DNA of 63,232 nucleotides, counting the filler, from Ionaspis alba (taxonomy: Eukaryota), in the NCBI GenBank assembly GCA_964255285.1. It is 5 parts of 5 records of this genome, joined end to end, with 100 filler letters (N's around TTAATTAATTAA, not from the genome) between each part and the next. Parts side by side here need not be neighbours in the genome. Positions count along the whole stretch, not along the records: positions 1 to 12,593 come from CAXUUL010000500.1; 4 more parts are not named here. The stretch is one strand, 5' to 3'. Shown piece by piece: positions 1-63,232 of this stretch. A model generated the notes under the pieces. The model had not been told where the DNA came from. It saw only the letters and a list, made by a program, of their open reading frames with translations, and did no database searches. The position numbers were made by a program, and so were the translations under genes. Every line of letters starts with the position of its first letter. Position 1 is the first letter of the stretch.

Positions 1-519
1 TGTCTTCATCTTTCGGAGCGCTTGATACCCTTTCAGATGGCGTTGATATGAATGTATCAACGCTTGATCTTAATGCTATGGTGAAGCAACCTGTCTCTCC
101 GGCGCTTGAGAAGGAGAGCTTTATGGCTAAGCATCTCAACGATGATAGCTCTTGCTCGAAGTCATTGATTTGGACAAAGTCATTCACCGGGAAAGCCCCT
201 GAAGAGTTGAATCATGCTTGTTTATTGATATTTGAATGTCAAGCATGGCAAATTCCGTCCAACCATAATATAAATGAGTGTTGAATAATTTTACTTAGCC
301 CGATTGGTTCGAGCTGGCGGCATTATCAATACTGCTAAACCCTACTCGCTTCACTCGTTCTGCTACAATTAACCCATTGCTACAATAGCCTCCTCACCGC
401 ATCTGAGCTGAAATTTTGCAAGCGTAAGCTCTACCTCCTTCATCTACTTCCTCCAGTCTCAAAGCTTTTCGCAGCTACTACCTGAGCACCCAGACTCTGA
501 ATCTGCCAGCTGTGTTGCC

Positions 520-1796
520 ATGGACTCTCCGATGGGCTCCGCACTACCCAAGAACTCATCGTACATGCCACACGAGTGGCCAGAGAACGAATTCTTCGAC
601 CAAATAGCGGACCAGCTGATTGCTGCGGCACAGAGAATTCATTCGCGTAACCTTTCCTGGGAAGTGCTAAAGAATAGCTCAGTATCGAAGAAGAATAGCC
701 CGCGTGACCGAGCTATCAGAGATGCTCAGAGCTACGAGATCTCTACAGAGAGCACTATTGTCTCAAGCAACGATGGTGTCCATTTGGCTATATATATCAA
801 GGACGCATTGTCGATATGCTTCGAGGAAGATTCTTCCCGAGATCTACGATCTTATTTTGAGCAAGCTGTCGAGGAGCTTATCAAGATCTACGAACCACCT
901 CGAGCAGCAAGACATGACCCCCGGCATCGCACAAAGAATGCTAATGGGGACGATATTCCTCTTGGACTGGTTGGTCCCCAAGAACTCCAAGAGATTCGGA
1001 GACAAGAATGCTAACATCATATTAGTTCCACTTGGCCTATTGGAAGATGAGTGGCCACGCCCATGGTCCTCCTGAGCTATCGTCCGACCTCAGACCCCGA
1101 AGCCAGAAAAAGCAAGAGGCGATGAATACTTTCATGAAGCACTATGCCCCGGTAGCGCAGGCTGTTGGGATGTGGTTCAAAAAGCTGGATCCTGAAACAT
1201 ACGAACGATATCACAGCTTCTACAACCAAATGGCCGAGAAAGGTAACCTTGGCTCTCTGCACCAGTGTCGTCGTGGGACATACATTGGTCTGGCCCTACT
1301 CATCAACAAGATTGTGAATCCACATACAGACTCGAACGACGTAAGATGGGGCTGGGTCAACTCTCTTTGCTGGGGACAGTTCGAAGGCGCCAATCCGGTC
1401 TACCCTGACCTCCGGAGAATTTTCGTGCAAAAGCCGCTGGATCTATTGATGACTCGTGCTCCTGTGCTTGAGCATTGGAACACAGATCTGATTGCGGGAC
1501 AAAGATATTGTACCGTTTTCTTTTCGAAAGCCAATGTCATGGATCCGAAAGCTGCGCCTCACGTTTGCGAATACTGTCCAAGCGCTTATGCCACAGCGCA
1601 CGATCTACAGCGGCACTGCCAATTGATAGTCCGTGCTGCCAAAGCTGGGAAGGACATCGGTCAGCACGACATCGGAGTCTTTCGAGAAAGATACCAGTGG
1701 GACGCAAGTGGCTATCAGCAGAAATCCGTTCTACCAGCCAAGAAGATCAACAGACGCAGGACGACAGTAAGATTCAAGAAAATAGTCAGACAATAA
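520..1796 (+). CDS. TET/JBP-like 2OG-Fe(II) dioxygenase with C-terminal Zn finger (copy 1), 2 exons, ~406 aa
   Basis: Exons 520-969 and 1026-1796. The intron 970-1025 (GTTGGT..GCTAAC..TAG) splices to give GL|FHLAYWKMSGH. Contains HxD (PHTD), distal His (LEHWN) and Arg (GQRYCTVFF), followed by CEYC-x12-H-x16-H. Confidence 0.8.
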
Positions 1797-1860
1797 GAAG
1801 TATCATATGATCTTTGGTCTCTGTGCCAGGAGATAAGCACAAGGCCGATACCCTGATGAT

Positions 1861-2232
1861 TATCGACCTGTCTATACTTTTCTGGGCCACATCTTCGATC
1901 AGAAACCGACCGATCTTCCCATAACGCAGCCGTCGGTTCTGGAGCGCTAGAACACAGCATTACCACGAGGCGAGCGGTTTTGCACCGTTTTCTTCTCGAA
2001 CGACAAAGTCATGGACTCGAACCCCGGTTCCTTCAGCTGTGCTTACTGTAGTAGCACTAACAAGAACCAAGTCAACCTGACCAGACACCTGCGCAATATC
2101 ATAAAGAACGCAAAACCTTCAGATCTTGATGGTATATATCCTATTGATGGCATAAGGAAGGAATTTGGCTGGAATGAGGATGCTGTGACCGAGAAATATT
2201 TGGGCCGGTGTAAGAAATCATCCAAAGCATGA
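1861..2232 (+). pseudogene. Decayed 3' half of a TET/JBP-like gene (copy 3)
   Basis: Translation RPVYTFLGHIFDQKPTDLPITQPSVLER*NTALPRGERFCTVFFSNDKVMD..CAYC-x12-H aligns to copy 1 NPVYPDLRRIFVQKPLDLLMTRAPVLEHWNTDLIAGQRYCTVFFSKANVMD. TAG stop at 1948-1950; distal His is replaced by Arg. Confidence 0.8.
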
Positions 2233-2248
2233 CAGCTGCCTCACACCA

Positions 2249-2350
2249 GTCTTCGAGCAGTAATCCATGTATTCATATTGAAGCTCTTGTGCTCGAAAGT
2301 TAGAATGCAGATCTGGTTGCGGGACAATGATGTGCTGTCTCTCTCGAAGG
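2249..2350 (+). pseudogene. Short decayed TET/JBP-like fragment (copy 4)
   Basis: 2283-2349 resembles copy 1 at ~1458-1530 at the nucleotide level. It reads ALVLES*NADLVAGQ*CAV versus APVLEHWNTDLIAGQRYCTV, with stops at 2301 and 2328. Confidence 0.7.
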
Positions 2351-2942
2351 CGCTCGCTAAGAGGTAGCTACCACCAGTCTACCAATCTACGTGTCACTGA
2401 CAATACATTACTTAGCTGCTACTGACGAATCCCTGCTCACTATGCTCAAGCCGTGTCAACTGCAAACTATGTGCCTGCGACCACAAAGTGCGACTCTGGT
2501 GGAGACATGTAATTCCATGCTCTCTGGCATGGCAATGGCTCGAATCATGTACCACATCTTCAGAACTATAGAGCTAGATGCTGCTCTCCTCAATAAGGCT
2601 CTGGAACACAACCATAGTAAGGGCGCCCTGCTGGGCCACTGCCATAATCTATTCGCTTAATGTTTACCGTTGGGGTTTCGTTCAAGGACTTCTGTTCGTC
2701 GAGTAATTGAGATAATATTCTAGGAGTTCAAAGGACCGGCCGAATCGCGGTATATATGAGATTTAAACGATTTCGAATCGCGTCGTTTATGGTGATTCTC
2801 TTAACCCTAAGATAGAGAAGACCCGCGTTTATTTGTCGCGTTTTTATTGGAAAAGTCCCTCTCCTTATTTCTCCCCACACAGCGTCTGCATCACCCTCCT
2901 CGTTGTATTCTTTCGTCACGACACAGGCCGTCTCTCATCGTC

Positions 2943-4261
2943 ATGGAGTCGTCATTAACTCCAAGTATGCCACACGAGTTGGCGGAGAATCAGAGTTTTC
3001 TCGAGGAAGCCCGCAAGATAATCGACAGCTTCGACCATATATATATGAACGGGCTGACATGGCGCTCGATTCAGAAGGTGCCGTCAAAGAAGCGTCTTCC
3101 GACTCGAGAAGAAGCTTTGGAAGCATCGGCTTCCTATAGGGTCATTGATAGGAGCTCCTGTATCATGACCGAAGCTGGCGAGGTACTTATCTGGTACATC
3201 AGAGATGGGAAGTCTCTGTGCTTTATGGATGCCAGCCCTGAGGACCTCTGCTCCAGTACAGAGATAGCGTTCCGTGATATGACGGAGAAATATCCGCCAA
3301 GACAGCCTTCACAAAAGGACGTGAGGCACGGGAACGACTATAAACCTATTGCAAAGGAATGGGCAGAGAAGAAGAAGCACTGGGGCGTTGTAGGCATCTT
3401 AAATCGCAGCTTTCCACATTAACTGACTGCTAATACTTGTCTTAGTACCACCTGGCTTGGTGGACTGCGACAGGTCATCCCGACAAACCTCAACTCTCCT
3501 CGGATGTGGTACCTGACAACAGAAAGCACCGCGGAGCAGCAGAGAAGTTTCTGCAGACCGTTGCTCCGGAGTCGCAATCCATCGGCATGTGGCTCAAAGC
3601 AGTTGACGAGAAACAATACGATCGATATCGTGGGTCGTACACTCGATATGCCAGTCAGGGGGAGCTTGGTCCTATTCATCAGAGCAATCGGAGTGCTTTC
3701 CTGGGTATAGCAGCGCTGGTGAATAAGGCTGTAGATCCACACACAGACAAAGGAGACGTCAGGGATGGCTGGGTAGCCACAACATGCGTGGGAAATTTCG
3801 AGGGTGGCAAGTCCGTCTTCATCGGCCCAAACGTTATCATTAACCAACGGCCGGGGGATATTGTCTTCGCCCGATCAGCTCTGATGCCTCATTGGGTGAC
3901 CGACATCACTGATGGAGAGCGATACTGCCTAACATTCTTCACCAAGAAGCATGTCATGGATCCTCCAGTGTACCGGCTCAGTTGTCGGTGGTGTCGACTA
4001 CCATTCGTTGGCATTCGCAGCCTTGACCGACATCTCAAGAAAGTCATGAATCGCCAGAACGAACCGACACTCGGTGATAGATGTCATAACATCGACGAAG
4101 TTCGAAAAGCCCTCGCATGGCCAAAGCTCTTTCTGACCTTCCAAAGAATTGGAACTGAAATTAGAGAACGTATCGAGATACAAAGATACGCAGAAAAGAA
4201 GTTCCAGTTTGGAAAGGAGATTGAGGACTTAGCCAGAGAATGGATGGCAGAAGACTCTTGA
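2943..4261 (+). CDS. TET/JBP-like 2OG-Fe(II) dioxygenase with C-terminal Zn finger (copy 2), 2 exons, ~420 aa
   Basis: Exons 2943-3389 and 3446-4261. The intron 3390-3445 (GTAGGC..GCTAAT..TAG) gives WGV|YHLAWWTATGH. Contains PHTDKGD, MPHWV and GERYCLTFF, followed by CRWC-x12-H-x17-H. The N-terminus is homologous to copy 1 (MPHE.., PPR...D.RH). Confidence 0.8.
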
Positions 4262-4279
4262 GCATGGCATTACTACTGA

Positions 4280-4700
4280 CTATTGTCTCCGAAAACTTTG
4301 TTGTGAAACAGGCCAGGAAATGGATGCAGACCGAAGAGAGAGATCCCAAGAAAGTCGTTGAACCCAGTAAGCTTCCATTCCATTCCTAACATTATTGCCA
4401 AAGTCTAAGTTCATTAGGTGTGGGAATGCTTGTTCTGCTTCCACACAGAGAACTTGTGCACAATCAAGAAACAAGCCGTGCGTGGTGACAGAGTAGTCAC
4501 AGTATTAGACTATCCCTCAGGCACCATTTGAAATAGCCGATAGCTTCAGAGTATTCTGGCGAGGACTGATATCCAGCATCGCCACAAAGTCCTCGGGGTA
4601 TATCTGGTGGTTGCCATGATCAAGAAGCTCAATAAGCAGTACAAAATAGCATCAGATATCAAAAGGAATACTCAAATTTCAGAGAGCATTCTCAACCGTT
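4280..4700 (-). pseudogene. Possible decayed gene of unknown family
   Basis: One frame reads protein-like through several stops (ENAL*NLSIPFDI*CYFVLLIELLDHGNHQIYPEDFVAMLD..FLDCAQVLCVEAEQAFPHL). Stop density is close to random expectation, so support is weak. Confidence 0.3.
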
Positions 4701-5077
4701 CAAGGGCTTTACATAACAGACGAACTCCGACAAGGAGAAATACGAATAGACTCGGTTGAAGCAAAGGTCAAAGATGTTAGAGTTTGTGAGAGAGAAATCA
4801 GTTATATGAAACAGATGCCGCAATTCAAAAATTAGACCGGGGGAACGTTCGAGACTCATAGGAAACAGAACATGATCAATGACGGCAACAGATTCCAGGT
4901 TGGCAATCGGTTTGGCTCCAGAGAGTCATTTGTATACTGATTCTGACGAGATACCGCAACGCCTCGAGTCTAAAACAATGGGAGAAATGAGTCCATCCTA
5001 GCCCTTCAACTACGTGTGAATAAGAAGAGCCGCAGGCGCCATCGCCACCCGAACATGACGCCACGGAGAGGCCGTAA

Positions 5078-5870
5078 GTGGCCGTCTATCACGCAGCCAG
5101 ATCCAATGCCCACCACAACAACGTAATCAAACGGGCGTTTCTGCTCACCAAGCGGAGGGTCCATCTATGTCTTACCTACTCCAGCAACGAATCTTACGGT
5201 CTTCGGGAAGAGTATGGTATATCGCGGCCCCTTCTGACTGCTCTCCGGGATCGATTCGATGCCATAGGCCGGGACGATTCGTCGCCGCCAACAACGTGCA
5301 AGGGCAACAGCTGTTTCGCCTACTGCTTTATCTTTGTCACCGGGGATCAGATGACCGCTTGAAGTCTTCGGAGGACGCCGGGGGACTTTGGGGAGATAGG
5401 TCTTTTGTCACTCAGCTCCACCCCGATGACTTGTCTTACGGCGCGGTACCAGGCTACCAGACATGCCATGAAGCAAGGATATTGCCATAAGCTCGGATCA
5501 CTTGTCCGAGACAGGTTGACATCAAAGAAAGATATATGAATGGTCAGGTAAGGCACAGCAATTGGAGGTCTCCGGTACATAATATGGGTAAGCAGGAACG
5601 CTGGACTGAACTTATCTTCACTAACTGGACAAAGCAGTACCAGTTGACCACCATCAGTCTCTCGTCAACCAAGGTTTGCAGGCAGGCGTTTTATTGCTGT
5701 AGTGGCAGCGTGGGACGGCATTAAGGAAGGCTGGCTTGGCAAAATACGGCTAGCCTATCTACGCCTACTTTAGTGATCATGGGCCATATAGCAATGCTAC
5801 ATTTTCCGGTGTTCTTTGAATCTTAGGACTAGGGGAAAGCGGTTGCTGAAGTGAGATATTGCCTGACAAG
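5078..5870 (+). pseudogene. Fragmented relic of an uncharacterised fungal protein family (SYGxREEY motif)
   Basis: KRAFLLTKRRVHLCL..SYGLREEYGISRPLL is followed by short ORFs in shifting frames and an LGLG..Y patch near 5825-5865. The family resemblance is from memory and unverified. Confidence 0.4.
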
Positions 5871-6092
5871 AAGGGATAGCGGCTCAGCTAGTCGGCATAC
5901 AGCTTTTCGGTCGTACGAGCTTCCTCCGCAGACCCCGCCGCGAATCCCTTCAGTCGTACTTATCCAGATCGATACACTGCTCGCACACCCTATTTCATCT
6001 TAGTACCATTCATGCGGTGTTGCAAAGCTGTGCCATATATGCCTCTCGGATGTGAAACCTTGCTTCACATGACTCGAAAGACCCGTTGCATG

Positions 6093-6302
6093 ACCGCATC
6101 CAGCCCAAGACCTTAGAGAGTTCCCATTTGCATCGCCTGAATCGAGANNNNNNNNNNNNNNNNNNNNNNNNNNNNNNNNNNNNNNNNNNNNNNNNNNNNN
6201 NNNNNNNNNNNNNNNNNNNNNNNNNNNNNNNNNNNNNNNNNNNNNNNACCGCATCCAGCCCAAGACCTTAGAGAGTTCCCATTTGCATCGCCTGAATCGA
6301 GA
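6093..6302. other. 100-N scaffold gap flanked by an identical 55-bp overlap
   Basis: 6093-6147 is identical to 6248-6302; Ns occupy 6148-6247. Confidence 0.9.
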
Positions 6303-6335
6303 AGGAGTGTGTAAATATAACTCTTATCAGTTACC

Positions 6336-6513
6336 CGGTTGCCAAAATAAATGATACACCAAACGAGAGATTTAACTGGTTCGCCCTCTTAAATCCCCTG
6401 GAAGAAAAAAATTTTAGATAAATAAATCGGGGAATCTATTTGTCGTAAACGTTCCCCCGGCTGCGTAATTATGGGAACACCATTTTTTGATATACCATTT
6501 ATTTTGGCACCCG
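6336..6513. repeat. Imperfect 28-bp inverted repeat enclosing an AT-rich core (MITE-like or transposon terminus)
   Basis: 6336-6363 CGGTTGCCAAAATAAATGATACACCAAA versus the reverse complement of 6486-6513, CGGGTGCCAAAATAAATGGTATATCAAA: 24/28 identical. No clear TSD. Confidence 0.7.
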
Positions 6514-7020
6514 CGTGCCAGTATATCATTATCGAGATACTAAAAGATAGAATAGTCTAACTGAAATAGTTATAATCTGTTGTTTCGTAGTTTCTGCAAG
6601 GGACAAAATCCTGGTTGGGCCTTGTTTCTTACCTTGCGAAAAGCCGAAGGTTTAGCTCCGGCTGATTGGCGGAACGAGAATCAAAGTAAACACAACACCA
6701 CACTCCAGTATCTGCTTGCCATGCGCCACTAGGACCCCACCTTCTCAATTCCAAGGCCTTTGAAGCATTGGAGTTACCTATATCGCGTTCAGGCTGCTCT
6801 AGATTGCTCTTGCAAGTCTGTTTGCAGCCAAAGTCGCGCTGGTTGTTGTATTCCACTTCAGCTTTAGACCACCAACCGACCTCTGGCCGTCGCCGATCTG
6901 TGCGGTCGCACCAAGGCCGACTCTGCGGCCTCCTTCCATGCCATGTTCAGGCTCACCGAAAGAAAGCGAGCAAATACAGAGAAAGTATCTTGACCACATA
7001 CTGCGCACCATAAGGACGTG

Positions 7021-10000
7021 ATGGCCTACCATCTCCCACCGCGAAAACCGCAAGTAGCAGCCTATTCACCACCGCGTAATAGCCCCTTGCGACATTCATC
7101 GACAGCCTCGACTGATTCATCTGCCTACTCGAACACCTCGGATCCTTTCCTACCAAGTCGAACCAGCACAATTTCCTCAGCGGCTTCAAGCGGTTATCAG
7201 CAAGCCGCAGCAGGACACAAACGAGGAATCAGTGAGGCCGGAATGGGCTCTCCGGTCCTCGGAGCATATAACAGGAGCAATGACTCGAGTCCTGCGGGTA
7301 CATATCGGAATACTAGACAGTCCTTAAGACCGTTGCCACAACCACCAAACGACTCCGTACCCTCGACCTATAAGACTGGCCACCCGTCTTACTCGCGAGA
7401 GTCAAGCTTGGAGCCTCAACCCGTATCTCAAAACGACTACCTAGGCTACGCTAGTTCCACACCTCACCTTCATCATGGACATTCTCAATCGATGGGTCTC
7501 AGTCGGGCTGAGTCCGTAACTCCTTCCTACTCTACATCGTTACGGCAGCATGCACACCATGCGCAGTCGACTCCTCATACTTCCGCGATGGCTCCGTCTG
7601 ACCTCAAAGATCTCAAGAACTCCTCTACAAGTCACCTGCGGACCCTATCGAAGTTCGCCCAAAGCGGGACGGGTGAGGACTTCTCCATTACCGCACCCGT
7701 GCCATCTGTTGTTGGACTACAAGGTCGAAGACAATTGAAGCGGACGGACTCGACGAGTGCAAGCAGGGGTACCGTTGCTTTGAGCAATGGCTCCGGCTAT
7801 GCTTGGGCAGGTCGGAATTGGATGGATCAACAACGGCAATTTCTACAAGCTTATGAGTATTTGTGCCATATTGGAGAAGCAAAAGAATGGATAGAGGATA
7901 TCATACATAAGCCTATACCCCCAATTGTACAGCTGGAAGAGGCTTTGAGAGATGGAGTCACCCTTGCGGAGATTGTTCAGGCACTCATGCCTCAACGGAA
8001 TATCAGGATCTTTCACCATCCTCGACTCCAGTTCCGGCACTCGGACAACATTGCCGGTTTCTTCCGCTTTCTAAGCGAAGTCGAGCTGCCGGAACTATTC
8101 AGATTCGAGTTGATCGACCTTTACGAGAAAAAGAACATACCAAAAGTCATTTATTGTATACATGCTCTGTCTTGGCTATTGTATCGGAATGGTATGGTGG
8201 GGTTTCGTATTGGCAACCTGGTTGGACAATTGCAATTTGAAGACCATGAATTAGAAGCGACGCAGAAGGGTCTTGACAAGGCTGGAGTTAACATGCCAAG
8301 TTTCGCCGGTATGGGAGCTTCTTTTGGTGCGGAGCCAGAACCCGAACCCGAACCAGAGCCAATGGAATCGGAAGAAGATAGGATTGATAGGGAACTGAGC
8401 GAGAACGAGGACATGATCAACGATCTACAATCGCAGGCAAGGGGTGCAATAATCCGTTTGCGACTTGGCCTTCAGATGCAGGCGCTGTGGGACTCGGAGG
8501 AGATGCTGATCGACCTTCAAGCACGAATCCGGGGTGATTGGGCCAGGCAAATATTGGATTATCGCCTCTCCATGAGGAAGTTCGCTATCAATCTTCAAAG
8601 TGCCGCTCGAGGACATATAGTTCGAGCCCAGGAGCGTGGCAATGAGGCAAGGTGGAAAGGACATGAGGCTCAAGTCATGATCTTACAAAGTCTTATCCGC
8701 GCTAGAAGAGTGAGAGAGGAGACGCAATATGTGAGGGGTATTGCAAGACGAGAAGAGTCTGGTGTGCGGAGCTTTCAAGCGGCGATTCGTGGAGCTCTTG
8801 AGCGCAAGCGTTTCGATACTCAGTACGAACAAGCCCGAGATGCAGAGACAGGAGTGGAAACCTTACAGGCAGCTGCTCGTGGAATGCTTCAGCGACAAAA
8901 ACGCCTACAACAAGCTGCACTGCTTCGTCTATCTCAGCCGTCTGTGCTTTCTCTCCAGGCCGCTGTCCGTGGGATGAGTGCAAGGTCTGTAAAGTCACGT
9001 CAGCTTGCGAGTCTCCAGAGCAATAATGGAATATGGCGAGCAATGCAAGCAATATCGCGAGGAAAGCTAGTTAGAGGCCAGTTCCATTCGACTAGAAAGC
9101 AACTGCAATCTCACAGAAGTCAACTCTCTCTCCTTCAGGCCCATCTAAGAGGCAATGAGACGAGGCAAAATCTCAGCGCTCTCAAGTCCTCACTACTCAG
9201 CACATCAGATTCTATCTCGGCCCTTGAGGCTGCCTCTCGAGCTCACATCCTGCGCTCAAGGCAAGCTGCCGATCTCAAATTATTGTGCAGCAACACACCT
9301 CGCATCGTCTCTCTACAAGCCAAGGCCCGGGGGTGCTTGCTCAGACGGCATCAATCAGATCTGTTTGATGAGCTGATTCCTGAGCATTCTCAGATAACGC
9401 AACTCCAAGCCTTCTCGAGAGCGATGATGATCCGGATGGATGTTGGCCATCTTCTTAATCAGCTTGAAGACGAAGAATTAAGTATAGAGGCGCTGCAAGC
9501 TGCCATTCGCGGTAGGCTTGTACGAGCAGTGTTTGCCGAGAAGCAGCGTTTCTTCAAGCAGAATATGGAGAAAGTGGTCAAAGTGCAGAGCTTTGTGCGG
9601 GCCAAGCTGCAAGGTCAGGCTTACAAGAGTCTTACCAATGGCAAAAACCCACCCGTTGGGACAGTGAAAGGCTTTGTACATCTCCTGAATGATAGCGATT
9701 TCGACTTTGACGAAGAGATCGAGTTTGAGCGTCTCAGGAAGACTGTGGTACAGCACGTCCGGCAGAATGAAATGGCTGACCAGTACATCACTCAATTGGA
9801 CATCAAAATTGCTCTACTTGTCAAGAACAAAATCACCTTGGATGAAGTCGTCAAGCACCAGAAGCACTTTGGTGGATCAGTTGGTAGTCTTCTCACAAAT
9901 AGCGAGATCTCGTCGAAGGATCCTTTTGATCTCAAAGCGCTCAACAAGAACTCTAGACGGAAGTTAGAGCATTACCAAGAGCTCTTCTTCATGCTCCAGA

Positions 10001-12153
10001 CCCAACCACAATATCTTGCCAGACTTTTCAAGAAGATCAGGGAACAAGCTACGCCAGAGAAAGAATGTGAACGTACGAAGCATCTTATGATGGGCCTCTT
10101 TGGCTATGCCCAAAAACGGAGAGAAGAGTACTATCTACTGAAACTGATTACAAGGTCCATCAAGGAGGAGGTGGACAGCTCTCCCTCAATTCAAGACTAT
10201 CTTCGAGGAAATTTCTTCTGGGCCAAGATCTTCGGCGCTTATGTCAAGTCACCAAGAGACCGAAAGTACATGCGCGATGTTCTTGGACCAATTGTCAAGG
10301 AGAATATCATCGACAACCAGGAACTCGATCTCGAAAGCGATCCTATGCAGATCTACCTTTCTGCAATCGAGAATGAGCAATTACGGACAGGCCAGCGGAG
10401 TCACCGGAACCCAGACATCCCTCGAGAAGAAGCCATTCGAGACGAGGAGACTAAGCGAACATTCATTGCGCATTTGCAGGATCTCCGTGACATCGCTGAT
10501 CAATTCTTCGCTGCTCTGGAGGATCTGCTGCACAAGATGCCGTATGGTGTCAGGTACATTGCACGGCAGATGTTCCAGTGTCTCGTCTCGAGGTTCCAGC
10601 ACGACGAGCAAGGTCATATCCTCCAGATCGTTGGACACTGGCTCTGGAAAGGCTATCTTCATCCAGCTCTTCTTGAGCCAGAGAAGTTTGGAGTCGTCGA
10701 TCGAGGTCTGTCTCATAATCACAAGAGGAATCTTGGTGAGGTTGCAAAGGTTCTGGGACAAATTGCAGCTGGGAGATTGTTCGGCAAGGAGAATGTCTTT
10801 TTGCAACCGCTCAACAGCTACGTCGGAGAATCAATCCAGCGTCTAGGCGAGATTTGGGGAAGCCGTAAGTTACACGCGTCAAATGTAAGATGCGTGTCCT
10901 GTACTGACATCTTCAAGTGATTGATGTCCCTGATGCTGAAACTCAATTCGACATTGATGAGTTCAACGATCTCTACGCTAAGACGAAGCCAACACTATAT
11001 ATCAAGATGGCGGACATCTTCTCTATACACCATCTCGTGACGACAGATATAGCCACTATATGTCCTAGCCAAGATGACATGTTACGAGATGTTGTCCGCG
11101 AGCTTGGAAGTGCCAAGAACAACGAGAACGAGCTTATGGCAGTAAGCTCATCAGAGATTTGCCTGACTTTGAACCCAAAGCTCCACGATGTAGAAGGTAA
11201 GCCTATCTACTTCCAGCTATAGGACGAACGTTCCTGAACTAACCTACAACTCAGATCCTGACGCCGAAGTCAAAGCTCTCTTCATGGAAACCAAACGCTG
11301 CATCCTCTACATCATTCGCGTACAATCCGGCGGCAACCTCATGGAAATCATGGTCAAACCCATTACACCCGAAGACGACTCCCGCTGGCACGGCCTCATC
11401 CGTGACGAACTCTCGATTGGCAGCCGCAAACGCGGGGCCTACGCCGAAGCCAACACTCTAATCGACATCGCCGCCATGTCCTACTCCGAGCTCAAGCGCA
11501 CCGCCCTCGAAAACATCCTCCTCCTCGAACAAGCCGGTCGCCTCACGCGCCACAACCACTACCAGGACCTCCTCAACGCCATTGCCGTCGACATCCGTAC
11601 CAAGCACCGTCGGCGCATCCAACGTACCCGTGAACTCGAGGGCGTTCGTCTCACCCTTGCGCGTCTTACAGACCAGGCTGTGTATCTCGATCAGCAGCTT
11701 AAGACTTACAATGACTATATCGAGCAAGCGATGGTCACGCTACAGAACAAGAAGGGCAAGAAACGCTTCCTCATGCCCTTCACCAAGCAGTGGGACCATG
11801 AGCGCGAATTGCAGCGCTCTGGGCGCGTGCCCAAATTCGGCAGCTTCAAGTACTCGGCGCAGGATCTGGCGAACCGTGGGGTTTTGGTTGAGTGGAAGGG
11901 ATACAATGAGAGGCAGTGGGCGCAGCTGGACATCACGCTTTCGAGCAACGAGGTGGGCGTCTTCAGCATCGAGGGTAGTAATGGTAGCATTGCTATGCCC
12001 GGGGCTAGCGCCCAGGTGCCGTTGGATGATCTACTGCAGGCGCAGTATAATGGTATGCAGTTTTTGGAGTTTTTTGGGGGGGCTTTGAGGGTTAGTGTGA
12101 ATTTGTTTTTGCATTTGATTATGAGAAAGTTTTATAAGGATAGGGATTCTTGA
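7021..12153 (+). CDS. IQG1: IQGAP-family protein (Iqg1/Rng2/SepG), 3 exons
   Basis: CH domain (LQAYEYLCHIGEAKEWIE), many IQ repeats (LQAAxRG), RasGAP-related and RasGAP_C regions. Introns 10865-10917 and 11197-11254. Confidence 0.95.
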
Positions 12154-12593
12154 GTGGCTGGGGAATGGTAAGTGGTGAAGGAGCATGGATGGAGGAGGGA
12201 TTGGGGACCAAGAGTATGATGGGACGAGGAGATTGGGTAGCTAATTAGATTTGGGGAGGAGGGTGCATTGGCTGGCTGGCGTAGGTTGTGGCGGTGAGTT
12301 GATGTCTTCTGGGTTGGATTAAGGGAGGAGACTACCCTTGGTACGTTGTCAGGTGGGGTGGAGGTTTGATGTGTACATATCCCGTTTTCTTTTTCTTCAA
12401 GCATATTGGGTATCGAGTAGCAGTACTACATACAAAATTACAAATCGCACGATCCTTCTCTAAATAAGGCGAAAATGTGCGAAGTGGAATTGACATGGTC
12501 AATAGACGAAGCGAATTCCTCATGTCCTTAACGTACACCTTTGGCGGCTCTCATTAGTGCTGAAGTATTGCCAAATCCTGCTCATCCAAGACG

Positions 12594-12693
12594 NNNNNNN
12601 NNNNNNNNNNNNNNNNNNNNNNNNNNNNNNNNNNNNNTTAATTAATTAANNNNNNNNNNNNNNNNNNNNNNNNNNNNNNNNNNNNNNNNNNNN
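12594..12693. other. Assembly gap with artificial TTAATTAATTAA linker
   Basis: N run with a central six-frame-stop linker, identical in four gaps. Confidence 0.95.
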
Positions 12694-13149
12694 TTTTGGA
12701 GGAGGGGAATAAGGAGGTTGCGTGATGAGGGTTTGGGGGGTCTTGTTCCGGGAATGTGGTGTTTATTGCATTGGCGAGAAAAAGTATCTGTCTGCATGGC
12801 TTGGTGGGGGGGATCATAGCAAGGGCGATAGAGGCGTTGGGGATGGTTGATAGATTTGTGGTTTGCGTCGCACATAGCTTGAGCTTTTATAATTATGTAT
12901 ATAGCTTGGTTTTGGTATCTTCTTTGTCTATAGCTTGTCTTCGCAAATATATTGAGTGGAACTTCGAAGCTGCTTCTTAGTTTTACTCTCTGGCTAGGCC
13001 CGTATAGGGGATTCTGGGTTGGTAAAATAGCGACCTGAGTTCTAAGAACGAATTGGAAATAGCAAAGTTGTGAAAGAGTTCCCCTTCTGCAAACAAATAA
13101 ATCAACATACTCCCCGCCAAGTCCTTCCTACTGCTCGAAAGTAATTTCA

Positions 13150-16100
13150 TCAGTAGAGCACGTTGGGTTTCCAAAACCCAGCCAATTCGTCATGATCATC
13201 AGTGCCGTTTGTGTGTAGACCCGTCACTTCTCGTTCCTCTGGCTGGTACAACTTGGCAGATCTTGTCAATTCAGGTCTTCCGATATCAAAGTTACTGATG
13301 GAAGCGCTTCTTCTCGGCCTGCTTCTATGATGAAATGACGCCGGGGAGTGGCGAGACCCAGCCAGCGTGCTATCAGGCCTGGTTAAGTAACGCAAGTCTT
13401 CAGCAGGTATAAGGTCGTCCTCAAAATCGTACGGGGACTCAACGATTCCTTCAGCCTCTGGCAAATCATGCCACTGATGCTCATGTTCTAGTGCACTTGG
13501 ATGTCCTAGGAGTCCATTCTCCTGGAACATATTGTAGTCATCGTCGTGGTACGTTTGATCGGAAACAGCCTTGCCGTCACATTGTCGGACAATGCTTGTC
13601 TGGTGTGGTCTATGAACAGTAGACTCAAGAGACTGCGGTGTCCCGTATGGGCGAGATGCCGATGGGCGAGCAGCCCAGATGAACGGCGCGCTCTGTAATG
13701 ATAACCGATTCGGTGCGTACAGCTTTCGAGGTGATGACTCTTCTGCTTGCATCTGCCGCTCGTAGATTGATGGTCCTTCTCGCCACCTGGTACTGACGGG
13801 CTGCACGTATGGCTGGCTGGCAGGACGTGAAACACACACCGGAGTCGCATGTGGCCCTCTGGATCTCCGGTCATTGTTGATGGCGGGCGCTCGCGGTAAA
13901 GGCAATCTAGGAGCCTCGCCAGTATCCCAAAGTACGATGGTAGATTGGCTGTTGGGAGCTCCGGGTAAGGATATTCCGTGGTCGTTATGCGATTCTTGTA
14001 CAGCTGATGAAGGTCGAGAGGCTGGCACGTTTGGGCTTGGCATCAGAGGAGGAGTTGGGAGAGCTTGTGGAGGTTCAGTAGTATTATGTGCAATCTGCTC
14101 TTGTCTCTGTGCGTCTTGGTTGAGAGAACCAGGATGCTCTGTTTCGTCTCTCTTCTCCTTCTGTTCAGGTGCAGGGTTTCGAAGACTGTCGACAACATCT
14201 GTAGGAATCATGACTTTATCTTTCCACTTATCGATCAGCTTATCGAGTGCTTGAGTGAAGAGACCCTGATCGTCTTGATTATCGAGTCCACTAGATTCGG
14301 TACCCCTGTTGACGTCTGGATGAGGAGGGCTCTCCGGCTTCGACATGCTATTCAGCTGGCCATCCATTTTTGTTGTCTCTGCCGGAATTTGAAGCTTTGG
14401 CTGAGGTAGTTCAGGAGACTTCTCCCTTTCTGCAGGCCTTGATTTATTTACCATGTCTTCGGTGGAGCTCTGATGAGATCGAGGAGGACGTCTTCTTGGG
14501 GTGATGTTTAGTCGCGGTCTGGGAGGGTGGTTTTCTTTACCCTCTGAGCTTAAAATGGTACCCTGGGTCGTAGAAGTGTGTCCCTGTTTAGGTCTATTGT
14601 TGCTTCCATCTTGGTTCGCCAGCTGATTTTGGTGTGGTATCGACGGCCTGATATCCTTGGGTATAGATGGACTAGAGATCAGGATTCGCCTGTTAGCTTC
14701 TCTACCATGTCTCAAGCACGGTTGTACCATATCGGGACTCTTAGACCAAGATAGTAGGCTTGTTGACGGTATCAACACCCGTGCGGGCTGTCGCTTGCCT
14801 AGAGATACTGCAGAAGCAAGGATCTCGTCGAGCTCCTTCGATGCTGGACGTGGTCCACGCTTCCCGAAACCCAGGAAGGGTACTTCAGGTAAATCAATAG
14901 GCTGAGCTGATGAATCCACAACGCTCGAAGAGTAGTGAGGCTTCTCCCGTGTAGCTCTCGCTCTTCTATGCCTCTCATCGCCGATCCCACGTGCGGAGTC
15001 ATGGTTTTTAATTCTTTGTGAGTTTACGGTCGATCCGAAGAAGCGTGAGATCCTCTCGTCATCTTCTGCAGCCTTCCTTCTTTTGCTTAGCTGCTTGTTC
15101 TGGGCCTTCGGACTTGGCTCTGCAGCTCCCGATTGACGAGCGTTGAGGAAGTTCATCTCGGAAAACGTAAGATCTGGGACTAGCCAGAATACATGTTAGA
15201 CTCTGAATAGCTCAAGCATATACTCCTTCGATGCCGACTTACGTCCTCTTCTCTTAACGGGTTCGGAAGCCCGGCCTAATGCAAACAGACCTAGCTTTGA
15301 GCCTGGCCGCAACTATCTCGGTCAGCATATCCAGTCGTGAATCAAGTATTGCGATGAATGTAAGATAGCTCTAACGTACGGTAAGTCTTTCCGACGCGAC
15401 ATTGTCTGCGGTAAAGTTGTGCAATAGGGCTGCGCCGTGTCTCTCACTGTGCTTATGCCTCTTCCTCGTCCGAGCTTTCTTCTCTTTGCTCGGCCTCCCA
15501 GTCTTGTCCTTCTTGATATCGTACTTGTCCCATTTTGTCTTGTGGCGCGCCTTTCTCTCATAGGTCTTTGCAGGTCGCAAGAGGGATGAGACTGATGATG
15601 TAGTGAGGGACTGGGCGTCGGAAAACAGCGCGTGGTCATCACTCTCATGCCTATGCCTCCTTTCAGAATGCCTGTAGTGTTTCTTCTCAGCGTGATGTCT
15701 CAGCTCAGCGGGTTCGTCGAATATCGCGGGCTCGAGGTAGGAAGTCTCTGAGGAGCTGCGCTTCCGCTTTCGTCTTTGATACATGTCAAGTACGGTATTA
15801 TCCTTGTCCACATTCTTCGCTTCCATGCGACGGAAGGGCGTATGTAATCCAATTCGCTCCGCAAGATTGCGAGGATCGCTCCCGCACTCCGCTGGTTGTG
15901 CACGTCTTCTTCCTATTCCTTAGCATCGGGCAGTCAGTCTCTCTGACCCACTCAAGACTAGAAACATGAACACAGTGGGCTTGATGGCATACCACAAGCA
16001 CCTTGTACATCTCCTTCTTGTCGCGGTACACAATCTGCTTCTTCTTCGAGTCGGCTGCGGCCGCCTTTGGTTACGGTGTACTCTTTATTACAACGGCTAG

Positions 16101-16245
16101 TGTTGTAATCATCGTGGTGATGTGTCGTTCCGCGTCTCTCATACTGAATTGTCGGTACAGTTTGTTCCCGAGTGGCGTCTCCTCCCGCACGCGCAAGCCA
16201 GTCTCGTATGGCCTTTCTTGGAGACTGTCGCCGTTCAAGAGCCAT
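13150..16245 (-). CDS. Hypothetical low-complexity/basic protein, multi-exon
   Basis: ORFs 15958-16245, 15371-15826 and 13150-15156 can be joined through canonical introns (~15313-15377, ~15180-15242 and one near 15.9 kb). Motifs YERKARHKTKWDKYD, NFTADNVASERLT and PDLTFSEMNFL. Confidence 0.7.
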
Positions 16246-17973
16246 GAAATCGCGAGGATTAGAGGCATAGAAAATGTAACATTGGACGAAAAACTAGGAT
16301 TGCTAGTTAAGAGGCTCTGGTATCTTAGTGGCATGAAGTGACGGGAGAGAGCTCGACAGGAAATGATGTGGGATGAGATACTTGCTGAAGATGTAAGCAG
16401 AAAGAAAACTTTCCGAAATAGGAAGGGACGATCAGCGATGAGACGGGTTGTACTGGTCAGCCTTAGGGTTCATGAACAAGCGAGTATGGCCAGAATTCGT
16501 TCAACGAGATCCCCATAGCTGTGAAGATGAACTCAACATCAACTTACTCTCTTGTTTGACTGTTTTGAGAAAGTCAAAGACAAGGCTCTTTGTGCAGGGC
16601 GAAAAGGATTGAAAGATGCGCCTCCCAGCTGAGCGACACAGCTGCGGCATTTCCATGCAGTCTGAGATCAGCAGCTTGAGCCAATGTTCTCGTTAGAGGG
16701 GGAACAGTGGTTGTTCTTTGATGACTAGAGCCTCGGAAAGCCGGACGGCTCGCACCTTACACGTTTTCACAAATAGTATTGGCAAAAGCTATGTGATCCA
16801 TATCTTATGGCATTGCCACACTCCTCGATCACATTAGGGGCGGATGCCCAAGCATCTGCTTGGTAGATATTGCGTAGGTTAAGTATAGCACCAACTTGCA
16901 TCGGGAAGATTTGCGAATTGCATTATTCGATAGAGCGTGTGTAGATCTTGAACCGCGGCGGAGCTATCAAGCATGAAGATGGCGAATGCCAGGCTATCAT
17001 TGTCGAAAAAGTGTATGTGAAAGCTTTCCATTTCGAGATCCCTGAACTGCAACGAAGGAGGCCGCCATGCGACAATCCTAAGTCTAGCACTCCGATTACT
17101 CTGTAATGTAATGGGAGCAAAAAACACAAGGGATGAAGGCGCTCGCCACTTGGCTATGCATGCCTCGGGTCGAGGGCAAAGACAGAGGAGAGCGATGGGA
17201 AGGAGAAGATTGCCTTGCTCGCTTTTTTCTCGAAGTGCAAAGCTCATATGGCAATTGAAGACAAAAGGAACAGTATGGATGGCACTTTCAAAGCACTGAA
17301 CATCCCGGAGGAGATCACCGCACATGATAATGCAGCGGAATTGGTAGCAACGGGAGATACGCTGTGGAGAATAGAACTTGAACATAGCAGTTTACCACGA
17401 TCCTTTCTGGCATTCTTTAGTTGCATCATCCTATCATGGCACCCTTCCCACCAAATGATCTGTCGTTCTGCTTGACATGTCCTTGCGGCCTTTGAAATCT
17501 TCAAAAGCCATAAACCCGTGCGTCAATATTGAGTCGCCATATCGAGGCATAAGAGAGTAGTACACCTCGTCGAAAGAAGATCAGCATTTGGCGGTTGCGC
17601 TAATGCATAACAGGATCTCGGAATGTCCATATCAAGCTATACGGATGTGCCTTCCAAGGAGGAATTATGTGACTGAGGCAGCCACCGCATGCAATCAGGG
17701 GGGAAGGCACACGTATATCTCGCCGGTTGGGAACGGCAGACACTATACTATTGACGAATTTGCACAATTCGGGATAGAACTACTTGAGAACGCAAAACAG
17801 GTTGTAATGGTGGTCCAATATTATATTATCGGGTAAGTACTCAAGATTACAAATATCATGCCCGTTTACGTGCTGCAGATTTCAGGGACAACACACGACT
17901 TCAAGCATTCAAGACAGGAGGGAAGTCGCCAGCATAATCTTTAGTGTGATTGGATGTTACAAATGGTTTCATC

Positions 17974-19647
17974 TCACAACTCCTCATGCTTGATATCCTC
18001 CTTCTGAACCGGTTTCCCAGGCTTAGGGGGCTCCGTATCCTCCTTTACCTCCTCGAGCTTAAGCTCGATTGGCTCCTCGACCTTCGGCTCGACCTTTTGC
18101 TCCACGGTCTCCACAACCAGCCCCTCTGGGAGCTTTTCCTTCTTCCCCTCTCCTAGTCGAATCCCATCGACCCATCCCTCGATTTCCATTAGTCCGAAAC
18201 CTTTATCCGAACCAAAATGTCTCCACCAAGCTCTCCTACCATTGACAGCCACCACCTCCATCTCGTCCTTCAAGCCGAGTCCGGTTCTCAAGCTTTTGGC
18301 CATGGGGTTTGATCCAGAAACCGCAAAGAAAGGGAACAGATGGCTGCCGCGCATTTTGTGCTTCTCGGCTATTTCGCTTAGGCTGGATAGGGCGGGGTTG
18401 GAGACGTCGCTCAGTTCGGAGCCCGTGCCGGCGGATGGTGGAAGAAGAGCAAGGATACAAGTGGGGGTCTTTGGACCAAGACATTTGGCTTGAAGTTCCG
18501 CTTCTGTTCTAAGCATAGTGAGGGGAGGTGCCACTGGCATAGGAGCTGGCGTCGGTGCATCCTCTGAAGCCACAACTGGATCTGGGGAGGTTGTAGCGCC
18601 GGGCTCCTCGACTGTGAGGGTGGTGGCTGAAGCAGCGGACTCCGAAGCTTCGGCTGAGGCGTGAGAGGAGGATGCCTCCGAGAAGGTAGAGGCATCCGAA
18701 GAGGACTTGGAACTGGAGGCTTTCTTCTCCTGTTTGTCCTTCTTGTCGGCAATGGGTTTTTGTTTGGCTGGCTGGGAGTCTGGTGGGAATGCGGTCGTGA
18801 GGGGTGCATATTTGTTGAGGAACTCCGTCATTGGTGCTTTCTTCATATCTCCATCATACACGACCGCTGCAGCCTCACCACCCGGGAGGACAAGGAGGGT
18901 TGGATACGTGGTTATCCCGAATGTCAAGACTGCTTCCAGTTCCGTATCCCTGATTTGTGCAAAATTCATATTCCCAACGAAATCAGATGCCAGGACCTTG
19001 ATGAGTGCGGATGTTGTACCCTTGTCACTAAAGAGAATTGCTTTGGCTGTTTCGTTACTCTCCTTGAGCCATCCTGCGAGATCTTTGTCTGCCACTCTCT
19101 TGACATAGTTCGGGATGATGCCTTTCACAGCTTCCACTATCCCCTTCGCCGTCCGAGGACCCTGGTAATCAACTATGATGGGTTTGCCGATCTTTAGCGT
19201 TGGTCGAACGGTCTTGAGTGTAGGGAAGCCTTGAATGCCCATGCTCCCGCAGAAGGCTTTGTTGCTCTCATCGTCGCAGTTGACTGCTGCGACTTGGGCT
19301 AGACCTTCGAGACTTTGGGCAGCCTTCTCAAAAGCGGGCTTAAGGTTCTTGCAATGGCCGCACCAGGGCGCGTAGAACCTATGTTGACAATGAATATAGG
19401 AAGACTATTCAAGTGCGGTAGGCTTACTCTACTATCTACGGTCGTTGTTAGCCATAGGTATCCAAGAGGTATCCAAGGAAGAAGTTGAATTGCTTACAGA
19501 AGCTTGGGTCGACTTCTTGATGAGCTCGTCAAAGTTCTTCCCAGTGATTTGGAGGACCGGCGAGCTTTTGGAGTAGAGCCCATCAGCGGTTGCAAGCGGT
19601 ATAAGGAGTACAGCAGTAAGAGCTGCTAGAGAGCGTGGGAGGTGCAT
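17974..19647 (-). CDS. prpA: ER protein disulfide isomerase-related protein (PrpA/Mpd1-like)
   Basis: Signal peptide, FYAPWCGHC thioredoxin motif and C-terminal HEEL. Introns 19436-19497 and 19379-19427 flank an 8-nt exon. Confidence 0.9.
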
Positions 19648-19998
19648 ACTGGATACTTGAGAGCACGATAATCAGAAACTCAACAAATGAGAAGGTTACT
19701 GACCACCTTGGTGAAGGATCATTGTTGACAGCTGTTCTTCTCAGCCTTTTAGACCTTCAATCGACCGCTTGCTGCATCTAACCGAGATGTGGGGCTTAGC
19801 GTTGACGCGTGACAGGGTTCATCATTGGCTTCACCCTATCCGACCAAGCTCCTTTCACCAATACCTACGAGAACAAATATTGATATTGAAAGCACATACT
19901 AGCACGCTTTGACATTTGATCGAAATCATTGAGCTTCGGCTTCTTGTATTCAATTTCCCAAGTGTATCAGGAAATAGGGGTATTGAATATTGTAAATC

Positions 19999-21481
19999 AT
20001 GGCGACTAGCGTTCCCACAGCATTGAAATCGGCGGATATTTCCCGCTTTGCTATGAGAGCTACTCAGGTTGAGAAGGCAAAGCCAGCCTTGGCTTATTGG
20101 TGTTAGTGCTCTGCAGAGCTCAAACTACGAAAATAGTAACTGATAGTTCAGTGTAGGCTATTACTGGGTCGTCAATCAAATCTTATCAAAAGGCCTCCAT
20201 CAAACGGATGATGAGTGCATGACATATACGATGACACTCATGGATAAGCTTGAGCAGGTGCGGTATCAAAGAGAGAGATATTAGGTTAAGACTGATTAAT
20301 ATCAGCTGAAACAAGAACATGCTCAAGATGACGCTGTTATCGATGATATAGCTGGCCAAGCATATACCGAACAATTCGGTTTAGAAACGTTCGCTAGAGC
20401 AGATAATGCCGTTAGAGCGAACAAGGCTTCGCGACAGACCGCCGATACCTTTCAAGCTGCTGCTACATTTTTGGAACTCTCGCACATCTGGGGGTCGCTG
20501 GACGATGATATTGCATCCAAGATCAAATTTGCAAAATATCATGCTCTCCGCATTGCGAAGGCCTTAAAGGCTGGAGAAGATCCGAATTTGACCAATCCTG
20601 CCCCAGAGCCAATATCCGAACAACAGCAGTCACAGCTGGACCCGAATGGCCCTGAAGTTCAAGCTTTAAGCGGCACGGATGCTGCAACAAGTGACCCTCA
20701 TGCATCTCGGCAACCTTCTGTGGAAGAAGTTCCTGACGAGCACGATCGTCTGCAACCAAGATTGGCTCGAATCTCTACTCTAGATCAGTCATTACATCCA
20801 TCGAGAGCGCCTTCGATTCCAAGACCCTCCGGTGAGAATTATACTCAAGACTCTTCCGTCGGAAGACAACCTCCTCAAAGTGGTTCTGGTGAAGACTTCT
20901 ATAAGTCCGTGTCCCAGAATGACGTCTCTCCTCTGGCACCCCAGGATGACGCTGATACGAGTGGATATTTCCCAAGGGTCCCTGAAGGATACTCTGATGA
21001 AAGCCATCTCACGTTGCCAGAGACGCCCTCTCAACGTCCAGGCTCTTCGTCATCCGGGACCGTCCCATATTTACCACCTAGACCAAAATCTCCTCCTAGA
21101 GATGTTACTGGTTCTTCTAATACACATCAGCCTACGTCTTTTGTTCCTCCCGCCGCCCAACCTCCCCAGACAGCTCCTATGGATGTGCCACGTTACCCTC
21201 CACCTCCACAACAGCCTTCATATCCTTCATATCCTCCGCCTTCACGTACTATCTCTAGTCAATCAGCTCCCAGAGGGTTGTCTCAAGCTTCTACTGCTCC
21301 CTTGCCTCCAAGGACAAGCGCTCCGCGATTAGACAGTGGAACCAATTATGTGGCCGATGAGGAGGCCATCATGAAGGCACAGAAGCATGCGAGGTGGGCA
21401 ATATCAGCACTGAACTTTGAAGATGTGAACACTGCCGTGAAGGAGTTGAGAGGAGCCTTGAACGCGTTAGGAGCTTCGTGA
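19999..21481 (+). CDS. VTA1: Vta1, ESCRT Vps4 cofactor, 3 exons
   Basis: N-terminal MIT region (KPALAYW, KIKFAKYHALRIAKALKAGEDPN) and C-terminal VSL (AQKHARWAISALNFEDVNTA). Introns ~20102-20156 and ~20258-20305. Confidence 0.93.
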
Positions 21482-21724
21482 GACGCCTCGATGAAATATA
21501 TGCGTGCTCCCGAAACACTGCGAACAGATACCCAGCTAGCGAACAAATTTGACTTGACCTCAAAACTCTTCTCCTTATTTGTCGTGCCAAATTAACACAA
21601 AAGGAATAAACACATCGAAGTCTTTTCAAAATCTATCTCCGTTTACACGGGGCTAGTATGCCAATGACCCGCGAAGCCAAGCCAAATGGAGGGCTTAGTC
21701 ACGTGCGGCGCCTCATGTGTTGTC

Positions 21725-21986
21725 TAGGGATCCTGTAAAAGATCCGTTGTAAAAATACCGTATAAATTGATTTTAAAATTTTCAGTGAAGGTTAACTTTT
21801 TCTGTAAAAGTAAAAAAGTCTAACCTAATCGGGAAGCTTCTAGCCTATTCGGATAGATAAGCTTTACTTAATTAAGAAGGTAAAATCAAAAGGAGGAAAT
21901 ATATCTTCAGGGTCTTTTGTAATTTTTTCACTTCCTGGTAACAGTTACTGTACGGGTTATCTTTTTCATGAAAATTTAGAACCCTA
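21725..21986. mobile_element. hAT-type non-autonomous element (MITE), 262 bp, 8-bp TSD
   Basis: Starts TAGGGATCC and ends AGAACCCTA. Direct repeat GTGTTGTC at 21717-21724 and 21987-21994. AT-rich non-coding interior. Confidence 0.85.
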
Positions 21987-22254
21987 GTGTTGTCCCTGTT
22001 TTTCATTCTCTCCTCTCCTCTCTCTATTCACATGGACCGCCACCTCACACTAATATGATTGAAGATCATTGAACAACTTCGTTTTTGTTTCGATACATCT
22101 TTTGCCAAATACGTACTATGAGCGGGACCTTGAACCATTCAACGAGATTCAGACAAGCTTGACCGATTGTTTTGTTCGCTTCTCATTCTTACTCTCTCGT
22201 TCTCATCTTCCAGCCTCATCTCATCTCGTCTCCTTTTATGATTTGGTTTGATGC

Positions 22255-24178
22255 ATGGCTCTTCTGTCGTTCGTAAAGGACCGTTCAATGGCTGAGCCTC
22301 CGCCGAGGCGGGAGGAGGGCCTTGTCGCGATTGAGGCGCCCATGATGCCATGTAATAGCTGTCGCACTCAAAGAATCAAGTGCGATGGCAACGCGAAGGC
22401 TTGCACGAGACCTGGCGTCGGAGCAAATGCGGTCTTAGAACAGCTGTTTACCAAGCAAGGCGTGTCCGTCGACGGCACTGACACAACTCTCTCAGTTTCT
22501 CCTAGTTTCCACCTGAATTCTACTCCTGGTATGTTCCTATTTGAAACGAAGCGGACTTGGCTCACATGCTAGAAATATCAACCGCCCCGCCTTCCTACCT
22601 TGATTATGCACCTCGCGGTGGGCCAAAAACGGGTTCATATGAAGCATGCCTGAACAAGCTCGGCTTCCTTCCAGAAAACCATAACAGTTTGCCACTCAAT
22701 AAGCGCGGCAAGCTCATTCAAGCCTTGAGAGAACACACGCTTGAACCTAAATGCACTTATCTTATGAAGGAAGACAATGAAGCGGCATTCAACTCCTTGG
22801 TTGATGGGTTTCTCCACAAATACGGTTCTGAGTTTTGGGGACCAGGCAATCGAAATCATCTGGTAGAGAAGGACCCTTCCCACGGCTTCCTCTATCCCCG
22901 AGATGCGCAGCGTAAGGGCTCGAGGTAAGTTTAGAGACTAGGTACTTTATGTCAGTGTTTCTTTCTGACTAGCATGGAAGCTTCTTGCGGGCCATTGAAG
23001 AGCTTTTCAATTACAAGGCAACCACTGCTACTAACAACGACGTAAGCAGTCACCTTATGTTGGGAGTCTCTAAGCTAATACAACAGATGCATCAGCGCAA
23101 AAAAAGGACTGAGCACCAGGTGAAGCGACACATCGACTTCACGGCATTAGATCCCTCAACAATCAATAGCCCAGAGCCAACAGGACGGTTGGAGGTTGAG
23201 TCGCAGAGCGGACCAAGTCGTCACAGAGAACGAGCGAAAAAGACACAGAGCGATGACTCTGACTGTGATCGGCCACTACCGCCGAAAGCTAGGTATTTCC
23301 ACGAAACACGGTCCACATTCTCAGACGGAATTGCAAGTACGTTGAAATCAAAGCACCCGACTCACACGGAACGCCATGGAGAAGAGGGTCGGGATGATGA
23401 GGACGACGTGGATCAGCGTCTGTCGTCGCAGCGCAGAAAAGTCAGATCCCTGGACGTGCATGCACGCATTGGCAGCAGTCGGAAACCCAATAATCCGGAA
23501 ATCCCACAAACGCCTAAAGCCGCGAGAAAAGCGGCTCAAGGCACTGGCCAAACTGGTCAGATATCTAGTATATCTATAAAATCATCACAAGCGGTCCCGC
23601 CATCAACGCCTAGGCGGTCCGCACGAGAGCAGATGGCGAGAAGCCGTCCAGCCGACTCTTCGAGCTTCTTTGACGTCCCTCTGTTACCGTCTGATCTTGA
23701 AAGTAGTGAGGAGAGCGATGAGGAGCCTATTGAAGTCCAGGCACCTTCTCTGCCGGCGCAATCCCAGTTGAGAAAGCCTAGTCGTCATTTTACACATTCA
23801 GGTGCCACCAAAAGCTCGAAGCAAGTATCATACAAGCCTACTTTGCTTTCGTACGATGTCACATCTGGTACCAAGCTCAAGGTCATCGCCAGCAGTCAGC
23901 AGAACATGGCCCCTGTCACCGTACGACTCACGTCCTACAAACCGGAGGACAATCTCTTCGATTTTCTCGCAGCAGAATGCGAATTGGGTCCGAAGGTGAA
24001 GGTCACGGCAGTCTCAGCAACGTACTCTTGGGAGCAAACTCCGCATCGACTTCGAAAACACAGGCTCGATGAGGACTGGGAAGTATTCTGTGACACTTTA
24101 CGACAGGCTTGGGAGCGTCTTCCTGATCCCACGAAGGGTGGACTTGAGGTGACTATGCTTCTTCATGTTGAAGAATAA
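22255..24178 (+). CDS. Hypothetical protein with a degenerate Zn2Cys6-like N-terminal motif, ~4 exons
   Basis: Three ORFs are joined by introns 22529-22572, ~22925-22980 and an in-frame intron ~23042-23087. Motif CNSCRTQRIKCDGNAKAC. Start may be 22288. Confidence 0.65.
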
Positions 24179-24391
24179 GAATTGATGCATACCATACGCA
24201 CCTTGCTACCTCAAGGGGAAGTCGCCGGTCAGCACATGAACAACAGAGCAAGATGGTATTGGTAACGATTGTAGAGGGCTCAATGGTGCTTGCATGCAGC
24301 GGAGATCTTTGCACAAGTACGACTCGGCCACCAAAGGCTTGCGATGGTCTAGTATTCCTCTTACTAGATAAATCTCTCAACAACTCCCTGT

Positions 24392-25166
24392 TCAACGATT
24401 AAATAGCCTGCTGAACATGCCACCCGCCAGGTTTCTTGCCAAACCTCCAGAGTATAGAGTACTAGAGGCCAAATTGGAAGCTTGGCTGAACTTATCGCAC
24501 CTGGAAAACGCGATGGTGTTCGTAATAGTGAGAATCAATGCGACGACTAGTACAACCTCCATCAGCGATGTCCTGCACGGACGTGAGTACCAAGGTCAAC
24601 CCACCAATAATGCTCAGCCACATAAAACTGAGTTTAAGAATAGCCATGATGGCCAGCCCAACCCAGAGCGCTGGCTGCACATATAATGACAACCAGAAAA
24701 ATCGACTATCCGTTTTGTTGCCATTGTCCCCTCTTCCTCCAGCTGACTCAAACACCCACGTAGAATCGCCCGTGGAGATATTGACTTCATTCCACCATCG
24801 TAGACCGACAAGCCGCCGTCCCGCTATGTTCTTCAGGTAATAGAAATCAACTGAGAGGAGGAGTATGGTAAGGATGAAGATAAGGACGCTGGAGAAACGT
24901 CAGCCTAAGGCGGCGTGCATACGGAGAAGAGTGCCATGAAGAAAAATGGAAAAAGAGGAGCTTAGGGGGGGCATACAAGTTGTGGGAGAAGAGACCACCG
25001 AAAAGGTAGATGAGTAGGCTTGCTATGAAAAGACTGTGGTTAGTTGGAGCTATTTGATTGGGTATGGATGGCTACACTTACAGATCCGGAACCCAAGGAA
25101 GCAGAGTAGCGTTACTGGATGTGAGCTAAGACGCCAGCTGAGATCGCCTTGTCGGGGCTCCTCCAT
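24392..25166 (-). CDS. TVP23: Golgi membrane protein Tvp23, multi-exon
   Basis: [35 protein letters not shown] and [10 protein letters not shown] motifs, with canonical introns. Confidence 0.92.
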
Positions 25167-25283
25167 GAAGTAGAAGCTTGTGCTTGAATATTGACAGAAG
25201 TGTGGTTGAAAGATATGGGGCTACGTGTAAGAACCGCACCCTTGGTATTGGGGAGCTGATCCCTGCCGCGACTGCGGAAGGCG

Positions 25284-25383
25284 NNNNNNNNNNNNNNNNN
25301 NNNNNNNNNNNNNNNNNNNNNNNNNNNTTAATTAATTAANNNNNNNNNNNNNNNNNNNNNNNNNNNNNNNNNNNNNNNNNNNN
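25284..25383. other. Assembly gap with artificial linker
   Basis: N run containing TTAATTAATTAA. Confidence 0.95.
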
Positions 25384-25614
25384 CTATAGCTGTTGTCAAG
25401 GCCTATGATTCACTCCTAGTGGCTGTCGTTGCCTCGACCGATATCGCTCATGCTTGATTCTGTTTACAAAATGAATCTATCGCTAGCTCTGTAGAGTGTG
25501 ATCTTGATAGGAAGCGGAAGTGCTGAGGTGAACAATCAAGCCCTAGAGTTCTTTGCTGGGACCCTGCCATTAAAAAAATATCTCTGATTCTAGTCCATGG
25601 ATGATCTAGGATTT

Positions 25615-27631
25615 TTAGGTACCTGCTGCAGATACCTGATCACTAATAGCAGCGAGACCTTCCCCTTGATCTCTGCCGTTGTTGTCATCAAGATCTCCGT
25701 TGTCGGCATCGTATAGACCATCAGACTTCATGAATTTCTCCCCTTTTGCATCTGTTTCTGCTTCGATCTTGATGTCATCCTGGACTTCACAATCCTTCAA
25801 CACAGATTCTCTGTCGATTTGACATCTCCTGCCGAGGATACACCCTGTGAGCTGACATCTCTCGCCGACCACGGCTCCGTCCATCAGGACGCAGCGCACC
25901 AATCTCGCTCCAGCCTTTATATGACAGTTGGCACCAACGACGGACTCCTTGACGACGGACTTCTCCTCGACGGTGACATTTTCGGCCAACAAGCTGTCCG
26001 TCTTCGTTATGGTACAGCGCTGGCTTGCTACACCTTCCGGATAAGCGATTTTCTGTTGATGTGCAAAGGGCGAGGAAGCGGCCTTTCCGACCTCTTCGAT
26101 GGCCTCCAGTTTCGCCAGTTTCAATGACACCGAGAGGAGGAGCGCAGCGGTATCGACTCTGCGTATCAGAGGCGCGTCGGTAGTAGAAGGCTGAATATAG
26201 GCCAACATTGGTGGAATCATCAGCTCCCGTTTAGCAGTAGACTTGATTTCTTTCTCCGAAAGGGAAGGCGTGGACATGCGCGATGCCAATATCGCTCCAG
26301 AATCCTTTTTTAAATCGTTCTTCAGATTGCTAGTACGTGTGGAACTGAGACTCCCAATATCCATCTCGGCCTCGGCCGGATCATTGCGATGTCCTATTAC
26401 AACTCCACGAGATTCTTGTGGCCTGCCGAGGACGTCACGCAAACCAAGTTTGTCTCCTAGACCTTCTTGCCATCCAGCCTTAGCCCACCAGCCAACCACG
26501 TCTTCACTAATGCTATTCATAGTCTCGTTATTCTGTATCATGTCAAGGACCCAATGTGGGAAGAAATAGATGTGCGCATCCCGATACGTAGTCAACATCC
26601 TAACCCTTCCATACTTCCTGATCAGACCGTGTCGTATAGGAAATCCTTTCTTTTCCTCAGTGATATCGTTGAGGGTGTCAGTCGGGGTCGAGTAGACTAA
26701 TCTGGAGAGGCTCGACCTCAGTGAACCGTCTGAAGGCAGCACAGCCGGCTGCTCAAGAGGTGTAATCATAACGAAATCGGTTTCATCACCCTTCGCACTT
26801 CCTTCAACCTTCGTCTGAAACCACACACCTAAACCTCCTCTCCTACCACCACCCTCTCCACCAATCCCCATACTGGGTCCTCTATAGTCAGAGCTCGCTG
26901 CAGATGCTCCACCAAGCGCAGCTTGCTGAACCATCCATGTCTCGAGAAGAGATTCTCCAGGTAGTTCACAGATAAGATCGCATGGGAGAATAAGAAAATC
27001 CCCAATAATTGCTGTTCGGACTTCAGGGAGGCGAAGTATTTCAGCAGTTCCACTTGTCTGAGTGAGCTGCTCTGGAGCAAGAATGTCTGCTCTAGGTAAC
27101 GGTAGTGACGTGAGATGAGGATTCTGAGATAGAGCTGCTTCGATCGCTTTGGCGGACGATGGAGGTGTTATGAGGTGTATATCTAGACACAGAGTCAGTA
27201 CAGACTGGCTCCGTAGTTGGAAGTATCATCACGATAATATCAAAAGCATCGACTGAGCTTGGGTCCGGAATTGATGGAGATGTATCAAAGGCGCTTAGGA
27301 AAAGGAAGCCGCAAGACAGCGATGATCATTAAATCACCAGATACAACAACTATGAATAAGTTGCACTAACGTACATTTGCGACCCACAGCACTTCACACA
27401 AGATTCAACATCCCATCGGTAATGCTCAAGTAGAGTATAAAGACACATACTTGTAATCCCCATCCGGTAACACCAATCCAGAGGGTACCATATCATGGGT
27501 CGATTGGCAATCGGGATCAGGGCTTTTGGAAACTCTGCTGGGTTCGCTGTAAAAGTGTTGAAGGAAACACCAGGCCCACAAAGTATGAGAGCTTGAAAGC
27601 CTGGTGAAGGCATAGTAACAGCATGAGGCAT
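25615..27631 (-). CDS. GCD1: Translation initiation factor eIF2B gamma subunit
   Basis: FQALILCGPG..PKALIPIANRPMIWYPLDWC N-terminus and C-terminal hexapeptide beta-helix. Intron 27183-27450. Confidence 0.92.
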
Positions 27632-27988
27632 TTTTTTCTAAAACATCAAATCTATATTGTGGGAAAGAGTGCAGCCTTGGACAAGTAATTTCGTAGATAA
27701 CGGACCACCACAGTATCATCCTCTTGACCAAGAGCTATGACTTAATGTTTCTGGTAGAGTGGAGCAGAATATTTCCTGATTTTGCATGGCAATCGCAATG
27801 TTGTATGACCATGTTTCTCCTCAATTTTCGTGTTCTGATTCATTCTCAGCCTTATGAAATATCGGCCCCGCCCAGCCCTTGAACCCAGCTCTCTCGGCCA
27901 ACGCGACAGCTCAATTGGACCGTTGTGTTCCCACAGCTTTAATTCCACTCTCTATGAAACTGGCGTATGACATTGACTCTCAGTATCT

Positions 27989-29331
27989 ATGTCTTATCAC
28001 TACGAATCACAGCGACGTCGACAAGGTTATGGCGCGTCGGGACCGAGAAGCGCATTTGGGTACTGGGTGCCTCTCGCTCTAACCGTGACTGTGGCTACGA
28101 TTGGACTTGCTGCTTGGATATGGAGCGAGCGCAAAGATGAAGATGATGAGTATGACCGAGACAGGAGAGACGATGGGCGACCTTCGCCCATCTACGGAGA
28201 TCTTGGCCCTGGCCAAACATCATACGCGCAAGGCGCTCAAGGCCATCCTGGCCCACCCGCAGAAGACGCAAGTGTTATTGCCCGCATGTCTGGGGCACTG
28301 CGGCGGACTCCAAGTCCGCAGCAGATGCTTGACGGCGCGAGCCGTCGTGTAGCGGCTGGTGTTGCTGCTGCGGGTGCTGTGGTTGGAGGTGCTCTGTCAT
28401 CCATTAGGGAGGAAGACAAAAAGGATTTTGAAGACCACTCGAGATGGTCCGAGGAAGCAGAGGCGCGTGTTGAAGGTAGCCTGGCATCAGGGGGTCCTAG
28501 AATGGCCTCAAATGTGGATGCACCAACGCGCCAAATGCCTCTGCCACAGAAGCCAGACGACAGGAGGAAGGCTGTAGCTATTGTTGTATCGGCAGAAAGG
28601 AAACATCACGGAAACCATGATGAGGAGGTGGCATACATTCAAGAACATGCTGTAAGTGATCAAGGTCTCTGGATGCATTCTAGGATCAATTAATGACCAT
28701 GTAGTCAATCTTATCACATCTGCCTGAGCACATCGATGCGGATTCACGCGTTTTCATCTTGATATACTCCCCTGATCTGAAGCAGCATCCACTGGCAGCC
28801 AAATCAAGCCCCCCGCGTCCCGCAGCTTCGATCACTTCATCATATTCCAATATCGGGCAGGAAGATCTTCAGACACCCGCAGAAGAGGTGGATAAACCCC
28901 TCGCAAACATCGGTCCATATCCTGCATTACCACGCCAATCGGAAATGTTTACTGCTCTATATGCCCAAGCGCAAACGCTCGTCGAGAAGGAGACTATGAT
29001 TATGCCCTTCACAACGCTCACTGGTTACGTCCACCTACTTCGTCACATCGCCCCAGAAGTCGTGTACGTACAAGCTACACTCTCGGGACCTGGCGGGGAC
29101 GCGGTGAAACACATCTCTGGTTGGGTCGGTCAAGTGGTCCTTGTGGTAGGGGACGAGACTGGGCATGGGGGGCTTGTTGACAGCGAGGATGAGCGAGGAG
29201 CTTCTGGAGATGAAATACAATCAAAATGGTGGCAGCATGATCCGAGAATTGGGCTTGGAAAAGGTATTGAGGTCGTGGATGGGCTAAGGGTCGGGGAAGA
29301 CTGGAGGAGACGAGTTCGTGGACATGACTAG
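27989..29331 (+). CDS. Pex22-like peroxisomal membrane protein of filamentous fungi
   Basis: N-terminal TM segment GYWVPLALTVTVATIGLAAWIWSER and C-terminal WVGQVVLVVGDE..GGLVDSEDE. Intron 28652-28704. Confidence 0.7.
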
Positions 29332-29936
29332 CGATATTCTACCAATTTTTGAAATCTGGGAGTCTAGGTACTGGGCTGTTCGTAAGGATTCGCGGTGCAT
29401 TTTCTAGGGTAGAGAAATTGCTGTAAAGTATTCTTTTCGGCGAGCGTCGTCAAGGAGAGCATTAGAACTCCATTCAGAAGACCTTGACTAGTTCTCAGTG
29501 ATTTGCTCCATATATATTCTACAGTGGACACCAGCCTAGTCACAAGTTTTGGACCGCGGCCGGAATCCTGACATGTGCCTGCGGGAGCCGTAGGGCTGTG
29601 CAGACGACATTAGCGCGGGAGCGCTTTGTTCGTTCAGACGACCATCACCACCAGTATTATTCTTCAATTTGACTCTCCATATCCCTTCGAGGCACAGATT
29701 CTTGCCTGTAAAAGTCTAGCCAATGAGAGGATAGTCATACCCAGAGTGGCTATCTTCTCAAATTTGCTCTTTATTTTCCCCGCGAAGATATCACACCACG
29801 CCTTGTCAATTTCCCCTCATGTTGCCAAAAGGCAATTTACCACGTTCGGAGAGGACCTCTGCCCTTTGACGATTCGGAATCTACCTTCGAACAGAAGCTC
29901 TCATCACACTCCTTGTAGTCTGAATTAGGAATTGCG

Positions 29937-32812
29937 ATGGCGACCGCTGTCTCAGCAAGACCGGCTCCACCTACCCAGCATCAGAAATTGAAACGACCAC
30001 CACCTTCAGCTGTGCAGACTTCCATTAACGGGGTCAAGTCCTCACAATCATCGCCCTCTCCGTCGCTGAGCTCAAAGCGCCCTCCATCAGGCTTTCAACA
30101 CCCACAGAAACCTGGTGCGACAGGTGGGAGCATCTCCGCGAATCTAGCAGCAGCTCGCGCAGGCAATCGACGTCGTGAATCACAGAAGCCTGGTGATAAT
30201 GGCGGTCGTCCTTCAAGGACTGGCAAGGGCGCTGCAGGCGAAGGAATGAACGGGGAGCGAAGAACTGGCAAAAGGATTTGCGAACCCCTCGGTATATTCT
30301 GCTTGTCCGCCTTGTCTACCTCTCGTACATTGGAATTGACAAGTCTAATAGTCAAAACTACACCGTACATGCTCAAGAAATATCGCAAAGCTCCCCCGTC
30401 CCTGGTGCTTCATCTACACCCCACACATTTCCGGTTCGATCAACAGGATGGAAGCTTTTCATACAATTCCTCAATGAAGATACTGCTTGAGCATATCAAG
30501 TCTCAGACAGTACCACATGACATGCTTGAGGAGCTCAAGCAAGCAGGCATCAGATTTTACGAAAGTCGGTCTGTCCCATACATTGGCCGTAATCCCGTTC
30601 TAATGACCGCGTCCTAGATTGCCTCATTGTCCAGATTCAGGACCATAGAACCAACTCAGCTACATCCCAGACGACCTCTTCTATCGCAAATCAAGACAAG
30701 AACATCCCATTCTCGATTCATAATTACAACGAACACCTCACGCCGTCACCATATGTACCTTACCCAAAATCTAAAGTCAGTGGAAGAAACGAAAACGGTC
30801 AGGCACCGACCGGTCCAAGGGTAACGGGCTCTGATATCATTGCGCAAGAGGCTGAGCAAAGTAACGAGCCTGCTAGCGGGCAAGTGTCTGGATCTACTAC
30901 CAGTGATCCAAGCAAAGGCCCGAAGATCTTTACAACTGTCCTCTTCTCCACCCCGAAATCACTGGATGAGGATATCATAACGATGGCTCATATGCTTGAC
31001 GGGCGATCTACCGGCCGTAAACAATCACAGATCAATGCCCGACCACCTCCTTCCGCCACATTATCGCACCCTCCGACTCCTTCATCAGCTGTTCCTCCGA
31101 CCCCAACGTCGTATGGGCCTCCGACGAAGAAGCAGAAATTGCTATTCACAGGCAATGACTTAGCTGCGGCGGAAGGGAAGTTGATTGCAGCCACTGCACC
31201 TCCTCTGTTCCTCGATCCCGTGGATTGCAGAGAGGACGCCCTGGAACTTCTACTTCAGCTCCAAGACCCGTTGTTCTGTAGCGAGCTTCCAGCACAAAAG
31301 ACACGAAAGAGAACTGTGCGTGAGCTCGAAGCCGATGAAGCTCTAGCCGCAGCGGAACAGCAGTTCATGCTAATCATGGACGAGCGGCTGGTACCTTCTG
31401 CCACTGGTACTGGTGCAAGCAATGCCACTGCGACAGATGGCGACACCAGCGCTGCATCATTTGAGCCACGATTCGAAAGATTTAAAGCCATTGAAGAAAT
31501 TAAACTTGCCCTTCAAGAGAAGGCTCACCGGGAAGCAGAGGTAAAGGCTCAACAGGTTGCTCACCAGCAAGCGGCCAAAGCACGACAAGACCAGCAACAA
31601 CGAGAAGCGTTGGCAGACCAGCAGAGGATAGCTCAAGCCAGAAGAGAAAAGGAGTTGCATATTCGCCAGCTGCAGAGTGCGCAGATAGCCCAGCACAACC
31701 ACCAGATGATGCAACAACAACACCATCTGCCCCTAGGTGCTAATCAGCACGCTCACCCTCAGACATCGAACGCAATGATGCAGAACTCCCATTCTCTAGC
31801 GGTATCTCAGGCTCACCACTCATCACCGGTCATTCGCAATATGACACCTCACAATAACTCCTCGCCTCTCGTTGGAAATAGTATCATGAGCCATGGTAGT
31901 CACGGAGTGCCTATGAATGCCACCTCATCTAACCAGGGTACAGGAAGTCCACCTCGTCCAGGCTCTACTGTCCAGCACGGTCATCCGCCCGGACCTGCCG
32001 GCATGACTAATCAGAGGAGCCAGCAGCCTCCAAGCCGTAATGGAACCCCTCAAATGCCGAATGGAACACCTCGATTGCCGCAGTCTACACCCGTGATGCG
32101 CAATGTCACGCCAACTCCGAGAATGAGCCACGCAAGTCCAGGTTCTTCGGCGATGGCAGCAACGCCTGTCATAGGCCATTCTATGATGCCCACGCCGGTC
32201 ATGAACGGGCAACATCTTACACCACAACAGCAGCACATGTTCCAACAGCAGCAACAGCAGCAACGGCAAAATGCTATGGCTCAACACCAGGCTATGCAAG
32301 GCTCGCCTCAGAATGGGCAAGCTGGACAAAATTTGCAGCAGCAGGCTGCACACCGTGCTCAGCAGCAGCAGGCCCAAATTTATCGACAGCAGCTCCAAAA
32401 CATGACACATCAACAGATGAGCAATGTCGCCGCTGGCAACTCTCAGTATGCAGGGAGTAGTATGGGAATGCAGTCCCAGAATCAGATGCCCATGCCCCCG
32501 CAAACTCCCCAGCAGCTACAAGCAACCCAAGCCAATATGTGGGAAGCCCTGGGCAGGAAAATCATGCGCGATACATACAACAATTTACTTGCCGGTGCGC
32601 AGAGCCAGTACGGAGCGAACGTTCCCGGACAGGTGGTCCAGAATCTCAAAGACCAGGCTGTCAATCAAGCCAAGATCTTGGTGCAGAGACGAAAGCATGA
32701 GCATTTTGCGAGGCAACAGCAGATGCAGCGAGCGGCTATGATGGGCCAGATGCCGAATGGAGGTATGACGAGTGGGGCAATGAACGGTATGAATGGTGTG
32801 AACGGGAGGTAG
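29937..32812 (+). CDS. SPT20: SAGA complex subunit Spt20
   Basis: PPSLVLHLHPTHFRFDQQDGSFSYNS and FEPRFERFKAIEEIK motifs with a Q-rich tail. Introns 30292-30351 and 30565-30617. Confidence 0.9.
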
Positions 32813-34614
32813 TGCTTGGGATGGGATACTGTTACGAGGTGGATGTGACGTAGTAATAGGAGGCGCTTCGGGAGGGCCGAGTTTCCATCCTGTGGAAAGT
32901 TTTTGACTAAGTCCCTGATTTTACTACCGAACATGTACGACCGGTAACACGACGTTGGTCATGAAAAACTATCATTACTACCATGGTTGAACACTTGATT
33001 ATGTTTCCTGGAAGTCGCTCCCGATATACTGATGATCAAAATAGAATAGTGAGGTGAGGAGCTTGCCAAGCCGAAACGAAGTACTCAGACGTCCGATATG
33101 CACAGGAAGCCGTTGACCTAACGGCTTCGAAGTTCCTTGTCGGCTCCACTCGCCTTCGATCTGCGCATCTTCGCAACCCCATCCGATTTGACAGAGCAGA
33201 TCTCGAAGTCTAGTTCAATGTGGGTACGGCGGCATTGCATGAAAATCGGACCTAATTTTCTGTCGTGTGATGTGCAACAACTACATTCGAAAGGAAAGTT
33301 CTACCACAAGGAACAGGCTAAGCTGCTTTCCTGCAACTATCAAGTTCCTGTCAAATGCTGTTCTTGTTCACGATTCTGGACAGGTGCTGTGCTGTGGTGG
33401 TGGGATGTTTCAAAGGAGGGCTGGGATGACATTGATATCGTGCAGCAAACGTGCATACAGTTTCTGCAGGGCGTGGAGATCATTTTGTCCACACCCTGCC
33501 GGTCGTTGGTAAGGATTCACAGCCGCATCTGCACCTAACCCAAACCGTCCGCGGTTTTTTATTCATTCTAAATATTTCCTCGCACGGACTGCCTACTCCA
33601 TTTCTTTCCTGCTCTCATTCCGATCGGAGCCTGCTCCGCATGTTTCAGTGTGGCTGCATCATGGATCGCGGCCTATGGTTGGGTTTATTGATGGGATTTC
33701 GCGACCGTTATTCGCCGACTGGCATGATGCACAGGCGCAAATCCAAGCAGTATTCTCCAGGTTCACTGAAAGCGCACTGTCGTCAGATGACACCGAGCTT
33801 TCTGCTTGTGCATGTTGCAATATCTACGGAGAAGTAGAGGAGAAAATAGACCAAATTTGAGCTCTTTTCGCCGACTCCTTTCCACCATCAAAGTCACGTT
33901 GATCAGGATTTCGATGAGCTTAGCGGAAGGTGACCTCTCGATGTACTCGAAGCTTGTTCCTTAGAAGCTGTTCCGAGATCTGTTGGTCATTGGCCAAACA
34001 AATGCTGGATTGTGGAAATCGATGGGCTGCGAGGAATGCCCATAGCTCTTTCACCATACCTGCATGGGTTCATAGAGTTTTTGTGGAGCACCGGCCATTT
34101 GATTGCAGGCAATGTTTCATCCCACCACTGCGTCCGTCGAGTCAACGGCTATGCTTCCCCACAAAACATTCCCTAACGGCGATTAAAAGGGGTGGGGGCT
34201 ACACAAGGTCCTGGTCTAAGCCCACACCAAGTTCTCCTGCAAGGTGTACGTACCGACTCGCACAGGTTTTCTTTGGCGGGTATATGATCTGCCTCCTTCA
34301 TAAGTTGATTCATCTTGGAGATTGCATCTGGACTCTGAACATGCCCTTGCTGACTGCTATCTTTTCCCCGCAAGACCCGTCAAATACTGTATATATCCAG
34401 TGTATCTTTCTCGAACCGCTCATTTGACCTTTCAGCTTTTGGTGCCGGCCCAACTGTCAAAACTTTTGTTGTCCCAATCCACGTAGCGCCATTGACGTTG
34501 CCACATTCCTCACGCCGTGCGTTCCAACAGTGTCAAGACCACAGCCTTCCGCCCTACGTCGTTATCAAATTCCGGACACGCAGACCCCAGATTGCTCGTC
34601 CGCACGTTGAAGCC

Positions 34615-36125
34615 ATGGTCTCAACCTTATATACTCCTCCCAATCCTGATAATGGCACCTTCATGGAATCATTGTCTAACTGGTCTCCTCATTCCTCGTC
34701 ACAACATATCATGGATCCGAACCACGAAATGTAAGCCAAATCCCGACTTCTCGACGTGAGCCTATCTTTTGGATCAAGCTCTATGACAACTAACATGGTC
34801 TCAGTATGGATCCCAATGTCCAGATCAATCCTGCCAACAATATCACTGTCGATCCCGGTCTAGACTCTCCCTTCAACTTCAATAGGTCCAATGAACTTGA
34901 TCACAGCTTTTATGCTTCAAGCTCTAGCATCAGCTCGAGTTTCTCCTCCGCAGGTCCTCTGACCCCTTCTCCATCAACTCCATCCTCTTCCCGTCGCCCA
35001 TCCACCGTCTCTACCGCCTGGGGTTCTCAATTTTACTCCGAGTCGTCGTCAATTGCCGCCACTGGTCCTCCGACCCCAAATCGTGAACATGTATTGTTCT
35101 CTTTGGACCCCTTTGGTCTCAACAATCAGCTCTCCAATGTGGTTGGGAAAGACAATCTTTCCTTCTTGGCGGGTACTCCAGCCTACGGCACGGAAGACCC
35201 GTTCATGACATTACCATCCCACGGCTTACCGATTCGACATGACGAAATAGATCTTTCGTTGATGGACTTCGACCGAGTGAAAATGGACCTGGTTGTCCAG
35301 ATGCCTGATCCGTTCGTGGATGCTCCTCGGATGTCCAGATCCTCTTCGGGTATTGCGGTCGATCAATGTCTCTCACGAGCTATGTTTGGCACCTCTGAAC
35401 TGGCATCCGACTACCAAACTCCTCTTTGGCCTCCTTCAGCCATCGATCCATCTCCTACCACCATAGTTCCATCCCAAACGATCACATTACCTACGACTCC
35501 TCAAAAGCAAGTCACAAGTACAATGAAGACGCCTGTGAAAGATGAATTCGCGTCGTCTTCGCTGATCTCCGAAGATGAAGGCAGCTTACCACCCGGCTTC
35601 AGTCCCCTAGATACAAGTTCTCCTTCTGTCAGGCTCACGTGTCCGAAAGTTGAGAGTCCACCACCCAAGCCAAAGAGCCGGAGACGATACCAGCAACAAG
35701 CCGAACGAATCACGACCAGGCGGGGCGTCACCTATACCGTATCGTCCACCTTCAAGAAGACCCCCCAAGATGATCCCTGCATGGAGTGGATTCCGGACGA
35801 CAATCATCCAGAAGGTGGCCAACACTGTACGGCTGTCTTTAGGCGTTCCGAGCACCTCAGCCGCCATCGTCGAACGCACAGACCCGACGAGAAGAAGTGG
35901 CCATGCCCCTTCCCTTTATGTGACAGGGTGCTCACCCGCAAGGACAATCTCCCACCGCATTTCATGACGCATCGCCAGGGATCCGGCAAAGGACGAGGCT
36001 CGGGTCGGAACATCCGGGTATCAGACGAGGAAGCAGATCGACTGGGTCTTTTTGGACCCAAGCCATCGAAGCAGCGCAATAAGAAGAATGTGGCTGCTAA
36101 AAGAAGTGTGGATAGGAGGACATGA
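34615..36125 (+). CDS. Two-finger C2H2 transcription factor, BrlA-like
   Basis: FRRSEHLSRHRRTH and CPFPLCDRVLTRKDNLPPHFMTH..GRN. A short 5' exon (ATG 34615 or 34663) is joined through intron 34731-34804. Confidence 0.8.
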
Positions 36126-36618
36126 TTGTCTTAATGTAGTAAGAGGAAAGGATGGACAACGCAAAGCCTATGAGGATAGTCGAATGGTAAGTAGGGGCTT
36201 TGAAGAAGGACAAAAGCGATCTCGAGCATTGCTTCACTTGAGTTTCATGTCTTGTAACTCTTGTTTCTGGGTCAAACCCTCCGTGGTGAGGAAAATTTCG
36301 GATACTCTACTGTTACGAGTTCATGATTTGGACGTCGTTACGCGCTCAATGTATGGCGGGCTACCCTGTCTTTGATACCCTTGAGTCCGGGGAATAGATA
36401 TATGTAGTAATGTAATTGCACTTGATCCGATCACAATGAGGTGAATTAAATCGAGGATGCAGGCACATGGAAACTCTATCAGCATGTCGGATAGAGCTCT
36501 GCCATATCTCGACATTAGGGTTCTCGGCATGACCGCGTGCGGACGAAGCCAGCGCTTCAAAGGCGACAATCTGGTAAGAGACTTTGTGCCGTTGTAGTAA
36601 TTGAGATGAAAACCTGGT

Positions 36619-37113
36619 CTAAATCACTCTTAGCTTGCATAGTGGCGTACACGTCCGTGTGATAAGCCTCGACACATAGTCATACTTTCCCATAGGCCGG
36701 CATCGTGCCAGAGGACACCATAACTCTCTTTTCATCCCTGATATCTCCACTGGATAGCCGTTACGGGTTTGCACGCCCTCGCTCTTCAATAGGAGTTTTA
36801 CCATGGACGTGTTGCCCAAGTCAACAGCCACAGAGCTGCATCCCGTTATCTCACAAAATCGGACCATGTCACAAATTGCCTCGTAAATAGCAAAATCTGA
36901 CCGGGTGCAGCCGTGTTTGTTCTTGATACAATGATTGGCACCATTTGCCAACAAACGCAAAACAACATTTATATCTTTGATCTCAAGAGCCATGTCAAAC
37001 CTTCGAACAAATCCTTTCTCGTAGTACTTGCGTCCAGCTGACTCCATATACATCATCACCATCATGTCCAATAATACCGTTGACACCAAGCTTCCAAGCA
37101 TATAACCATGCAA
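36619..37113 (-). pseudogene. Degenerate ankyrin-repeat fragment
   Basis: VVLRLLANGANHCIKNKHGCT and AVDLGNTSMVKLLL resemble ankyrin repeats, but the TPLH cores are broken. Confidence 0.45.
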
Positions 37114-37250
37114 TTAATAAGACCTCCCGACAGACGCAAAAAGCCAAATTCCAACGTTCGGGCATTATAGTAAATCTCCTTGTGTATTCCTTCCTTCGAC
37201 CCTACCCTTTCGTCTCTTCCAACTCAACACTACATACCATTCCTTACCAA

Positions 37251-37964
37251 CTACTTCAACCTCGACTCCACAAACGCCGCAGCAGCCGTATCATACTTCT
37301 GCGCATAATCCAAATGCGCCTGCAAATCGAAACCCTCCGAGCAAAACGGATCACCCGCATCACAAAACGCATGTATAACCGAGTTGTAATGAGCACAAGA
37401 CTGAGAAGGGAGCTTGCGAGGGAAAAGCTATCACAAACCATCCGTCAGTAACCAGCCTTTTCTCGCGACATCAAAGCAATTGGGGAGGCTTGGGGAGAGG
37501 GAGACATACACCATGATGCGTCGACGTCCCATCATCATACGGCTGCCCCGTAATATGTCTCGGATCTCCATACTGCACAACCGCCACGACCTTATCCCCC
37601 ACCGCCTGACTTATCGGCGGCGTCTCCGGCCCCAGGCCAAGCTGCCCTCCGCCTCCACACAGCGAATCCAGCAATATGTGCGCCCCCTGCGAGTATCCGA
37701 GCATCACCACCTTGGATGCCGGGCAACGCGCGACATAGGCGGACAGTTGTGCCGTCACGGCCAGCGTGCCGGCGTGGGAGCTGTCGTCGTAGGGAAAGAG
37801 TTGCGCGGGGTAGTCGATGGATTCGAGGTCGGCGTCTGGGTGTGAGGCTTGGATGAGGGTGGCGAGGGAGGCGAGGATCCCGGGGCCAGGGGATTCGGTG
37901 CTGCCTCGTGCGGCGATTATGTGGATGGGGGCGCAGGTGCTGGCGGTGGTGGTGGGGGGTGGGA
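37251..37964 (-). CDS. CE5 cutinase/acetylxylan esterase, 5' end lost in gap
   Basis: IHIIAARGSTE, GYSQGA nucleophile elbow, YGDPRH and FCDAGDPFC..H. One intron near 37430-37510. Confidence 0.9.
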
Positions 37965-38064
37965 NNNNNNNNNNNNNNNNNNNNNNNNNNNNNNNNNNNN
38001 NNNNNNNNTTAATTAATTAANNNNNNNNNNNNNNNNNNNNNNNNNNNNNNNNNNNNNNNNNNNN
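37965..38064. other. Assembly gap with artificial linker
   Basis: N run containing TTAATTAATTAA. Confidence 0.95.
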
Positions 38065-38147
38065 AGCACGATAGCGAATCTAAGAGAATGTACGGGAAAA
38101 GGTATCACGGCGCTCAACAGACTACTTTCAGAAGACCCTCCTACGCA

Positions 38148-39745
<1,598 letters not shown>

Positions 39746-40658
39746 GGCTGTTGTACACGTGCTTTCCCCCTAAAAGTTTGAAGTGTGGAATATTATGATC
39801 GCTCTCGAGCGTTGGTCAATCGAGGATGATGCGGATCCACAATTGATCTATAATGTTTAATTGACGACTTCGGGGACCTTGATCGATGGCTCACTCAGCT
39901 CGGGAGAGTCGTACAGGTTGAGGTTGTGAAGTACCATGGAACTTTCCTCTCCTTCCCTGTTCTGGGCCTCGTTTGGAAAATCGTCATCAATGCCAAGCTT
40001 CTATCCTTGGACCCTTGTACGCGCACGTGTTTATTGACCTTTAGCCCTACCCTGCATCATTTTCTCTAATAATTATTATTGCGGAGGACGATCCTGAACT
40101 GCTGTTGCAGGGAGCATTGTCTCGTCCTTGACCGAGATCTGGCGCAGAAATGTAATAATATCATGTTCATGGACTCGAAGGCAACGTTTCGGCGAGAATA
40201 ACGTCACAACAGGGGTTGGCGTGAATGCTTTTCCGTTGAACAAGGACTTCTTCGTGCCTTCTTCAAGGATTTGTTACACATCTCCTAGGGAAGATCCAAG
40301 AGCAGGAATCCTTCTCGTCAGAATGATAAGCAAGCCACGCTGCATGTTGTTCAAGATGGAATAGCTGATGACGCAAAATGTATTAGATATAGTAAATTAA
40401 ATGTAGAACTTGTCTAGGAAAGCTGTGTTGGACTCGGCCTCGCACGACATCTTTGCCTCCTGACACGATGCCGCCCAGACGTAGAATTTCATAATTATGT
40501 CTTGTCAGAGCGAGGCAAGAGAACCACACAAATAGTAGGTCATAATCGCGGGGTAATTCCGCCTTCATGTCGGATTCCTGATACATAAAGGCGCTTCACT
40601 CCTGACCTAGACTTTGACCATTTTAAAGACATTCTGTCGGATTGTCTATATCGAAAAC

Positions 40659-42007
40659 ATGCCCTATTCTTTGAAAGGTAGGAATGTGCTGGTGACCGGA
40701 GGCTCTAGGTTTGTGACCCTTCAATAGTCAATATTAAAGAGCTTCCACCTCGGTTCGAAGAAATGTTGACGAACCACAGAGGCCTTGGTGCTCTCGTAGC
40801 AGAGAAATTCGCTGCTGAAGGAAGCAATGTTGCTATCAATTATGTGACCAATGCAGAACGGGGGAATGAGACCGCTGAGAAGATTGAGAAGGAATTCAAG
40901 GTGAAGACGATGGTAATTCAAGGGGTATGATCAGTCTGCAGGCATTGTTACACGGTTATCTCTGGAACGCGGTTAACGGGTAGTGTATTAGGATATGGGT
41001 GTATTGAAGGACTGCCAGAGAGTGGTGAAGGAAAGTTTGGAAGGATTGGGGGGACTGGACATTATTGTTTCGAATGCGGTATGCAGCTTATCTCTCCAAA
41101 TGTCCAAGGATGCGGGCCGTGTGATGAAGGTGGGCGGTTTGGACGTAGGGGATAGCTAATGGGCATCACAGGGATGGACCAAAATTAGCGACTTTGGCGA
41201 CCTACATGCCTTGTCAGAGGAAGAGTGGGATAAGGTATTCTACTGTGTCGGATGTGCTGGCGTGGGGAAAGCTGACGGGCACCAAGTGCTGGGCGATCAA
41301 CGTCAAGGGCAACATGCACCTACTTCGAGAGGCAGCACCAACTTTCAACGCCAACAAAGATGGTGGTGTTTTCTTAATCACTTCGTCTATAGCGGTACGA
41401 CTATCCATACAAAGTAAGACGGGGCGATTGTTGATGTTGCGAAGGGTGTTACACCAGCTGGAAGTACCATGGCATACTCTGTAACAAAAGCAGCCGGTGA
41501 GCATCTGCCTCGTGGTGCGCCGTTGCGGCCGTGGTTGACCGGTGATGGAAAGGCTTGCATTTGATGAAATGCCTCGCATCGACGCAGGGCCCAAAGATTC
41601 GTGTCAACGCAGTTCTTCCTGGCCTTCTGTTAACAGAATGGGTATGCTCCTGTACTTCTCAAGACATCCTGAAGGACCAATCTCATGCTGTGAAGGGTGC
41701 CCAATTCAGTCCGGAGCGAGTCAAAATGATGCAGGACCGAGCAGTACTGAAGCAGGAGGTTCGTAGACTCTTAGCGGAGTTGTGACCTGTCCTAATGATG
41801 CATAGACGTTACTTGATGATTGTGCCGACGCATTCGTTGCCGCTGCAAAGGTATAGCGCTATCGATTGCGGTATACTATATAGCTAACAGCTTTGTGTCA
41901 TGTAGAACACGTCTATGACGGGACAAAACATCCAGATAGGTGTGTTCATATAACTCTTTTCGAGGACCGTATCTGATAATGTTTTAGACTCGGGGTTGAA
42001 GATATAG
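40659..42007 (+). CDS. Short-chain dehydrogenase/reductase, about 11 exons
   Basis: VLVTGGSR|GLG, SNAG, YSVTK (YxxxK) and IRVNAVLPG spread over short exons with GT-AG introns. Confidence 0.88.
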
Positions 42008-42236
42008 TAACGTTGCTTCGACTGATACGGGCAAGGTCGGAAGATTCGCCCGAAGGTCCAGGTATTGGAATGCTGATTCCATCCATGGACCAGTGCTCAT
42101 GACTCTCACAGAGCAGGGCTATGACTTTAGCTTGTCTCTTGAGCCATTTTTTGATCAGATTTGCGTCCTTGTACAGGCAGAGATCCTCTGAATGCACGAC
42201 CTGATTGGACTATTGCGGCGAAGCAGTAAAGAGAGA

Positions 42237-43513
42237 TCATTCGATTTTGGCTGTTTCCCAGTCCAAAGCGGTGCTTGCTGCTTGTTCTTTCGCACCTTCC
42301 ATGATGATCTTTTGTGCGCAAATAATCTTTCCATCTACTGTTGGGATATAGACGCATGAATCTTTGCCTGGTAGAGTGGTCGTTGCCTTACCAGGCGGTG
42401 CCTCGCCCGTGGTTCCCTGTGATTCGTGAAAGCCTGAAGACCAGATTAGACGTTGTGCCTTTCCTTGATGCCTTGTAGTCTCCACCATGTTCCACAGCGG
42501 CCCAATGACACGGTGCTTGAGCATAATGTCGTCAGCTGTCCATGTTTTCCAGTCAAGACGGCGCTTGTCAGGCATGACTTTTGGAGCTCGTCTTCGCAGT
42601 CCTGAGCTGTTACCTATAAGATTCGGTTGAAAGCTTTCATATGGAGGTACGAAGACACGATCTCGAAGTCCCTGAATAAGCATATCTGCCGCCTTGGGTG
42701 TTACTAAGTCAAGGAGCTCTGGGACGGTGCAACTATCTGAATGAGGAATGCTAAACCCTGGCTTAGGGGTCTGCAGTAGTATGGTTCCTTGGTCAAAGTA
42801 CTTTGGATGTAGGGTCTGTAGAGTGACTCCCGTTGTCGTACATCTGTTAAGTAGTGTATGATGCAAAGGAGCTGCGCCACGGAAACTACAGTCGATAAGA
42901 ATTAATAGTCGTAATCACTTCTGTCGAGAGGCTTACTTACTCTGGCAGCATCGAAGGATGGACGTTTAGCCCACCATACTTGGCAGCTCTAAGAACTTTA
43001 GGAGGCACCTTCAGACCGAACGAGACAGCAATTATTAAATTGATCGGGTGCGCAGGCCTCGGTGACTGCAGTGCTTGTTAGAACTTGTCAAAGCCTCTCG
43101 AAACATGTATCTCACCTGCCAGTTCGTAAAATCATCGATCTGATGCAAAGGCAATGCAAGCTCCCTTGCCGTTGCAGCAATTGGCACTGGGAGACACATG
43201 AAAGACAGAACCTTGACCATTTGAAAATGTTCATGATCATACCTTCTCGAACATTCTTCAGGCCTCTTCCGGTGCGTTTGCTGGGCCGGCATACCACATC
43301 GATCGATCGAATTAGATGTCGATCTTGTAAATACTCATTATGCAATGCCTTCAACGACGCTATACTGAACTCATCAGAGCCGCAAAAAAGGATCCTTAAT
43401 GGATCGCAAGTTTTGGTGCTAACGAGACGCCTCCTGTTGCAGGTCCTTGATAGGTTTGGAAACTGGTATTTGTAAGCTCGATTAAAAATATCTGCCCTTC
43501 GGAAGAGACCCAT
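42237..43513 (-). CDS. FMT1: Mitochondrial methionyl-tRNA formyltransferase
   Basis: LRILFCGSDEFS, GGLNVHPSMLP, FRGAAPLHHTLL and TGVTLQTLHPKYFDQG. Three introns. Confidence 0.92.
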
Positions 43514-43823
43514 CAAATCGTGTCTATATCCAATACCATAAATTTTCCTAACAGCCGGTTCGCCTTTTCAATACGCTGGAACGCGGCTATAATAAGCGCG
43601 CGACTACAGGAATCCTAGAAGCAATCTTGGCCCGACATGTGAACTCAAGAGGACCCAACAACGAGGAACAACTCAGATCATCATCAATAGTACGCTCACT
43701 CTTCGACGAAGTAAGGAAGTCAATCCATCGCCAAAATCGCAAGAAACCATCTTTGAAGCTTCCAATTTCCTTATCTACTGCTTCATTGTGCCAAACAGGA
43801 TGAAGCACTGGGGCATGTTCTAG

Positions 43824-44603
43824 ATGGACTCCGAAGAAAGCCAACCACTCCTGCAGGAGAGGCATCGCGAGCAGTGCGGCATCGAAAGCGGTCGTGTGCA
43901 CAGATTTCTCTCCTGGCTAGACCCCGATAAACATGACTACCATCATACTCCTCGCGAAAGGGTGCAGCATATTTTATCCTCGAAATTAGGACACTACTTG
44001 GTTCTGTTACTGGTATCTGTAGACGTGAGCTGCATATTTGCTGATTTTCTTATCAAACTTTACGTCTGCGATCACTCTTGCAAGGAAGAGGAAGAAGTTT
44101 CTGGCACCTTAGGGGACGTTCAGGATGCTCTTGGTATTGTCAGCTTGGTGTTCAGTTGTCTGTTTGTGCTTGAGTTACTGGTTAGCGTATGGGCGTTCGG
44201 CATCAAGTAAGCTTCCATTTCAAAATTCAGTTGTGATGAGTTACATTGGCCTTGTTTGCGGAGCCTGTCACCAGTTGTTTTCCTCAGCCTCGAAGCAGCA
44301 ACATCAGGACACGCTAAGAGCCTTGATAGCTATTTCAAATCCCGCTTCCACTGCTTTGACGCCACTGTCATCGTCGCGGGCTTCATCATTGACGTATGCT
44401 TGAAAGGGGTTCTGGAAGAAGTAGGATCTATTGTAGTGGTCCTCCGGCTCTGGCGCGTATTCGAGATCATTGAGGAGTTCAGCGCAGCGGCCGAGGAGGA
44501 GATGGACGACCTTAGTGAACGAATCGAACAACTTGAGGCTGAGAACAGGGCATTGAAGCAGGAATCGATGATTCGCCACAGAAACTCCTTCGGTGACCAT
44601 TGA
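43824..44603 (+). CDS. Voltage-gated proton channel Hv1-like
   Basis: S1 LVLLLVSVDV (selectivity Asp), S2 FSCLFVLEL, S3 HCFDATVI, S4 LRLWRVFEIIEE and a C-terminal coiled coil. Intron 44207-44329. Confidence 0.88.
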
Positions 44604-45545
44604 TATTGAGAGTGGAGAGTGAAGAGTCAACCAATGAGCTTAAGCTCGTATCCTCAATGCATGAAGATCTAAAGTGCTAAGAGTTTCAGACACAACATTA
44701 TTTTCCCAACCTTTGGCTTTCACGCGAAATCATCGCTTCTCTAATGGCTGAAATGTGGCTGCTAGCAACATGTCCGTTTGAGGACAGTTGGTGATGAAAT
44801 GAGCATGGGAGAATTCTTTTGGAATTGTTCAGCTTGTGGCTTAGCTTGCTTTCCTTGCAGTTGAGCATTACGCAGCCGGCCGAAGAGATGGCTGACTATA
44901 ACGGTGGATCGGGACTAGAAGTGAGGCTTAGTCGGCGAGGCTCTGGGTGGCTACTTCTGCAACGAAAATCACGATCAGATTATGACCACCTTTGTTGTCG
45001 CCAGGAGAGATCAGACAAGAGTCCAGATTTGGCGCTTGTCTTGAGTTTGTGTATGAATGAGGTTGCTGCGCTAGAATTGTAAATAGAACAACACCGGAGA
45101 ATTATACAATCTAGACTTTCTCTGGTCTTTAGTGTTGTCTATAAGCTCATAAGAAGGGGTAAACGTCAAATAGGCAGCGATGACCGCGAGCATCCCTGGA
45201 TTTGAGATCTGACCTGAGAACTACCGGATTCGGCTTAATGCCATTGCGCTCAAGGTTCTTCACCAGCAGCGTCATCAGAGAATCTTAACCCACGCGACAA
45301 GCTAGATCAAGTTCCACACACTACTTGTACAAGCCAGATTATCCCTAACTCCTTCTCTCTCGCGCTACAGTCATCGGGACGCTTAGATACGCTCTTCTCC
45401 ACTCCTCCCCCTTAACAACATCCTTCCACGACTTCAAATCCTAGAATTGTAAAAAATACGGATTTCCAATCATTTCCAGTGCGCCGTCCTCCGAACACAT
45501 CTTCAGACTGGCAAAGAGCTTGGAGACAGTCAATAGCCGGCAACT

Positions 45546-47442
45546 ATGGGTCAAACCCTATCGGAGCCGATTGTGGAGAAGGTTCGTGAAATTTTCTCCT
45601 TGACCCGAAACCCTCCTCAACGAGAATTGGCATTGGTCTTCAGATAATGGGAAGCGGCACAAAATGTTACCTGTGTCAGCGAAATAGCCAGTATCAATGA
45701 AACCTCATGAAGAAAACATAAACTGATCTGGAGTTGCCCGGCAGACATCGGACGAAGGCCAGGATGACCGTGTCGCCTTCGGAGTGTCGGCCATGCAGGG
45801 GTGGCGTATCAGCATGGAAGACGCTCACGCAGCAGTCCTCGATTTACAAGTGGAGAAAGGAGGCAAAGACTTTTCAGCGGCCTCCGTGGAAGATCGATTG
45901 AGTTTTTTCGGCGTCTACGACGGTCATGGGGGTGACAAGGTGGCGATATATGCAGGGCAAAACATACATAAGATTGTCGCGAGTCAAGAGACTTTCAAGA
46001 AAGGGGACTTTGAACAGGCGCTCAAGGATGGGTTCTTGGCTACGGACCGGGCTATACTGAATGGTATTATCTGCTAGCTGTTTTGTGAAGAGTCGTCATG
46101 CTGATTTTTGGCGCTAGACCCCAAGTACGAAGAGGAAGTTTCTGGATGCACAGCTTCTGTTGCCCTCATATCGCATACAAAGATATATGTTGTACGTATT
46201 GGACGCTCGATCTCAATATGTCGAGTCCTCCAATATCGGAACGTTCCGTTGACCTTCTCGATAGGGAAACGCCGGCGATTCGCGGTCTGTACTTGGCGTG
46301 AAAGGTCGAGCAAAGCCATTATCGTTTGACCACAAGCCTCAGAACGAAGGTACGTGCTCTTCTGTGGTCGTCGGATTTCTAAGGATCTAACGATTGGACA
46401 GGTGAAAAAGCCAGAATTTGTGCTGCAGGCGGTTTTGTCGACTTTGGTCGCGTGAACGGAAACCTTGCTCTGTCTCGGGCAATCGGCGATTTCGAGTTCA
46501 AGAAGAGCGCGGAGTTGTCACCAGAGCAACAGATTGTGACGGCATTCCCTGATGTTGTGGCACATACGATATCTGACGATGATGAGTTTCTTATCATTGC
46601 TTGCGACGGTAAGCTGCCTCGTCATGATCGGTGATGGTTTTCAACATGGACTGATTACCATATCCTCAGGTATCTGGGATTGCCAGTCTTCTCAAGCGGT
46701 CGTGGAGTTCGTCCGAAGAGGGATCGCCGCGAAGCAAGAGCTCCATAAAATCTGCGAAAATATGATGGATAATTGTCTTGCATCGAACAGCGACACTGGT
46801 GGCGTTGGCTGCGATAACATGACCATGATCGTCATTGCTCTTCTCAGGGGCAAAACCAAGGACGAATGGTACAAGGAAGTTGCAGACCGAGTTGCGAAAG
46901 GCGATGGGCCTTGTGCACCGCCAGAGTACGGCAAGTCTGATCATCCCTAGATGAGTCCGGGCCGAGATTAGGAACATCGACTGACCTCTTCCGTTGTTGC
47001 AGCCGAACATAGAGGTCCTGGTATGAGACAGGCACAGTTCGACGACAGCGGAGATGACTACGATTTGGACTTGGATCAACGAACTCGAGGAATGATGGGT
47101 GGACGATCGGGACGAATCATACTGTTAGGGGATGGAACGGAGGTTCTGACAGACAGCGATGAGCAAGAAATGTTCGATCACGAAGAAGAGGACAAAGATT
47201 TGGACAGCCAAGTCAGCAAAAGTCAATCCGAACGCGAAGGCACTCCTGGTCCTACTTCCGAAAAGGTTGGTGAAGTCAGTCACACACCAGAATCCACGAA
47301 CAACGGAGATCCCTTTGACTCGCCATCATCGACCACTACCGAGAAATCACTTACATCGGAAAATCCTAAGACGTATAAGAAAGCAGCAGGAGACAGCGCA
47401 CTGCCGGAGAAACTGGATACATCGGTCGCCGGGAAAGCATAG
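45546..47442 (+). CDS. PTC2: Protein phosphatase 2C (Ptc2/Ptc3 type), multi-exon
   Basis: [47 protein letters not shown] and GCDNMT motifs. Confidence 0.93.
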
Positions 47443-49474
47443 ACTACTACAATTGGGCGGGGATAAACATCGTGCTTGGAACTCTTTTATTTGTGCTTTC
47501 CACCCCCAGCCTTGGAATCCGAGGTGGAAGGCTCTTACGTGGTATGATGGGCCATGTATCTGTGTGCAATGCTAGCATCGCTGCTGCATGAGTGTATCCT
47601 GCATTTGGTCCGAGAGGGGCGGGAGGCATCGGGTTCTGAGTGTGTTTCATGATTTATGCAAAGTCGCGGTTGTGGCGACTACCTCGTTCTAGAGCGGCTT
47701 GTTTATACCCGAGCATTGAAATGAATCGTCAGCTCTTGTGTTTCCCTTGCTGGTGAGGCCAACAGAGAGTGTTTGGCCACTAGAAATCGCACATATCGTG
47801 AGTTGTAGGAGTATAGGAAGGTATTTTCAGGTATATCCCTGGCCTCTTGCTCTGCTCTCGTTTTTCGGGAAATACATTATATCGGTTGTGCTGTGTATGG
47901 TGATTCTTGCACGTCGAGTACTTGAGCAGATGATTTAAACATGTAAATCACCGTGCTCGCTGCTCCCTCGACACACTCAAGAGGCAAAAGTATATCTGCA
48001 TAGCTGCGTAGCTGCCTCGCAGTCAAGACGCTGCATTTGGGCGCCTGTAGCACATAACTCTACGCACTAGCTTCAGCACCATGGTTGAGATAACAGTCAA
48101 ATACGGAAACAGTCGACTTAAGGATCTCACCTGCATCAGCTATATTGCTGTGCCGCTTCGTGCTTTGCAGCTGTATGCACATAGCCCACAAGTGAGAAAT
48201 AGCTCAACCATCAACTCCATTCTATATCCTGGTACTGGACACTTCCCACCATGGTAAGGTAGCCAACTCTATGCGTAGCCAACGTGCCCTAGCAACGTGA
48301 TGAAAAAGACTGGGGTACATAACAATAACGGTTGGACCTGCACAATGTTATTGGTGGCTGTCCCTGGCTCAGATATCGTAAACCTCTGATTTGTCTGAAT
48401 TAAGAATTAAAGAAAATGGCGCGGTGCCCAACAACCCTGGCGTGCATTTCCTCGAAATACAGGAATTAACGGGCCATTGACGACCGTGCATGGAAGGCCT
48501 TGGCGGCATTCCCGTGATCTCCGGCCGCGCCCCGGTGGAAGCCACAGCTAGCTCGGCTGGTAGTGTCCCCGGGGGGCTTGCTTGTCCCTCGCTTTCTTCC
48601 TTCCCTATTCTCACCCCGTGGCTTGTCATCCTCACCGTGGTTTGCGTGTCCATACTTCACTCACTCACTCCTGCCTCTCCCATCCCTCTTCCTCCTCCTC
48701 CTCTCCATCTATGAAAGTGACATCTCCAATAACGACAGGCTTTCCTTAGACTTGGGGTTGTGCTCCTTCGTTATTCAGCTTTCACGGTTGGTCACTGGCG
48801 GAGTTGTAGCTCGACAAGATCTAGAACGGCTTTGTCTCTCCTTTTCCACATTCAGCGCAATCTCCGCCAATCATCCCCCACCGACCTTTTTTTCCCTATT
48901 GGCGCTACCACGAACCCGGTCTTCGATCTTTTCCCTTCGTCGCGACCTCTCACATAACCATTTCAACGTCAACGTCAGCCGTCACACGATTTCAGCTGTC
49001 ATACACAAGGTCAAACCGAGGCATTGAAGGGGTATTGTCGCGGGTGGTTTGGGATTTGCGCTGTGGACGGGAGGTCCCGGTGCTGAAAGGAGCTTGACTC
49101 GTGAGTTTAGTCCAGTACGATGTACTCCGTGACCTCCGAAGAAGCAAACCACGAAAAACACGTCTCCCTTTACCATCCTCCATCGGGGTACATGAACCAC
49201 GATTCCATGTCGCCGCCGTCGAACTATCCCCGCTTTCCTTTCCTCCGTTCTTCTCTGTACATGTGAAGACTCGTTCATGCCTTGATTCGGGCCTTATTGA
49301 CGTTTGAATGGTGAATTCACAGCTACCCGACGAGACACCCTCTTTGATTCCGAAACGCCAACACAGATTACTACCACTACCATTCTTGCGGACTGCTCAC
49401 TACATCCCACATTCTCTCTTGAGGCTCTCTACGAATATTGACCTCTCCCTTTTCCTTCGGACACAGTGTTCAAC

Positions 49475-50606
49475 ATGGCGTCCTCGTCGTCGAACGTGGT
49501 GGGGGTGCATTACCGGGTCGGCAAGAAAATTGGCGAGGGTTCCTTTGGTGTAATATTCGAGGGCACAAATCTTCTCAACAACCAGCAGGTTGCGATCAAA
49601 TTCGTACGTCTACTTCGATGGTCTGGGAACTAGAAGCAACGTCTTGAGCTGACTGTTATGCTTCTAGGAACCGAGGAAGAGTGATGCTCCACAATTGCGG
49701 GATGAATACCGGACATATAAAATACTCGTTGGATGCCGTCAGTCTCCTCAACCAAACCATGATGCTACTACCATGCTGATAGTATCGTAGCGGGAATACC
49801 TAATGTCTATTACTTCGGCCAAGAAGGTCTACACAACATCCTGGTCATTGACCTCCTCGGACCTTCTCTCGAAGATCTTTTCGATCACTGCAATCGAAGA
49901 TTCTCTACAAAAACTGTCGTTATGGTGGCTAAACAAATGGTACGCATTTGTCACTCCTAAATACACAATGCAAAACATATTTACTGATGTGGTGCTTCTT
50001 CTAGCTTTCGCGAGTTCAAACCATACACGAAAAGAATTTAATATATCGAGACATCAAGCCAGACAACTTCCTCATCGGTCGACCAAACTCCAAGTCGGCA
50101 AATGTCATACACGTGGTGGATTTTGGCATGGCCAAGCAATATAGAGATCCCAAGACAAAACAACACATACCATACCGAGAACGAAAATCTCTATCTGGTA
50201 CCGCTCGTTACATGAGTATCAATACTCATCTTGGTCGGGAACAATCACGGAGGGACGACCTGGAAGCGCTGGGACATGTGTTCATGTACTTTCTACGAGG
50301 TGGTCTTCCGTGGCAAGGACTCAAGGCTGCAACGAACAAGCAGAAGTACGAGAAGATTGGTGAGAAAAAACAGACGACAGCCATCAAAGATCTATGCGAT
50401 GCATTTCCAGGTACAATTCTTTATTGAAATGACCGAAGAACCGCGGTACTAACAAGACCTTCAGAAGAGTTCAACAAATACCTCAGCTATGTACGAAACC
50501 TCGGCTTCGAAGACACTCCCGACTACGACTACCTCCGCGACCTCTTTACCCAAGCTCTCAAGAATACCGGCGAAGTCGAAGACGGCGAATACGACTGGAT
50601 GAAGCT
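49475..50606 (+). CDS. Casein kinase I, Yck/Cki (gamma-like) type; 3' end lost in gap
   Basis: [58 protein letters not shown] and [10 protein letters not shown], which runs into the Ns. Confidence 0.95.
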
Positions 50607-50706
50607 NNNNNNNNNNNNNNNNNNNNNNNNNNNNNNNNNNNNNNNNNNNNTTAATTAATTAANNNNNNNNNNNNNNNNNNNNNNNNNNNNNNNNNNNNNN
50701 NNNNNN
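50607..50706. other. Assembly gap with artificial linker
   Basis: N run containing TTAATTAATTAA. Confidence 0.95.
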
Positions 50707-51280
50707 CCCCCTTTTCCTCCCCACTCACCTCAACACGCCAACCTGTACAACGACCAGGTCAGAGCCCGCCACTTACATACAACGGATCAAAACAGTCTCC
50801 GCCCTCCGCGACCTCAAATACCTCCTCGAATTCCCCAGCACCACCCCGGCCGTCGGCCGCTTCCTCGTCAGCCAGCTCTACGTCGACAGCAAAGACCCCT
50901 CCAACGCAACCATCCTCGCCTCCGCCGGTCTTCTCCCCTCCTCCAAAAAGCGCAAACCCGTTCCCCCCTTCCTGCACGTCTCCGACTACACCGGCGAAGG
51001 CGGCTGGCGCCATCGTCTCGCGTCCAAGCAGCAGAGCCGTCGTGATCTGGGGCATCGAGTTGTGATGGCGCTGTTTGGGGGGATTGTGGTGGTGGGGCCG
51101 ATGCTGATTATGGTGTTGAGGAGGGATCAGACGACGTCGTTGGTTACGACTTCGGTGTTTGTGGTTGCGGTGGGGTTGGTGTTGGCGTGGTTTATGAGGG
51201 AGGCGGAGAGGAAGGATATTTTGACTGCTACGGCGGCTTATGCTGCTGTTTTGGTGGTTTTTGTGGGGGCCAATGGATGA
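50707..51280 (+). CDS. 3' part of a fungal membrane protein (DUF6594-like three-TM C-terminus)
   Basis: RVVMALFGGIVVVGPMLIM..TTSVFVVAVG..ATAAYAAVLVVFVG. The 5' end lies in or beyond the gap. Confidence 0.7.
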
Positions 51281-51789
51281 GAGGGAGGATGGGAGGGGAA
51301 CGGAGCTGGGGTGGGTGGAATGCTTCTGCGCTCAAACGTTCATGCTTTACAGATGACGATCGAAACTATGGTAAGCGTCAGGCATGGTGATCTCTTTCAG
51401 TACGCTTATGTCGATAATCATGTGGCCTTTCTTAGAGCTATCTAGTAAAATCTGGCGAGCATGAGCAGCCTGTTGCTGGAATAGAGTCTTGTAGCAATGG
51501 CGTGTTAGCAACTATAAGCTTGATACGAAGCCCGAATCCCGACGGCCGATTGCGGTATGATCAATGCTCCGTAGTGATGAGAGAGGATGTTATGCTACAA
51601 ACCATTGAGCGGAGCGTACCATTCCTTTTGGCCTCGAAGGATCTCGATGACTGGCATGGTGAGACGGAAATAGAAAGAAATCCCACTTATGTAGGCGGGA
51701 AGTGCAACCGAATGAATGGAACGCCAAGCCGACGCAGCGCTTTCCATACGCTAAACCATATTCGGCGTACTAACACTCCATGTTCACAT

Positions 51790-51810
51790 ATAGCATAGCA
51801 TAGCATAGCA
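51790..51810. repeat. (ATAGC)4 microsatellite
   Basis: ATAGCATAGCATAGCATAGCA. Confidence 0.8.
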
Positions 51811-52103
51811 CATCCCAGCATCTCCCACCTCCGATCTGATTTTCATTTTCATATTCATGTGCAAATAAGACATTACAGTAGCTCGCTCACGTGCCCAACC
51901 AAGCAACATCCATTCAGCGCCAATTCTCCCATAAGCAAAGAGCAGCAACTGAGCTGGAAGAAGAGCAGACCGCCAGCCACCCCATGAAATTTAGCAATCG
52001 CAATCGCATTGATCCCAGAACCAGAAATCACAATAGCGACATCGGCACTTGGCGGAAGCATCAGCATGAGCCCCAATCAAACCTCCACTCACTCTAGCCC
52101 TCC

Positions 52104-54469
52104 TCATTCAGTTTTCTCTGGCGATATCGTCGTCGTCGCTGTCGTTGTCGTGGTAGTACTCTCCATCTTCTCACCCATCAACTTCCCCTCCGCAACCTCC
52201 AACCTGCCCTTCACATCCCTCAACTCTGCCTGCAGCGCCTTGATATACTCGATAGCCGACTCAACCGTACTCGCCTTGCTGTTGCTCTGCTGCGCCGCCG
52301 TACCCGTCATCATCACGTTCATTGTCCCTCCTCCTCCTCCTCCACGAGCACCTGCTGACTCTTCTCTATCTCCAACACTGCTAGCTCCAGTAGAATTGCT
52401 GTTCGCTGCAACGTTACCAGCACCAGCTCCTGCGCCCCCGGCGGCACCAGTCCCATTCATAGTGGGGGTTGTCGGTGGCAGAAGTGCTGCAATCTCCTGC
52501 AAAGCATTATTAATCCTATTTCTCCTTCCTTGTTCCGCAATCTTGTGCGAAGTCCGCTTGGAGGTCAGGTTCGTGGAGAGCGCTTCCGGGTAGGAGACAC
52601 CGGGTAAGTGGGTGCCTTCGAGGATGTTCTGGTAGTTGGATTTGGAAGCGAGGAGGAGAGCGGAGGTTTGGGATGTGAGTGGTGCTAGTGAAGGATTAGT
52701 CTTGGGTTGAGCTTGGTCGAAGGGCGATGACGGTAGGAGGGTAGGAGGGGAGAGGAAATGGGTAGGTAATGGGGAAGAGGAAAGGGGACCCTACTGCCTT
52801 CCGGTAAAAGAGGTTTGATACTTGGCGAAATCCTCGGCCTCAAAGCCGGACTCGCTTGCGACGACGCGGTGCTATTCCGTTTCTTACTGCCCCTCCCTGT
52901 CGCCGTTGTCGTCTTAGCCTCCCCACGCTTCCCCGCTATAATGCCACTCTTAGGCGAAGCCAGGGCGCTTAGACCCGGACTTGGAAACACAGATCCTGTC
53001 GCTGTGGTCGGTGCACTACTAGTTGGTGGTCCTCTCCGGGCTGAGAGCGTGGGCGTTGCTTCCGAGTCGTTGGCGACTGCGGTGTTGATATTGGGGAGGC
53101 TGGGTTTCCGGGAGGTGGGAGCAGGGATGGTGGACATAATTTGTTCCATTTGGGCTTCGGCGGCGGAGGTTGTTTCGGCGAGGTGGGCGTCTGAAGGGGC
53201 GGAGGGTTTTTGGATGCGCATTAGAGAGGCGGGTGTTGCAGGGGCGTTGGTGTTTGAGGCAGCGGATTGAGGGCCTTTGTGTTGAGCGGAGAGGTGCGGG
53301 GATTTTCCGACTGAGCCAGGGCGGGGTGTGGCAGGTGGTGGCATGAGGATTTCGCTCAGAGGTTCTGGGGATATGGAGCCACCTTCGGAACTGTCCTGGC
53401 TGTAGGGAAGGGAGAGCTTCTCCTTGGACGATCGATGACTTCCATTGGACTTGGAGTTTTGGGCGTCTTGGATAATTTCGTGGATTTCTTTTGGTGGGAT
53501 GACGGTACTGGAAGGTTGCTTCTTCCTGGATTGGGGTTTCATGGCTGGAGATTGGCGAACGGCTCGTGCGGGATTCTTGGTAGATGTGGATGTTGTTTTT
53601 CTTCTCGACTTCTTTCCCGGTGCTGGTCCACTTGCGGAGGTCACGCTCGTATTGCTATCCATGTTCATGTCGATAGGAGACGTCGTATCTGAGGTGTCGG
53701 ACCCACGAAGAGCTCCGTACACCGATCGTTGGGTAGCATGGTGCTGGGCTTCTAGTGCCGGAGAAGTAAGGGGGCTGAAGTATTCTCCCGGAATGGTGTA
53801 CTCGGGTATGCGGAACTGCGCATCGACAGGAGTGACAGCAGGCGATACCAATGGCGTGAACATCATCTACTCATCGATCAGCGTCATTCTCTCTTCTAGC
53901 CATGATCTTGCCATCCTCACATTGTCCTGCTGCTTTTTCGAATAATGCTCATACATCGCCCTCGTCCTCCCATCCATCTGCGCAAAATGTTGCGCATGTC
54001 CTCCATGCATCTCGATGCTGTTCGGCGTCGGTGGCACAATACCTTGTTGCCTCCGATATTGCGTGTGCGCCATTCTGTGCTGTTGCTGTTGTTGATTGTA
54101 TTGTTGCTGGTGGAAAAGCTGCGCCTGCATCTCCAATTCCATGAGAGACTCCGTCGACGGTCCATGCACGAGCTCTGGCATCGTAGTCTGCATATCCATC
54201 AATCTTGGATCCAGCGCAGAGTTCAGATCCCTCTCTTTGAGTTGCATCATCCCTCCAGCTTCGTGCTCCATGTTCGTATCCACTACCCCTCCCCCACCAG
54301 CACCAAGATGTTCTTGTTCTGCCCCACCAGATGTGTCCACATTCTGACTCTCTGCTGTATCGAAGTTGGGAAAGTTGAGCTGCAAGTCGCCAAATTCAAG
54401 GAAGTTGGCAAAGTCTTCCTCTGGACCCGAGACCATTGGCGACCATGTTGAGGTCGGGTCGTGGTTCAT
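52104..54469 (-). CDS. Pho4/NUC-1/PalcA-type bHLH phosphate regulator, 3 exons
   Basis: FTPLVSPAVTP, YFSPLTSPALEA, LASKSNYQNILEG, KRTSHKIAEQGRRNRIN and SKASTVESAIEYI. Introns 53867-53920 and 52685-52794. Confidence 0.9.
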
Positions 54470-55784
54470 GACAGGTGATGATAAGGATTAGGGCTGCTGT
54501 GGATTATGCAAAGTGACGGATGTTCCTGCTGCACAATTGATTTTGTGGTGGCGGATTCCTGTCTCGAAGAAAGCGACCGATATCTTCCTCCTCCTCACAT
54601 AGTCGTGAAATAATCAATTTTGCTGGTGTTCCTGGTGGAAATGGAATGCTGCAGGCGCCGCGTGTGGCACCTACGCGGACTTGGAAGACGGTAGTTTTCA
54701 CCGCAGAGCCGTGGCAGACAATTTGCGGTTCTTGATGGAAGTAGAGTAGAGTGCCATGATGATGGAGGTTAGGATGTCAATCCGATTGTGGCAGGCCGCA
54801 GCAAGCAAACAGAAGAAGAAGCAGAAAGGATCGATCTGGGGTTGGTTGCAGGCGGAAGGATTGGCTCACTGGAGAGTGGTGGTGGGAAGTGGACGAGTGA
54901 GAAGACGAGATTGTGTGTGCAGGGAAGGGAATGCGATCGGGGATGGTAGCAAAGCGAACCTATAGCAGCTGACCATGGCCGAAGAAGGAGCATCCCCCAC
55001 GTCCGAATAGAGCAGGATCCTCCGCGGACGGATCTGATGCTTCTCCGCCGCTGGTTTTGCTCTTTCCTTTCCTCTACCGTACTCAAGTTCCTGGGGTGAA
55101 AAGACCCTTCGGTCGCATGAAATTCGGTTGGTGGTGGGGCCAGCATATGGGTAGTAGCAAATAATGGCAGGGTAGAAGCAATTAAACTCCATCTGGAAGG
55201 CCAACTCCCCAGTCCCATGGCGGGCAGAATTAGCGGACTGCATGAATGTGATGGTGGAAGCAAACTACGAGAGTCATGAGCCAGCCACTTAGGTAATCTT
55301 GGGGGCGTATAGCTCCAGTCCTCAAGTGCAGCAAGGCATATTTCCTTGCAATTGACTGTTCTTAGTATGGGGGTCCATCATCAGCCACTTGAGCGCGTAT
55401 GGCGGTTGGATATGTGAAGGAGCTACAAAAAACGAAGAAATATATTACATGAGCTATTACAACGACGTCGCCCTCCCCATCCCTCCTCAGCAACACCAAC
55501 ACTTCCCCTGGGAACTATATCGAGTAAAAATCAACTATAACCTTTCCATCCATATAGGCTTCTGCAACCTCGCTAGGGGACATCCACGAACCCTCAGAGC
55601 AATTCAGAGCAATCAAGACAACCTTCCTCTTTTCTATTTGAGATATCATCCACCAGTGACATAGACCCAGCGAAGCAAACAGTGTGGCAAAGCTTGATAT
55701 CATACCGAAATGCTCCCCATCAGCAGCTTGTCACAGTATATCGGACCATCAGTCTACCACATTTTGATTGAAGACATTGCCAAC

Positions 55785-58700
55785 TTAACCAGGCATATTC
55801 ATCATCTGTCCGTTCAAAGTCATCATCTGCCCATTCATAGTCGTCACCTTTCCATTCATAGTCATCACCCGCCCACTCATACTCTGCATCTGACGACTCA
55901 TCTGGGCATCCATAGTCATCGAAGGCATGACCGACCCAGTCATGGTCGACATCTGGCGCATCATCGAACTCATCGCCGAATCCGTCATCATGGACGACAT
56001 GCCGGACATACTCATCGTAGACATCTGCTGCATCATCGACCGCATACTCGCATCCATCGTCATCAGTCCCGAAGTAGAAGTAGTGCTCTTACCCAAAGCT
56101 ATACCCTCGACAGTAATACGCGTACGTGTTGTAGTCGCCACGGTCGTCGACTCACGGATCTCATTTCCAACGGGGCAAGGAGGCAAACACCTCTCGCACA
56201 CCACAGCTGGAAAATTTCCTTCATCAAGAACCATATAGAATCCTCTAGTCTCGTCGTAGTTGGAGCAGACAGGAGGGTCGATTGGGTAAAATTCTTGGAT
56301 TAGATAGATGAATCCAAACTGCTGACACAAAAACGGACAAACGCTGCTGTCTTCCAGAGTCAAGCCACAAGACTTCCGGGTCAAGTTCAGCGGCGGTGGA
56401 ACATCGAGGGCGTACCGGGAATACGAGATCCTAGCATTCGTATCATAAACAGCTGGCGAGGGAGTGGCGCTAGGAACGGGAGGAACACAATCATAGGGCC
56501 GTCCATCTTGACACGGCGGCAAGCACTGATAACATCTCGAGTTCCCATCTGTGAAGAATGAAAAAGGCTCGCATTGCTGAAGTGGCTCAGGAAAGTTGTT
56601 GCAGAGGTAGGGACACTCCGCCACCTCTTGTGCGGTGGATCCGCAGGCCGTGCGATACCGTAGACGATTGGTGGCGTTAAAAACAGCAGGGACCGGACTG
56701 AACGATGGGATCGCGGTGCAGGTTGCCTTTTTGGTCGGAGTTGGCTGGGGACAGGCTGTGCAGGATACAGCGCTGAAGCGTGCGATCATCGGTACAAAGG
56801 TCTCGCCGGTTATGTCGGACGACTGGCAGATTGAAGTGTCGTGGCCTTCATGATCCGTGAGGAGGCAGATGTATTTGCAAGCGTTGAATTTGTTGGTTAT
56901 CATGGGACAGTTGAAGCAGAAGAGATCCCCAGCACAGTCTCGGATGACCGGCTGCGGGTTGATAACGGAGTCGGATTGGGAGACTAATGTTACAGACAAG
57001 CTACTTCCCGTACCTGGTGTTGCTGATGTCGACGGATAAGTCTTTGTAGAGCTGTTTGACCACATCGATGAGGCATCTGTAGGAGAAACAGCCAATGAAG
57101 AAGGTCCTACACTGGTAATTGCAATTGACATTGAAGTCACCATCGTCGACGTAACGGATGAGTTGCCACATGGCTCGTAACACTTCAGACATCGTTGCCG
57201 GAAAGCGAAAGGATCGAAATTCACAGAACATAATAGGTAATCAGAAGGTAGCTTGTCCGGTAACGGAATCGGAAATCCAGCTGCGCACAACGCAGAGCAA
57301 TTTTTATTATCCACCGGATCAGTAGGACATCTGTTCCTGAAAACATTATCGACACCTGGAGGTCCTGTAATGGCTGGCGGAGTCGGAGTCGTTGTGTCAC
57401 GAGGTAGACAAGTCGTCGTTGGCGTTGGAGGAAACGGTCCACCACAAGCAGGTGCACATACCGTGCAGTTTTCTCCGTTGGAAAGGTCGCCACAGACACG
57501 GTAGTTTCCTAAGCCTATGATGTTTCCTGCAATTGAAGGGATGTCACAGAGATATGCGCAACTGAGGTCCGGTGTCGTGGGACACTCCTGACGTAAGGTC
57601 GAGTTTACAGCAGGGCTTTGGATGACTACCACAGGCGGTATAGGCGTTTGGTGACTTTGTGGTACTGTTGTACATGGCAGGGCCGATGATTCTGACGAGG
57701 TGTTGATCTGTTGATTATTAGCTGAATCTCTTGCGTTCAATCGATGGGCGTGAAGTGATCAAATACAGCTGTCGGCGAAGTGGAAATTCCAGTTCCTGCA
57801 GTACCTGTAATTACTGTGTTTTCAGTGTTGGTGATGCCCGAATTTGCTGCAGTAGAGTTGGGGAAATATGTGAGGATCTTGGTAGTCAAGACGATAGTAG
57901 TTTGGGATTCATCGCCTCCCGCACTCGACGATATCGGTCCACCTTTTCCAGAAGCCGCACTCGTTGGAGACGGTGTCTTACTAGATGGTCCATTACCGCT
58001 GCCGGTGCCATACAAGGTATTCGAGCTGCTCGAGCACGGTGGAAGACATTGCTCACAGATTGGCTTGATGGCAGGAAATGGTGCATTGTCGAAGGTGTAG
58101 TTACTGGCCGTCAAGTTGAGATTCGAGCAAGTGTAATCCGGAAACCCGGTAAAGGGCCAGAAACAGCTGTAAGGACAACTTTGGATCCCTTCCAAGGTTC
58201 CGGAACATCGGCCGGGTGGGACGTTCTGATTAGTAGCGATGGTTGGGGTGATGCAGGCACCGGAGAATGCAGATAGATCAACCTAGCCACTTATTAGGGT
58301 GACTGAGCGGAAGTCGGGGAGTTTCGGCCTTGACTGACCGAGGTGGTGGAGCCGACACAGGAGAGCGAGGTGCTGGTAGTGACCGGTGAGGTTACCGTGG
58401 CTGTGAAAGTCGGATTCTGGGCATGTTAAGCTCACAACATCAAACGTGAGCTTGAGCACAGGAAACTTACTGCAGGAATGAATGGGTCCGGTATGAAGGT
58501 CTCACTGAAGGCACATCCGCCGCAAAGCAGCGTGCCAACCTTGGTAGCAGTAGATTGATAGACCGTACTCGTAGGAGGAGACTGGTACTGAGAGTACCTT
58601 GTATACGGCACGGTACAGCATTCATAACTCCCAACCGTTGTCACAATAGGGACAGTGACTGTCGTTTCATACTTCGGACTCTGCCCATTTCTATTAGCAT

Positions 58701-58935
58701 ACTTTCCATCTTGTGGATAAAGACTACTTACAGTCACAGCACCAGGTGGAAACGAGGTCTCCACCTCAAGTTTGCAACCACCACATGGTATGGGAAAGGT
58801 GAAAGTGAAAGTGCTACTGTATACAGTGCTTGTTGGTGGAGGCTGGATATTGGGATCGACGAGAACAGTGGTAGAACAAGTGGGCAGATTACGGGCTTGC
58901 ATCAGAGCGGTGGCGGTAGTTAAGACTCGGAACAT
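55785..58935 (-). CDS. Probable extracellular Cys-repeat, Ser/Thr/Pro-rich protein with Met-rich tail, ~5 exons
   Basis: ORFs are joined by introns 58681-58731, ~58417-58470, ~58282-58338 and 57708-57766. Six Cys modules ending in CxxCxxxC or a variant. The start codon is uncertain. Confidence 0.75.
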
Positions 58936-59777
58936 TGGGAACAACAAGACGCAGATTTATCTGCGAAAGCATTCAGAAGAATCAAATGAAAGCTTGGAAA
59001 GAGAGACTATAAGGAAACTGTTCGGATGTCAAAGAACAGGTATCCCAGTGACTAAAGACGTTGCGAGAGAGAAGCAAGAGAAGGGATGGGATTGGAGGAA
59101 GAGGAGATGGAGATAGAGAAAGCAGTTGGATGTAATGCCCAAGTAAATGTGGGGCAGCCACCTCGTGGTCAGCAGGCAGAGCAAAACCCTAAGTGGTATC
59201 TAACGTGGAAAGATGACTGCCAAGCGGATTTAGATTGCTTCTTTCTTGTGCTGGAAGGAAGGAGCGAGCATGAATTTCGGATTATCATGAAGTCCAGCGT
59301 CATATCCATGAGGCATCAAGTGAGACAGCTCTCTGGTTGATTGGAAAGTGGAAGGTATGATGGGCTAAGAGATCATCAGCGCTGTCTATGAATGGCATCA
59401 CACCTGGTTCCTACCTTCCAAACCTAATCTGGCCCCACTGGTACTAATCATCCACACATAGCATTCAAAGTCACATAAGCAATCAGCACAACAATCCAGA
59501 TTATCAAAGCTTTTCCTTTCAATCCTGTACTACCTAACCTCAACATTCGCCATGTATGACACATCCCCCACCACTCAGGCAAACAGGTAATTCAGCAGCA
59601 CAGACATCCAGACACAGACGACGACCTCGCAAGCCACATGCTCCATCTAGAAACACAACAAAGTGCCAACTCACATGGATCTAGGAGGCAGCCTTAAAAA
59701 GTGGTATTAAAAGCACAGTCGAAAAGTAGTAGAAGAAGCGCAAGTGCATGAACCATGACCCCACAACTTCAGCCCCT

Positions 59778-62006
59778 TTAGTCGACCTCCTCCATCGCGC
59801 TCTCGGCCGTTGTGTCAGCAGCAGGAGCACTTCCCTCCTCCTCGGCCTTCTCCTCGCTCGTCTCGGCCTCCTCGTCGATGTTCAAGCCCAGGGACACGAG
59901 CTTGTGGATGCGCTCGGCGAAGCCTGCGGGCTCATCGATAGTGAAGCCGGAAACGAGAAGAGAGGTCTCAAACAGCAATTGGGTGATGGACTTGACGGTG
60001 CGGTCGTTCTCACCATCGGCATCGACCTTCTTCTTGAGCTCCTTGATGATAGGAGATTTGGGTGAGATCTCAAAGGTTTTCTTCGAGGACATATAGGAGC
60101 TCATGGAGGTGTCACGGAGAGCTTGCGCCTTCATGATACGCTCCATATTGGCTGACCAGCCGAACTGGCCGGTACGGATGGCGCAAGGTGCACCGACAAG
60201 CTTGTGGCTGACGATAACTTTCTCGACCTTGTCACCGAGGACGTTCTTAAGAGCCTTGGCGAGACCTTCGAACTCCTTCTCTTCGATTTCGCGTTGCTTC
60301 TTCTCTTCGTCGGACTCCTCGAGCTCGAAGTCTTTGGTGATGTCGACAAGCTTCTTGCCATCGAATTCCTTGAGCTGCGTCATGGCGTACTCATCAATGG
60401 GGTCAACCAAGAAGAGAACTTCGAATCCCTTTTCCTTGAGGGAGTCAAGGAAGGGTGATTTCTGGACAGCCTTGAGCGATTCACCAGTGATGTAGTACAT
60501 GTTCTTCTGGTGCTCAGGCATGCGGGTGATGTAATCGGTGAGAGAAGTGTTCTCATCGCCGGACTTGGTGGAATTAAACCGGAGTAGCTTGGCAAGAGCT
60601 GCACGATTCTGCGAATCTTCGTGGATACCGAGCTTGATGTTCTTGCTGAAGGCAGAGTAGAACTTGTCGAATTGTTCGCGGTCCTCAGCAATCTCATTGA
60701 ACAGCTCCAGGGTCTTCTTGACAATGTTCTTCTTGATCACCTTCATAATCTTGTTCTGCTGAAGAGTCTCGCGTGACAAGTTGAGAGGAAGATCCTCGGA
60801 GTCGACAACACCCTTAACGAAGCTAAGCCATTCGGGAATGAGATCGGTAGCATCGTCAGTGATGAAGACACGGCGGACGTAGAGCTTGATGTTGTTCTTC
60901 GTCTTTTTTGTCTCGAAGAGATCGAAGGGGGCACGCTTGGGAACGAAGAGGATAGCGCGGAATTCCAGCTGACCTTCAACAGAGAAGTGCTTCACAGCCA
61001 AGTGGTCTTCCCAATCGCTATAAGCCATGTTAGCATAGCTCATACAGTCCCAGGCATCTTTAACTTACTTTGACAACGACTTGTAGAACGCACCATACTC
61101 CTCAGCAGTGATGTCGGAAGGATTTCTCGTCCAGATGGGCTTGGTCTTGTTGAGCTCCTCTTCTTCGATCTTGCTCTCCTTGACCTTCTTGGTCTTCTTC
61201 TTCTTCTCTTTTTCCTCCTCCTCGTCATCTACCTCCTCAATCTTAGCCTTCTTCTCACCATCATCCTCGGTCTCTTTCTCTTCCTCAGCATCCTCATCGG
61301 GGACCTCAGTCTCCGTCTCCTTAGTGACGTGAAGATAGATAGGGTAGGAAATGAATTCGGAGTGCTTCTTCACAACCTCCTTGATCTTGCTCTCATTGAG
61401 GTAGTCAGTCTGCTCGTCCTTGAGGTGGAGAATGATCTTGGTTCCGCGGCCAAGTTGCTCGCCCTCTTCATCTTGAGTCAAGGTGAAGGTTCCACCAGCA
61501 CTTGACTCCCAGATGTATTGCTCGTCATCGTTGTGCTTTGACACGACGGTGACCTTGTCAGCAACGAGGTATGCAGAGTAGAAACCGACACCGAATTGAC
61601 CGATCATAGAAATATCAGCACCAGCGGTAAGCGCCTCCATGAACTGCTTAGTTCCGGATCGAGCAATTGTGCCGAGGTTATTAACGAGATCCTAGAATAT
61701 GTATTAGAGAGGGTATTAAGCTAGTCATGTGTTGTCGCTACTTACAGCTTTGGTCATGCCAATACCGGTGTCGCGGAGTGTCAAAGTTTTGTTAGCCTTG
61801 TCAGGTATAATGTCCACGCGCAGGTCCTTGCCCGAGTCGAGCTTGCTGGGATCGGAGAGAGCTTCATATCGGATCTTGTCTAGTGCGTCGGATGAGTTGG
61901 AGATGAGTTCTCGTAGAAAGATCTCTTTGTTAGAGTAGACGGTGTTGATGATGAGGGAGAGGAGCTGAGAGATCTCAGCCTGAAACTCGAAAGTCTCGCC
62001 AGGCAT
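59778..62006 (-). CDS. HSP90: Cytosolic Hsp90
   Basis: [36 protein letters not shown] and C-terminal MEEVD. Introns ~61692-61745 and ~61018-61068, plus a probable 5'UTR intron at 62033-62176. Confidence 0.98.
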
Positions 62007-62792
62007 GTTGAAGGTGGTTGGTGTTTTAGTGTCTATGAGGGAATATGTCAGTGAGGTTCGTTCGGAGGATAGACCTGAAGATAACAAGACTTGAAAGACG
62101 TGATTGTTGGCAGGTTTTGAGAACGTTGAAAAGGTGCAGTTGAACTGAGGTGAGGCTTGGGAAGAGTGCTACTCACGTTGTGAAGATTCGTTGGTGAAGA
62201 ATTATTGTCTAGTCTAATGACCTTGACAGAGGATCAGGTAACAAGAGCAAAGTAGTGTTGTGAGTGTGGAAGAGAAGGTTGAGTTGTGTGAGGTTGATAC
62301 AATTGATCTTTGAATTCTTCTGGTGAAGCTGTCGCGAGTTCAGAAATTAAATATTCGCGCTAGCATAACGAAACAGAAACTCATCGAACCTATTTCGCTT
62401 CGTTTCTTCCATCTTCCATGGCAACCTGGAGGAAATCTCTTGGCATTAAGGCACCCGTCAACACCAACGCTAACGGTTTTCATCATTTAGAGTAAATCTA
62501 TCAGAGGTGAGGCAGATATTGTGTTCCAATGAACTTCAATACTGCATCCTGCGCGAATAGTTCCGATTTCATGGTCCTAGATAAGAGCTAAGAGGTATCA
62601 TTCCTACGCCCAAAATGCCAATGCCCACGCCAGACCATCATCTCATCCATCTCACATTACAGGGCCTCCATGACCGAGCCCATCGAATCGTGTCCGTCGC
62701 CCCCAAGTGCTGCGTCCTCGTCCATAAGATCGTACCCATCATACCTCATTGCCACCTACCTATCTTTCCAATGCTTCTTATCTCCTTAACCC

Positions 62793-63232
62793 TCATTCGC
62801 CACCGGCCCACCATCCCAAACTCCATTCTCCACCCCACCCTTCACTCCAAGCCCTTAAAAACCATACAACCGCCGCTCCTACAGCACCAAGACCCACGAC
62901 CCTTGCGGCAACCCAACCCGTAGTCCTCATACTTTCATTCCACCTCATCAGACCTAGTGGATCCATCGGATCACCTAACCTCCTCCTTACTGGCACTACT
63001 GCCGTTTTGTCTCTCGTAGTAGCGCCATTCTTACCTGCACCTGAAATCGTGATATTTTGGTGAGCCGGGACCAGTTGTCCCTCATTGACGCATTCGCCCA
63101 ATCGTTCAGTCAGCCAAATAGCTCGCTCGCCACGTGCCAGGGCCTCGTATCTTGCGCGCTCGTTCTGCAAGCTGCGCTGTAGATTAGCAGCCCAATTGGC
63201 CAGATGGATCTGTGCAAGGCGTTCCTCGCGCT
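62793..63232 (-). CDS. 3' end of a conserved hypothetical protein with C-terminal TM segment (runs off window)
   Basis: Open frame from the window edge: EERLAQIHLANWAANLQRSLQNERARYEALARGERAIWLTERLGECV, followed by a hydrophobic tail. Confidence 0.7.
   Translation of the reverse strand, partial: REERLAQIHLANWAANLQRSLQNERARYEALARGERAIWLTERLGECVNEGQLVPAHQNITISGAGKNGATTRDKTAVVPVRRRLGDPMDPLGLMRWNESMRTTGWVAARVVGLGAVGAAVVWFLRAWSEGWGGEWSLGWWAGGE

Follow-up and report, generated by a model that had tools for sequence, protein, structure and literature searches.

Adjoining genes for predicted TET/JBP-family dioxygenases with a putative C-terminal C2H2-like zinc finger in an ascomycete-like filamentous fungus

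To our knowledge, active DNA demethylation in fungi has been shown biochemically only for one enzyme, the basidiomycete protein CcTet. How such pathways are distributed across fungi and which physiological role they play is still to be established, as stated in the accessible part of a 2026 review (PMC13207564). For ascomycetes, a systematic screen (Kojima 2025; PMC12730594) places all TET genes that it finds in Pezizales and on transposons, with a divergent HxE type as the sole kind; the PE-type of Pezizales is the only ascomycete TET group which the paper treats. Here we describe an adjoining pair of genes, A and B, both on the + strand at positions 520-4261 of the window (the whole 63-kb stretch of DNA that was analysed). 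They belong to the known TET/JBP kind, whose enzymes oxidise methylated bases in DNA, and fall into a zinc-finger clade with HxD in an ordinary chromosomal setting. Literature searches, which covered open-access text only, found no prior description of this clade. The gene models are as follows:

Gene A exon 1, 520..969, + strand: 150 codons, frame open from the ATG at 520; N-terminal part of a TET-like protein
Gene A intron, 970..1025, + strand: 56 nt, GT..AG; sequence read directly
Gene A exon 2, 1026..1796, + strand: 256 codons and stop; double-stranded beta-helix (HTD, H, R), then a C2H2-like zinc finger
Gene B exon 1, 2943..3389, + strand: 149 codons, frame open from the ATG at 2943; paralogous to exon 1 of A
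Gene B intron, 3390..3445, + strand: 56 nt, GT..AG; position identical to that of the gene A intron
Gene B exon 2, 3446..4261, + strand: 271 codons and stop; catalytic domain with C2H2-like zinc finger, plus a long C-terminal helix

The long C-terminal helix is present only in B and absent from A. Splicing of gene A restores the frame and creates the conserved GL/FHLAYW junction. The intron lies in both genes between G(L/V) and (F/Y)HLA(Y/W)W, and both introns have branch sites of the CTAAC/CTAAT type. Spliced A (520-969 joined to 1026-1796) is an open frame of 406 aa and spliced B (2943-3389 joined to 3446-4261) one of 420 aa, in agreement with the original prediction of two intact paralogs of these lengths on the same strand. 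The exon 2 products share 40% identity over 202 aa (E 7e-61) and the exon 1 products 31% over 121 aa (E 3e-19); judged by these alignments, the paralogy of A and B is far beyond chance. Both genes lie within a clade of good support that is marked by a C2H2-like zinc finger at the C terminus of its members. Since the sister of A exon 2 in the tree is not B but P0002, a protein from another source with 63% identity, A and B appear as old paralogs and not as the outcome of a recent burst.

For the scan with Pfam the exon 2 products were used. They matched Tet_JBP (PF12851) with E 4.3e-6 (A, 26.5 bits) and E 7.1e-7 (B, 29.0 bits), both below the cut-off of 34.9, and covered positions 19-164 and 32-164 of the 164 in the profile. 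No domain family other than Tet_JBP matched the catalytic region, and precomputed annotation assigns PF12851 to P0001, the window's own ORF product. A HMMER search of 1.84 billion representatives yielded 532 clusters at E<=1e-3, 176 at E<=1e-10 and 29 at E<=1e-30. In word-index protein searches, B exon 2, the 119-row alignment and A exon 2 found 1, 2 and 2 hits, respectively. When 53 relatives were scanned, picked from the 150 listed and mainly the longer ones, Tet_JBP was found in 45 of the 53 at E<=1e-3 and above the Pfam cut-off in 23 of them. Against the PDB, the family profile matched CcTet (E 3.2e-16) and NgTet1 (E 4.2e-12), and the next match followed at E 0.42. The homologous exon 1 region of relatives aligns to CcTet from residue 124 onward. 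On these sequence comparisons, we regard the TET/JBP homology as secure, despite scores below the Pfam gathering cut-off.

The structural models point in the same direction. The AlphaFold model of B exon 2 (pLDDT 90.1, pTM 0.79) matched in Foldseek CcTet (9e-10), NgTet1 (5e-7), CMD1 (2e-5), TET2 (1.7e-4) and AlkB (7e-4). In VIA-align, run with the same model over 48,161 chains, CcTet (Z 14.8, rmsd 2.2 over 167 aligned residues), NgTet1 (Z 14.8, rmsd 2.1 over 155 residues) and TET2 (Z 12.4) scored higher than the non-TET 2-oxoglutarate oxygenases, i. e. FTO (9.4), AlkB (9.0) and the prolyl hydroxylases, which reached a Z of at most 9.4. For P0007, a full-length relative (pLDDT 91.9), all of the 22 matches listed through rank 26 were TET-family proteins, and the first non-TET fold match had an E of 1.6e-5. 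Among 2-oxoglutarate oxygenases, the modelled double-stranded beta-helix is thus nearest to the TET enzymes. That AlkB or a small-molecule oxygenase might turn out to be the best fold match had been raised with the original prediction as the outcome that would speak against it; this was checked, and TET enzymes ranked first instead. By sequence and model, A and B are TET/JBP-family Fe(II)/2-oxoglutarate dioxygenases, as had been proposed, and CcTet and NgTet1 are their nearest solved relatives in both respects.

CcTet from Coprinopsis cinerea (PDB 7vpn, 7w5p, 8jkk), an AG-type fungal TET, is the best match by sequence and fold. It shares with A and B the AWW..GH block, HxD, the distal His, GERYC..F and a basic residue at the position of NgTet1 His297 (Arg in CcTet, Lys in A and B). 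However, the identity is only about 23-25%, CcTet Gly331 is replaced by Asp in A and B, CcTet Asp337 aligns with Val, and CcTet has no C-terminal zinc finger. PMC12730594 associates CcTet-type genes with Kyakuja and Zisupton transposons, and no transposon was seen in the window. NgTet1 from Naegleria gruberi (PDB 4lt5, 5cg8) has the motif HxDxxD in common with A and B (HKDNLD compared with HTDKGD and HTDSND), and its base-stacking aromatic is kept (Phe295 in NgTet1, Phe165 here). It differs in that His297 is Lys in A and B, in the lack of a zinc finger and in an identity of only 17-19%. The PE-type of Pezizales also comprises ascomycete proteins of the TET/JBP fold. As described in the accessible text of PMC12730594, PE proteins have HxE and their genes reside in Helitron or IS3EU transposons, whereas A and B have HTD and show no transposon context in the window. 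With mammalian TET1-3 and trypanosome JBP1/2, A and B share the catalytic fold and the ligands for iron and 2-oxoglutarate. Yet the Cys-rich insert, the CXXC domain and the J-binding domain of these proteins are absent from A and B (Pfam), and the finger of A and B is a single C2H2-like unit which follows the catalytic domain.

The residues expected for catalysis are present in both genes. In the following, numbering refers to exon 2 of B, and conservation was counted over 119 aligned relatives. Exon 2 starts with (F/Y)HLA(Y/W)W..GH in both genes. B contains PHTD (H99, D101), H149 in LMPHW and R159 in GERYC; the counterparts of the latter two in A are VLEHW and GQRYC. The iron ligands HxD and distal His as well as the 2-oxoglutarate-binding Arg are therefore seen in A and B, together with the upstream HLA(W/Y)W..GH block, just as the original prediction had described them. 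They align with H326/D328 of CcTet and with H229/D231, H279 and R289 of NgTet1. H99 is conserved in 111 of the 119 relatives, D101 in 116, D104 in 108, H149 in 110 and R159 in 108. D104, three residues past HxD (HxD+3), aligns with Asp234 of NgTet1 and Gly331 of CcTet; the resulting motif HxDxxD is common to A and B, NgTet1, CMD1 and JBP1. Phe165 occupies the position of the stacking aromatic Phe295 of NgTet1. At the position of NgTet1 His297 and TET2 His1904, Lys167 is found, and the relatives have Lys in 46 cases, His in 42 and Arg in 7 (n=119).

These positions bear on the likely substrate. According to the accessible part of PMC11040006, the side chain at HxD+3 forms a hydrogen bond with N4 of 5mC and clashes with 6mA, and the glycine of CcTet at this position admits 6mA. 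Because this glycine is Asp in A and B, 6mA is an unlikely substrate as judged from the sequence, in contrast to the hint at 6mA in the original prediction. Thymine-specific JBP1 also has Asp at HxD+3 (PMC11804724, in the part available), so this residue cannot separate 5mC from thymine. According to PMC11040006 and PMC11804724, TETs specific for 5mC contact the base through Asp or Asn at HxD+3, a stacking aromatic and a His (NgTet1 His297/TET2 His1904) that hydrogen-bonds N3 of 5mC; with Lys at this N3-reading position, base recognition by A and B is, as far as the alignment tells, not fully TET-like. Taken from the sequence, 5mC or thymine are the likely substrates. By sequence and fold, the beta-helix binds iron via His-x-Asp and the distal His, and the conserved Arg holds 2-oxoglutarate. 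In the proposed mechanism, a 5-methylpyrimidine would be flipped out of duplex DNA and its methyl group hydroxylated. The likeliest reaction would oxidise 5-methylcytosine stepwise, first to 5hmC and then to 5fC and 5caC; alternatively, thymine may be converted to 5hmU. The Asp three residues past HxD would form a hydrogen bond with N4 of the base and exclude N6-methyladenine.

Behind the catalytic domain, the residues of the putative zinc finger are conserved in a part of the family (C180 in 43, C183 in 42 and H196 in 47 of the 119 aligned relatives). The spacing C-x2-C-x12-H is present in A and B and also in the decayed fragment psi-1 described below; the second His (H214) lies 17-18 residues further on, compared with 3-5 in the C2H2 consensus. 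Other members of the clade, e. g. the protein of locus L001, have the canonical C-x4-C-x12-H-x3-5-H. The AlphaFold model shows a beta-beta-alpha unit at the finger (pLDDT about 91), and no zinc-finger match in Pfam reached the threshold (E 0.11-0.64 for A and B, E 4e-4 for P0007). Members of the nearest clade also have the C2H2-like finger, which may help to bind or target DNA, or else could brace the fold. In arrangement, the finger of A and B may recall the CXXC domain of TET1 and TET3, which likewise adds a zinc module to the catalytic domain.

Between the two genes lie two decayed fragments:

psi-1, 1837..2229, + strand: decayed duplicate of gene A, restricted to its C-terminal third with the last strands of the catalytic domain and the zinc finger
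psi-2, 2283..2354, + strand: short decayed remnant of gene A, with a match to 1458-1506 and slightly further

In psi-1, a stop occurs near 1948, and the fourth zinc ligand is changed from His to Tyr. Residues 274-390 of gene A match 1867-2217 with 39% identity (tblastn, E 1.2e-19), and the open frame 1951-2229 matches the family HMM with E 6.4e-18; a weak colinear piece is found in 1837-1947 (family HMM, E 0.27). At the nucleotide level, 1980-2021 is 83% identical to 1508-1549 over 42 nt (blastn, E 1e-7). Positions 2283-2331 of psi-2 are 80% identical to 1458-1506 over 49 nt (blastn, E 1e-7), and its protein-level match is weak by itself (50% over 26 aa, tblastn E 1.7). The two decayed copies that had been noticed between the intact genes are thus confirmed, psi-1 by tblastn, HMM and blastn and psi-2 by blastn. 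Both are dead partial duplicates of the 3' end of gene A. The 91 nucleotides aligned with A contain 17 mismatches, too few to assess a RIP-type bias. No additional copy was detected elsewhere in the 63-kb window with tblastn or the family HMM. A third candidate scrap, at 2580-2630, was rejected; its tblastn match (E 7.2) is not significant and the family HMM has no match there. The suggestion that the locus undergoes birth and death therefore holds for the local duplication and decay of the gene A 3' end, but not for A and B themselves, which are old paralogs.

As to the genomic setting, housekeeping genes follow downstream from 6994 on, encoding an IQGAP-type RasGAP, protein disulfide isomerase, Vta1, eIF2B-epsilon, Spt20 and Hsp90, and the G+C content is flat across the window. 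Neither a transposase nor any other Pfam domain was found at E<=0.1 in 10 ORFs of the flanks and two intergenic ORFs (1860-2048, 2361-2657), and 20 large ORFs in the rest of the window matched housekeeping families only and no transposase (Pfam). Inverted repeats bracketing the gene pair were not found over 1-7000. A search for related loci with a four-row alignment gave 3 loci out of 95 pattern matches. Two relatives in other contigs (L001, L003) are single genes among ordinary genes, with Rpb5, an AMP-binding enzyme, 3-hydroxyacyl-CoA dehydrogenase and a PDR ABC transporter as neighbours. The k-mer depth, which is not copy number, was 113-132 for contigs with the TET genes and 123-132 for contigs with the IQGAP gene. 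Hence neither the accessory island nor the mobile-element origin that had been envisaged for the pair is borne out by the window.

We consider it probable that A and B are old paralogous host genes of an ascomycete-like filamentous fungus and encode TET/JBP Fe(II)/2-oxoglutarate dioxygenases with a predicted function in the oxidation of 5-methylpyrimidines. Alternatively, a mobile element of the KDZ, Plavaka, Helitron or Starship type could carry the pair as cargo; A and B would then remove 5mC from the element to counteract silencing and be subject to birth-and-death turnover. Many DNA transposon lineages in Basidiomycota and Pezizales carry TET/JBP genes according to the available text of PMC12730594. 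The decayed gene fragments between the copies, the multi-copy MITE-like element at 6333-6516 and a diverged second version of 1628-1994 in run X1 would fit such cargo, and as the window begins only 519 nt to the left of gene A, a large element ending inside it is conceivable. Against this stand the ORFs scanned within the window, with housekeeping families as their only Pfam domains outside the pair, the unbracketed pair, the uniform G+C, a depth of the TET contigs equal to that of the IQGAP contigs (again, depth is not copy number), the solitary relatives with ordinary neighbours and the divergence of A and B to 40% identity. Furthermore, HxE, the hallmark of PE as the sole transposon-borne type of ascomycetes in the accessible part of PMC12730594, is replaced by HxD in A and B. 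The words TET and dioxygenase are absent from the Tangerine Starship paper. On balance, mobile cargo appears improbable. Even less credit is due to the idea that A and B are functionless relics heading for the same decay as the psi fragments. Decayed copies do adjoin the genes, the gene models are predicted from sequence, and in run X1 a change at 3228 turns D into N in exon 1 of B, compared with the window. But after splicing both genes read through without interruption, over 406 and 420 codons, 6 of 6 near-invariant family residues are kept, intron position and catalytic motifs are conserved despite the divergence of the pair, and the second difference of X1/X2, at 3757, is synonymous in the codon of Asp104. 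All this makes relics very improbable.

The two proteins might also be thymine hydroxylases like JBP or the phage T-dioxygenases, forming 5-hydroxymethyluracil, or RNA m5C enzymes. The Asp at HxD+3 is found in JBP1 as well as in NgTet1, and NgTet1 itself measurably oxidises thymine; TET2 is shifted towards thymine by substitutions at the N3-reading His (all from the accessible part of PMC11804724), the very residue that is Lys in A and B. The presence of 5mC in the host fungus is, besides, an assumption. Yet we judge these activities to be unlikely: CcTet, NgTet1, TET2 and CMD1, the nearest characterised proteins by sequence and fold, all act on 5mC, a J-binding domain of the JBP type is missing (Pfam), and CcTet prefers 5mC although it has Arg at the position of His297 (PMC11040006, in the part available).

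That the host is an ascomycete, as the original prediction assumed, agrees with introns that are short, with ORFs that are long and intron-poor, and with P0079, the one named relative, from Villophora microphyllina, a lichen-forming Lecanoromycete. A comparison of the N-terminal piece of Hsp90 with the PDB did not help to place the organism, since human and yeast reached similar scores. A far-reaching interpretation, possible but doubtful, is that A and B represent a zinc-finger TET clade of resident Pezizomycotina host genes and are the missing active 5-methylcytosine eraser of filamentous ascomycetes, directed by the finger to particular sequences. If this were true, such an eraser might in lichen fungi be the basis of methylation that is reversible between free-living and symbiotic life. 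An intact pair of the HxD type, in an ordinary chromosomal setting and with a zinc-finger clade of its own, contrasts with the results of the ascomycete screen as far as these are given in the accessible part of PMC12730594. If active, A and B would provide a testable eraser for ascomycete epigenetics and, with about 400 aa each, two compact enzymes that differ from the solved ones in their base-contacting residues. If they were inactive or specific for thymine, they would represent a routine family expansion.

Some observations were made beside the gene pair. Run X3 comes from another organism within the same study; its coverage was limited to diverged parts of the IQGAP gene, with none of 1-7600 represented, and it is uninformative on absence. 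The MITE-like element lies 2 kb downstream of the gene pair. The second version of 1628-1994 in run X1 has a lower depth and differs from the window at 34 positions in 367 nt.

The original prediction of two same-strand paralogs with two decayed copies between them is borne out by open spliced frames for genes A and B and by tblastn, HMM and nucleotide matches for the gene A fragments psi-1 and psi-2:

520-969 + 1026-1796, plus strand: gene A, spliced open frame of 406 codons
2943-3389 + 3446-4261, plus strand: gene B, spliced open frame of 420 codons
~1837-2229, plus strand: psi-1, dead piece of the gene A 3' end (tblastn E 1.2e-19; family HMM E 6.4e-18)
2283-2354, plus strand: psi-2, dead piece of the gene A 3' end (80% over 49 nt, E 1e-7)

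Both genes contain one 56-nt GT..AG intron at the same position, between G(L/V) and (F/Y)HLA(Y/W)W. A and B are 40% identical in exon 2 (202 residues, E 7e-61) and 31% identical in exon 1 (121 residues, E 3e-19); psi-1 shares 83% nucleotide identity with gene A across 42 nt. No further copies were found elsewhere in the 63-kb window with tblastn or the family HMM. A third gene A-like scrap between A and B was not significant and was dropped.

The sequencing run X1 yielded a second contig of 367 nt over 1628-1994 (the gene A 3' end and the start of psi-1), with 34 differences and a depth of 27, the main contig having 128; it represents either a minor strain or a diverged extra copy at another site. 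The window assembly differs from the reads of X1 and of X2, another run of the same study, at two gene B sites: at 3228 both runs read A for the window's G (Asp to Asn, exon 1), and at 3757 T for C, a synonymous change in the Asp104 codon.

The assignment to the TET/JBP family held at the levels of both sequence and predicted fold. Tet_JBP (PF12851) was the sole Pfam match over the catalytic part of the exon-2 products (E 4.3e-6 and 7.1e-7), with scores of 26.5 and 29 bits, under the Pfam cut-off of 34.9. A HMMER search of 1.84 billion representative proteins with a two-sequence profile gave 532 clusters at E<=1e-3, of which 176 reach <=1e-10 and 29 reach <=1e-30. Among 53 of the 150 matches listed, chiefly the longer ones, 45 matched Tet_JBP at E<=1e-3 (23 of the 53 above the cut-off) and seven had no Pfam match; P0072, which consists of fibronectin repeats, was rejected as a false positive. 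When a 119-sequence profile was searched against the PDB, CcTet (E 3.2e-16) and NgTet1 (E 4.2e-12) were found, and no other match was better than E 0.4. The near-invariant columns in the relatives are, in exon-2 numbering of gene B, H99 (111 of 119 rows), D101 (116), D104 (108), G116, H149 (110) and R159 (108). In the CcTet alignment, the counterpart of exon 1 starts at CcTet residue 124, so the fold includes the product of exon 1.

An AlphaFold2 model of gene B exon 2, built with the 119-row alignment (pLDDT 90.1, pTM 0.79), matched CcTet best in Foldseek against the PDB (E 9e-10, TM 0.54), followed by NgTet1 (5e-7), CMD1 (2e-5), TET2 (1.7e-4) and then AlkB (7e-4). In an independent all-against-representatives structure alignment, CcTet (Z 14.8, rmsd 2.2, 167 residues), NgTet1 (14.8) and TET2 (12.4) were separated by a drop from FTO (9.4) and AlkB (9.0). 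A full-length model of the relative P0007 (384 aa; pLDDT 91.9), whose sequence hits the query profile at E 2.8e-51, matched TET-family structures only in the 22 listed rows down to rank 26 (E 5e-16 to 4e-8); Neurospora T7H (E 1.6e-5) was the first match outside the family. AlkB or small-molecule oxygenases as the best structural matches would have spoken against the family; CcTet and NgTet1 rank top by both methods.

In A, B, psi-1 and their closest relatives, C-x2-C-x12-H follows immediately on the last strand; other members of their clade have C-x4-C-x12-H-x3-5-H. The two Cys are found in 43 and 42 of the 119 rows, the first His in 47 and the distal His (H214) in 28. The gene B exon 2 model has a beta-beta-alpha unit at this putative finger (pLDDT ~91); every Pfam zinc-finger match was below threshold. 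The model also has a long C-terminal helix (residues 228-270) in gene B alone. A quick maximum-likelihood tree (LG+G4, with SH-aLRT as the sole support measure and P0116, which has a long branch, as root) comprised 50 rows: the two window exon-2 products, the related metagenome locus L001 and 47 of the 150 relatives listed, namely those from P0002-P0047 of at least 170 aa plus P0052, P0054, P0065, P0079 and P0116. A and B fall inside a 26-row clade (support 100), most of whose rows, among those with tails examined, show the finger pattern. Gene A pairs with P0002 (support 99, 63% identity) and gene B forms a lone branch at the base of the clade, so the pair is an old duplication and not a recent burst.

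Both genes have Asp three positions after HxD (HTDSND, HTDKGD), as do 108 of 119 relatives; this residue aligns with NgTet1 Asp234 and CcTet Gly331. According to PMC11040006, TET2 Asn1387, NgTet1 Asp234 and CMD1 Asp350 each form a hydrogen bond to N4 of 5mC and clash with the 6mA methyl, and CcTet accepts 6mA due to Gly331. With Asp and not Gly at this position, 6mA would be an unlikely substrate of A and B. The same Asp is present in thymine-specific JBP1, as stated in PMC11804724, and thus does not discriminate between 5mC and thymine. At the position of the N3-reading His (NgTet1 His297, TET2 His1904) A and B have Lys and CcTet has Arg; of the 119 rows, 46 have Lys, 42 His and 7 Arg. The base-stacking aromatic is kept (Phe165). 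From these residues we infer 5mC as the first predicted substrate and thymine as the second.

The proposed accessory island was not supported in the window, from position 1 rightward: from 6994 on, genes for an IQGAP-type RasGAP, protein disulfide isomerase, Vta1, eIF2B-epsilon, Spt20 and Hsp90 follow, and G+C is even (0.46-0.55; 0.48-0.49 at the TET genes). Nor did the window support a mobile-element origin, as neither a Pfam match at E<=0.1 in 10 flank and two intergenic ORFs nor inverted repeats bracketing the pair were found. A search of metagenome contigs confirmed three related loci among 95 pattern matches, with no transposase or tandem array at any of them: L001, a single TET-like gene amid Rpb5, an AMP-binding enzyme and 3-hydroxyacyl-CoA dehydrogenase; L003, a single gene adjoining a PDR ABC transporter; and L002, a 2.6-kb contig with one intronless copy. 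About 500 nt upstream of the L001 gene, a weak family-HMM match to the HLAYW..GH region (3854-3946, E 0.003-0.02) may be another decayed scrap. X1 contigs span the whole stretch at the window's locus with 0-2 differences. X2 contains at least eight near-identical pieces at low depth, some of them from A, B, the DNA between them and the DNA downstream; a second data set from the study thus contains the locus as well.

In Kojima 2025 (PMC12730594), a screen of Ascomycota for TET-carrying transposons found them in Pezizales only, where Helitron and IS3EU elements carry TET genes that are all of the PE type, with the hallmark HxE. A and B have HxD and are nearer CcTet and thus are not of the PE type. 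We found no earlier description of the finger-bearing clade in open-access text. What appears new is, modestly, that a filamentous ascomycete-like fungus has a pair of HxD-type TET genes in a non-transposon context, and that the pair belongs to a clade with a C-terminal C2H2-like finger and with Lys where other TET enzymes read N3 through His. The sole relative obtained with an organism name is a hypothetical protein from a Villophora microphyllina MAG (Lecanoromycetes; P0079), 25% identical and inside the finger clade. A bolder reading, if the window organism is a lichen fungus, is that A and B are demethylases for reversible methylation in lichen fungi; it deserves mention because a DNA methyltransferase is induced threefold in co-culture, according to a Cladonia genome paper. 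The pair thus raises a testable, moderately interesting biological question.

Pfam gave no match at E<=0.001 for five long open frames of 393-681 codons:

13153-15195, minus strand: long open frame
22973-24175, plus strand: long open frame
34794-36122, plus strand: long open frame
52688-53866, minus strand: long open frame
55788-57758, minus strand: long open frame

A MITE-like element of ~184 nt lies at 6333-6516; the inverted repeats at its ends are 31 nt long and 84% complementary. The element's X1 k-mer depth (400-490 per bin, 2433 at one site; flanks ~120) and many loose ends at 6333 and 6517 indicate a multi-copy repeat. An N run (6149-6247) lies between perfect 55-nt direct repeats (6093-6147 = 6248-6302); since an X1 contig connects 6092 straight to 6248, the gap, along with one of the two repeat copies, appears to have arisen in scaffolding.
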